From: Cetorhinus maximus
Lineage: Eukaryota
Length of the DNA: 64,000 nucleotides
Assembly: GCF_964194155.1 (NCBI RefSeq)
Contig: NC_135903.1
Coordinates: 31,992,001 to 32,056,000, forward strand
Direction of reading: 5' to 3'
The position numbers and the translations under genes are program-made. The stretch's first letter is position 1, and each line of letters starts with the position of its first letter. Under the pieces are notes generated by a model. The model worked only from the letters and a program-made list of their open reading frames with translations, had not been told where the DNA came from and ran no database searches. Positions 1-64,000 of this stretch are shown here, one piece after another.

Positions 1-104
1 AAACGACTAACAAAGCATAATCGTGTCCATCGATATAACTTTTGGATACAGAGACAAATTTAACGAAAGCGGTTATAGATTTTTGAAGTCCGCTTGGGAT
101 TTAC

Positions 105-1662
105 CTGCTACATCCAAGTCAGCCTTGAAGTGCGCGAAATGAGTGTGAATATTCCCTAACACGTTCTCTTGAAGTTTAGCTCCATAGGTAAGTCCGTCGT
201 CAAAAAGAACTGAAGTAAGCGCATATCCTGTCGGATGGACCTTGGTCTCAATCACTCCATTGTTGTGGAATATGTAATCAAACACAAAGTCATAGTTCCC
301 CATGGTTGATATTGACCTGATGATCAGCACGCAGTCGGATAATCCTCCATAAGAGGGGGCAGAGTACCAGCTTGAATAGTGACGCCTTAGGGGCATTTCT
401 CGGTTTTGTTCAAAGATACAAATGGAATTTCTGATCCTGTGGGGTTCTTCACTCTGCATTAAGTGGAAGGTGTCCATGAATGTTGCAGTATAGGGACAGT
501 CCACGCCTCTCACCAGCTCATTAGCACATAGTCCAATTCCATAATGACCGTCTAAGAACTTGGTCCTCATTAAGGATGGTGTAACGCCCCCATAAACGGA
601 ATTTAACTCCTGTACACTTAATTCGTAGACGATCCTTTCCCCCTGGAATCTGATATCGAACAACTGCAAACCATTTACAGTACTATGCCGAAATGAAAAA
701 TTCCATTCAAAATAACTGACATCATTGCCTTCAACATAGTACCGCTGGCCTTTTGGCTCATATTGCAAAGGGGCGACCGTTTCATATTCCGTGCGAGGTT
801 CCAGCGATGCATAGTTGGGATCTGATTCCTCGCGATGTAGTTTCATCTTCCTCACAGACCCCCTGTCATACTGGCCCACCAGCTCGTCAATGCTGTCAAA
901 GTACTGGTTATTGTAAAAAACTTTCTTCACAGCCCACTCTGAGATATTTGTGCTGCTGTGATCGAACAGAACTTCAAACCCCAGAGGATGCATAAACGGA
1001 CCGCTGAGGTTTCTCAGGAAGGGAAACCAGGTTTCCCTGTCTCCCGGTTTGAAGCCGCGAGGGGCAGAGTCTAAATGAATCAGAGCTTCCCCGTCGGATC
1101 CAAAACTTTCCCGAAGGAGCCGGGAAGCTTTCTCCAGTCCCATTCTGGAAACGACCTGTTCATATTCGAAGAGCGTTAATGGTCTGGAGTTAAAGCTGAG
1201 GTTCTGGTATCGCTGGGAAGTAACGTCCTTATGGTAGGCTGGATTCGGAAGGGGTCCCACGATGTATTCGGTTATATTGGGCACAGTTTGAGCACCAAAT
1301 ATCACCACAGCTCTGGCTTCTCTCCTGGGCTGATTTTCGCCCTCGTCTAAAAACTTTAAGACGTCCCTTTTACGGGGGATTTGCAATTCGATCATGTAAA
1401 CGGAATTATCAGACGGAAGTGCTTTGTTGCAATTCACCAGCTTCACCCCGAGTTTCTGCTTCAGGTACATCAGAATGCTCGTCAGCTCCTCTTGCTTGAG
1501 GTCTGCAAACACGTCGTTCCGATGCACCACTCCATGCTCGGAAAGATGCACCCGGTTCGCACAGTTTGGCGATTTCGAGAACCCCACCAGCAATATCCAA
1601 TTCAGGGCTATAATCGCGACCAAAGCCACCGCCAAGAGGACGAACAAAACCTTCAAATTCAT
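105..1662 (-). CDS. Copper-containing amine oxidase (AOC2/AOC3/VAP-1-like), first coding exon; gene continues beyond the window start
   Basis: ATG at 1662 in ACCATG context, then a hydrophobic type II anchor (MNLKVLFVLLAVALVAIIALNWILLVG). TPQ motif STMGNYDF, catalytic-Asp region KFLDGHYG, Cu-ligand HTH (NIHTHFAHFKADLDVAG). Ends at a phase-1 donor G|GTAAAT at 105/104. Synteny next to PSME3 fits AOC2/AOC3; exact paralog not resolved. Confidence 0.93.
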
Positions 1663-2274
1663 GGTGAACGGAAGATCCAGATGCAGCCGACTTTGTTTTG
1701 GATTATCGTTTCCAACTTGGGGGGGTAACACAAATCCATATGTTTTATAGCTGAAGGAAATTATTTGCTCTGATTGGTTCCAAAGGTACTGACGCCGGAG
1801 CTCCGCGTTCTCCATCTGTTTCTGGAGTGGACTCTTTGAGATGTTAACTCTTTGAGGTCTTTGAGATGTTGCCTTCCTCAATTTGGCTCTTAGCCCATTT
1901 GAATTAAAGCTACAACATAACTCTTTCCCATCCTTTCGCCTTAAGACTTAATTACATTTTGCATCTTTGCTGTCAGTGAGTAAGGTCTTTTTGGGTGTTT
2001 ATTTCAGATAGGAATTAGGGAGAGTTACAATCAAATTTTTTTAAAATTGATTTTCGCCGTGACATTAGTTTGGACAGTGAATCGGTAACTATTTCCCCCA
2101 ACATTTTTAAACCGGCGCTCAAGGCACAGTGATGGACAAAATCTCATCTGCGATAGCAGTCCACAGGTTGTGTGTTATACTTGCGGTGCTGAAGCCATAC
2201 ACGTGCATGAGGAGGGCCCTTGGCTCCACGAGGTGACAACAAACGGATATTAAAAGGCTGGAGCTAATGGGGGA

Positions 2275-2500
2275 AAAAATGTACATATTTATGTAGCACC
2301 CTTCATGACCCCAGGGCGTCCCAAAGTGCTTCACAGTAAATTAAGCACATTTGCTGGGCGAATTTACATGTGCACGGGAATATCCCGTCAACAGCAGTGA
2401 GATAGTCACCAGTTAGTCCGTTCCAGTGATGTTGATTGAAGTAAAAATAGAGGCCCGGACAGTGGGGGGCAAACCCCTCTGCTCTTCTTTGAAATAAAAT
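2275..2500 (-). mobile_element. Deu-domain SINE (SacSINE1-like) fragment
   Basis: Reverse complement resembles the SINE body and tail at 46920-47345 (GAAGAGCAG core, AAAGCACTTTGGGAC tail). Boundaries approximate. Confidence 0.6.
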
Positions 2501-3825
2501 TTTTATAGAGTCACAGGAGGGGGCTTGGCGTCACACCTCTGTAACATTGCCCACCTCTGCCCCTGCCTCAGCCCATTTGCTGTTAAAACCCCCATTCATG
2601 CCTTTTTTTGCCTCTAAACTTGACCATTCCAATGCACCCCTGACCAAGCTACTATCTTCCACTGACCAAGCTATCATCTTCCACTCTCTGTCAACTTGAG
2701 GTCACCTAAAACCCTGCTGCCCAAATCAACAATGTCCAGGAGGTAGAGCCAAGGAACATATTGCTTTGAGAGCAAGGGAATTCCTTCTGTCCATCTACTG
2801 GCTCTTTAAGCAGGTAATGATGAATAATTGTCATTGGGCGCGAGAAAATAATGAACTGGGATGCCTCGTGCCCACTCATTTATTTTGAAGCACTAATGAG
2901 ATTTGTGCCCAGGAGCAGTGAGATTCTGCTGTTCTTCCCTCCACTGTTGTCTAATCAGACTAGGTACACTGACTGCTCCCCAATTTTCTGCTTCCACTGT
3001 ATTGAAACTGGAAGTATACCCTATCAATACATCCTAGGCCAGTGTGAAAATGTGGCATAAAGCATGCATAGTCATAGCTCCAGAGGCAAAGTTAGGTAAT
3101 TATTTGGTAATTTATTGAAAGTTTTACACGTATAATATGGATTATATAGGAAAATGTGAATACAAATGTCTACCATTTCCTACATTATTCTAACATCTGC
3201 AATGTCCATTATGTGTGAAGGTACTTTCCTCTAAATGTTATATTGTGTTTGTTTCCCCAAGTACAAAACTCAGACTACATATGACCAAATCAGAGCTCCA
3301 TCATATGGTACAGTTTTCGAAGATTAATTTATTATCCTCTAATTGACAGTGGAAGGGCACCTGTATAAACATGGAAAATGAGGGTGCAGATGAAAGGCTT
3401 GACTTCCCCATGGAGCAGTCAGTTAATACAAGTTTGGAATGCTGATTATTAACAGTGGAACTAGAAAAAATATGAAAAAACATAATTGGCATGGAAATAA
3501 TGTTGAAACATTTGGAAGTAAATAATTTACACAAAGGAAAAAGGGGACAAAGAGAGGGCCATACGTATCCCTCCCTTGGGCCTCATTTGTTCTGGCACTA
3601 CTTGACAGATTGCTTGCCAAGTTACCACAGTTCTCTCTCTTAATTCTATTATTTATAGATTCAGGAGGCCAGATGTTAACTGTCAAAACCATTTTGGGTT
3701 TAAGGCCCACTATTCAGACGACCAAAGCCCTATTATGGCAGCTAGAAAGTTCTGCACAATTCCAGCTGGAATGCGTCCTGCCAGGTGACTAAGGATAAGC
3801 AAAAGGCATTATTTTTTAAAAATGT

Positions 3826-4596
3826 ATTCATTCAAGGGATGAGGGCATCGCTGGCTATGTCAGCATTTATTGCCCATCCCTAATTGCCCTTGAGGAGATG
3901 GTGGTGAGCTGCCTTTTTGAACTGCTGCAGTCCATGTGGTGTAGGTACATCCACAGTGATGTTACAGAGGGAGTTCCAGAATTTTGACCCAGTGTCAGTG
4001 AAGGAATGACTATATATTTCCAAGTCAGGATGGTAAGTGGCCTGGAGGGGAACTTCTAGGTGGTGGTGTTCCCATGCCTATCCTTCTAGATGGTAGTGGC
4101 TGTGGGTTTGGAAGGTGCTGTCTAAGGAGCCTTGGTGAGTTCCTGCAGTGCATCTTGTAGATGGTACACACTGATGCTACTGTACATCGGTGGTGGAGGG
4201 AGTGAATGTTTATGAATGGGGTGCTAATCAAGTGGGCTGCTTTGTCCTGGATGGTGTCAAGCTTCTTGAGTGTTGTTGGAGCTGCACTCATTCAGGCAAT
4301 TGGAGAGTATTCCATCACATTCCTGACTTGTGCCTTGTAGGCTGTGGACAGGCTTTGGGATGTCGGGAGGTGAGTTACTTGCCGCAGGATTCCTAGCTTC
4401 TGACCTGCTCTTGTAACCATAGTATTTATATGGCTAGTCCAATTCAGTTTCTGGTGAATGGTAACCCCCAGGATGTTGATAGTGGGGGATTCAGTGATGG
4501 TAAAGCCATTGAACATCAAGGGGCAATGGTTAAATTCTCTTTTGTTGGAGATGGTCATTGCCTGGCACTTGTGTGGCATGAATATTACTTGCCACT
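3826..4596 (-). mobile_element. CR1-type LINE 3' fragment
   Basis: Degenerate RT C-terminal peptides in minus ORFs (INILGVTIHQKLNWTSHIN, YKAQVRNVMEYS, LDTIQDKAAHLI); homologous to 6478-7763, 41085-41705 and 58420-58935. Confidence 0.85.
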
Positions 4597-4978
4597 TGTC
4601 ATGTCTGAAAGAGGCGTTAGGTTCTTTGCATATACAAATAACCGGCCTGAAGCCTGTTTGAGGCATTAGGTTCTTTGCATATACAAATAACCGGCCTGAA
4701 GCCTGTTTGAGGCGTTAGGTTCTTTGCATATACAAATAACCGACCTGAAGCCTGTTTGAGGCTCCTCCGTGTTTGCCCAGAGGCAGCAGAACCAGCCCCA
4801 GCTGCAGTCAGGGAATCCAGACCTCGGGGTAGTTACCTCAAACTTGCCACTGCGCACGACATGCCCCTGCGCTCCCCAACTATCAATCCAGACCCACCCA
4901 AACCCCGACTCATGCGCCCTCCAATTCACCGTGTAAACTACAATCCCTGATAACGCCGACCTACAGGTTGCCATGACA
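4597..4978. mobile_element. ~380-bp insertion with TGTCATG...CATGACA termini (solo-LTR- or MITE-like)
   Basis: Begins where CR1 homology stops; 7-bp terminal inverted repeats with TG...CA ends; CACTTG repeated across both junctions (4593-4598, 4977-4982). Confidence 0.55.
4611..4762. repeat. Tandem repeat, 3 x 49 bp
   Basis: Unit GAGGCGTTAGGTTCTTTGCATATACAAATAACCGGCCTGAAGCCTGTTT at 4611, 4660 and 4709, with single substitutions. Confidence 0.95.
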
Positions 4979-5439
4979 CTTGCAGCAGCCCAAACTTGGG
5001 ACTCCTCCCCACCAGTGGGTCTTCATGTTTCATCAGTGACATTGAAACGAAGATTGAGCCCCAAGGTCTGGAGAGCTTCAGACCTCTTAATTGAGGTGTG
5101 GGGCAGCATGAACCAGGCCTGCCATCACAACCCAGTTTTTAGGCCATTATTTTTACAGAAACACTTGCAATGTATGTTAGCATGCCATCTTTTTTTGCAG
5201 TGTTGTTTTCCATGTTATATCATGCAACATTTATTATACCTGATAAATCTTTTATTTAAATACCATTGATTTTGTTTCCCATGCTCCAAACATAAATTAT
5301 TTGTGATGAAAATTACACAAGGGCAGCTATCCACCATGAAGGATATACTGACTCCTCAGAGCCTTTGTGAAGTGAAATGAGGAGCAATGACTTTAATGGC
5401 TTTATCTTCTCAATCCACGTTAAGAACAGCTCTCCACGT

Positions 5440-6070
5440 AGCACTAGGAAGTTGCCACTGCCTCTGTGCCATTCCAGGATAGTGTAAGTGACATAGAAAA
5501 CAACTCTCTTCAGTGTAAAGGTACATCCAGCAAGTGACAGATGCCCTGTTCACACCAGGCACCAATGCTCAGATTCCACCATGGGATTTGTCAGAATGCA
5601 TCGAGTAATAAATGGGATCCATGTAGCTCTACAAGCACTGTCTGACAGGAGTACCCCTACATTAACAGGAAGGGCATTTTATTCCCACTGAAGTCTATCT
5701 TTTATGTGACAAGCAGTATTGCAGGTGAATGCAAGGCACAGGCACCCAGTCGTACATTGATTCAGAGACAATCACCTGTATTCCACCACTTGTTATAGAT
5801 AAAACATAATAAAGAGTTGGATCTATGGCCATCAGATACCTACTGTTGCTCTGAGCAATGCCTCACTTGCAATATTTCAGCACAGCAGTTGACATAAGGC
5901 AACATGAGATCCATGTCTCCAAAACGACGATCATAAAGAAGACTGGAATTCTGAAGCAATGTTTCCATCATTTGAAAGGGTCAGTGGACATGCTGCAGTA
6001 CCAGCCTGCCTGCTGTGTTGTTGCTTCCTGTATCTTTTATTACATTGCCATGGAAAAAGGAATGTATCTT
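5440..6070 (+). mobile_element. Decayed PIF/Harbinger (HARBI1-like) transposase remnant
   Basis: Frameshifted peptides GFVRMHRVINGIHVALQA, YINRKG, LQVNAR and IIKKTGILKQCFHHLKGSVDMLQY..VVASCIFYYIA resemble Harbinger DDE motifs (G-F-P..IDCTHV, NRKG, IE..GLLK.RF..L, ACC.LHN). Confidence 0.7.
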
Positions 6071-6477
6071 ATGGAACAACAGCAGGAAAACACGGAACAA
6101 ATACCAAATCCAGATCAGCAGGAAGCAGAGCTCTCCGTGCCCTCCACCCCCTTCCCCACACTCCAGGTTGTGAGACAGCTGAAAAGCCCATTCTTAAAGC
6201 TTTCATCACAGAAACCTTTGCCTGAGCCATTCACAGTACCATCTTCTTCCCTTACCACACCAACATCCTTACCAAACACGGCAATACACCCATCATTTAT
6301 AAATCTCGGCTCTTCTAGAAACATTTTCCATGGGGGAGAGCTGCATATGTTCCACTGTTAAGGGACAGAAACTTTTATCTTTTGCTGTTCCATTCAGCCC
6401 TTTCTAGAACTTTACTTGTAACTGTGCCTTATACTCCATGTGGAAGTAGGCCCAATTGCAGAATGCCATTTTTAAAA

Positions 6478-7763
6478 TTCGTTCATGGGATGTGAGCATT
6501 GCTGGTTAGGTCAGAAATCATTGCCCATCTATAATTGTCCTTAAGGAGGTGATGGTGAGCCACCTGCATGAACCACTTTGGTCCATGTGGTGTAGGCACA
6601 CCCACAGTGCTGTTTGGGAGGGAGTTCCAAGACTTTGGTCCAGCGACAGCGAAGGAACAGCAATATAGTCCCAAGTCAGGATGGTGTATGGGTTGGAGGG
6701 GAACTTGCAGATGATGGTATTCCCATGCATCTGCTGCCCTTATCTTTCTAAGTGGTAGAGGTCATGGGTTTGGAAAATGCTATTGAAGGAGCCTTGATGA
6801 GTTGCTATAATGCATCTTGTAGACGGTACACACTGCTGCCACTGTACATTGATGGTGGACAGAGTGAACATTTAAGGCATTGGATGGACTGCCAATCAAG
6901 TGGGCTGTTTTGACCTGGATGGTGTCAAGCTTCTTGAGTGTTGTGGGAGCTGCACTCATCTAGGCAAGTGGAGAGTATTCCATCACACTACTGACTTTGC
7001 CTTGTCAATAGTGGATAGGCTTTGGGGAGTCAGGGGGTGTTACTCTCCACAGAATTCCTAGCATTTGACCTACGCTTGTAGCCACAGTACTTATATGGCT
7101 GGTCTGGTTGTTTCTGGTCAATGGTAGCCCCCAGGATGTTGATAGTGAGGAATTTAGCAATGGTAATGCCATTGATTGTCCACGGGAGATGGTTAGAATC
7201 TCTCTTGTTGGAAATGGTCATTGCCTGGCACTTATGGCACGTGTTACTTGTCACTTATCAGCCAAAGCCTGAACATTGGCCAGGTCTTGCTACATATGGA
7301 CACGTTGTGCAAAGATGTGCAATATCCTCACTACTGACCTTATTGTGGAAGGTCATTGATGAAGCAGGTGAAGGTGGTTGGGCATAGGATACTAGCTTGA
7401 GGAACTCCTGCAGTGATATCCAGGACTGAGATGGTTGACCTCCATCAATTACAACCATCTTCCTTTGTGCTAGATATGACTCCAACCAGTGGAGTCATCT
7501 CCCCAACTCCCATTAATTTCAGTTTTGCTAGGGCTCCTTAATGTCACAATCAGTCAAGTGCTGCCTTGATGTCAAGGACGATCACTCTCATCTCATCGAG
7601 CGTTCAGTTCTTTTGTCCATGTGTGAATCAAGACTGTAATGAGATTAGGAGCTGAGTGGCCCAGGTGGAATGCAAACTGAGCACCAGTGAGCAAGTTATT
7701 GTTGAGTGCTGCTTGATAGCACTGTCGAAGGCACCATCACTCTGCTGATGACTGAGAGGAGAT
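6478..7763 (-). mobile_element. CR1-type LINE fragment (continues at ~9800-10145)
   Basis: Same family as 3826-4596; RT peptides ESYLAQRKMVVIDG here and GPDNILATVLKTYAAELAVPLAKLF further on. Confidence 0.8.
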
Positions 7764-9795
7764 TACATACAAATATACGAACAAGGAGCAAGAGTCGGCC
7801 ATTCAGCCCCTTGAGCTTGCTCCGTGACTTAATAAGATCATGGCTGATCTGATAGTAACCTAAAATCTGCATCCCACTTACCGCAGATAACCTATCAACC
7901 CCTTGTTTACCAAGAATCTATTCACCTCTGCCTTAAAAATATTCAAAGACTCTGCTTCCACCACCTTCTTAGGAAGAGAGTTCCAAAGACTCACGACCCT
8001 CTGAGTGAAAACATTTTGCCTCATCTGTTTAAAAGGGGTCGCCCATTTAAAAGTGGCCCCTAGTTCTAGGTTCTTCCACAAGAGGAAACATCCTCTCCAC
8101 ATCTACCCTTTCAAGACCTCTCAGGATCTTATACATTTCAATCAAATCACCTTACTCTTCTAAACTCCAGTAGATACAAGCCTAGTCTGTCCAACCTTTC
8201 CTCGTAAGACAAACTTACCCATTCCAGGTATTTACCTGGTAAACCTTCTCTGAACTCTTTCCAATGCATTTACATCCTCCCTTAAATAAGGTGATCAATA
8301 CTGTACACAGTACTCCAAATGTGGTCTCACTGGTGCCCTGTACAACTGAAGCATAACCTTACCTTTGTATTCAATTCCCTTACAATGAGTGATAACATTC
8401 TATTAGCTTTCCTAATTATTTGCTGTACTTGCATACTAGCTTTTTGTAATTCATGTACTAGGAAATCCAGATCCCTCTGCACCTCAGAGTTCTGCGATCT
8501 CTCACCATTTAGATAATATGTATTTCTTTTATTCTTCCTGCAAAAACAGACAATTTCACATTTTCCCACATTATACTCCATCTGCCAGATCTTTGCCTAC
8601 TTATTTAACCTATCTATATCTTTTTGTAGCCTCATGTCCTCTTCACAACTTACTTTCCTATCTTTGTGTTATCAGCAAATTTGGTAACCATCCTATCCCC
8701 CAAGTCATTTATATAAACTGTAAACAGTTGAGGCCCCAGCACTGATCCCTGTAGCACACCACTTGTTACATCTTGACAACCTGGAAAAGGCCCATTTATG
8801 CCAACTCTCTGCTTTCTGTTAGCCAGGCGATCTTCTATCCGTGCCAATATGTTACCCCCTATACTATAAGCTTTTATTTTCTGCAATAACCTTTGATGAG
8901 GCACTTTATCAAATGCCTTCCGGAAATCTAAGGACAGTACATCCACCGATTCCCCTTTATCCCAAGCATGTTACTTCCTCAAAGAACTCCAATAAGTTGG
9001 TTAAGCATGATTTCCCTTTCACAAAACCATGTTGACTCTGCCTGATGACCTTGAGCTTATCCAAGTGCCCTGCTACAGTTTCTTTAATAATAGCTTCTAA
9101 CATTTTCCCTATGATGGATGTTAAGCTAACTGGCCTGTAGTTTACCACTTTCTGATTCCCTCTCTTTTTGAATAATAGTTACATTTGCTATCTTCCAACC
9201 TAATGGGACCTTCCCCAAATCTAGTGAGTTTTGGAAAATTAAAACAAATGCAACAACTATCTCACAAGCCACTTCTTTTAAGACCTTAGGATGAAGTCCA
9301 TCAGGACCCAGGGATTTGTCAGCCCGCAGCTCCATCAATTTACTCTACCACTTCTCTGGTGATTGTAATCTTCCTAACTTTCCCATTTCCTGTTTCTGGT
9401 TTATAACTGCTTCTCTATATCTCAATATGTATCTCTATAGTGAAAACTGATGCAAAATACCTGTTCATCCGGCATCTCCTTATTTTCCATTATCAATTAT
9501 CCAGACTCTCATTCTATATGACCAACACTCACTTTGTCCACTCTTTTCATTTCTAAATATTTATAAAAACTCTATCTGTTTCTATATTTCTGGTTAGCTT
9601 TCTCCCATACTCGAATTTTTCCCTCATTAGCTTAGTCATTCTTTGCTGTTCCTTATATTCTGTCCAATCTTCTGGCCTTCCACCAATCTTTGCACAATTA
9701 TATGCTTTGTCTTACATTTGATACTATCTTTAACCTTCCTAGTTAACCACGGATGGTGTGTCTGTCCCTTGGACCTTTTCTTACTCGTTGGAATA
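7764..9795 (-). mobile_element. Second-family CR1 LINE nested inside the first
   Basis: Minus ORFs: GPDGLHPKVLKEVA, NYRPVSLTSIIGKMLE, QHGFVKGKSCLTNLLEFFE, LDFRKAFDKVPH, GVLQGSVLGP, KFADNTK, FTQRVVSLWNSLP. Boundaries approximate. Confidence 0.9.
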
Positions 9796-11156
9796 CAAGA
9801 TGATGCTGGATTTGCCTGGCTCTTTGTGGTCAGTTCAGGAGATACGTGGGCAATTTTCCACATTGCAGGGTAGCTGCCAGTGTTAAAACTGTACTTGAAC
9901 AGCTTGGCTAAGGGCACAGCTAGTTCTGCTGCATAAGTCTTCAGTACTGTTGCCAGAATATTGTCAGGGCCCATAGCCTTTAGAGTAGCCAGTACCTTCA
10001 GCCTTTTTCATTATATCACATGGAGTGAATTGAATTGGCTGGAGATTGGTATCCGTGAAGTTGAGGACTTCAGGAGGAGGCAGAGATGGATCCCGCACCT
10101 GGCCCTTCTGGCTGAAGATAATTGCAAATGCTTCAGCCTAATCTCATGCAAGAATCCAGAAAATCCAAGGAGCTGTCTTTCTGAAGTGATCAGTATTTTT
10201 GCATCCCAATATCTGGACAAAGGTGGCAACTGAAAGAATATTAAAAAAGGGCTACACTGAATTGATTTATTTTAAGTCTTGTGAGGTTTGTGTACAATAC
10301 ATGGAATGCCAAATAGAATGCTCTAACCTTTGCCACAATTTAAATGAGCTTTGGAAAAAAAAAAGAGTAATTGATATCATTAGTGTCAAAATATTTATTG
10401 TTGAGACCAAAGTGAAAGCACCAAGAGATACTATCTAGGATATAAAGCCAGCTGAAGTTCCAGAAATAAAATATCTGATTCACAGCTTCATTCTAACTAT
10501 AGCCTGGACCTGGTAATAAAATATTCAAATCTCGACAAGTTCATTATTACATGGAATGGCCATCCCGTATTCACATTCTCATTTGATATCTCAGTGCGTT
10601 ACTTCTGCTTTCTTGCTTACAATTATACTCATGCATTGGCAGATATCACTTTAAAAAAGGAGAGAATTTTAACTTTCAAGAATTCTGAGCAGAAACTATT
10701 CTGTGCCAAAGTATTATTGGCAGGGGAATGTCAGGGAATTCTGCCATAAACTTCAATTTAATATACTATATATCTCAAAGGCTATGCTTCATAGTAGAGA
10801 ACATAATCTACAGTGACGATCAAGGTTTTGGTTTGTAAGCTCACCAGGAATGCACGGGGATAAAAAAAAAAATCCCTTTTGCCATCAGGTTTCTGCTTAA
10901 CCCCTCACCCCCCACCCACCCCCTCTACTGGCTTAGAAGAGGTGGTCAGGGGTGGGGTTCAAACACAACTACTGAATATTTTGCTTTTAGCCCTTTAGTT
11001 TACAGTTCAGTGCCAGTAACTGAATATTTTATTTTCAGTGTTTGATGAATGGCACTGACCCACTACATCTTGGCCATGCTTTGAAGACACACACACATAC
11101 ACCCTCATTGCAAACTGAATCTTCCATTAAGTTTCTGTCCTACTCAAAGAATCGAT

Positions 11157-11162
11157 TTTATT
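11157..11162 (-). promoter_or_regulatory. Candidate distal poly(A) signal (AATAAA) of PSME3
   Basis: TTTATT on + strand with upstream TGTA/U-rich context on the minus strand; closes a ~2.7-kb stretch after the PSME3 stop in which I recognised no transposon. Use is not shown. Confidence 0.4.
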
Positions 11163-11292
11163 GTGCTTTGCAGGGAAAGAAAAAGCACTGATTAAAACAT
11201 TGTAAAGAGGTACACGTGGTACTACAGGATTAAGATCAAGCACAGTAACAGCACCATACTGCCACAATAAAGTCACATCTGATTATACCAGT

Positions 11293-11568
11293 GGAAACTT
11301 GTATAGAAGCATGCCAGGTGGTGTCTACAAAATACATTTCTTCAGCTCGGTAAGGACACAGTCATTTCTAACAAAATTAAATTCAACTTGTCAAACTATT
11401 CTTTCGGCTTTTAAAAAGACAACTAAAATATTAAGAAGCTGCCAATCCTAATGCACTGAGTTTGTGTACTGTGTGTTGTGCCATAAAGTGATAGCATCCT
11501 TCTCACTGTGACATGATAGTATGGAAACTTTGTACTTCTTTACAAGGAAGGGTGGGGTTGGAATCAGA
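11293..11568 (+). pseudogene. Diverged duplicate of BECN1 coding exon 3 plus ~210 bp of the following intron
   Basis: Aligns to 50018-50288. Exon part 45/59 identical (reads ETCIEACQVVSTKYISSAR vs ETCLENRPDGVSRKYIPPAR); exact GCTCGGTAAGGA across the donor; exact TGCCATAAAGTGATAG (11479-11494 vs 50201-50216). Confidence 0.88.
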
Positions 11569-13319
11569 TGGGGGCAAATGGCTTGTTCTTGCACACTTCT
11601 TGCTCCCCTACCATTTACTAGAGGAAAACAAGGCTTCCTCATTACATCAAATAGAAGCCAAAGCAATCAGCTGTCTGGGGTCTTTTTTTTTGACAATTCC
11701 AGGCTGCAGAATTCAGTTAAATATGCTTCACTTAGAGAAATACATCTCCTAAATCGTACTTTATATTCATTTGAATGAGTAATGAAAAAACATGTACTCA
11801 TTAGTAGAATGAGAGGTGTTTTCTTTAACTCAGTTGGGTACCCACAGTTCAAGTTATTTATTTTTATTTCTGTGGGTTCTACACTAAAAACCTTTTATTT
11901 TGCAGACATTCATTCTGAAAATTAAGCATTTTAAGTTAGTCAAATGACTCTGGAGGAGTATTCAGCAGTGACACAGAACATCAGAGACACCTGTTACTCA
12001 TAAGAGTGACAGAAATCAACATTAGCAGAAGGGCTCCAGGCCCACAGCCAAGCCACAGATTACTGGGTTAACACTTGCAGCTGTAGAACGCATTTGGAAA
12101 AAATTGAAAGTATGGACATACTGTTAGTTAAAAACAGGCTCTACTGCAAAGATCTATTCAAGTCTGCAGGGAGGGCCATCGGAAGTGCACTCAGGTCCCT
12201 AGGATCCCATGTGGCCTCAATATACAAATCCTTTCAAGATAAATTAGGACAACACTTACATTGTTGAAAACAAAACTAGCTGCAGGAGACAGCTTCCTAC
12301 TAACCCACTGATCAAGTCTGAAGGAGTCAACCATTTTTTAACAGATGTTAAATAGCACTGTTAAAAGTCAGTGCAGTCCTGGCAGAGATAAACCCCACTT
12401 GAAGCTGCTTTTTTTTTTTCAGAAGAGGCCCACATTTCCCCTGGCAAACATCTTCTGCTAATCATGGGCAAGTCACATTATCACCATTTAAAACAATTTT
12501 TCTTTGCTGGAGACTTTAATCTAATGATTTCAGCAGAACGTTTATTTAATAACAAAAGGTTTGCGTTTCTTAGCCACCATCATATTTTAGTACTTCAGTT
12601 GGTTTTGGTTACCCCGATTTTCAGCAAACATTGGTGCAAAGACGGTGGTAAATGATAAGGAAAGAAAACAAGGCAAGTGAATAAAAGCAAACTAATGAAG
12701 AGTTACAAGGACAAATCTTAAATTACAGTTAAAAATGAATTAATCCGTTTTAATTTAATGCCGAATGATTGTATAAACCTAGCAGACTAGCTTGTATGAT
12801 AACAACATCACCTCAACTTTCATGAAGTCACCACATTTTGTTCTGTAGCTCTCAGCGCAATGCTCCTGTAACTGTGCGCTGTGCAGGGTAATCAGGTTAC
12901 AGAATACAAAGTTACTGCATACACCATCAGGCAGAGGTCCCAACACATATTATCTAGGAGGAATGTTTTATTAGGTCTTATATAGTTTTGTAGTAGTCAT
13001 GGTCTGAAAATTGGGCTCACCAGTAAACTTTGATTTTCATTCCTTCCCACGAGTTCTTGACTAATGAGCACAACATTCTCAACCCTTGCAAGATAAGTAG
13101 TGAACAGGGACAGTACTTGGCTAAGTGCAGAGATGGAGTTTAAAAATTGCGAGTGACTTCACAAGAAAAGGAAGCAGAAAAAGTTAAACTGGAGAAATTA
13201 ACGCTCAGTATCCTAATTTAGGGCAATTAGAAAAATCATAGCAATACGTAATTTACGTAGAATTTATAACTTCATTTATCCCCACTATGGAGGTTCACAC
13301 TAAGCATACAGCACAACTT

Positions 13320-13325
13320 TTTATT
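13320..13325 (-). promoter_or_regulatory. Candidate proximal poly(A) signal (AATAAA) of PSME3
   Basis: About 600 nt after the stop codon, followed by GT-rich sequence on the minus strand. Confidence 0.45.
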
Positions 13326-13918
13326 TTAAAAGAACATTTTCAAATACTTCTCTTTAAAAAAAAATGTTCACAGGTGATCAGTGGACAGTCAGTAGGTGTA
13401 CCGTAAAATATGGTGCAATAGGTGCTCCTTTCTACAATTTGCAGCCTGCAAACATGTGGCTGGTGTTCTCTGGGTATTTTCCTGTATGCAAAAGTTGTAC
13501 ATGACTAACCATTTAGCATTTACAGGATATTTTATACATCATCTTTCACGAACTTTAACTTTTTTTTAAGTGAGGGAAGGACGTGAAAGAAACAGAAAAA
13601 TACCATGGTAGGAAATAAAACGTGCCTCTAAACAGAATTTTTTGCTAAGATCACTAATACTGTACATTACAAAGAGATTTGTCAAAGAAAAATGTGAAAG
13701 AATTCCTGAGGATTAAAAACCTCTATACATCACAAAAATAAAAGATGAATGGAAATCCCTTTTCAGCTATTTCACTATAATGCAACGAACTCTGTGCTTC
13801 ATTTTTCAATCCATTCTTTCCATCTCAACAAGACCAATCTCACGTAACAAAGCCAAGGCAATCACGGTCTTATATTTGGGGTTACAAATGTCGGATTCCA
13901 ATTCACGAAGCACACACG

Positions 13919-13999
13919 TTAGTACAGTGCATCTGTGTTGCTGTTCCTGGGTCGTTTGATTTTCTCAATATTTTTGATGATCATGTCATGTAATGTTAC
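13919..13999 (-). CDS. PSME3: PSME3 (PA28-gamma) last coding exon
   Basis: CAG|VTLHDMIIKNIEKIKRPRNSNTDALY* matches the PA28-gamma C-terminus. Confidence 0.96.
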   Translation of the reverse strand, partial: VTLHDMIIKNIEKIKRPRNSNTDALY

Positions 14000-15314
14000 C
14001 TGTTTGGGGGAGGGGCAGGGGGTGGAAATGCGATATTTTAAATTTACAATGTTATTTTTTCTTTGATAACAGCGAGAACAGTAAATTAGTATCTTTGCAT
14101 CTATGGAACCTGGATTCAAATCAAACTAGACTGCTGGGTGAAAGTCTATCACACGTCAAACAACGTAAGCTTGCAGATTTACAACTTGCTGGCTTTGTAC
14201 AGATATTGGAACACATGTTGGCTGTTTTGATGATGCCAAAAGGACAGCCATTGTGAGAAATTGAACAGTTCACACCAATGTAGCAGGAGTCCGCTTTTGA
14301 GTTTTAGAGAAAGGCATATTGTGGTGGCAGAATAGAACAAAGCTGACAACTGACCATAATCTACCTGACCAATGACAACTTATTGCTGACCCTGGTTGCT
14401 GGAAAAAGAAAAGCAAGCTCTACTAAGAAGCTGACCTTCTTGAAAAAAAAAAAGCCAGAATGCTTTTAAGAGTTTATTTTGTGCCTCATTGTATAGTCTC
14501 AGGTCTCTGTCCAACGTATTTGCTCAGGTGAGCAAGAACAGCTTGGACCAATGATTGCGCTGCTTTTCCTGTTTTGGCATCTGTTGGGTACAGTGCATCA
14601 AGGATTCACTCATATGGAGATATTACACTATATCCACTAATTTGATGGTATTGCAATTCTGAGACCCTTAGTGACAAGGAATTCTATTACTCCCATCTAG
14701 AAATCTGCATAGCCTAAAAATATGACTTACCGGTGAAGTGCTCTTTTGTTCATTCAAATGAACAAAGCTGCAGGTACTAGAAAGTGCATGTGGCTCACAT
14801 TTTTGGATACAGGGGCTTCTCGTCGCATTTCCTCTTCAGAGCTATGCACGGAAAGTTGCTTTACATCACTGTTTTGGAGAATAAATCAGCCAAAACTTTA
14901 CTTAATGGGTCGTTTTATATCTAGGTTTTTTTAAAAAAAACCTGAACAATAGATGACCATATAGTTCTAAAACCCAAGCTGCATCATTCACAGAGTGTGA
15001 TGTAAGGGAACTTTAGGAGTACAGTTCTGCAGCAAAAAATGTCCCTCGCTCAACCTCCAACTCTGTGCAATTTGACACCAGCAGATTTAATCAGACTCAA
15101 AAAACCTCTATGGCACCCATGACGTTTTAGTTTCTCGACAGCCAGCAGAGTGAGACTGCTCTCAAATTGAATGGTACCAACAAATATTCAGTGTGACAGG
15201 ACAACAAAAGCAAATTATTCACTTTAGGAGCAAGAATTGAAATTATCTGTCTACCTCTTCCCTCACTTTACGTGCTCAATACAATTTCCAAACCAACATA
15301 TACTGACACGAGTA

Positions 15315-15527
15315 CAAAAGCAAAATGCCGCGGATGCTAGAAATCCCCAGTAGGTTTAGGCAGCAGCTGCAGAGAGAGAAACCGAGTCAATGTTTTAGAT
15401 CAATGAAGCATCAGAATGTTTCGACAGGACGACAAGAGGTCATCGACCAGAAATGTTAACTTTGTTTCTCACTCCTCAGGTGCTGCTAGACCTGCTGAGT
15501 ATTTCCAGCATTTCCTATTTTTACTTT
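15315..15527. mobile_element. Degenerate fold-back element from Penelope 3' ends
   Basis: Both arms resemble 39650-39722 and 41738-41948 (GATGCTG..AGACCTGCTGAG..TTCCAGCA) in inverted orientation. Confidence 0.6.
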
Positions 15528-17056
15528 GACATAGACAAGCTTGAAATAATATCTTGGAAAGGATCGGTGGAGGGTGGAATTGAGAGAGAGGGAGAAAAAC
15601 ACTCAAAGGGTAGAAATTCCTCTCGGGCAGTGGCACAAAACGCGCAGCTGGTTTGACACCAACCATCTTGTGCCATTGCCCAACATGTAATTCTGCATCT
15701 CAAACTTTATAGTTTGGATTTGCTAGGTTTCTTTCCAGCAAGTTGGATATCTGAAATACAGTAAAAGTCAAGTTTAGGAGCCTCTAAATTGAGACTGAGA
15801 AATCTCTACAGATAGTTTGTTTGCCCAATCTGGACGTGTGCATATTCCATCCCATTCATTCAAGTCCAGGTAGCTTAAACAAAATTTGGTACATCATGGC
15901 TCAGGGTAGTGGAGTAACTAATGGCTCAGGGTAGTGGAGTAGCTTGGAGTTTAACCAATCAAAATCATACAGCACATCACTGTAGAACTGGTAAACTTCC
16001 TATTTCTTGCCCAGCCAAGGTCATCTTACTGACTAGGGTAATGGTTTGCATGGTTATGTGAAACTCATTAGGAAGAATCCCAACAGGTTTAACACGAAAA
16101 GAATTACTGGGGAAGCAGAGTGATTAGATTAGTCAATTAATGAATGTGTCAATCTCAGGTATTGCATTACAGAATCTAAGAGGGTAAACTGTGTTCTTGG
16201 TTCTGAATTTTCATTGGCAGGCATGTGATTTTGAAGCCCTCTTAACCCTAAAGCAACCAGCTTATTTCTCTTGCTATCAGGAGGAGGGTCACTAGTCATG
16301 AGGCAATAGGCAGTGATTAAAAAACGTTTTCACTTTGCACTTAAACGCTACCAAGTGCTGCCATGCGTGTATCAGATGGGAGACTTATTTTATACTGTCC
16401 TCAACGATGACTTGCCAACAACATGTTTCACCATGTTGGTATGAATTCACGATATCCCATACTAGTCATCCTTGGAACTTCTCAAGTTCAGACTGTAGTG
16501 GATTGATCACCATTAGGAATTGGACTGAAACTGCCCATTTCACTTCAGTCTTCAATTAGCAGAGAAGAATATTCATCCAGTCAGTCAATCTGGATTAAAT
16601 TTGGGCCCAGGTTGTAACACAAAAGGACATCTATATCGTTGGACTTTTAATAACCATATAATTAGTGTTAGCAATGTATTTGAAAAGTTGATAAAGCCAG
16701 GTTCCTTATGTAGGTGTTTAGAGTTCTTTAACCAATATCATGATCAAAGTTAACATACATAGGTTTCGGTTTTGAGAGAAAGGAAAAAGCACACTGCACC
16801 ACAGAGGACTGGAACAATGATATGCACCTGCAATTATCCACAGGGGAAATTCCCCACACTCTACTATGAAAGGAGAGCACCCAGCCCACATCAGGACATG
16901 TCCCCAGTGAAGCCCAGGAGAAGTTATTATGCAGCAGAAGTCATTGCCTTTACTGGAGAAACATTTAAAAAAAAAGTGGGCAAAGAAGTGAAAAAAAATA
17001 CAAGAGATCACTGTCATGATTAGATCATCGTACATCTGTGCTGATTTTATACTTAC

Positions 17057-17143
17057 ATATTGATTTCTCAGTTCAGAAACAATTAATCGAAGACTGATAT
17101 ATTCCTTTTCGTCAATTTCAGACACTGTGCGACGGTAATCTTC
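17057..17143 (-). CDS. PSME3: PSME3 exon 10
   Basis: AG|EDYRRTVSEIDEKEYISLRLIVSELRNQY|GTAAGT, 87 nt. Confidence 0.96.
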
Positions 17144-18499
17144 CTAAAAATCCGAAACAGGTAAATTGTTGGTCCAGCTTCGTTTTCAAACAATGCTGCA
17201 AACTGATTAATTCCCTAGTGTCCAGCAGTTAAAGCTACCCACCATTCTCATTCAATTTCAGCAGATTTGACAACAGTGACATTGCAATTGATCTTGGCAT
17301 TAGTAGACTACAGAAGGAAAGTCAATCACAACCTCCTGATCGTAAAGTGTGCATTGCAGATTTGAAGTGAGGGCAGAATTTGCTCCACAGTGATGTTTCG
17401 TCCCTCACCAACACTCACTATTTATGCTCATGAATGGAGCGAAGACTTAGAAGAGGTGTTAGAAGGTATGTGGCAAAGAAGCTAGACCTGGCAGGAATTA
17501 ATGTTTGAGGGGAGAGGGGAAGCAAAAAGAATCGCCAAATTTCCACAAAACACCTACTGCGCCAGTCCGTGTTGTCCGAGAAATTTAAACGTGTCATTAT
17601 AGGGAAAAAAAACAGCCTTTAATACCAGAATAATAACATTAAATATATTACTGAGCTGCAAGAATGTGGTGGCATGTGAAATCCTGTTCATCTAGTTAGC
17701 AATGAATGTAAATAGGATAAATACCCTATGGCAATGTTTTTGGTGAATTTTGTAGTCCTGGCAGAGATTAATGTTTTATTTTTAAACAAATTCAATTTTG
17801 CAGTTAATGCCCATATCAAACACTCTCAAAGCATGGTTTAGATTTGAAATAGTTCAATTTCCATCTGTTCCAACCATGTGATTTAATTTCAACTTCTAAA
17901 AACATTGTGGCTGCCTGAAGTCGGACTGCACTGGACCCCTAAACAGTGGAGCAAAGAAGAGATGGTCCTAACTCATTCCACCTCAGCTCTGAATGTCCCC
18001 AATCAATTAACCTTGGCTAGATTTGTACCCAGGCTGTGGAGGCAATAAAAGTTTTCAGAAGTAGTGCACGAATTAACTATCTAATTGAGATTTTATAATG
18101 AGTTAATTAAGAGATGAAATGAGTGCCAAGTAATTCAGTCATCTCACAAAATGCATTCCTTAATGCATAGCTGTATTTAGCATTTGCGACTAATAGAAAT
18201 TCTTTAATTCAAAAAAATACACTGTTCCATTGCCTCTCACCACAAGCAAATAAAGCTTCAGGGTACCATTGATCTTTTCTTTTGAAAATTACTTTTTCTT
18301 TTCAGGTCACATACCTAGCTCTCCAGGACTTTGAATTCAGTCCTTTGATTTTCAGTTGGTACAGGAAGTTATATTTAAGTTGCATTTAGTGACGTCAAGG
18401 TACAGCTTATTACACTGAATTCTAATCATTGCCACCATAGACAATTTGCTTTCTAAATACACGAGTGAAACGGTACTCTCGCCTCTCTCCATTTTTTAA

Positions 18500-19010
18500 A
18501 CAACTTACATTTATATATTATCTTTAATGTTATAAAACATCCCAAGGCACTTCAGAGGAAATATAAAACAAAATATATGACACCTAGCCACATATAGAGA
18601 TATTGAGGAGTGTTTTAAAGGAGGAAAACGAGGCAGAGGTTTAGGGAGAGGTTTCCAAAGCTTAAGGCCAAGGCAGTTGAAAGCACAGCCAGTGGTTGCG
18701 AGATTAAAAATCAGAGTGGAGATGGCCGATGTTATCAAGGTGGAAATAGGCAGTCTTAGCAATGCCATGAGTATGCTTGAAAGCTCACCACTACGTCAAA
18801 TATGACAGGTTGTGAAGTCTGGTTCAGCTTAAGACAATTGCCAGAGAAAGGAATGGAATTGGTGGTGAGGGAGCACAATTAGTAACAGGACCGAAGACTT
18901 CAGTCTTCCCAATATTTGATCAGAAAAAAATTTCTCCTCTGACAATTTAGAGACAGCAGGTTGGGATAAGTGGTGGTGAGGAAGAGCTGGGTGCCATCAG
19001 CGCATACAGA
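18500..19010 (-). mobile_element. L2-like LINE fragment
   Basis: Similar to 48210-48650 and 61600-62630 (AAACATCCCAAGGCAC tail, GAGGTTTAGGGAG core). Boundaries approximate. Confidence 0.55.
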
Positions 19011-19267
19011 GATCACTAATAATTTCAGTTGCAATGTTAGGATAAAACGTACCCATATCCCTTATTAGCCATTGTGTGAGAGATCAAAAAATCTTTGAAT
19101 AAAGCCAAGAAAAAGTGTGATTAACTATGTGTAATTGTGTAGGATTTGGTAATAGGAACCAGCTAATGAGCTAACTTGCTAGGCTTGGAATTCACTGCAG
19201 ACCTAACATTGTTCATTTTGGTGACATAAACACTTTCACATCAAAATACAGTTTTATTTCCACTTAC

Positions 19268-19322
19268 CACATGGGGATACTTAGCTACTTTGGACACCAA
19301 TTTTGCTCTTGTAATGTAGTAT
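19268..19322 (-). CDS. PSME3: PSME3 exon 9
   Basis: CAG|(R)YYITRAKLVSKVAKYPHV|GTAAGT, 55 nt. Confidence 0.96.
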
Positions 19323-19558
19323 CTGGAAAGCCACAAATATATAATTTGTTTTAATTTGGGTTTTGTTGGCTTGTAGAGCCAGAAAGCTGAGCATTATTTA
19401 TTGTATACTAGTTATACTCAATCTATTGCTCTGAAGCCTTAAAAAAAAGTTAAAATCTTAAATAGAGTATATTTAAGTTTGTGTTCTAAAAGGTTCCAAC
19501 TAAAATGTACTAATGGATAAATCCAGATAATGATTTGTACATTAAAATCTGTACTTAC

Positions 19559-19626
19559 CGGGAGATCTGATCCAAGTATGAAGCAGCTTCACTTTCAACT
19601 GTTCGAAGTTCTGCAACAGTCTCTTC
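19559..19626 (-). CDS. PSME3: PSME3 exon 8
   Basis: AAG|EETVAELRTVESEAASYLDQIS(R)|GTAAGT, 68 nt. Confidence 0.96.
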
Positions 19627-20920
19627 CTTTAATTGTACGGAAAGGGGAAACAAAAGATTGAGCAAATTCTGCGAAAACCTTGCAGTCTGATTATAAAGAA
19701 TTTTTGCCAAATTTGAACCTTTGTTCAGGTTATTTAATATTGCATTAAAGGCATAGTCACCATTAATTTACTTGAAGAAAATCTCCATTTCAAACTGAAC
19801 TTGAGTCAATATTCTACCCATTGTTCCTTTAAATTCCAATACAATGACAACGGCATTCAAGTTAACGGGCAGCCCGAATGCAGAGTTGGTGAAAAAAGCA
19901 GTGCTTTCAATCTCATGTAACACTCCTCTGAAAACATATGTTTAAAAGCCTACATGAAAAATTATATTCTTAAATCCATAGCAGTTTTAGTGAAACGTGG
20001 CACATTGGACTTGAGCCATGATCATCATTACACAAGATTGGCATCAAAGAGCAAGAAAAACCTTAAAATGAATGGCAGCCAGACAGGAACAGATCCAGAC
20101 AACTGCTCGGGTCATGGTGGGTTTGTGTGTCACTTCCTACATTAAAAAACAGCTAAGAAATTTTACAGCTTCTCTAATGCTTCTGGAGGACCACATTCTA
20201 TTGGAACCTTTACAGTATTAGGTTTTTTTAAAAAAAAAATGTAGTGCAATAAATGAAGTAATGATAAACCAAGGAGACCCAGCCAGTTGTGAATAGCAGA
20301 AATGGAACAGTGCTGTTAAAAATGTAATACATGTGCATTTGATCATTTATACTTTATAACGCAATACTCACACACGTGGATAAAGTTATTTGCAAACTCT
20401 TCCTTTGCAATTCCAGTTTGCATTTTTTTTTTAAGCATGACAAGACAGGGAATGTTGAGGAAACGACCAAATGACACCTTAAACTACCAGCTTGCCTTTT
20501 CATATTTGGCACTTGGTTTGAATGGAGTCCAGGTAGAGATGAAAGTGGCCACACCCCTGCTAGCAGCAAAGTTCCTGTGTGAAACGTGTCTGGACACTCT
20601 GGATGCCATCCTTTGCGGAGATGCAATTCCACAGAACAAAGCTATTTGCAATTCAACAATCAGCATGGCAATCTGAGTTACAGCAGCGCAGTACTTAGCT
20701 GCAGCTATCACCATGCACCCAGCCACACAGCAAGGGTCGAGAGTGCTTGACGTTGATATGTAGCTGAAGGGGAAAGGCACTCCAATTCCAGCTGACAACT
20801 CTCAGCTTGATCCACTGGGGGAGGGGGAAGACCCCAAAATGCAAAATAAATCGCAAATGGAGAGTGTAGAAAAAAATAGGTGTAAAGCTAAAGAAATACT
20901 ACACATGAAGAAGGTATTAC

Positions 20921-20989
20921 CTGAATAGAAACACCAAAGTTGTTGCCATCTTCTATCCTTGGTATTAATAGCTGAACCCACATTTTAAC
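20921..20989 (-). CDS. PSME3: PSME3 exon 7 (activation loop)
   Basis: TAG|VKMWVQLLIPRIEDGNNFGVSIQ|GTAATA, 69 nt. Confidence 0.96.
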
Positions 20990-22984
20990 CTAAGGCATGT
21001 TCAAAAAAATGGATATTATACAGCTGCACAACCCACATTTACAGGAAATTAAGATAACACTAAATAACACCATAAATACAGCAAAGATCTTGCATCTGGT
21101 GTCATGATTATTTTTTTCTCCCGACGCACAATAATGTCATATGGGAAAAGAGGAAGGAATAGAATGTTCTCTTGGCTTTGCTTACTGAATATTGGCCAAT
21201 AACTAAGTCTTTGGTTTCTAGAGTTCGAAGTGACTAGGGCATCAGAATTTCTGCAGCCACTTTAATACACTTTGCTCCTTATTATTATTCTAAATATTAA
21301 TGTTTTTCTTCATGTGCTGCTTTCATCGAGGACACCGTCAGCTACTTAAATATATGCTTCAAGTTGTTTCTGCAGAGTTCAGATTTGTGACATATACATT
21401 TACAGCACAGGAGGAGGAGCCCATTCGGCCCATCGTGTCCACACCAGTCAGCAAAGATCTGGTTACACTAATCCTATTTTCTAGCGCTTGGCCCATAGCC
21501 CTGGAGGCTATGGCATCGCGAGTGAATATCTAAATACTTCTTAAATGCTACGATTGTTTCTGACTCAACCACCCTTTCAGGCGTCAGATAGTTAAAAACA
21601 GTTGATAATCATTTTTTTTTCCCTAAATGGCAATCAACTTTTGTTAAAAGGGGCAGGGTTAGACTGAGACATGGACATGGCGTGGTAATTCCAATTCTTC
21701 AGGTGATGCACAAAGGCATGGAGCACTGGACATGGCCACATCTTTGCTTAGGAGAATGTGCATCTCAGGACCCATTCCGCTTAGACATCCCTATTTTAAA
21801 TACTCCTGAACATCATGTTGTGCAGTCAATGGTATCTTTGCTTGATGTTCTGTAATGTACATTTCATAAAGTACTGTATGGGGGGGTGGGGGAGAACAAC
21901 AACAACATTCCCCACCCGTTTTAGCATTAGACTGTGGGTGTACCTACACCGCATGGACTGCCACGTTCAAGGAGGCAGCTCACCACCACCTTCTCAAAGG
22001 CAACTAGGGATGGGCAATAAATGCTGGCCCAGCCAGTGAAGCCTACATCCTGGGAATGAATAAAAAAACTTCAATCCAAATTGAGTGGACCATCCCTCTG
22101 AACTCCAACCTCATACATACTTACCTTTAGCGTTAGGTACTATATTCTCCATCTATATTCCTACAAAGGGCATAGTCCAACAATACTGGGAGGACATTTG
22201 GCAATATTTTATTTACCATGGGACTTTTTATTTGTTCCCTCTTATTTTTCTCCTCTCTGTTCCTGCAGTTGTTGATTCCTTACTGGGGTAGAATTCCATG
22301 GTCTCAATCATCCTGTAAGTATCTTACCCAAGTGAACAATGTTTTAGGAGATGTACAAAGCTGTTACATCATGGCATTCCTGATGAAGAGCAAAAAGCTA
22401 CGGGTGAAAATATTTTGAATATTCACTTCAAATTGCCTGAGGCAGGACATTACCAGTAATCTTTTATCACATTTCGTGTGTGTATCAGGATCCGTATTAG
22501 TTGTGTGTTAGTGTCACAAGAGGTCAGTTTCCAGATTTATGCCAGAGGGCTGCGACAGAATGGCAGTTTCTTCCACATTATGGCCTCATTTGTAAAGAAT
22601 AGTCCTGAAACAAGGGCTGGACTACTTCTACAAAATACTTGAAAAATCAGAGGAAGCTCGTGTGGTTCACGCTCAACTAGTTTTTTTCTAGTTCTACAAT
22701 GTCCTTATATGTGCCACTGAGGAAATAGTAGGAAAGTCTTTTTTTAAACTCTGAATTTCTACAATATCTTTTCTCCACAGACTGACCAGCAAAGGGCATG
22801 TCTGGCTGGTGAAATTTCTCAACGTCATGGCAAGTTGGTCCTCATGGGGCTGTGCTCATCGTCATCCAAACTTAAATGTAGAAGTGCAGCACCCTGCCAC
22901 AACCAAATTCTGGAATAAACAGTTTGCTAACTGTGCAGTGTCCAGCCTGCACTTGAGGTTACAGTCGCAAAATATGTCACGTAC

Positions 22985-23097
22985 CGTATTGCACTTTTCC
23001 ATCAGTGTCCTGATTTCCGGTTTTATTTTCTCAATCATCTCCACCAGTTGCTGGTTGCTCTTCAGCATTCCATTTGGAATTACGAACACCTTTGTAC
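22985..23097 (-). CDS. PSME3: PSME3 exon 6
   Basis: CAG|(G)TKVFVIPNGMLKSNQQLVEMIEKIKPEIRTLMEKCNT|GTACGT, 113 nt. Confidence 0.96.
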
Positions 23098-26000
23098 CTG
23101 TAATTGCAAAATTTAACATGACTATCTGATCAAGTAGGGAAAATCAGAGTGCATTCTGCACTTAGAAGAAAAAAAATACTGCAATGCTCTAACTTTGGCA
23201 GTAAAGTTGCTAACTCCCAAAAATAAAAACAGATGCTGGAAATAAAGAGAGTGCAAATCAAACAGCGCTTGAGAACAAGACAGGTTAACTTGAGTGTTAG
23301 ACCTTCACCAGAATAGTCCTTACGTCAAAAACATTAAACAGCTCAACACATGACAGATTTACTAAACGCTTCCAACGTTTTGCACTTTTTAAATCCCGAG
23401 AGTTGCAGCAATTAGTTTATCTTCACTGTCTGAATCTCAGAGTATGAATGACTAAGTGCCAACTGTGAGCAACTATGGTTGAATTTACTAATACGGATTT
23501 AATTAAGATTATGCATTGAAAGAAAATGGCCAAAATCAATAAAAACACAATTTTCAAGAAAATTACATTATAAATGGGCAGTCAAATAGCACTTTTAAGG
23601 ATGTAATGTAGATGAACTTTTAATAACACTCCAGATATCTTGCCACCTTTCTCAGTTCTTCCAATTTTTTTCTGTAGTCTTGTGTCCATTAATCACTTTT
23701 AAAATTATGTTTTTTGTTTCCTACTCTTCTTGATTTCTCAAAGTAGAGGGTGTCATTGCTAGGAAATGAAACATTTTCTGGTTTCCACCAGAAAATGCTC
23801 CCAAGTGAGATGTTCCGAACACTAGGCCCAAAGCAAGGCTTCCTCAAGTCAGTCCAAATACTGTATGTTAACAGAAAAAATACTGTCAACTCTAGAGAAT
23901 CTTTCATGTCCCAACCTCAATTCTCTTACCGTTTTAGTGAGGGAGATTGTGGATCTATGAAATTATGGACATTCCTGTGGTTTATACTGGCACCACTAGG
24001 AACTGGGAAAATCTGATTTTCCTTCAAACCTGGGTCACTCTGTTTGAATCTCTCCACCAAATTTCCACTCCCACCATATCACTGAAATCAAAAGTCACAA
24101 ACTACCTCCTCCACAATTCTGACCTCAAAGCCCAGTCTCTTTGACCCAAGGTTTTGGTCACTCCTCCTAATGAATGCATGATGAAATATCATCAACCTGA
24201 AAAGTTAATGTTGTTTCTCTATCCACGAATGCTCCCTGATCTGGTGAATGTTTACAGAGTCACTAGAGCACAGGAGGTCACCACTCGGCCCATCAAGTCC
24301 ATGCCGACTCTCTGTAGAACAATCCAATTAGTTCCATTCCCCTACCCTATCCCCATTACCTTGCAAGTTTATTTTCCTCAAGTGCCCATCCAACTTCCTT
24401 TTGATCACCTCCCCTGCCACTGCCCTCATTGGCAGTGAATTCAGTTTTCTGTTTGTATTCGGCTTAACATCCATTCTACTACTTGCCCCCTGACTCAATG
24501 TTCTGGCCTCATTCGTGAGCCTAATATGCAGTAACTTATTGAAGGTCCTTTGAAAAACCAAATATATTATAACCTACACCATGCCCTAACCTGCTTTTTC
24601 TGTCGCTTCCTCAATGAATTTCCAACAAGCTGGTCAAACATCAAACACGATGTTCCCTTTCAAATCAGTCTTCTAACCCCGTGGCTCCATTCTTGAATGC
24701 CTCCAATCAGATTTCTGCTGCTGCCACACAGTGAAATAGCCCTCTCAAAGTCACAATTGACATGTTACGTGGCTTTGTCCATGGCAACTACCCCTCCTCA
24801 ACCTTTTCACTCTGTCCGCAGCCTTTGACATGATTCGACTACGCAATACTCTCTCTGGTCACAGTCTGAGGCTGGACCAGACCATACGCAACCTTAACAT
24901 CCTATTTAACCCAAAGGTCTAACATTTTCAGTTTTTATTCCAAATATCGTCTTGTTTGCTCAGCACCCATTATTTTTTCTGACATCCTTGAAATACCTTG
25001 GAATGCATATTTCTACGTGAATGTAAGTCTGTTGTTTAAAATGACCCAGTCCAACCCTTGGAACTTTCTAATCAAGACAGAATCGCTATTTTTCTGGTCA
25101 TATGGAATGTCTAATCTCTAATGTTGTACGTATCTGGCTCGCTAGTAAACTGCCCAATTAATCACGAGTACAGAGTCAAATGTCATTGCAAGCAATGGGG
25201 ATCACAGTTCCTATAATAGATAACTTGGGTCCCGTGTAGATCTAAATACAGAGTGGCAAATTTATAATAATAATGACTCTTTTTTGCTGCAATCCCTCAA
25301 TTTAATTTTTAGAACATATTTGACACTTGTCTCTTCTAAAAGTAATTCCATAATTTGATCGCACTAGTAGACTTCAAGATCTCCTCACCCACCTTCAGTC
25401 TAGTCACCAACTCTTTTCCTCTCCCTGTGGGAGAGGTCAGTGTTACACAAATGGAAAATGCAATAAACCATACAAGTCATGATATGGCTCAAAGAGGGTT
25501 AACGCAGAGAATTTGACAATTTCTGTGCGCTAAAATAATTTTTATAAGCAAGCCATACATCTTCAGACAAGGAACTTCAGCAGCTCAGAGCCCCTTACGC
25601 AAGTGGCTTTGCTTAATAATTTATGGAGCTGGAAAGCAAACTTCCTTTCCAAAAAGCAATCAGCATACAAATTGCTATATAAACATGTCAAAATGTTTGT
25701 ACAAAGCAGCTTCACAATTTGGAAGTCTGAACTAACATTAAAACTTGGCCTGACATGAAAACTCCCTTTTCTCTCCCAGCAATTTTTTTGTTTTAAAAGA
25801 GGGGAAAGATTGAACATTTTCACACTTTTAAACAGTTAAAACATGCATTCATTGTTTCCCAGACTGGTTCCTGGAAAAATATAATTTTCCTAAACCTCAC
25901 AGTATATGCTAATTATTTATTGTTTTTGGAAAACACAAGTTATTTCTAATCAGGGCTTTTTTTAAGAAACTGTACGATGATATAATTGGCACAAAATATC

Positions 26001-27329
26001 CTCGGACTAGAAGGGAGACCATCCCATTTTTTTTTTCATTTCAGACTGTAATTCAGTGACTCAAGGTGAGACACTCAGTTGGCTGGGCATCAGGTGAAAA
26101 CCACATTTACAAGTCCCACCCCATCTGACTAGCTTGCTGTCAGCCACGATACAGGTTCACACAGACAGAATGGCCAGTTATTAGAGGGCAGCTATCACAC
26201 ATTGAACCGTGTGCAAGTAACTGTCACCACAATTGCTAGAGAAAAGGAGAAAGAAATTCCGTTGACTAGATGTTTAATATTAAACGCACAGCTATCGCAG
26301 AACAAATTTTTAAACAAATGGGGCACGATTACAAACAAAAACATTATTCAGACCAGTGTGCTGCCGATAGTGGAATAAATATTGGCACACAGGCCAACAT
26401 CATTAATAAAAGAATTACACAAACAAATTAAGGTCAGAAACAATGTAATCTTTAAACAGGCCCTTGAGTTACACAAACAAAATATAAATCATGATGTAAC
26501 AGGAAGCTTCAGGGTGCTGATCTACAGGCTATTTTCCAAGCCTTGTGCTAGAATAGGGAACTCGAAGGCTTGGATGGGATTGTCCCGTGGGCTTTGGAAT
26601 CCTGACATCGGGACCAAATGGGAGTTCTGAGACGAGTGGAGCAATGTTCCCATAGGTGGCCTCCTAACTGTCCGCCTAAGAGCTGGCGATGCAGCAAGCT
26701 GGATCCTCAGACATGGAGAAGCCTTCAGTTGAAAATTTAAAGGAAAATTTCCAAGGGGCCAAGCCCTCTGGCAGAGGCGGTTGGACCACGGGTGCAGCCA
26801 TTCCTGCAAGCAGGCCCCTCTTTGGGGGATGGAGCCTCTGTCTCTGATGGTCCCCAGGCCTGGAGCTGGCCACTTCTGCATGCGGTTGGGTGTGTAAATT
26901 GGCTGCCAGCCTCAGCTTCCCAGGCTGCCCCGACGCGGCTCCCCATTATTTTCCTGGCCCCAGAAAAATTCAGCCCTTCATGTCAGAAAAAGGATTTCTG
27001 TTTTATGGGTTTTAACAGCTTCTGGGAGGAAGGAGGATCCTACTGCAGAAGGAAGAGCTACATCTGCACAGAAGAGCTGGCAAAACAGATGAACAGGGAA
27101 ATGAAAGTCATTTAAACTGAGGAGTCAGGAGAAATAAAGGCAACCAGGAAGAGCAAGCAGGAAAGGTAGAAATAGATGAAGATAATATGACAAATTGAAA
27201 AGAGTTTACTGAAAGGGATACCACATAGGAAGAATAAAGGATGTAAAGGAGAAAAATCAGACCAACTAGTTATAAGTAGAGGAAAGAACAAGATATAGGA
27301 ATGGTGCTAGTGTCGACAAAGAGTAATGT

Positions 27330-27890
27330 TAATTATACATTATAAAAGATAAAGTACATGTATAATAATGCCCAAGGTGTGGCAAGTAAAAGGGGAATTA
27401 GAAACAATTATGCCATATCAAGATATGAACTTAATATCGCTTAGAGAAACTTGGCTGCAATCTAAGTGGGAGTGGAAAATTAAGGTTATTATATTTTTAG
27501 GAAAGACAGAATATATAACAAAGCAGGAATGGCAATATTGATGGAGGAGGGAATACATGCTAGAGAGAGGATTGACGTACACGATTAAAATGGTTCAGAG
27601 TCAATAATTGTAAAAATAAAAGGGATCGTTAAAATACCTCTAATCGAAGGAGAGAAATAGAAGCAATCTATAGATCAGGGAGGCAAGTAGGAACAACAGT
27701 TATTCTAGGATATTTTAATTGCCCACTTAACTGATTGAGACGAAGAGAAATAAATGGAAGAAATAAAAGGAAAATATTACATACCCCTCATACCTGTTGG
27801 CCTGCCTATAAGGGAGGAAAGGAGCTAAACGTGGGTGAGAATCTTTGCTGCAGTGACTATAATATGGTAAGGTTTAAGATGCAAAAAGAA
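27330..27890 (+). mobile_element. Highly decayed CR1 endonuclease (APE) region
   Basis: Remnant peptides YMYNNAQGVASK, ETWLQ, IFRKDR, GYFN, SDYNMVRF typical of the CR1 ORF2 N-terminus. Confidence 0.5.
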
Positions 27891-28495
27891 ACGCAGAATC
27901 CTGTAGGGCTAAGGCAATCGTACAATTCTACTGATCAAGCTGGGATGACTGTTACACTCAACAAACAAACTAAGATACAATTTATTTTTACACACTGGGC
28001 TTATGGGCTAAAATATCCCTACTTTAATCCCCTTTGGTGTTCTTGACCTGCATAAGCTATCACTTTAAACCTCTAAAGTAGAAAGCATTAAACATAGGTC
28101 AAGTCGGGGTGCAACTCCACATTATACATAATCCTGCTGACAGTAATGCTCTCACACATACATACAATTATTCCTTTACTTCAGAATAGCTAAACAAACA
28201 TTTTGAAAAATAACTGAATTATAATCTTATTCTTAAGAATGAAATAAATTGTCAATAGAATTTTGTCAGAACTGATTACTATATATTCCAGGATAAGGGA
28301 AGATGGAAAGAAGTTTTGAGGAACGCCCTTATAAAGAGATTTTTTTGTGCTTTACTTTCTCTTGTCAATATGAGCAGGAAATTGCTCTCTAACTTCTGTA
28401 TTTTGCAACATTTGGTTTCTCAAATTTCAACCATTCACAGTTGGGACAACAAATCATTGACCAAAAAAATCCAATTATGTGCAGGTTTCTTTTAC

Positions 28496-28544
28496 CTGGG
28501 CAATTACTTTCACCATCCTCCAGTTTTCTCTTCTTAATGTTGCG
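28496..28544 (-). CDS. PSME3: PSME3 exon 5 (homolog-specific insert with NLS)
   Basis: CAG|RNIKKRKLEDGESNCP(G)|GTAAAA, 49 nt; phase joins exons 4 and 6. Confidence 0.9.
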
Positions 28545-30374
28545 CTGAAATTAAAAAAAAAGTAATTAAAATCTAATTCCAAGATCCGTGAAGGAACAAA
28601 ATGGAAAGTGTAACTAGGGAATAAAAGAGTTAGCAAAGCCATGGGGCCCTAATGCAAAGGTCAAGTTCTAAAAATACAAGGAAACAAAAAGTGAAGAGTG
28701 GAGAGGTAACAGTTAAATATAACTGAGATGAGCAAGAGGCAGATTGTAAATTGAAAGCAAAAGAATTGTCCTATTTCTGTTTTTTTTAATTTTCTGTATA
28801 CATTCTATATCCCATTAATGCTCTTTGGTTTTTTTTCCATTAGTTCCTTGGCATTCCTCTACTCACTGTTGCATTTTTTCCATCCTATTCCTCTGGGTGG
28901 GTGAGAGTGTGGCAACAGGAAGGAATACTGAGTCAGCTGAGCCAAGTGGGACAACCTCCTCAAACTAAGGCGGCACATTCATCTTGGTTTATAGAGTAAA
29001 TAATACCACTGGGGAAAAGTTACATAGCGTACCTCTGGGTAAAGCAAAAAATCTAAAGGACTAAGTTTTAAGGAATGAAGCAAGAAGGTTTGTGATCGCA
29101 CCAAGAGCTTTTGGTTCAAACCCAATCAACTGACGAGATGAAGAGTCTTCTTGCTTTGGTAGTCAAGTAAAATTATTCTGCAGGGTCTAAAACCTAGCTT
29201 CCATTTGTCATAAAACCAATTCGCAAAACTGCCAGTAATTCATGCACAAATGGGCAATATCACTCAGAAGAGCAGAAAGGGTGACTGGTGTGTGAAACAA
29301 GACAAGGTAGCAGGAGGAGCTGAAGTTGACACTCAGGCATTTGTTGAAGCAGCTGATGGGAAGCTTTAATCCACACTATACCTGACCAGGGAATGTTCTT
29401 GTGCCAAAATTGGAAAAAGCACTCTCAGCTCACCTGCTGACCAAAAAAGTTTTTTTTAAAAAAAAGGTGAAGATGGACCACTTGAGAAGTAACAGAGATT
29501 GTTTTATTTATTCGTGTTTCTCTTAATGCATTGCTTCAGTCCCATCAGTGTAGTAAAACATTCTGAGAACAGCAGCGATTGCTAAAAGTATATAAAAAAA
29601 AAAGACAGCTCTGGAGGGATCCCTAAAAATCAACACAACATCAGGTCAAATAACACAAGAGATTGTTACAAAATTGTTACCAATGCCAAGGATATTAATA
29701 AAAGTGTGTTAAGCGCAGTACGCCTAATATTGGATTTAGTTTGTAAGCAGATAATGTTAAACATACAGGAGAATTCCTGTGCATTATACAGTGTTATGTT
29801 GCTGATGCAATCTTAAAAATAAAACCCATATCCCAAAAAAAGTTGCATTGCATTAGTGCTCAAGCATTAATTGTGCACTTCACAAGGAATTCTATAATGA
29901 TTGCTGAAACCGCTAATATAGAGGGGGAAATCATGAGAAAGCTACCTTTCCATTTAAACAGCTGTGCACATCTCAGTACAAAGAGGCCGTCTCATTGCAA
30001 ACACATGCACAGTATTTAAATGTCAACTTGCTCACTGCAATAGGGGGTCAACGTTTACAGCTTAGAGAATCAGAACTTGACAGAGATATACATAATGATA
30101 CAACCGTCCAAGCTGAAAGATTTGTTACCTCATTGCTCGTGGACTCTTAAGCTGCCATACATGTTCAAGCTGTAAATCTGAACAACTATTTTAAAACAAA
30201 ATACCAGCACTGGAAAGGAGCCAGGGTTCAGGTCTACCTTCACAAAATATCAGAGAAGTTAAAAGTTGATTAATTTTGCCAGCTTTCAGGGTTAATTGCT
30301 CATCTCTTCCGTTCACATGAGACAATTATTGTCAAAGAGAGATCTCACATATCATCTCCTTCTGAAATACTCAC

Positions 30375-30482
30375 AGCACTATCCAAACCATCATGGCTGT
30401 TGGTTAGCATTATAGGTTCTGGCACAGGTAAGTTGAGGTCTGAATGAATAGTAGCCAAATCCGAAATATTCAAGAGGGGTTC
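30375..30482 (-). CDS. PSME3: PSME3 exon 4
   Basis: TAG|EPLLNISDLATIHSDLNLPVPEPIMLTNSHDGLDSA|GTGAGT, 108 nt. Confidence 0.95.
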
Positions 30483-30543
30483 CTAGAAAGAATATATCTA
30501 CAGTTAGATCATTTATGAAGAAACCTTACTTTGACCATACAAT

Positions 30544-31185
30544 GGGCAGAATTTTGCCCTTGGTGGGCGTGCGGGCCCCACCGGCTCGGCGGCGGGCGGA
30601 CAGCTGACCCCGACCACCGAAACGGGGCCCGCCGCCATTTTGAGTGGGCGGGCCAATTAAGGCCCGCCCAGCGGCCTGCCCAATGGGAAGCGCTATACGC
30701 TTCCTGTGCGGGGAGTGGGGGAGGGATTCCCCAACTGTCAAAGAGCGCACTGCTCCCTGAGACTAAGTGCTGTCTCAGGGAGATCACTGACAGTCCAAAA
30801 AACTTTAAAATTAGAAAAATTTAAAAATGTCACGAGATGGGACATGTTAATAAATATCACAAAATGTATTAAAGTTTTTAAAAACGGACATGAAACCTCA
30901 TCCTGCCAGTGGATGAGGTTTCATGTGTTATCAGAAGCCTGCTGGGGCTCCTGGCCTGCCCGCCAGCCTTAAGGTTGGACGGGCAGGTCTTTAGCAATCT
31001 TAACGAGCCTGTCAATGGCCTTAATTGGCCATTGACAGGTCGGCGGGCCGACAGCTGATTTCGTTGTCCGCCCGCCTTCCTGAAAAATTAAAGGGACCAT
31101 GATGACGTCAGGGGTTCCTCCCAACATCATTTTCCCGTCGGGGAGCGGGCCTCGCCCCCAAATCGCTGACGGGAAAATTCAGGCC
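30544..31185. mobile_element. GC-rich non-autonomous DNA transposon (PIF/Harbinger-like MITE)
   Basis: TIRs GGGCAGAATTTT...AAAATTCAGGCC, 3-bp TSD AAT on both sides, internal hairpins; inverted homolog at 55970-56533. Confidence 0.8.
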
Positions 31186-31726
31186 AATATGTCATGAAGC
31201 CAGTCAGTGTGGACATGGCAATACTGCATGTTCTGTGATATGGGAAGCCTATTAATTTCCATTTGTATTGGCTACCAACAATGAGATACTTTCAAGGCAA
31301 AAAGTCAAAAGGTTCGACTTTCACATCACTCTACAAATTAAGGTGCTCATTATAATACTGTACATAGAAAGGAGCTCCAATACTTCTCTTTCAACACTTT
31401 CATGGGTCGATTACACTGTTTAATTCAAGTTATTGCACAATTATTTGTTGCACAAAATAATGAAAAGGTAATTACAAAACTAATCGAAAATACAAGAGCT
31501 GTACGGAGGAACTTAAACACACATTTGTCATTTAGAGATGGCAGTTATTGTAGCTCCACACAAAGCAATAAATTCCCAGCAGAGGGGTTAGGTTAGAGAT
31601 TCAGTTCTACAATATTGTAGCTCTATGCCTTATCCACATTCCTTTTGAGTGTTACACACGGAGTTTGGTGAATTTATCCTAAAATCAATAACTTATTCAC
31701 ATCCGCTAAACGTCGGAGAGTCTTAC

Positions 31727-31789
31727 CTTCAGAAAACCATCTAGTTCCAATAACTTCTTTGGAAAGAAACTTGCAACTAAGTCTTCTGC
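31727..31789 (-). CDS. PSME3: PSME3 exon 3
   Basis: TAG|AEDLVASFFPKKLLELDGFLK|GTAAGA, 63 nt. Confidence 0.96.
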
Positions 31790-31999
31790 CTAAAGTGCAA
31801 GATAAAGATGTAAATCAGAAAAAAACCCCCACATGGAATTGGCTTTGTTTCCAACAAAAACAGTACTACATGCTGGATAACTAATGCACCATAAGACACA
31901 AACGACATGGCGATTTTATTGGTTTATTATATTTTTTATGAATCATACATTCCCAGGTATAAAAGTAACAGGCTAACATAGAAAAGACTTGCATTTATA

Positions 32000-32668
32000 C
32001 AGTAGTTCCTCCCTTAAAACTGTAGTTCAGTTGCTGAAAAGTGAAACTTTAAGCGAGACAATTTAAGTGAATCAGATTTTCTCATTACAACCATTGTGCA
32101 AGCTGTAATTAGGTTATGTAGGATCTTTCCTGCCAGGGAAAAAAAATTATACCTTGTAACTTGAAATACTGTACATTCCTAAATTCCTATATTTGCAAAT
32201 AAAATAACCTTTACAATATAATAAACTTAAAAACGTAAAAGAAATACGCTAACTCTCACTGCCTCTCCCACAGGCCGGCTCTCACCCTCTCACCGTTTCT
32301 GTCCAACTTTTCCGCTCGCCGCTTCCTCTCCCGAGCCCTCGCTCTGAGCAAAGGCTCAGGAGAGGGGTGACGAGAGGGATGAAGCGAGTGAGGGCATGAG
32401 AGGAGCTATGAGTGGAAGGGCTGGGTAGGGAAGCAGCAAGTGGGAGGGTCAGGGCAGAAAGCGACTAGTGGGAGAGTGTCTTGGCAAAGGGAGTGTGTCT
32501 TTGGGAGTGGGGAAAGGCCACTGCAAAATGGCGCTGATTGGGTCATGCAAGCTCTGTTGTTGCTGGCACGAAACAACACTAAAGCAAAAAAATGCTGACG
32601 TTAAGCTCGCACACTGGCCTTATTAGCGAAATGTGCTGAACTGGGCAATTTAAAATGGGGATTTGTTG
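32000..32668. mobile_element. Tc1/mariner (Tigger/pogo-like) non-autonomous element inserted in a SINE tail
   Basis: TA|CAGTAGTTCCTCCCTTAA start, degenerate right end followed by TA; splits the SINE tail GACTTGCATTTA-TA-...TTTCAC. Confidence 0.5.
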
Positions 32669-32670
32669 TA

Positions 32671-32897
32671 TAATACTTTTCACAACGACCAACTGCCAAT
32701 TAAGGCAAGTACTTTTTGAAATGTAGTCAATATAGGAAACGTGGCAGCTAATTTGTGTGCAGCAAGTTCCCACAAACAGCGATGTGATAATGACCAGATA
32801 ATCTGTTTTGTGATATTGATTGGGGGATAAATACTGACCAGGGGACACCGAGGATAACTCCCCTGCTCTTCTTCAAAATAGTGCCACGGACGCACTT
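32671..32897 (-). mobile_element. Deu-domain SINE fragment
   Basis: Reverse complement contains GGCACTATTTTGAAGAAGAGCAGGGGAG..CCTCGGTGTCC..ATTTATCCC, homologous to 47095-47290. Confidence 0.75.
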
Positions 32898-33040
32898 AGA
32901 CTGTTAGCATTCAAAAGCGTTAAGCATTAAAAACTGAGACCACTTAATTTCAAATACACTTCCACATAACTAGGCCGTTTTGTTTAACCTGTAGAAATGA
33001 TGTCGAGTTGCTCAAGTGTCGCCAGACAGAACATAAAACA

Positions 33041-34293
33041 AATAGTCGTTTGGTAGTGCAGAACTTGAGTATTGCTGAAAAAAACATCTTGTCAAAGCTC
33101 TTCATCTTGCATTCATCAGGGCTATCACAGGAATACCAATGTCATGCAAAGCAACAACTTTATACTGAAATGAACTCCCTTTCCTTGACGTACTACTTAA
33201 GAAATCTGCCAGGTATTCTCTGCCACGGTCTACCGCAAGCCTACCATTACTGGTCAATACAGGTGTGTTAGGATTCTTACAGTTCCATGCGCTATAAAAC
33301 TGGCCTCATTGGCAACCGTGTTAATAGGGCCCCAGCTATTTGCTCATCACGCAAGCCTAATGCTGAAATAGGGCGCATCAAAGATATCCTATGGGATAGT
33401 GGCTACCCTGATCAAAACATTTCGCAATGTATATCAGGTCTAAGGCCATCACTTTAGGCCCTGAAAAGCACCCAGTCTACCTCACCTTCTATCTCAAAAA
33501 TTTGAGCAACAGGCGAAGCTAGCCTTTTCACGTTGCTACTATGTAGTAGCAACACGAGTGGTATTCCCCATTAACAGGATGCTGCCGTCAAGCCAAAGAT
33601 GTTCTGCCTATCACACAAATAAGTAATGTGGTACATGTATTTCAGTGTCAGTGGGATGCTAGGTATGTAGGTTGTACATCCCAAAGACTGGCAGATCGTA
33701 TTAAAGAGCATGTCCCCTCCGCTTGCTGTTCGCAACGGGCAAGGTACAGACTGTACCCAACCAGCCCGTGCTTGCAAAACTCAAAACACAGTGTCCAACA
33801 TTAGATGCCGCAATTGGACAATATTTACTAAACAATCCTCAGTGTGCTAAAAATTACATTGACAAACAATTTAAGGTTGTCAGTTGGGCTCGCACTATGG
33901 CACATTTGTGTGTACTGGACGCTACATATACTAATATACAGGGCCCTGTTCTTTGCAGACAGAAAGAACATGTACACAACATTGCGCCCATTTCAGATAA
34001 ACAAAATAAGTGACGGCCATTCATTGACTCATTCCTCAGGGCAATGCCTTGACCAGAGTCAAGCTATCTGGTTTATATTTCAAAATGTTTGGCAGTTAAC
34101 TGTCAGTCACAATTAACTGGTGCATTCTCCATGCCACCACCTCTACCAATCAGAGTCCACTTGCCAACCAATCGGCACTCTCTCTTCTCACACAGCATTA
34201 AGTTGTTGCTTCCCCTGACATTGGTATTCTTGCGATTGTCCTGATGATTGCAAGACAAAAAGCTCCGACAAAATGTCTTTTTTCAGCAATACT
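33041..34293 (+). mobile_element. Penelope-like retroelement (family B), 5'-truncated, with inverted pseudo-LTRs
   Basis: Decayed GIY-YIG (SNVVHVFQCQWDARYVGCTSQRLADRIKEHVP...DAAIGQYLLNNPQC); ~100-bp inverted arms 33068-33168 and 34193-34294; 14-bp TSD CAGAACATAAAACA at 33027-33040 and 34294-34307. Confidence 0.85.
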
Positions 34294-34338
34294 CAGAACA
34301 TAAAACATTAAGGCAAGTGCACTAGGGCACCACATATT

Positions 34339-35579
34339 ATTACGATCCTGTTAGGTACTGTTGATGTTTAAAGGGAAATCCGAACACTCTGTAATTAACT
34401 GAGAGCTATGCCACAAGATTTTGCATTTTTAAACAAAACCAAACTTTATTGCGTGTAAGAATTAGACAAAGCAAGCACTATTAACTTAACACTATGGTTT
34501 ATTATTACTTATGCTATGAACTCAATTCCACCTTTTGCTTCCCACCCAATAATTCCCTTATACATTACAATCTTGAAGGCTCATTTACTTCTTTAGGGAC
34601 CAACCCACAAGATATGCCACAGCCTGCCGGAATTCACTTTAATTCTCCTCAGTGTTCCAGCTATTCTCAGGGGTAAGATTTTATAGGGATCTTCCATTAG
34701 CTATTTAGCTAAGTGACCCCCCAACTTTTATTTAATATCTCACGACTGTGGATGCCTCAGCTGCTCGTTCTGGTTGCTGACAGATACCCAACTGTGTTCT
34801 TCCAGCTTCCAAGCTAACTCTGCTTACTGCCACAAGGCTTTCTGAGGACCACTGTAGATTTCCTCCTCTAGCTGTAAACTAGGCAAATATTCCCCTCTCA
34901 AAATCCAAACTGAGCTTGAGCTCCATCCACATCCTGCATAGTGGACAATAAAGTTATTACTGCTTAAAAGTGGAGGCCTGACTAACAATCATCTCCTGTT
35001 GGCTCACTTAATCCAATGAGATGCAGTCTACATAAAAACAAGACAGCAACTGCCTGCATTTTGAGCAAACACCCATATTATTTAAACAAAAGAACCTTCT
35101 ACCCCCACAGCCCATCTCTATGACAACGTGACATGATTTCAAACAGAAATGTAAACAAATTATTTCACCCGCGACAACTCTGATTCTGTAACCCATATGA
35201 ATAATTTATATTTCTAATGGATGTAACTGCCCTCTCTACAGACTCCTTGGGTCTATGAAGAAACCCTCATGTTTACAACGCTGCTTTCAGCTTTTTAATT
35301 GAAGTAAGTGGAAAACTTCTGGCTCCATTGCAAGCTCAGATAGAAGACCCCCAAGGTTTTGCAGTTCTACCACTGACCTTAAAAGGTAACTTGTTTATCA
35401 TCTTACAAGTGTTAATAAACCTAGTTTTCTTTGAGTTGTCATTCACATGAGGTGCATACTTATTTCCTAACCAAATGTTTTCAATTATCTCACATGTAAC
35501 ACTTTAACCTCCAGGTTAAAAGTCACATTCCTAAAACTAAAAGTTATATTCTAAAACATATGAATTCGTGATTTTCACA
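34339..35579 (-). mobile_element. Possible solo LTR
   Basis: TATTACGATCC...TTTTCACA ends resemble TG...CA termini; minus-strand AATAAA near 34445; no coding potential. Weak support. Confidence 0.3.
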
Positions 35580-36207
35580 AGAATATTAAAAGAAAATTAC
35601 TATGTATAATAGAGCAACATTACAAATAATATAATATTGTCATTGCAAATATTAATTATCCCCACCATACCCAATTGCGGAAAGTGCTATGGTTGGGAAG
35701 AAAACTTTACCTCCAGCACCTAGATGTTAGCAGAGATGCAAGAGAAGAACCTCCTCCTTACAAGGGCTCCAAGGATTAAACATGTTTGGTCAGCTTTGTA
35801 TTTAGGGACAAGGCTGTGAAGTCTCTATTTTGATCCCTAATCATCTTAGATCATATGCCATCATGTGGCTAGGCTGGCATCAAGCCTAGCACTACAACAC
35901 TGCTGTTTTGAACTGGTCAAAAGGTAACTTAAACAATCTTTGGTCAAATCACTCATTAACTTTCTTTCGTCCACTGGGAGGTACCCAGCATTCAGTTAGC
36001 GCTTCTCCATAAATGCATTGCCAACATCAGGAACTAAGTTGGTGGCTAGTGTGGGAGAAGAAATCAAATCTGTATGCTGCATTGCTGAAGCCCCATAGGG
36101 CTACAGAATCAGGCATCTTCCAAATAAGACTCAAGGTCAGCACTATGATCCTCATTCCCTTCTCACAAAACAGTGCGCGGGACAGGATGTGACCACCTGC
36201 CCAATTG

Positions 36208-36594
36208 CACAACCGCCCTACCCCACAACCGCCCTACCCCACAACCGCCCTACCCCACAACCGCCCTACCCCACAACCGCCCTACCCCACAACCGCCCTA
36301 CCCCACAACCGCCCTACCCCACAACCGCCCTACCCCACAACCGCCCTACCCCACAACCGCCCTACCCCACAACCGCCCTACCCCACAACCGCCCTACCCC
36401 ACAACCGCCCTACCCCACAACCGCCCTACCCCACAACCGCCCTACCCCACAACCGCCCTACCCCACAACCGCCCTACCCCACAACCGCCCTACCCCACAA
36501 CCGCCCTACCCCACAACCGCCCTACCCCACAACCGCCCTACCCCACAACCGCCCTACCCCACAACCGCCCTACCCCACAACCGCCCTACCCCAC
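36208..36594. repeat. Perfect minisatellite, 24 x 16 bp (ACAACCGCCCTACCCC)
   Basis: Units counted from 36209 to 36592; no variant unit seen. Confidence 0.97.
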
Positions 36595-36868
36595 TCCTGT
36601 CAAAAACTGACCCACAATCCCAACAGCAATAACATAATGGAATGAAACTCAAATTGAGTTTATGTATAAAAATCAGAGAGCAAGTCAATCAATTGGTATG
36701 CTCATGTTTCTAGTTGGAAGTTTAAGGCAGGGGCCTGGGAGCTGATTGTCTCCTGGGAGCAAATAATGAATGACACAGGTTAGATGCAAAGCCAGAGGGA
36801 AAACAATCAAGGGATATTTCATCTACAATTTTTGTTTTCAACATTTTGTAAACTAAATTGCTACTTAC

Positions 36869-36901
36869 TTCAGCAGTCATTCGCTCCCTGAAAGCATCCA
36901 C
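36869..36901 (-). CDS. PSME3: PSME3 exon 2
   Basis: TAG|VDAFRERMTAE|GTAAGT, 33 nt (human VDSFRERITSE). Confidence 0.93.
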
Positions 36902-37049
36902 CTAAAGAGAGAAATAAAACAAGTTATTTCATGGCTAGTGTAATTTGAAAAATATGCCACAATATTACAAGGACTTTCAAACAGGGATTCCTGGATCCTA
37001 TGTGCAAAGATCTGATTTCTAAGAATCTTTCATCAGATTTCAGTTGAAG

Positions 37050-38373
37050 GAACATAGCAACAGGACCGTTTAGTCTCTAGAGCCTGTTCTGCCACTCAGT
37101 GAGATCATGACTGCTCTGTGGCCTAACTCCATATGCCCACCTTTTCCCCACATCCCTTCGGTCAACAGAAATACCTCAATCTCAGATTTAAAATGAACAA
37201 CTAATCAATTGCTATTTGCAAAGAGAGTTCCAAACTTCTATCCACATTTACATATATAAAGGTTCCCTAAATTCACTCCTCAGAGGCCTGGCTCTTTGAC
37301 AACGCCCCTTAGTCCCAGACTCTCCAGAGGAAACGGGTTCTCTCTATCTATCCCATTGATTCCTCTTAATATCTCAATCTTTGATCAAAAAACCCCTCTA
37401 ATTCTTTTCAATTCCAAGGAACACAACCCCAGTTTGTAGAATTTCTCCTCGCAATTTAACCCAGGCATCATTCTGATGAATCTACATTGCATTCTCTCCA
37501 AGGGCAATGTGTCCTTCCAAAGAGATGCTGTCTGCTCACAGCACTCCATATGTGATATAACCAGGGCTTTGTACAGCTGTAGCATAACCTCCCCCTCCCA
37601 TGCATTCTAGGCCTGTAGATATTAAAGGCTAGCATTCCATTAGCCTTTTTGATTACTTTCTGTATCTGTCCATGACATCTTATCTATGTACGCGGACCTC
37701 CCCATCCCCCAAGTCTTTTTGGACCTCCACTATTTCTCACTTTTCACCATTTGGCCCATTGTGTCTGCACCAGCTCTCAGAACGAGCAACTCACCTAATG
37801 CTACCCCCCAACCGTCTCCCTGTAACCCTGCACATTCTTGCTTTTCAGGTAACCGTCTAATTCCCTTTTGAATGCTTCAAATGAATCTGCCTCCACCATA
37901 CTCTCAGGCAATGCATTCCAAATCTTAAATCACCGTTCTATACTTTTAGGTCCAAAGTGGATGAACTCATGTTTGCATACATTGAAATTCTTTCATCACT
38001 GTTTTTCTCATTCACCTAATCTATTAAAATCTCTCTGCAATTTTATGTCAGTCTGCTTATCTCAATCCACACGGAAATTAAAACCCCACATTAAAACCAC
38101 ACTGCCTTTGCTACACGATTGTCTAATCTGTGTGTTTAGACATTCTAACACTTCAGAACTACCATCAGAAGGCCTATATACAACTCCCATTAGACTCTTA
38201 AATCTACTTATAAAGTCTCCACTACATGCGTAACTCGTTATATTCTCTCTTCTCATTGATGTGGATTTCCTCCTTCACACTAAGGTGATTACTGCCCCTC
38301 TACAATTTTCTTTATCTTTCCTGTAGACCTTATAATCTATTATGTTTACTTCTCAGTTCTGACCCAGTCAATC
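37050..38373 (-). mobile_element. Decayed CR1 LINE fragments
   Basis: MLQLYKALVISHME..LERMQCRFIRMMPGL and MGVVYRP..GSVVLMWGFNF peptides. Confidence 0.7.
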
Positions 38374-38386
38374 TGGCATTAATTCT

Positions 38387-39722
38387 ACCTCGACTACAGC
38401 TCCTCACACCTCGCTTCCTGTAAGGACTCCATCCCATTCTCTCAGTTCCTTCGCCTCCATCGCATCTGTTCTGATGATGCTATCTTCAAAAACAGTTACT
38501 CTGACATGTCCTCCTTCTTCCTTAACCAAGGTTTTCCACTCACGGTCGTTGATAGGGCCCTCAACCGTGTCCTGCCCATCTTCCTCACATCCGCCCTCAT
38601 GCCTTCTCCTATCTCCCAGAAACATGATAGGGTCCCCCTTGTCCTCACTTATCACCCCACCAGCCTCCGCATTCAAAGGATCATCCTCCGCCATTTCCGC
38701 CAACTCCAGCATGATGCCACCACCAAACACATCTTCCCTTCACCCCCCTGGCAGCATTCCGTAGGGATCGTTCCCTCCAGGACACCCTGGACCACTCCTC
38801 CATCACCCCCTACTCCTCAACCCCCACCTATGGCACCTCTCCATGCCCACGCAGAAGATGCAACACCTGCCCCTTCGCTTCCTCTCTCCTCACCGTCCAA
38901 GGGCCCAAACACTTCTTTCAAGTGAAGCAGCATTTCACTTGCACTTCCCCTAACTTAGTCTACTGCATTCGTTGCTCCCAATGCGGTCTCCTCTACATTG
39001 GAGAGACCAAACATAAACTGGGCGACCGCTTTGCAGAACACCTGCGGTCTGTCCGCAAGAAAGACCTAAACCTCCCTGTCGCTTGCCATTTTAACACTCC
39101 ACCCTGCTCTCTTGCCCACATGTCAGTCCTTGGCTTGCTGCATTGTTCCAGTGAAGCCCAACGCAAACTGGAGGAACAGCACCTCATCTTCCGACTAGGC
39201 ACTTTACAGCCTTCTGGACTGAATACTGAATTCAACAACTTTAGATCTTGAACTCCCTCCTCCATCCCCACCCCCTTTCCGTTTCTTCCCCCTCCCTTTT
39301 GTTTTTTCCAATAATTTATATAGATTTTTCTTTTCCCACCTATTTCCATTATTTTTAAATCTATACCTGTAATGCCCTGTCAGTCTTTCCATCCCACCCC
39401 CACTAGAGCTGTACATTGAGTGTCCTGCCATCCATTCTTAATTAGCACATTCTCTTAGATAATGTCACCACCTTTAACACCTTTGTTCCTTTGTCTGTGA
39501 CATCTTTTGATTATCTGCTCCTATTACTGCTCGCTTGTCCCTACAACCACCCCCACCCCCCAACTTCTCTCCCCCCCACCCTAAACCAGCTTATATTTCA
39601 CCCCTTTCCTAATTTTACTCAGTTCTGTTGAAGGGTCACGAGGACTCGAAACGTCAACTCTTTTCTTCTCCGCCGATGCTGCCAGACCTGCTGAGTTTTT
39701 CCAGGTAATTCTGTTTTTGTTT
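38387..39722 (+). mobile_element. Penelope-like retroelement (family A), 5'-truncated, open GIY-YIG endonuclease domain
   Basis: NLVYCIRCSQCGLLYIGETKHKLGDRFAEHLRSVRK...VACHFN...RKLEEQHLIFRLGTLQPSGLN; upstream RVPLVLTYHP linker and C-x4-C-x2-C; 13-bp TSD TGGCATTAATTCT at 38374-38386 and 39723-39735. Confidence 0.92.
39621..39659 (+). ncRNA. Minimal type I hammerhead ribozyme motif, probably inactive (A6U)
   Basis: AGTT-CTGTTGA-A-GGGTC-ACGAG-GACTC-GAAAC-GTC-AACT: helix I AGUU/AACU, helix II GGGUC/GACUC, GUC triplet. Confidence 0.6.
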
Positions 39723-39816
39723 TGGCATTAATTCTTATTTGTCGATCTACTGGGGTCCTAACAATAAATGCATTGTTCTCCTTTGGATAGCCAATAACAT
39801 CTTCCAGAAAGGAGTA

Positions 39817-40204
39817 CAGTAAAATTTCTATTATCTGGCATGCACAGTGAATGGATGGTGCTAGTTAATCAAAAATGCTGTCTACCTAAGAATTCCACAT
39901 GTTCAACCAATCGGAAAGCTCCTAGGTGATCTCGCGATGACGTGGGCGTTGAGGTGCTGTGAGAGGTGTGGGAGACAGTGAATCTAGTGAACGGTGCTGA
40001 GGGAACACAGTGAAAGGCTGTGGATAACTACCGGTGATTTTGACATTCCTTAGCAGTTCTGAAAGAGTGGGACTGGCAGGGATCAAGCGTCAGAGTCAGC
40101 TTCTGAGGGACGAGAGACATCTCCAGTCAAAAACAGACCCCACAGAAATTCTGGTCAGTACAGAATTCCAGTTGGTAGGGTGCCGAATAACAAAACGTTT
40201 ACTG
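39817..40204. mobile_element. Tigger/pogo-like MITE
   Basis: TA|CAGTAAAATTTCTATTATCTGGCA ... TGCCGAATAACAAAACGTTTACTG|TA: imperfect ~24-bp TIRs with TA TSD. Confidence 0.7.
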
Positions 40205-41084
40205 TACAAGGGTCCCAAGGAATACAACAATATTTCTGAGGGCTCAACCATAAATAGATTTGAAAACCACTGCAGTACATGAAGTACCTTAAATAGCTGC
40301 CAGCAATATAAAAAGCATGTGATGATGGTATGAGCATGACATATTTCAGGGCTTTAGAAGGGTTTAGTGTCCACTCTTTAAATGGGAGATATAGCTGATT
40401 GTAGAGTAAGCATGTGATGCCCCTAAAAATAAATGCAAAGTCTGGGGCAATTAATGAATTACAGTGATTTGTAGAGGGCAGTGTCAAATGGACAGTTGTT
40501 TAATTATTTGTGAATATCAAATACTTCTGAAAATTTATACATTGATCCTAGTTTTGTTAGGAAGCTAACGGTGGAGGAACAGAATGCTGAAATTGAGAAA
40601 AATTACAATTAGAGTTGACAAGAACCAACGGTAAATATTTAGGAGACAACATAAATGCAGAAGATTTGGCATTAAAATAAATGGCAGTGAGCCATGGGTT
40701 TGAGTTAAAGATTTTTGCTTTATAATCTTCTGTAACAGCTGTAGTTTTTTGAATATTGATTTAGGATTTAACAAATGAACGTTTATCACATCCTAATGTA
40801 GAACTGACAACTTTAAACATATTATAGAAAGTGTACTAGCCATAACCAATATATTTATGAGTCTAATTATTTTTGAATAGGGTAGAAATTCAAGCAATTC
40901 AACACAAGTTTGAGTTTATGATGCCAGAAATCGTGAAAAAAGACTAACCTTAAGAACTCTGGGGGTCAGCAAAAGTTGGTGGGAAAAGGCCAGTACCACA
41001 AATTACCTTCCTTCCCTTACACACTGCCTTGATCTGACTAATAATGAGCCCTTGATACATTTCTGCTTCTTGGGGTTGGGGGGG

Positions 41085-41705
41085 CTACCATTGATCAGAA
41101 ACTGAACCGGACCAGCCATATAAATACTGCGACTACAAGAGTAGGTCAGAGGCTGGGAATTCTGCAGAGAGTAACTCCTCTCCTGACTCCCCAAACATAT
41201 CCACCAGGTACAAGTCAGGAGTGTGATGGAATACTATTCACTTGCCTGGATGAGTACAGTTCCAACAACACAAGAAGCTGGACACCATCCAACACAAAAC
41301 AGCCCACTTGACTGACACCCCATCTGCCACCTTAAATATTTACTCCCCCAACCACTAACGCACAGTGGCTGCAGAGTGTACAGGATGCACTGCAGCTACA
41401 CACCAAGGCTCCTTCGACAGCACCTTGCAAACCCGTAACTTCTGCCACCTAGAAGGACAAGGGCAGCAGGTGTATTGGAACACTACCACCTGCAAGGTCC
41501 CCTCAAAGCCACCCAACATTCTGACTTGGAAATATATCACTGTTCCTTCCGTGTCGCTGGGTCAAAATCCTGGAACTCCCTTCCTAACAGCACTGTGGAT
41601 GTACCTACACCACACGGACCGCAACAGTTCAAGAAGGTAGCTCCCCACCATCTCCTAAAGAATGCTGGCCTAGCCAGCACCACCCACATCCTGTGAAAGA
41701 ATAAA
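41085..41705 (+). mobile_element. CR1 LINE 3' fragment
   Basis: Reverse complement of the 3826-4596 family; VAGSKSWNSLPNS..QFKKVAPHHLLK. Confidence 0.85.
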
Positions 41706-41732
41706 ACAAACCTAAAAACACCATGGCAAATA

Positions 41733-41948
41733 TTATAAAAATAAAAATACCTGGAAAAACTCAGCAGGTCTGACAGCATCTGCGGAGAGGAACACAATTA
41801 ACGTTTCGAGTCCATATGACTCTTCAACAAAACAGTCATACGGACTTGAAACGTTAACTGTATTCCTCTACGCAGATGCTGTCAGACCTGCTGAGTTTTT
41901 CCAGGTATTTTTATTTTGGATTTCCAGCATCCGCAGTTTTTTGCTTTT
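41733..41948. mobile_element. Fold-back mini-element of two inverted Penelope 3' ends
   Basis: ~83-bp near-perfect inverted arms (41738-41821, 41834-41917); 10-bp TSD ATGGCAAATA at 41723-41732 and 41949-41958. Confidence 0.88.
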
Positions 41949-42070
41949 ATGGCAAATAATATTACTGGGTCAGCAATTCTACAGATTGGAAGTAAATGAG
42001 AACAATCCAGTATTCTACATATCCCAGATAATATTTATTTGCAGTTAAGTGCCTTAAAGTTATACAATTA

Positions 42071-44215
42071 TTGCACGGGAATATAGCAGGAAAGACAGTG
42101 GAACAGCAATGGCAGGAGTTTCTGGGAGTAATTTGGGAGACACAGCAAAAATTCATCCCTAGGAAGAAGAAGCATACTAAAGGGAGGACGAGGCAACCAT
42201 GGCTGACAAGGGAAGTCAGGGACAGCATAAAAGCTAAAGAGAAAGCATACCATGCGGCGAAGAGCATTGGGAAACCAGGGGATTGGGAAGCCTACAAAGA
42301 CCAACAGAGGTCAACTAAAAAAGAAATAAGGAGGGAGAAGGTTAAATATGAGGGTAAACTAGCCAGTAGTATAAAAGAAGATTGCAAGAGTTTTTTTTAG
42401 ATATATAAAGGGTAAGAGAGAGGCAAAAGTGGACATTGGGCCGCTGGAAAATGATGCTGGAGAAGTAGTAGTGGGGAACAAAGAAATGGCGGAGGAACTG
42501 AATAGGTACTTTGCGTCAGTCTTCACAGTGGAAGACACGAGTGACATCCCCAAAGTTCAAGAGAGTCAGGGGGCAGAGGTGAGTATGGTGGCCATTACCA
42601 AGGAGAAGGTGCTAGGAAAACTGAAAGATCTGAAAGTGGATAAATCACCTGGACCAGATGGATTACACCCCAGAATTCTGAAGGAGATAGCTGAAGAGAT
42701 AGTGGAGGCGTTAGTGGTAATCTTTCAGGAATCACTGGAGTCAGGGAGGGTCCCAGAGGACTGGAAAATCGCTAATGTAACCCCCCTGTTTAAGAAGGGA
42801 GTGAGGCAAAAGACGGGAAATTACAGGCCGATCAGCCTGACGTCAGTCGTTGGTAAGATTTTAGAGTCCATTATTAAGGATGAGATTTCAGAATACTTGG
42901 AAGTGCATGGTAAAATCGGGCAAAGTCAGCATGGTTTCATCAAGGGGAGGTCATGCCCGACAAATCTGTTAGAATTCTTTGAGGAGGTAATGAGTAGGTT
43001 AGACAAAGGAGAGCCAATGGATGTTACCTACTTGGACTTCCAGAAGGCCTTTGACAAGGTGCCGCACAGGAGGCTGCTCAGTAAGATAAGAGCCAGCCCA
43101 TGGTGTTAGAGGCAAGGTACTAGCATAGATAGAAGATTGGCTGTCTGGCAGGAGGCAGAGAGTGGGGATAAGGGGGTCCTTCTCAGGATGGCGGCCGGTG
43201 ACTAGTGGAGTTCCGCAGGGGTCAGTGTTGGGACCACAACTTTTCACTTTATACATTAATGATCTAGATGAAGGAACTGATGGCATCCTGGCTAAGTTTG
43301 CAGATGACACAAAGATAGGTGGAGGGACAGGTAGTATTGAGGAGGCGGGGCGGCTGCAGAAGGATTTGGACAGGTTAGGAGAATGAGCAAAGAAGTGGCA
43401 GATGGAATACAACGTAGGGAAGTGTAAGGTCATGCACTTTGGTAGGAAGAATAGAGACATGGACTATTTCCTAAATGGGGAGAGAATTCAGAAATCTGGA
43501 GTGCAAAGGGACTTGGGAGTCCTAGCCCAGGATTCTCTTAAGGTTAACTAGCAGGTTGAGTCGGTAGTTAGGAAGGCAAATGCAATGTTGGCATTTATTT
43601 TGAGAGGACTAGAATATAAAAGCAGGGATGTGCTGCTGAGGCTTTATAAGGCACTGGTCAGACCACATTTAGAATATAGTGAGCAATTTTGGGCCCTGTA
43701 TCTCAGGAAAGATGTGCTGGCCCCGGAGAGGGTCCAGAGGAGGTTCATGAGAATGATCCCAGGAACGAAAGGCTTAACATAAGAGGAACGTTTGAGGACT
43801 CTGGGTCTATACTCGATGGAGTTTAGAAGGATGAGGGGGGATCTGATTGAAACTTACAGAATACTGAAAGGCCTGGATAGAGTGAACGTGGGGAAGATGT
43901 TTCCATTAGTAGGAGAGACTAGGACTCAAGGGCACAGCCTCAGAGTAAAGGGAAGACCTTTTAGAACAGAGATGAGGAGAAACTTCTTTAGCCAGAGGGT
44001 GGTGAATCTATGGAATTCATTGCCACAGAAGGCTGTGGAGGCCAGGTCATTGAGTGTATTTAAGACCGAGATAGATAGGTTCTTGATTGGTTAGGGGATC
44101 AAATGTTACGGGGAGAAGGTGGGAGAATGGGGTTGAGAAACTTATCAGCCATGATTGAAGGGTGGAGCAGACTCGATAGGCTGATTGGCCTAATTTCTGC
44201 TCCCATGTCTTATGG
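42071..44215 (+). mobile_element. Relatively young 5'-truncated CR1 LINE (RT domain, few disablements)
   Basis: ORFs 42071-44094: [62 protein letters not shown]; possible AATTA TSD (42066-42070, 44216-44220). Confidence 0.93.
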
Positions 44216-45260
44216 AATTACGGCATAGAAACAGGCCATGCAACTGGTCTGTTAGTTTTTATGCTCCACAGAAGCCTCCTTCTGGCCCTACTTTATCTAA
44301 CACCTTCAGCATTTCCTTCTATTCTTTTCTGCTATTCGTAACTACTCCATGCAGCAACAATTTCCATATATGATCATCCTCTGGATAAACAAGTTTCTCC
44401 TGAATTCCTTACTAGATTTATTAGTGACTACCTTGTCCCCTAGCTTCGGACTCCCCAAGTGCCTTATAAACCTTCATCCTTAACTTATCCCCTTGGCTTG
44501 CCTCATTCTACATTGTGCACCTGCTCAACACCTTGCCATCTTCACTGTTGCAAATCTTAGCTCTGAAATAACTGGTAGCAGAATCATTAACCACCATATC
44601 CCTGCATTTCCTAAACTCGTACATCATGGTTCATAACTCTATAAGAGACAAGCTTGGGCAAAATGCCTGCAGAAGTCAATTCCATCTCAGCAAGAAGTCA
44701 AAACTTAGGTTCCCCGAGAGCCTGGAAAATGAATGCCTGCAACAGCTTACAGCTGATTTAACACACCTTATATGAGAGTGAGTTCTGACAACAGGAATGG
44801 GGAGTTTGGGGAGAAAGAGATGGGAGTTTACTGGAGGCATTGCTGAAGAGTTATTTTGAGACTCCTGAAAGAGGGGAGATGGAGTAAATGTGAGGAAGAT
44901 AATAGTTTCAATTGTGCCATCACTATTATGAGCAAAAAAATGAAGCATATCCCATTTTAATGAAATCCCCCCCCCCAAACAAGATGAAATGTTTTAAGAT
45001 GACAAACAAAACTGCCATACATTTAAAAAGCCTGTGCCTCCTAAAGTGCCAGATTAGTGCCACAAACAGGTGCCTCTAGGGTGACAAAAAGTAGGTTCAG
45101 TGGGGGCGGGGGGGGTGGATAACAAACCATATGTGTTTGCTATTCCCAGTGTTGTTATTCTAGGTCAATAAATAAAGCCAGAAGGATAATGTCTGGACTA
45201 AAAACAGAAAACGCTGGAAAAACTCAGCAGGTCTGACCGCATCTGTGGAGAGAGAAAGAG

Positions 45261-45299
45261 AGTTAACGTTTCGAGTCTACATGGCCCTTCTTCAGAACC
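45261..45299 (-). ncRNA. Minimal type I hammerhead ribozyme motif with intact core, in a Penelope 3'-end fragment (45199-45299)
   Basis: Minus strand reads GGTT-CTGAAGA-A-GGGCC-ATGTA-GACTC-GAAAC-GTT-AACT; palindromic AACGTT at helix III; one mismatch in helix II. Confidence 0.62.
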
Positions 45300-45350
45300 A
45301 AAGAGATGCTAACGTCTGGGCTGGGAGCAAACCCACATGTAGCTGCAGGC

Positions 45351-45550
45351 NNNNNNNNNNNNNNNNNNNNNNNNNNNNNNNNNNNNNNNNNNNNNNNNNN
45401 NNNNNNNNNNNNNNNNNNNNNNNNNNNNNNNNNNNNNNNNNNNNNNNNNNNNNNNNNNNNNNNNNNNNNNNNNNNNNNNNNNNNNNNNNNNNNNNNNNNN
45501 NNNNNNNNNNNNNNNNNNNNNNNNNNNNNNNNNNNNNNNNNNNNNNNNNN
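45351..45550. other. Assembly gap (200 N), probably covering PSME3 exon 1, the BECN1 5' exon and the shared promoter
   Basis: Run of Ns between the divergent genes; no MASLLKV-like PSME3 exon 1 found in 36902-45350. Confidence 0.85.
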
Positions 45551-46757
45551 GCCGCAGGCACCTTCCCCCCTTGACTGGACTGCACAGGAAACAAGGTCTT
45601 ACCACTGTCTCCCTCTCAACGTTTGCTTTGTTTCCCACCGCATGTTATGCTCAGTGTTTTCATGAGGCAGCAGATCAATAGGCTTCAGCCTTTCTCCCCG
45701 CCCTGGGAATAGCAGCTTTATTGTCTTTTACGGAGGGGAGGGAAATCAGTCAGTGTTCCAGGTTGAGGAAACAAAACGCTGACAGTATCTGAAAGGTTAA
45801 TGTTTCAGTGGGATCTTTGATTAGATAAGGAGATGGGAGAACGTGTAACTAAGTTGACAACATCAAAATTTACTGATGACTAAGCCGGCATTTTCAGAAT
45901 TTTATGTTTGTATAATTTTTAAAGTTCCAGTAATTATGATTTTTTTTTTAACCTCTTAAATAATGGGGATGTAAGGTTGAGGAGCTGTATCTTTTTCTTG
46001 AAGGCACTTTGAAGTCACTAGCAGTAATGTTGACTTTAATAGATTCTGACCAAAACTGTAGCTGCCATTTACTCTCCATCATCAGAAATTTTTGGTGGCA
46101 TGGGATATTTGTGAGTGTTTTGTGGGTGGGAAGGGATGGCGATCTTCTGTTGGAACATCATGCTGGCTGGTAGGTCTAGATTATGCTCTTCATACCAGTT
46201 TATCATACTGTTTCTGTCTGCTTTAATCCCTACCTAACTCACATGCTCTCTACGTCTTAAAAATGCCCTGTATTTCCCTCGTTATGTCTCCTATTATCTC
46301 ATGTTGACATCACTTCAGTCATTGAACCGTCTTCTGTTTTCCATTTAAGCTGATTATAGGTCATTTTACTTTGTGTATGCACATGATTTATTCACCTTTT
46401 TCCCTTTGCTTTGTTCGTTTTTAGATGCTGTGTAGATCTCAGATCTGATGATGCATCTAGGATCAAATTGTTAACTTATTCTCTGCACAAATACTGACTT
46501 GACCTGTTTAGTGCCTCCAGCATTTTCTTTTTGTTTCATATAGACAGCCTCTGTAATTTTTTCCTTTGTGTTTTCATGCTTAATCAGTAGTGTTGATTGT
46601 AATTAGGGAGAATTCATGTAGAACCTTCCCATAGTTTAGTTAGACAGGGAGAGTCCATGATGGGCAAATTTATATCTGGTCTGTAGTAGGGATGGTGTTG
46701 GTGGGCCAAAACATTATATATTATTCCATGCTTTCTCACCTTTGTTCTTGTATAGAT

Positions 46758-46884
46758 ATGGAGGGGTCAAAGTCTTCAAGCTCCACCATGCAAGTAAGCT
46801 TTGTGTGCCAGCGCTGTAGTCAACCCCTAAAGCTGGATACATCCTTCAATGTCTTGGATAGAGTGACAATTCAGGAACTTACAG
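46758..46884 (+). CDS. BECN1: BECN1 coding exon 1
   Basis: Acceptor TAG ends at 46755, ATG at 46758: [42 protein letters not shown](A)|GTATGC. Confidence 0.97.
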
Positions 46885-46919
46885 GTATGCAGTTGTAATA
46901 ACTACTGTTTCATTATTAT

Positions 46920-47345
46920 TAGCTGTGGCTTAATTGGCTGCACTCTTGCCTCAGCAGGTTGTGGATTCAAGTTGCACTCCAGAGACTTGAGTAGAAAATC
47001 TGACTGACACTCCGATGCAGTAACGAGAGTGTGCTGTACTATTAGAGGTGCTGTTTTTTGGATGAGACGTTAAACCATTGCTCCATTTACAAAAGATCCC
47101 ATGAAATTATTTGGAAGAAGTGTACAGGAGTTCACTCCGACGTTCTTTTCAATATTTATCTCTCAAATCAAAATCCTAAAAACAGATTATCTGGTGATGA
47201 TCACATTGCTGTGCTGTGTGAAAAATGTCTGCTGTGTTTCTTACATGACAAGAGTGACTACAATTCAAAAGTACTTTATTGGCTGTAAAGTGCTTTCAGA
47301 TGTCCGGTGGTGAAAGGTGCTATATATATGCAAATCTTTCTTTAT
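46920..47345 (+). mobile_element. Near full-length Deu-domain SINE (SacSINE1-like)
   Basis: tRNA-like head (TGGCTTAATTGG A box, GGATTCAAGT B box), Deu core GATGAGACGTTAAACC..AAAGATCCCATG, tail TATATATGCAAATCTTTCTTT. Confidence 0.75.
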
Positions 47346-49079
47346 TATTGACAATATTAGTTAAGAGCTTAATTTTTGCTCCAGTAAGTTGGAATTAATA
47401 GGACAATAGTGCCCCACAAATGTAAAATTATGCACCATCTTTTTTCAAATAATTTTATTTGCCTTGCAGCCAGTGTCATTCTTTTAAACTTGCTTATATC
47501 TAAACAAAAAGTTGCCTGACTAAACTTGATCAAATTTAACAATACTCAACAGTCTGTTCAAAATGTTGTTTTATTTCTGTAATATACTGATAGGTCAGCC
47601 ACCTCATTGCTCACGGGAAGTTGTAGGATATATCGATGTCTAACTTGTCCATGTTGCTGGTAGTATTTTTGTGCACTGACATTGTGTCTGTTTTTTCTTT
47701 ATGTTGATTGGGTGAGACAAAGTGTGAATAGAGTTGAACTGAAACTGAAGGCTTGCAATAGAAAGGAAATTCAGAAAGGCTATGGTAGTGTAGCTCAGGA
47801 GTAGTGGGATGTTGTGGATAGAGCCTGAGACCATAGACGTGCAGTGGTAGTAGTCGGAATGCCAGGAATGAGCAGAAAGGTTATGTTGTGATAGGACCTG
47901 AGTATAGTTAGGAGGGGGAGCAAGGCATTTATAGCAAGTGTGGAGGAGGTGCCAGACTGCAATGGGAAAGCATAGGGTGCAGCAATGATGGGTTAACCTT
48001 TGGATGTTGGCATATTGGGGGAAATGTTTTCTGGTTGTGAGACTACTAGGAGATGGGAACAATGGGAGAGAGGAGAGGGCTATGGGATCTAGTAATCCTT
48101 CCTAAATTCATCCCACACTCTTGTTTCTTTCCACCACCAGCTTTTGTGAGTTTCCAGCCTTGAATTGGGAAGACTATTTAAAATACTAGCCTAAATAATT
48201 CTATGCACTTGGTAACAACAACCAACTTATATAGTACTTTAAAAAAACTGTCTCAAGGCACTTGATGAGCCAAGGGGGATATTAGTGACAAAAGGTGGGT
48301 TTGGAGGCAAGGAGGAAGATGCAGGGGTTCAGAAAGGGAATTCTAGAGTCTAGGGCCTAGTGACTGAAACAATGGTGGGAGAAGGGAAATAGGGAGAACT
48401 GAGAAGGCTACAAAGCTGAGGACATTGAGCCTATGGAGAGATTTAAACACAGGATGAGAATTTTAATTTGGAGGTGTTGAGTCCAGACACTGCCCACCAA
48501 GGTAGGATGATGGGTGAACAAGGCCTTGTATGGGATAGAATACAGAGAATGCTATTTAGGACTGGACTTTGGCAAAGCGAGCATTGAAATAATCAAGTAT
48601 GGAGTTGAGAAAAGCATGGCTGAGGATTTCAGAGATAGGCTGACATATGAGCAGATGGTACTGTGCTGAACAGTGCCAGCCAGCTTTGAGACAGAACTGG
48701 GAGTTTTGAATCAGAGGTAAAGGTAATAAATAGATATGTTTAATATGTGTGACAGAGCAGCACGCTAGAATTAGCATTACACAAAGTGTTCTGTACAAGT
48801 TTCACAATATACCAGCTCAATGAACTGCTCTACTGAAGCACGAGTCATGACCATAGCAACACTACCTTGAGATAGATGGTTCTTAGATAGTTGCTCAGCT
48901 TTATGCAAGATTTTTAGTATATGATGTCTCCCTTTATTCCTCCTTCCAATGTATTCTAATTAACCAAGTACTAGATGATATTATATGGATCATCAAAACT
49001 TATCACTTCCATAGGGAAATCAAAAAATGTTTAAAAACATTAAAAGACCAGATAAGGCAAAAGTTTTGTTTTTTTTCAG

Positions 49080-49147
49080 CTCCTTTAGTTACAGTTACTC
49101 CTGTAAAACCAGAAGAAGGCAGGGTGGAGAACAGCAGCTTACCAGAG
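49080..49147 (+). CDS. BECN1: BECN1 coding exon 2
   Basis: CAG|(A)PLVTVTPVKPEEGRVENSSLPE|GTAAGA, 68 nt; phases fit. Confidence 0.92.
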
Positions 49148-49544
49148 GTAAGAACTGAGCTAGATAACTATAAATAAATTTCATAATACAAGTATTTAAT
49201 TTTATTCACTGTGCACCCAGCTTTTATTTAATTGTTAAATATTCTGGTATGTTGTGTGTTGTTGATGTATGCTGAATGCTTCATGTTCTGGGATTGTGCC
49301 ATTTATAGGATGCATTGGGAACCTCATTGCCTGGGTGTAGTAGTGCTTTGCAGCTGCTTTATGATGCAACCAGAAATAGTAAGTTTCCATTGCACTTTCC
49401 AAGTAGATCCAGTTTTTTTTTTGTAGAATTGGTACTCCTAGGGGAGGGATTTGCTTCAAATTCAAGTTAGGGAGCAGCTGGAAAAATGTAAAAAGTTCAA
49501 AATAACTGCAGCTTAAGTAGCATTCTCAGTTTTGCCCAATAGAA

Positions 49545-49850
49545 CAGCAGAATGAAGGAGTGCTGTGTTGTCGGAGGTGTCATTAAAAGTGGCAACTGAA
49601 TGTCAAAGATCCCATGACACTGTCAGGAGAAGAACAGGGGACTCTTTCAGTAATCTGGACTATGTTTCTCCCTCTACTAATGCCACCAGAACAAATTAAT
49701 GAGTCATTCATCCAGTTGTATTTTGTGGGATCTCAATTTGTGTAAAGTGGTTCAGCTACATGACAATAACTGTATTTCAAAGTAGTTCATCAGGTGAAGT
49801 GCTGAGGGATGTTTCAGAATTGTGATAAGGAGCTATGTAAATAGTTATTT
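49545..49850 (+). mobile_element. Deu-domain SINE fragment
   Basis: GTGCTGTGTTGTCGGAGGTG..AAAGATCCCATGACACT..GAAGAACAGGG core. Confidence 0.65.
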
Positions 49851-50018
49851 TCTCATCAACAATTTTTAGGGTATTATTTTAGTGCCCTTTTTTCTATAAG
49901 TACCTCATTTCATGTCAGTTCCACAAAATATTATTTCTGTTTTTAAAAAAATATGGTTGCACAAAACATGCAACAGTTAATTTTCATTTTGATTTAATTG
50001 AAGATGCTTTATTTTCAG

Positions 50019-50077
50019 GAAACTTGTTTGGAAAACAGGCCAGATGGTGTGTCAAGAAAATACATTCCGCCTGCTCG
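50019..50077 (+). CDS. BECN1: BECN1 coding exon 3
   Basis: CAG|ETCLENRPDGVSRKYIPPA(R)|GTAAGG, 59 nt. Confidence 0.95.
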
Positions 50078-51148
50078 GTAAGGATACATAATTTAATTTG
50101 CTTCATAGCTCACCAAGTTATAACTTATTTTGGCTTTAAAAGGGCAATTAATATATTAAGCTGGCGATGCTGATGGACTGAATTTGTGTTCCATGTGCTC
50201 TGCCATAAAGTGATAGAATTTCCCCTCACTGCTACATGATAAGCGTGGAAGCTTTGTTCTTCTTCACTAGAAGGGATGGAAAATCAGAGGCCAGGTTTTG
50301 CCACTGGCTTAAGAATGGTGTTTGTATAGGCCTAGAGCCAGGTCGCTTTATGACTTCTTAACCAAAGACTTGACTTGAGGGAAGAAAAATAAATTGAGCA
50401 AGTTGATGTTGTGCATTACTCTGCAATGTAGTAAAACAGTTGAGTTTTCAAAACTATTAGCATTTTAGTTGCCATTTGTGGTTTGATAGTCACTTTCAGA
50501 ATAGCCCTGATGTCTAATTGAGTAATTGTATTGCACATTGTGGTGCTGAGCTGCAAAAGTCAAAAAGGTCCTAGGTTTGATTCTTGTGTTGACAGGTAAT
50601 TTGCTATTTATTCTCTGCACCATTAGAATGAGGAAGTGTGCTTGCTTACTTATTGTAAACCACTGACCTCTGGTGGAAGTGAGAATATGTCTAAACATAT
50701 GTTGAAGACAGGACATGGCTTTGTTGTGATACAGCTGTTGACTAGCCATACTTGCCTTAAAAGGAGTACAGAAGTTCACTAGACTGATAGGTGGGATGAG
50801 GGGGTTGACTAGACTGGGAGTAGATTTCTTTGAGTTTAGAATGAGAGGTAATCTAATTGAAACAGGTAAAATGCTTAAGGGACGTCACAGGGTAGATGTT
50901 TGAAGGATGTTTCCCCTGGGTGTAGAGTCTAAAACTAGGGATCATCGACTCAGACTCAGACTACAGGGTCAGCCATTTAGAACCGTGATGAGAAGAAATT
51001 TCTTCACTAAAAGGGTTGTGATCTTTAGAATTATCCACCACAGCGAGGTATGGATGCTCAGATATTTAATATATTCAAGACTGAGATTGACAGATTTTTG
51101 AATAAGGGAATCGAGGGATATGGAGTTGGTGTGGGATGATGGAGTTCA

Positions 51149-52476
51149 CAGAATCTCACAGTACAGAAGAGGCCCTTCAGCCCATCGAGTCTGCACCGAC
51201 ACATGAGAAACACCTGACCTACCTACCTAATTCCATTTACCAGCACTTGGCCCATAGCCTTGAATGTTATGACGTGCCAAGTGCTCATCCAAGTACTTTT
51301 TAAAGGATGTGAAGCAACCCGCCTCCACCACCCTCCCAGGCAGCGCATTCCAGACTGTCACCACCCTCTGGGTAAAAAAAGTTTTCCCTCACATTTCCCG
51401 CCCCCCCCCCCCCAAACTTCCTGCCCCTCACCTTGAACTTATGTCCCCTCGTGACTGACCCTTCAACCAAGGGGAACAGCTACTCCCTATCCACCCTGTC
51501 CATGCCCCTCATAATCTTGTACACCTTGATCTGGTCGCCCCTCAGTCTTCTCTGCTCCAACGAAAACAACCCAAGTCTATCCAACTTCTCTTCATAACTT
51601 AAATGTTTCATCCCAGGCAACATCCTGGTGAATCTCCTCTGCACCCCCTCCAGTGCAATCACATCCTTCCTATAATGTGGCAATCAGAACTGCACACAGT
51701 ACTCCAACTGTGGCCTCACCAAGGTTCTATACAACTCCAACATGATCTTCCTACTTTTGTAATCTATGCCTCGATTGATAAAGGCAAGTGTCCCATATGC
51801 CTTTTTCACCACCCCACTAACATGCCCCTCCGCCTTCAGAGATCTATGGACACACACGCCAAGGTCCCCTTGTTCCTTAGAACTTCCTAGTGTCATGCCG
51901 TTCATTGAATACTTTCTTGTCAAATTACTCCTTCCAAAGTGTATCACCTCACTTTTCAGGGTTAAATTCCATCTGCCACTTATCTGCCCATTTGATCATC
52001 CCATCTATATCTTCCTGTAGCCCAAGACACTCAACCTCACTGTTGACCACCCGGCCACTCTTTGTCAACCTCAAACTTACTAATCCTACCCCCCACATAG
52101 TCATCTATGTCATTTATATAAATGACGAATAATGGGGGACCCAGCACAGATCCCTGTGGTACGCCACTGGACACTGGCTTCTAGTCACTAAAGCATCCTT
52201 CTGTCATCACCCTCTGTCTCCTACAACTAAGCCAATTTTGAATCTACCTTATCAAATTACCCCGTATCCCATGTGCATTTACCTTCTTTATAAGTCTCCC
52301 ATGTGGGACCTTGTCAAAGGCTTTGCTGAAATCCATATAAACTGCATCAACTGCACTACCCTCATCTACACACCTGGTCACCTCCTCAAAAAATTCAATC
52401 AAATTTGTTAGGCATGACCTCCCTCTGACAAAGCCATGCTAACTATCCCTGATCAAACCTTACCTCTCCAAATGGA
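51149..52476 (-). mobile_element. CR1 LINE nested in an older + strand CR1 tail (50735-51148 and 52477-52540)
   Basis: LELYRTLVRPQLEYCVQF, LEGVQRRFTRMLPG; TSD GAGTTCA at 51142-51148 and 52477-52483. Confidence 0.9.
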
Positions 52477-52965
52477 GAGTTCAAGCAAAAGATCAGCCAT
52501 GATTTTTATTGAATGGTACAGCAGGCTTGAGGGGCCCTGTTTATGATGTACATTGTTCTAGTTCACCAATGAACTTTCATTTACATTTTATATTTTGCAT
52601 TTCAAAGTGCTTCATATATAAGTTACTTTGAAGTGCCATATCTGTTATGTCATCAAACAGTATATTTTGGAATTTTATCCCACCAATAGAAATTAGGGAA
52701 GAAGAGAAAATTGGGGGGGTGTGGAAAAAGTTTACCTCTCCCTTGTTCTTATTCCCTTTAACCATACACAAAGAAAGCAACTTTACTCTAGTATGTATGC
52801 ATAGATTTTATTGTAATAGTTTACAATGAAGTTATGAAATAATGTCAAATGATGGAAAATTATAATTTCAAACTATAAAACAGGCTTATAATTTTAAAAA
52901 AATGTTTTCTCCAAAGACTTTAATCATCTGGTTAATTTAGTTAAGTTTATCGGATTATCTGTGAG

Positions 52966-53642
<677 letters not shown>

Positions 53643-55791
53643 TGAAAATTCTGTTGGAAGTGAAATCATGTGCTTCTGTATAATATATATATATGGGGTG
53701 ACGCAAGAATATACGATGGCTCTTCTTCCATACAGCTCATTTTTAGTCAAACCAATTTAGAGACAAGGTCATCAGTATGGTATTATTAATTTCAAAATGT
53801 TTGTACATTTTAGACCAGGAAACATTGTTTAAAATTGAACAGTAGCTGGATTTCAAAAGGGAACTTATTTATTCTTAAGGCTGATTTCCCATTCTTTTCC
53901 TGCTGATAATCTGGGATCTGAGCATGTTCATCCACCAAAATGGAGCTATGTAACCTCACCTTCCCCTTTAAGACCAGGGTTCAGGTACTCCAGGGAAGTG
54001 ATCTAAAGAGGCACTTCCTGAGTCAACCTAATGGATAATGGCCACGGGAAGTTTCTCTGGAAATCAGCATGCTCCAAATACAACTTAGCAATTCAATTTT
54101 TGGAGCCATTGTGGGTCACTTGGTATGACACCCCCTCACTCACTGAAAAACATTTTTAAAAACGTTGTAAATCTGACTTCCTGGTCTTGGGCAGAGGCCA
54201 AATTATAAAGAGCAGAGAAAGCAGCTGGAAATGATTGGTGTTCTATCCCTCAATTTTTCTTTTGGAGTTGTTTGGTTGAAGTGTGATCAATGTATGTGGC
54301 ACTCTTTATATATCAGATGGCCTGTGGCCTTGCAGCTGGTGAGGCAAAGGAGACCATCATGGGAGTGTTGTCATGTCATCCACAATGGCTCCGAGAATAC
54401 TCTTCTGCTTACTGCTGGAGGGGCAATCATTTCTCTGATGGTAAAGGAGAGGAAAACTGGACAGAGCCAGAATTGCCCCAGGGTTTCTAGGGCTTGCTTT
54501 AAGGGGATGGAGTAGAGGCTATGCTTAAGTGCTTCCCAAACTATTTCCCAATGTGACCCCATTTTAACACTTTAATTAATGTGACCCCAGATGCAAACAA
54601 AAACAAAGCAGCATAGTAACATTTGGTATATAATTATTAAAGTTTGTGTATTATATATCAATGTGTAATAAATACATCATATAAATATGAAAATCTATGT
54701 TTTAAAGTACTTTGTAAAAATCTTATTATTTCATCTACTTGTGTAGATTTCACTCAAGCTCTCCATATTCCCCATGATAGAATACTCAGTGAAGGCCCTC
54801 TCCTCTTGCTATCTGGCCTATGATAGCCACTTATTTGCCCTGCTGCATGTTGCTCCCTTTAAAGGTGGCAGCCATTAACCTTGGCCTGTCACTGGGAGAA
54901 GCTCCGCAGCTGCCACCCTGCTCGGTGCAAATGCGGGGCTGGTAGCTTCTTATCAGAGTTTGCGGTCTACGTGATATGTTAATGAAGCCCTGCTGCTCAC
55001 CCATCAGGTTCAATCCTCCGCCACACCTTGGAGTGAAACTGAGAGAGGGCAAGGCTAGGGCTGGGGACCATCTGGGCCTTGGTGTGGGTGCTGTCTCGGA
55101 GGAAGGGTGCTTGTGACCCCGTACGCTGAAGCTCTGCTATTCTTACAATAAGAACCAGCCTAATGTTGGCATTAGCAGTGACATTGGGGAGGTTTCCTGG
55201 CCCTTTTCCTTCCCTTGTGTCTTGGGGTGTCCATTAACATTCCAACAACCCCCCACTCAATGCCCCACCCAGTCAAGAAGCTGACAGTGAAACACATCTC
55301 TGGTCTCTCCTTATATTAACATGCTTTAGGGGGCCAGTCAAAAATCTGACGGAGATCTCAAATATAGGTAGCCTGCTTCTTTCCTAGGTACCTACTGGAA
55401 TTCTGGATCTGGAGGTTATCCGGCAGTTGTTCTTCAACAGCAGCCAGAAATCTCCCAGCTCCTGTGATCAGGTCCACAGCTGGTTCTGCCCTCAATTATT
55501 GGCGCAAGTCCTTGCTGGGGATATATTGGGGTGTTTGCGACCTGGTCCACTAAATTTTAGAACATTTTGGCATGGACAGGTGGTGTGCCCCATTGATTTC
55601 TGCTTATGCACCCGGATAAAAAAAATGGGAGCAATATTGGGGCACAATATGTTATCAAACTTATTGATTTATGGAGACTAAAGTCAAATTTTGTTTTGAC
55701 AAATCAACAGTGTTGTGGGGAAATTATATGCTAAACACAAGGTTGATATTGCATTTGTTATTAAATTCTATGGGTACTTGTTTTTAAATAG

Positions 55792-55929
<138 letters not shown>

Positions 55930-55969
55930 TAGGTTATTAACGCTATTTCTATTGTATTCCAAAATATAC

Positions 55970-56533
55970 GGGCGGAATTTTGTCGTCGGTATGTGGGGGC
56001 GAGCCCTGCATACTGACGCATTAAATGACACGCGGTGATGTCGGTCGTGCGTCCTGACGTCATTCCAATCTTCCATTCGTGCATGCCCGCTGAACTGTCA
56101 AAGGCCTGTTAAGGCCATTAATAAACTAATTAAACTAATTCTGAACGCTGCCTGTCCAACCTTAAGGCTGGCGGGCAGGCGAAGAGCCCAAGTGGCCTTC
56201 ACCTTTTTCGTGAAACCTCATCCACAGGCGGAATGAGGTTTCATGAAGTTTTTATTAAATTAATAAATATTTTTTAAACATTTCATAAATGTTCCAGCTC
56301 ATGTGATACTGTCACATGAGGGGACATGTGTAAATGATTTTTAGCTTTCTTTATTTCGAACTTTAAATCTGAACTAAATCTCCGAGGCAGATAGTGCTAC
56401 TGGGCGTGGGTCACACTGGGCGGGCCTTAATTGGCCCACCCATGTAAAATGCCAGCGCGCAGCCGATTGCAGGCGGCGATCGGCTCTGTGCCCGCTCCCA
56501 ACCGGCCTGCCCGACAGACAGAAGATTCTGCCC
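55970..56533. mobile_element. PIF/Harbinger-like MITE, inverted homolog of 30544-31185
   Basis: TIRs GGGCGGAATTTT...AAGATTCTGCCC; CCTGTCCAACCTTAAGGCTGGCGGGCAGG is nearly the reverse complement of 30955-30985. Confidence 0.8.
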
Positions 56534-56784
56534 TATATGTGGTTTATCATCCAGATCAATTCCAGTTGGAGAATATAAGACCTCCATCAGCAGAACAAGA
56601 CTATAAAGCTCCAGACAATGTTGTAAAGCAGTTAAACGAACCCAAGAAATGTTTTTTTTAATATCCTAGAATAACTTCTTCAAAACTATATTTCTAAAGA
56701 CGGTTGCATGTTGTGCCAAGTTTTTAGTGAAATGTAATGCCTCCTGATTAGGTGTGATTGACTGTTTATATGTTCTTGATGCAG

Positions 56785-56979
56785 GAACTGTTTAGAGATA
56801 CTTGAACAAATGAATGAGGAAGATGAAGAGAAACTACTGGAAGAGCTAAAATCACTTAATTCCAAAGAGGACTATTTAATCCAGGAACTTGAAAATGTGG
56901 AAGTGAAACGGAAGAAGGTAGCGGATGATTTGGCTGAGGTTAGGGCAGAGACAGATAGGCTCAATCAAGAAGAAGCCCA
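56785..56979 (+). CDS. BECN1: BECN1 coding exon 6 (coiled coil)
   Basis: CAG|(K)[39 protein letters not shown]...RLNQEEA(Q)|GTGAGT, 195 nt. Confidence 0.95.
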
Positions 56980-57603
56980 GTGAGTAGACCAGTTTTAATG
57001 TAAAAGTGCAACACAATACCTTCTATAACTGATAGCGCATGATATTCATTGCTTCCCTCACTAATAAAGAGTACACATGAAGCAGTCTCTTTATCGTAAG
57101 GTTTTTATATTCTAATAATTAAACCCTGTGCTACAGGAGGAAAAGAGGTGTACATTGCAAATTAGGTGACTCACTTAAACAATGACTGCCGGCCCAGTTT
57201 CCAATCCAAAAAAAACCCTGAAATACTAATACATTTACATCATAAGAATGATGTAAATTTCCAGTCTTTTATACAAGTTCAAGTATAATAGCCAAAGATG
57301 GATTCTGTCATAGAGAGAGACTTGTAGAAATTGATTGTTATTTTTATCCAATTGTATTACATACACCAGCACAGAAGAATCTTAGGATTTTCTCTCTTTT
57401 TTTGTTCTTTTGTTTGAGCTTGAAATCTAGGTTTCACATCACAGAACAAATGCATAAATCGCAAACATGTTAAACATTTAAGAGTTTTTGGCATCCTGCT
57501 ATAAACTATAATAAGATGCAAGAAATCTGTTACACTAAAAATTTCTTGCTTTTGTCTAATAAAGTTCCAATAATTTGTAAGAAAGGAATGTGACTCATTC
57601 TAA

Positions 57604-57789
<186 letters not shown>

Positions 57790-58419
57790 TAAGAACTAGT
57801 CAACTGCACCTGTATTTTAGACTGATGAATGCCGCAGCTGTCATCAATGCATATCCTGTACAATCCATGCATTCAGAGACTGCATTCCAATCAATTAAAT
57901 GAGCTGAATTCAATGAATTGGGTGAGTCTAGGAGGTACATTAGTGCCATTCAAGGATAAGTAGTCTCTATTGCTGTGGCAGGACTGCAGGCTCAGCCTCA
58001 TTGTTAACTTGGTTCTGTCTTAACATGTTTGTCTGCTTTCCTCAATGATCATCCACAATCTCTGGAACATTGGAGCAGAGGGGAATCTGGTTTCTAAGGG
58101 GGTACAATGGTTATGCTCCTGGATTATGCTAAAATTAGCTACATTCTTGAATATAAGATGCTGAAACTACTTGTGGTAATAACTAACACATCTAAACTTG
58201 AGAAATCTAAAGCAAACTCAAAATTTGTAATAGTTGGAATATAATCATTTCATTTCTGGGATGTGGACTTGACTCCATGATGATGGCATAAAATCCTTTT
58301 CTCTCCCCCCACCCCCGCCCCAAAGGATCATCAGCCATTTTCCTACAAGGATAGTTAGTATGGGAATGTCTAACTGATGCAGCAGTGCAGCAATGTCACT
58401 GCTGCAGCTGTTAAAAAAT

Positions 58420-58935
58420 TCTTTCATAGGATGCATGTGTCGCTGGCGAGGGCAGCATTTATTCCCCATCTGTAATTGCCCTTGAGAAGGTGGTGGTGAG
58501 CAGCCTTCTTGAAAGACTGCAGTCCATGTGGTGTAGGCACACCCACTGTTAGGGAGTGCCAGGATTTTGACCCAGCGACAGTGAAGGAATGGTGATATAG
58601 CTCCAAGTCAGAATGGTTCGTGGCTTGGAGGGGAACTTGCAGGTGATGGTGTTCTCATGCATCTGCTGCCTTGTCCTTCTAGGTGGTAGAGGTCATGGGT
58701 TTGGAAGGTGCTGTTGAAGAAGCCTCGGTGACTTGCTGAAGTGCATCTTGTAGATATACACACTGCTACCACTGTGTCAGTGGTACAGGAAGTGAATGTT
58801 CAGGGTGGCAAATGGGGTACCAACCAAGTGGACTGCTTTGGTCATGGATGGAATTGAGCTTCTAGAGTGTTGTTGGAGCTGCACTCATCCAGGCAAATGG
58901 AGAACATTCCATCACATCCTTGCCATGTGCCTTAT
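58420..58935 (-). mobile_element. CR1 LINE 3' fragment
   Basis: Same family as 3826-4596 and 6478-7763. Confidence 0.85.
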
Positions 58936-60193
58936 AGAATCACTTGTAAAAGCTCTCAAGCCTTGCAATTTAACTCACAAAACAATTTGCATTTATGTTT
59001 ATTATGTTTTCTTTGTTTTGAATTTTGTGGGCCTGAAGGTTTGGAAATCACTTCATTGATGCACAGATCCTAAATGAGAACATTTATTTATATCAGAATG
59101 TTGAGATATATGCAAATAAATGGGAATGTAGATTTTCCACCTTCCTGTGTCAATATTTCAACAGGAATGGAGTGGGAAAGGATGGGAAGTGGATCAAGAA
59201 CCTGTTTTGCTTGATCCCTACTCATATTTATAGCCCTCCCATTTCCTGCCAGGAGTGACTCCTTGCACATCATCAATGGCTAGATATATAGAAGTGATGG
59301 AAATATATTATCCAGTAATAACCTAGAAATGTTATCAAGGCAGATTCATAAACCTAATGGAACATGTTGAATATGATGCTGTTCATGTTTAGGTGTCACA
59401 TGGCCAGGAACTGCCAATTTCTGTAGACAATGATCACCCACCTCTTCATGAAAACATGGTTTTCCCTTATCTCACGAAACAGCATGAAAAAGGTCTGGCC
59501 TGCTTTCTTGCATACAACCTGACAGTTACTGAGGCACAGCAGTGGGAGAGGATTTCTGGGCAATAACCTGTGATGACAGTAGCCATCTTTGTGTACCTTA
59601 TCTCCAGGCTTTCAAGCCAAGGATGCTGTTTTGCTTTGCCCTTTTGACCTTCCATGTTAAATATCCTAGTGTCCTGGCCTCACTACAATTAAAATGAAAG
59701 ATATAAACTATTAATGTTACAGTTGAAAATGGGACTGATACTCATTTTTGTATAATTTCTATGTCGTTTCACTCAAGATTGCAAAGGGATTCTTGTAAAT
59801 TTATTCTGGCCAGCATTAATACAAACCATCCAATTATTCCTCCCTCTCTAAACCCACTTGATTTTTAACGTCCTGTTTGCAATACCAAATGAGACTGTCT
59901 AGTGTTACTTTAGTTTTTGCAGCTCATTCTATTGTGGACAGGTTCAATGTGATGTTGGACAAGACAATAGAAGGATTCATAGTTTAAGGGCATGCACAAA
60001 ATGTTACATCTTTCTTTTCATTCATGTTTTTTTTTACAATTAATGTTACCAAATAATTTCCCTTCATTCACTAACTTGAATTGTATGACATTTAGATTGA
60101 AAACTGGCTTAATCATATCTGAATTTAGAATGTATGTAAATTGTGATATCTTTTATGGTTTTATCTTTCATTACTGGGCAATATGAATTTCAG

Positions 60194-60343
60194 GCACAGT
60201 GGACAGTTTGGCACTATTAATAACTTCAGACTGGGGCGTCTACCTAGTGTTCCTGTGGAGTGGAATGAAATTAATGCAGCTTGGGGGCAGACTGTGCTAC
60301 TACTGCACTCACTGGCCAACAAGATGGAACTCCGATTTCAAAG
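60194..60343 (+). CDS. BECN1: BECN1 coding exon 8 (BARA/ECD)
   Basis: CAG|(W)[49 protein letters not shown](R)|GTGCAT, 150 nt. Confidence 0.97.
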
Positions 60344-61599
60344 GTGCATTCTGAAACAGCATTTAGCTTATACGTATTGTGAAACTTGTAATGATGAATT
60401 TTGAAATGACACCTGTTTTTGTTATAATCATAAATACCAGAAAAACAATAATTGAAATTGTGAACAAAATTGGTCTAATTCCTAATTAAGAATTTCAAGC
60501 ATGAGGGAAAATTGGACAACTGAATCTCTCCCTCAGCACACTTTTTTTGAAGAAAAACTTTTTTAAATTATAAGAAATTATATGCTCCTCACCTCTGTAC
60601 AATTATTTTTCTTAAGCAATATTTGATGTAATTAAATAACCAAGGATTTATTAATGCTAAGACTGGTTATAATGTTAAAAAATTGAGCATTTACCCGGCA
60701 TATGTTGGCAATTCTGCCATTTCACTGTGTTTCAATTGTCTTCCTCACATTTGATTGGGACGCCCCTCCAGCTTCCTCCTGTTCGTGAGATGACCAATGA
60801 CTCTGGGGCCATTCATATATGGGAAGTGGACTTCCTGGCCTCTAGGAACTTGTGCCAGTAGGGTGGAGGGTCGGAGACCTGTAGCTGCCTAGGGAACTGC
60901 ACAGAGACAGAGGTGACAGGCACATGACCTAATAACACAGTTTTTTTTCTGCACAAGCTTTTTTTACTTGATGGAACATGTGCAGTACCAGAGGGTGCTT
61001 ACACAGGCTCTCTTCCAGTTTTTGCCCTTGTGTTCCTTCAACTGAACTTGGGGGGGCTTACCCGGCAGCACCTGGATTTTGTGTAAATGACGGGAAGCTC
61101 TGCAGAGGCCATGAGTCTCTGATTTGCCCATCTTTACAGAATACCCACCTACACTGAGGAAGTTTCTCCTGAGCAGATCTGGAAGTAAATGTGTAGCAGG
61201 TGATAACATATATGAGAGTTGCTCATTGCCAAATTGCTTGCTGCCTTCGACTAACCTAGATCTGTCGAAAACAGTGAGGAAAGCCTAGGCCAGTAATTCC
61301 CAACCAGCCACTTTTGGTGATAGTTGGATTCAGGCTTAAGTGGCCAGTGGGACTGAGTAAAGTGCCGCCTACAAAGTTGAATCCTGAAGTTGAAGTGATA
61401 ATGGGTGGGAGTGGCACTGTGGACTATTCTTACAATTTATTTACTCCATATTAAATGCTGAAGGTTGTCCACCTGGTGCATTGAAAAATCTAAGTGCTTG
61501 ATGGAATAATTAGTTATGTATGTCATAGAATGGCAGTAGAGAGAAATTCTCATAGCCATCTGCTCTTATGAATACTCTTGAGCATTTTTTTTTGTTTGC

Positions 61600-62630
61600 T
61601 TATACAACAACTTGCATCTCCATAGCACCTTTAACTTAGTAAAACATCCCAAGGCATCTCACAGGAGTGTAAACCCACAAACTTTGATGCTGAGCCAAAG
61701 GAGACATTAGGACAGGTGAGCACAGAGTTTGGTTTTAAGGTGATTTTCAAGGAGCAGAGGTTCAAGGAGAGAATTCCAGAGGTTGAAACCGGATGTAAGG
61801 AATATGCAAGAGGCCAGCGTTCAAATTCTTACAGGGCTGCAGGAGGTTCGAGATGGGAGGGATGAGGCCATGGAGGGATTTTAACATGAAAATTTCTGAA
61901 TCGGGATGTTTTTGGTCTGGGAGTTAATGCAGGGCAGTGAGCATGGGTGATTGGTAAATGCGACTGTGTTGGGATACATGCAGCAGAATTTTGGATGCGA
62001 TTTTGGAAGGTAGATGTGAGAATCAGAAAAGTTGCATCTGGGGTTAACAAAAGCATGGATGAGGGATTCAGCAGTAGGTGGGTGATGAAGGAGAAGGGAG
62101 AAGTGATATTTTGGAGGTGGAAATAGGAGGTCTTTGTGATAGAGTTGAAATGGGGTTGGAAGCTCAGGGTCAAATAGGGTGTTGTGGTTCTGGCGGGTCT
62201 GATTCAGCCTGAGGCCATGGCCAGGGAAAGGAATGGAATTGGTAGCTAGGAAACAATTTGTGGTGGAGCAGAAGGCAAAGGCTTTGTTCTTCCCAATGAA
62301 GAAATTTCAACTCATCCAGGACTTGAGGTCAGACCAGCAGTATGACAATAGATGCAGTGGAGGGGTTGAGTGAGGCAGAACTGGATATAGTAGATACATG
62401 TGTGGAATTCGACGAGTTTTTGGATGAAGTTGCCAAAGTGTAGATGAGAAATAGGAGAATGCTGTGGTTAGTACCTCAGAGTCAAAAGATAACAATGTGG
62501 AGGTGGAAAGAGAAACTGTTGTGGGAGGCTCTCTAGCCATGACTAGATAGGTAAGAGTGGAACTAGGTGAGTGCAGTCCCACTCAGTTGAACAAGGGAGG
62601 ATGGCTTTGCAGAAGGATGGTGTAATAAAC
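61600..62630 (-). mobile_element. L2-like LINE fragment
   Basis: Minus ORFs LSFQPHFNSITKTSYFHLQNI, RIQNSAAC, CWSDLKSWMS typical of the L2 RT C-terminus. Confidence 0.75.
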
Positions 62631-62887
62631 TAGGTAATTATTTAATTCAGTGGGGGGGAAATGATCTGATATTTGTTAAGCTGTGTCCAGCCTTGTTTGC
62701 CACATGGGAATGGAAGCTTCCTGTGAGTGACATTTCTGATGTGTAAAGAGAGATCATTTTGTCATGAATTTCCCCATCAATCAAGTCCAGTTCATCCCAA
62801 TAATATGTGACGAATGCCTGGAAATGCAAAAATTTTTTGTGTTTACTCAACTAATTACTTTATGGAAAATATTTCTCCATTTTATAG

Positions 62888-62948
62888 GTATCGTCTTGTC
62901 CCTTATGGAAATCACTCATACTTGGAATCACTTACAGACAGAGCCAAG
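62888..62948 (+). CDS. BECN1: BECN1 coding exon 9
   Basis: TAG|(R)[20 protein letters not shown]|GTCTGT, 61 nt. Confidence 0.96.
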
Positions 62949-63941
62949 GTCTGTACTGCCTTTGTAAACAGGGAAAATGTCTTTGTGAGAATATTCAGTA
63001 CTATTATCTACCAATAAATTTGAATTTAGATGTTGAAATATTTAATTGGAAAAATGTGCAGTTTTTGAAGTAGTTTTCAGAAGAAGTTAGGAGAGAAAAC
63101 TCCTGGAAACAGAATTAGGAACTGGGTTAGGTTAGGTCTCTCCTGAGACTTGGGTTAAGATCCTGCCAAGACTGCTGAGATGACTATAAATTAAATGAAC
63201 TGGGGCAATCTTAACCCATTTCTACCAGACTGAACTTCACAGTGCCAATCATTTGGCATGAAGCCACAAGTGTGAATTGGTGTGTAAGTCTTCTAAGGTT
63301 GCGATTAATATTTTTAATTGTGGGGGAAATTGTTTTACCCTGCTAATCTATGCTGCACATGATCTCGAAGTGCTTTATACTGACATTAGATCAAAATATG
63401 GAAAATGTTTTTCCACTACTAACATGCAGTTTAGACTTATATAACAAACATCGTTAGGATAAGAATATCTCACTAGGTCAATGTGAAAATATGAAAAAGC
63501 AGTGTAACTTCATTACTTTTGCTCTTTAAATACATATTTGCCTATTTGTTTTCTTAGTTTTATTAGAATTAGTTCATATGATTCCCCTTTGCCTGTTAGG
63601 TTTCTGTTGATTAAATGGATGTTTATAATTTTAAAAAAGTAATAGCAGTGTCATGATAATGTAGCACAATGGGCCCATGTATGGTGGAATGCAAGTTTGA
63701 TTTGTTTTTCTTTCCCCACTAATTTCTGTTTTAGTAGTGCCATTGTGGGAGGAAAAGTAATTCTTGGGCACCCCTTGCACCACCTAGCAATCTATTCAAA
63801 ACAGCATTATCCACATTCTTAGTTGTAGTTGTTTTTGGGAATGAGAGAAGAGAGGGAGTTTACCATCAAATAGGCAAGAAGTTAAGCATAGTGGATTTGC
63901 ATTTTTAAATTAAGCATCTTCTGTTTAACTTGATGTTGTAG

Positions 63942-64000
63942 GAGCTGCCCTTGTACTGTTCTGGTGGATTGCGATTCTTCTGGGATAACAAATTTGATCA
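63942..64000 (+). CDS. BECN1: BECN1 coding exon 10, truncated by the window end
   Basis: TAG|ELPLYCSGGLRFFWDNKFD(H); includes the FFW aromatic finger. Confidence 0.96.

Follow-up and report, generated by a model that had tools for sequence, protein, structure and literature searches.

A decayed copy of a BECN1 exon, splice donor and intron segment, antisense in the long 3' UTR of the neighbouring PSME3 gene of the basking shark, is most likely a neutral relic

Introduction

BECN1 and PSME3 lie head to head in the window analysed here, a stretch of 64,000 nt from the basking shark Cetorhinus maximus (NCBI RefSeq assembly GCF_964194155.1, contig NC_135903.1, positions 31,992,001 to 32,056,000, forward strand). 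A first reading of this DNA, made from its letters alone and called the sequence-only reading below, had pointed to a block downstream of the PSME3 stop that resembles a BECN1 exon, its donor and part of the following intron, in antisense orientation to PSME3. It was proposed that a long PSME3 mRNA would pair with the BECN1 donor and that alternative polyadenylation of PSME3 could thereby tune an autophagy gene, while the block might equally be a neutral relic. Which of the two is it, and how did a piece of one gene come to lie in the tail of its partner?

Results

The copy and its source

The source gene and the copied block comprise the following features:

46758-64000, plus strand: BECN1 coding region, running past the window end (translation; tblastn).
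50019-50077, plus strand: BECN1 coding exon 3, 59 nt, the source (translation; tblastn; joints with exons 2 and 4 in RNA contigs).
50078-50288, plus strand: copied part of BECN1 intron 3, the source (global alignment; it diverges like its flanks).
11294-11349, plus strand: degenerate copy of coding exon 3 of BECN1, lying antisense within PSME3 mRNA (45 matches to the 59 nt of 50019-50077; frame broken by 3 gap columns).
11350-11568, plus strand: copied intron 3 donor of BECN1 with the 211 nt at the start of that intron (matches to 50078-50288 in 158 of 203 aligned columns).

The translated BECN1 exons of the window match a protein labelled as basking shark (P0016). Comparing the window with itself by blastn aligned 11293-11552 with 50018-50275 on the same strand (72% over 271 columns, E 2e-28), and the local score of copy against source was 644, while 100 dinucleotide shuffles reached at most 208. 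In a global alignment of 11294-11568 with 50019-50288, 203 of the 259 aligned columns match, about 78% identity at a K2P distance of 0.26, and 27 further columns are gaps; the distal block of the intron part matches in 98 of 126 columns. One exact run of 12 nt spans the donor (11345/50073), and another of 16 nt lies within the intron (11479/50201). The collinear match that the sequence-only reading had drawn by hand was thus recovered by both methods, and its exon count and both exact runs returned with the same values.

Homology past about 11584/50310 did not rise above shuffles (33 of 100 as good), nor did homology reaching BECN1 exon 1 (71 of 200 as good), and a longer alignment between copy and BECN1 was rejected as an artefact of loose scoring. 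A whole-genome search with the copy, by a DNA search that skips very common words, returned two matches, the copy itself and BECN1, as had been expected of a block with BECN1 as its sole strong partner. The reciprocal search from BECN1 found repeats only outside the copied block. No Rfam family reached its gathering score in the window, and one sub-threshold match lies outside the block. We conclude that the copy is real and single-copy.

A long PSME3 3' UTR carries the copy

Four features on the minus strand describe the host transcript:

13920-36901, minus strand: PSME3 coding exons 2-11, stop at 13920 (tblastn with shark PSME3 proteins).
10254-13919, minus strand: long PSME3 3' UTR containing the copy (contigs 11132-13995 in run X5 and 10276-13995 in X7, both with the 13995-17053 joint; contig 10254-13999 in X3).
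11157-11162, minus strand: AATAAA with a weak hint of use (the X5 contig ends 25 nt past it).
10266-10271, minus strand: distal AATAAA with a weak hint of use (the X3 contig ends 12 nt past it; the X7 contig ends at 10276).

From the PSME3 stop to the copy, on the opposite strand, we measured 2352 nt, in agreement with the earlier estimate of about 2.4 kb, and the minus-strand AATAAA named in the same reading (the first of the two above) is found in the sequence. Runs X3 (species A, which is this species), X5 (species B) and X7 (species C) were treated as RNA because their contigs are spliced and leave introns uncovered; the intron bin 16024-16274 has no cover in any of the four runs. In X5, a single contig of 3320 nt carries the PSME3 joint 13995-17053 (CT..AC) and extends to 11132, and in X7 a single contig of 4348 nt with the same joint extends to 10276. 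The X3 contig, 3745 nt long, spans 10254-13999 with 0 other letters, and an abutting second contig holds the joint. Since contigs themselves show no strand, the minus strand of the UTR is read from the CT..AC joint. The copy lies within the long PSME3 3' UTR in three of four runs; the fourth, X19 (species D), has no UTR cover under the record filter that applies.

The long PSME3 3' UTR therefore carries a stretch antisense to the BECN1 exon 3 donor. The PSME3 coverage that the regulatory proposal needs exists, with spliced contigs of X5 and X7 crossing the copy and that of X3 adjoining a spliced one, and the adverse case in which all PSME3 transcripts stop proximally does not hold, as the contigs continue past the copy to 11132, 10276 and 10254. 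On its minus strand, the 3.7-kb UTR (10254-13919) has 10 AATAAA and 3 ATTAAA motifs, and the contig ends give a weak hint that both distal poly(A) signals are in use.

PSME3 exon 1 was not found within 36950-46757 and probably lies, together with the shared promoter, in the N gap 45351-45550; because the exon is placed inside this gap, the promoter common to PSME3 and BECN1 was not itself seen. Several further observations concern this gene. Minus-strand positions 14779-14835, in the final intron, resemble, at 79% over 19 aa, the alternative C-terminal end of one PSME3 isoform from Heterodontus and might be a conserved alternative last exon. A perfect tandem array with a 64-nt period occupies 36208-36594 within a PSME3 intron. 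Contigs C1273 and C2281 hold PA28 family exon matches with identical scores, probably from a paralogue or a duplicated haplotype. Finally, species B (X5) shows 20 T>C versus 8 A>G at 10380-13995, which may reflect strand-biased mutation or editing, two causes that only B's own DNA would separate. With regard to A-to-I editing, the X3 UTR contig agrees with the genome in every letter, yet contigs hide rare variants, and the T>C changes of B and C are possible species differences.

Age of the copy

Copy and BECN1 are 7.4 to 8.9 times as far apart as the intron sequence of species A is from that of species C or D. In addition, the copy has an isoleucine codon where the BECN1 genes of A, C and D have leucine codons, and isoleucine stands at that residue in the aligned BECN1 proteins of Heptranchias, Hypanus, Mustelus and mammals. 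From the distance ratio and the isoleucine codon it follows that the copy probably predates these species by a wide margin; on this estimate the insertion would date back about eight times as far as the divergence of the four sampled species, and the copy may be common to distant sharks. The retention of 78% identity over 8-9 times the species-split time is long for junk and is a counterpoint to a neutral reading. Shark genomes are described as slowly evolving, a statement made for the elephant shark (PMC5381603).

Origin: an RNA template or a DNA duplication

Three uncertain features flank the copy:

11275-11293, plus strand: possible remnant of the BECN1 exon 2 end adjoining the exon 3 copy (anchored extension, equalled in 1 and 4 of 979 controls under two strict scorings, in 121-122 of 979 under loose ones).
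11565-11592, plus strand: LINE-3'-tail-like right edge (13.5 bits on a tail profile, reached in 8 of 784 control windows).
10985-11038, plus strand: possible remnants of the intron 1 acceptor and exon 2 start (10985-11007; 5 of 302 controls) and of the intron 2 end (11017-11038; 1 of 302 controls).

All of these edge signals were noticed post hoc and stand near the 1% level. Similarity starts at the first base of exon 3, and anchored extension into intron 2 at the left edge found nothing under any of four scorings, while extension into the end of exon 2 gave the first feature listed. At the right edge, BECN1's own flank reaches 7.7 bits on the same tail profile, which was built from 29 loci with L034, L035 and L045 left out, their upstream part being different; nhmmer did not report the tail there. 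The sequence of the copy has no poly(A) tail. The sequence-only reading had denied that the block is a processed pseudogene. In the strict sense this stands, as an intron segment is kept, namely 211 nt of BECN1 intron 3; a retained intron is also one mark of a semi-processed retrocopy, and with a left edge that falls where exons 2 and 3 meet and a LINE-tail-like right edge such an origin is possible.

A second BECN1 fragment in the genome is of interest here. On contig C22, an internal, spliced fragment (L003:1388-1787), 95-100% identical to four exons, is fused directly to a LINE 3' tail. As a whole (L003:1388-1835, near 44.65 Mb) it is a young processed fragment with a stop and a LINE tail but no poly(A), and likely a template-switch chimera. 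Its tail occurs at no fewer than 40 places in the genome, and at one of these the ORF upstream shares 43% identity with a reverse transcriptase that carries PF00078. The LINE ORF was named through a homologue with PF00078, searches of Pfam and PDB having left it without a name. From the tail repeat, we take the LINE to be a CR1 element. The repeat is a non-LTR tail, and CR1 and L2 are described as prevalent in the elephant shark (PMC5381603). According to current understanding, LINEs of this kind require their own 3' end for priming (PMC3747384), so that host RNA would be copied by template switching.

For the block in PSME3 we lean, by a narrow preference, towards an RNA template copied by a LINE rather than a local DNA duplication. 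In this scenario the reverse transcriptase of a LINE, having initiated synthesis on the LINE's own 3' tail, would have jumped to a nascent BECN1 transcript that had already lost intron 2 and still contained intron 3. A half-spliced template of this kind, tethered at the locus, would explain a landing site 39 kb from the source, and this is the basis of our preference. An intronic poly(A) isoform ending in intron 3 was considered as the template and set aside; contigs of X3 and X7 have no intron 3 cover, an absence that in contigs proves nothing.

Only a little less probable is the same neutral relic with an origin at the DNA level, in which a local duplication or template switch took up the exon 2 start, the intron 2 end, exon 3 and intron 3, followed by a deletion and the arrival of the 255-nt segment 11039-11293. 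Copy and source share their orientation at a distance of 39 kb, the segment begins and ends with the same five bases, and within 10985-11038 the possible remnants of the intron 1 acceptor/exon 2 start and of the end of intron 2 are adjacent and in order. The terminal 11-mer of BECN1 intron 2 occurs twice in 164 kb, near the copy and in BECN1, and the match at 11017-11038 argues against a spliced template. However, this scenario requires an insertion exactly at the acceptor/exon boundary, and a source of the inserted segment was found neither in the genome nor in the 164 kb nearby. Moreover, a query joining the parts did not outscore a single part (8 of 310), the 91 kb leftward hold no larger duplicated block or BECN1 exon remnant, and the tail-like right edge would be left unexplained. 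A large tandem duplication of PSME3 and 5' BECN1 was considered and rejected, as the 110 matches in the 91 kb leftward form no collinear chain and tblastn found no BECN1 exon there.

Does the PSME3 tail act on BECN1 splicing?

A functional antisense would work as follows: the long PSME3 UTR would pair with nascent BECN1 pre-mRNA, mask the exon 3 donor and lower BECN1 through frameshift and decay, so that poly(A) choice in PSME3 would tune autophagy. Several facts speak for it. The antisense stretch is present in spliced PSME3 contigs, several poly(A) signals lie on both sides of the copy, the donor is spanned by 12 Watson-Crick pairs, or 16 including G-U, and the predicted duplex of -246 kcal/mol is strong in absolute terms. 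Donor masking by an antisense RNA is also known, as described for ZEB2-AS1 (PMC5838512).

If the pairing had been kept, both partners should bear traces of it, and we found none. For BECN1, where DNA-like runs covering 49860-50740 in one piece were compared, the copied intron part has 6 substitutions in 211 positions versus 19 in 611 of flanking intron in species C (Fisher p 1.0) and 8/211 versus 21/611 in species D (p 0.83). These totals assign 3 (X11) and 4 (X16) substitutions without a listed position to the flanks; the listed sites alone give 9/211 in the block and 23/573 in the flanks (p 0.84). On the PSME3 side, species B has 5/275 in the copy versus 59/2589 in the rest of the UTR (p 0.83) among the substitutions listed, a count in which the ordered changes up to 12062 are taken as complete and 40 of 163 are listed. 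For species C, where the total and the changes common to species B are the ones listed, the whole UTR has 111/3720 versus 25/822 in the intron (p 0.91).

The individual changes tell the same story. In 15 of the 16 between-species substitutions, the column is one in which the base of one species equals that of the paralogue, and as far as the data reach none of the 16 is compensated within the same species. Column 11509/50232 differs in both the copy of A and the BECN1 of D, whose own copy has no cover. In C and D, BECN1 has a 7-nt deletion at 50187, midway through the best-matching block, while the copy of C is covered at full depth at the counterpart, 11465-11471; the BECN1 of D also carries a base change within the 16-nt run (50215). 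Transitions compatible with G-U pairing (16) are not favoured over incompatible ones (20). The earlier suggestion to examine the duplex brought no support either: its predicted energy of -246.3 kcal/mol compares with -246.0 +/- 10.7 when mismatches are swapped at random, and 91 of 200 such duplexes were as stable. Run lengths are at chance level, as the longest run reached 16 nt or more with a probability of 0.49 in shuffles, and a run of 12 or more at the set site has a probability of 0.11, or 0.51 with the BECN1 side held fixed as donor and exon end.

As to BECN1 splicing, contigs of X3 and X7 have exon 2-3-4 joints only and no cover of intron 3, although rare forms are lost in contigs and the stretch covered could not have revealed a joint of exon 2 to exon 4. 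Exon 3 alone is missing from none of the 17 aligned cartilaginous-fish BECN1 records, a protein set from which decay-prone forms would be absent; the short forms among them are missing exons further on, and two models from chimaeras deviate in the region of exons 2-3. As a separate observation, BECN1 isoforms of 398-399 aa in sharks and rays skip coding exons 7 or 8 (49 or 50 residues), and the exon 7 skip is common to two mammalian records.

Among these close relatives, selection does not appear to keep the pairing. The species sampled differ by 2-3.5%, each test rests on 5 to 9 changes and has little power, weak selection is possible, and the sample holds no distant shark, ray or chimaera; the tests nevertheless agree in their direction. 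For the same reason, the earlier call for a comparison with related species is answered in part: the copy is present in three of them, while at 2-3.5% divergence this presence does not amount to conservation.

Discussion

Taken together, the copy is most likely neutral, an old functionless passenger that is transcribed antisense in the PSME3 3' UTR; we put the probability of this reading at roughly 0.8. It would have arisen by a single insertion, long before the sampled species parted, after which copy and BECN1 source would have drifted apart with no selection to stay paired, while PSME3 transcription would read through to the distal poly(A) signals. Of the two possibilities with which we began, the neutral relic fits best. 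Neutral-rate divergence, which the sequence-only reading had itself set against regulation, is seen on both copies, and its proposal that the UTR tunes BECN1 splicing is not borne out: rates are neutral on both sides, changes and a deletion stand uncompensated, and a G-U bias is lacking. We thus regard the functional antisense as improbable. Slightly more doubtful still is the complete chain of events in which a LINE captured half-spliced nascent BECN1 RNA and placed it in the PSME3 tail, the long PSME3 mRNA masks the BECN1 donor and poly(A) choice sets the level of an autophagy gene in sharks. Some pairing of PSME3 and BECN1 RNA may nevertheless occur without selection, the genes being neighbours. 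An ordinary interspersed repeat or an unrecognised structured RNA at both sites is barely credible and, within the sensitivity of the genome searches, refuted, for although old repeats lie close by in BECN1 introns 2 and 3 (49552-49856, 50744-50816), the block has one genomic partner, includes a coding exon and is without an Rfam match at gathering score.

In its anatomy, the neutral copy comes closest to semi-processed pseudogenes and to antisense retrocopy sequence in host UTRs. The TMF1 insertion in CYBB, described as a semi-processed pseudogene (PMC4151081), is likewise a truncated copy whose end falls within an intron that was kept, and it too runs in the opposite direction to the gene whose transcription unit contains it. 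However, the TMF1 copy is described as made by L1, with a poly(A) tail and on a different chromosome, whereas the shark copy has no poly(A) and a possible LINE tail, its host is the neighbour of its source, and the evidence for its putative spliced joint is weak. In human, 69 coding transcripts are reported as candidates for retrocopy-derived trans-NATs (PMC7290577), which, as described there, similarly hold gene-derived sequence on the opposite strand of a host mRNA, mostly in UTRs; unlike these, the shark copy includes a donor and an intron segment, and its host is the head-to-head partner 39 kb away.

Complementarity to a 5' splice site is shared with ZEB2-AS1 and with AC021224.1, a retrocopy-derived, trans-acting antisense to hnRNPA1 put forward as a bioinformatic proposal (PMC5838512). 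ZEB2-AS1, as presented in that source, overlaps its own target gene and pairs perfectly, while the shark copy is 78% identical, has a longest exact run of 16 nt and bears no signal of selection. Class 2 templated sequence insertions are a further likeness, being short insertions that derive from a transcript or a locus and lack a poly(A) tail, although the experimental inserts described came from distant and not from nearby regions (PMC5110952). What is unusual about the copy is its placement within the head-to-head partner of its source gene. A literature search found nothing on a PSME3-BECN1 head-to-head arrangement, bidirectional promoter or antisense in the mostly open-access texts it reached.

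If true, the regulatory reading would join proteasome activation to autophagy via one UTR; the evidence is against it. The copy may serve as a dating marker, and together with the LINE-tailed BECN1 fragment on contig C22 it points to LINE template switching as a process that copies internal pieces of host RNA in shark genomes. As a relic, it is a natural experiment in which 275 nt of a coding mRNA transcribed 39 kb away are 78% complementary to the donor region of its partner, and evolution has seemingly been indifferent to it. The relic thus bears on how much complementarity an antisense RNA needs in order to matter.
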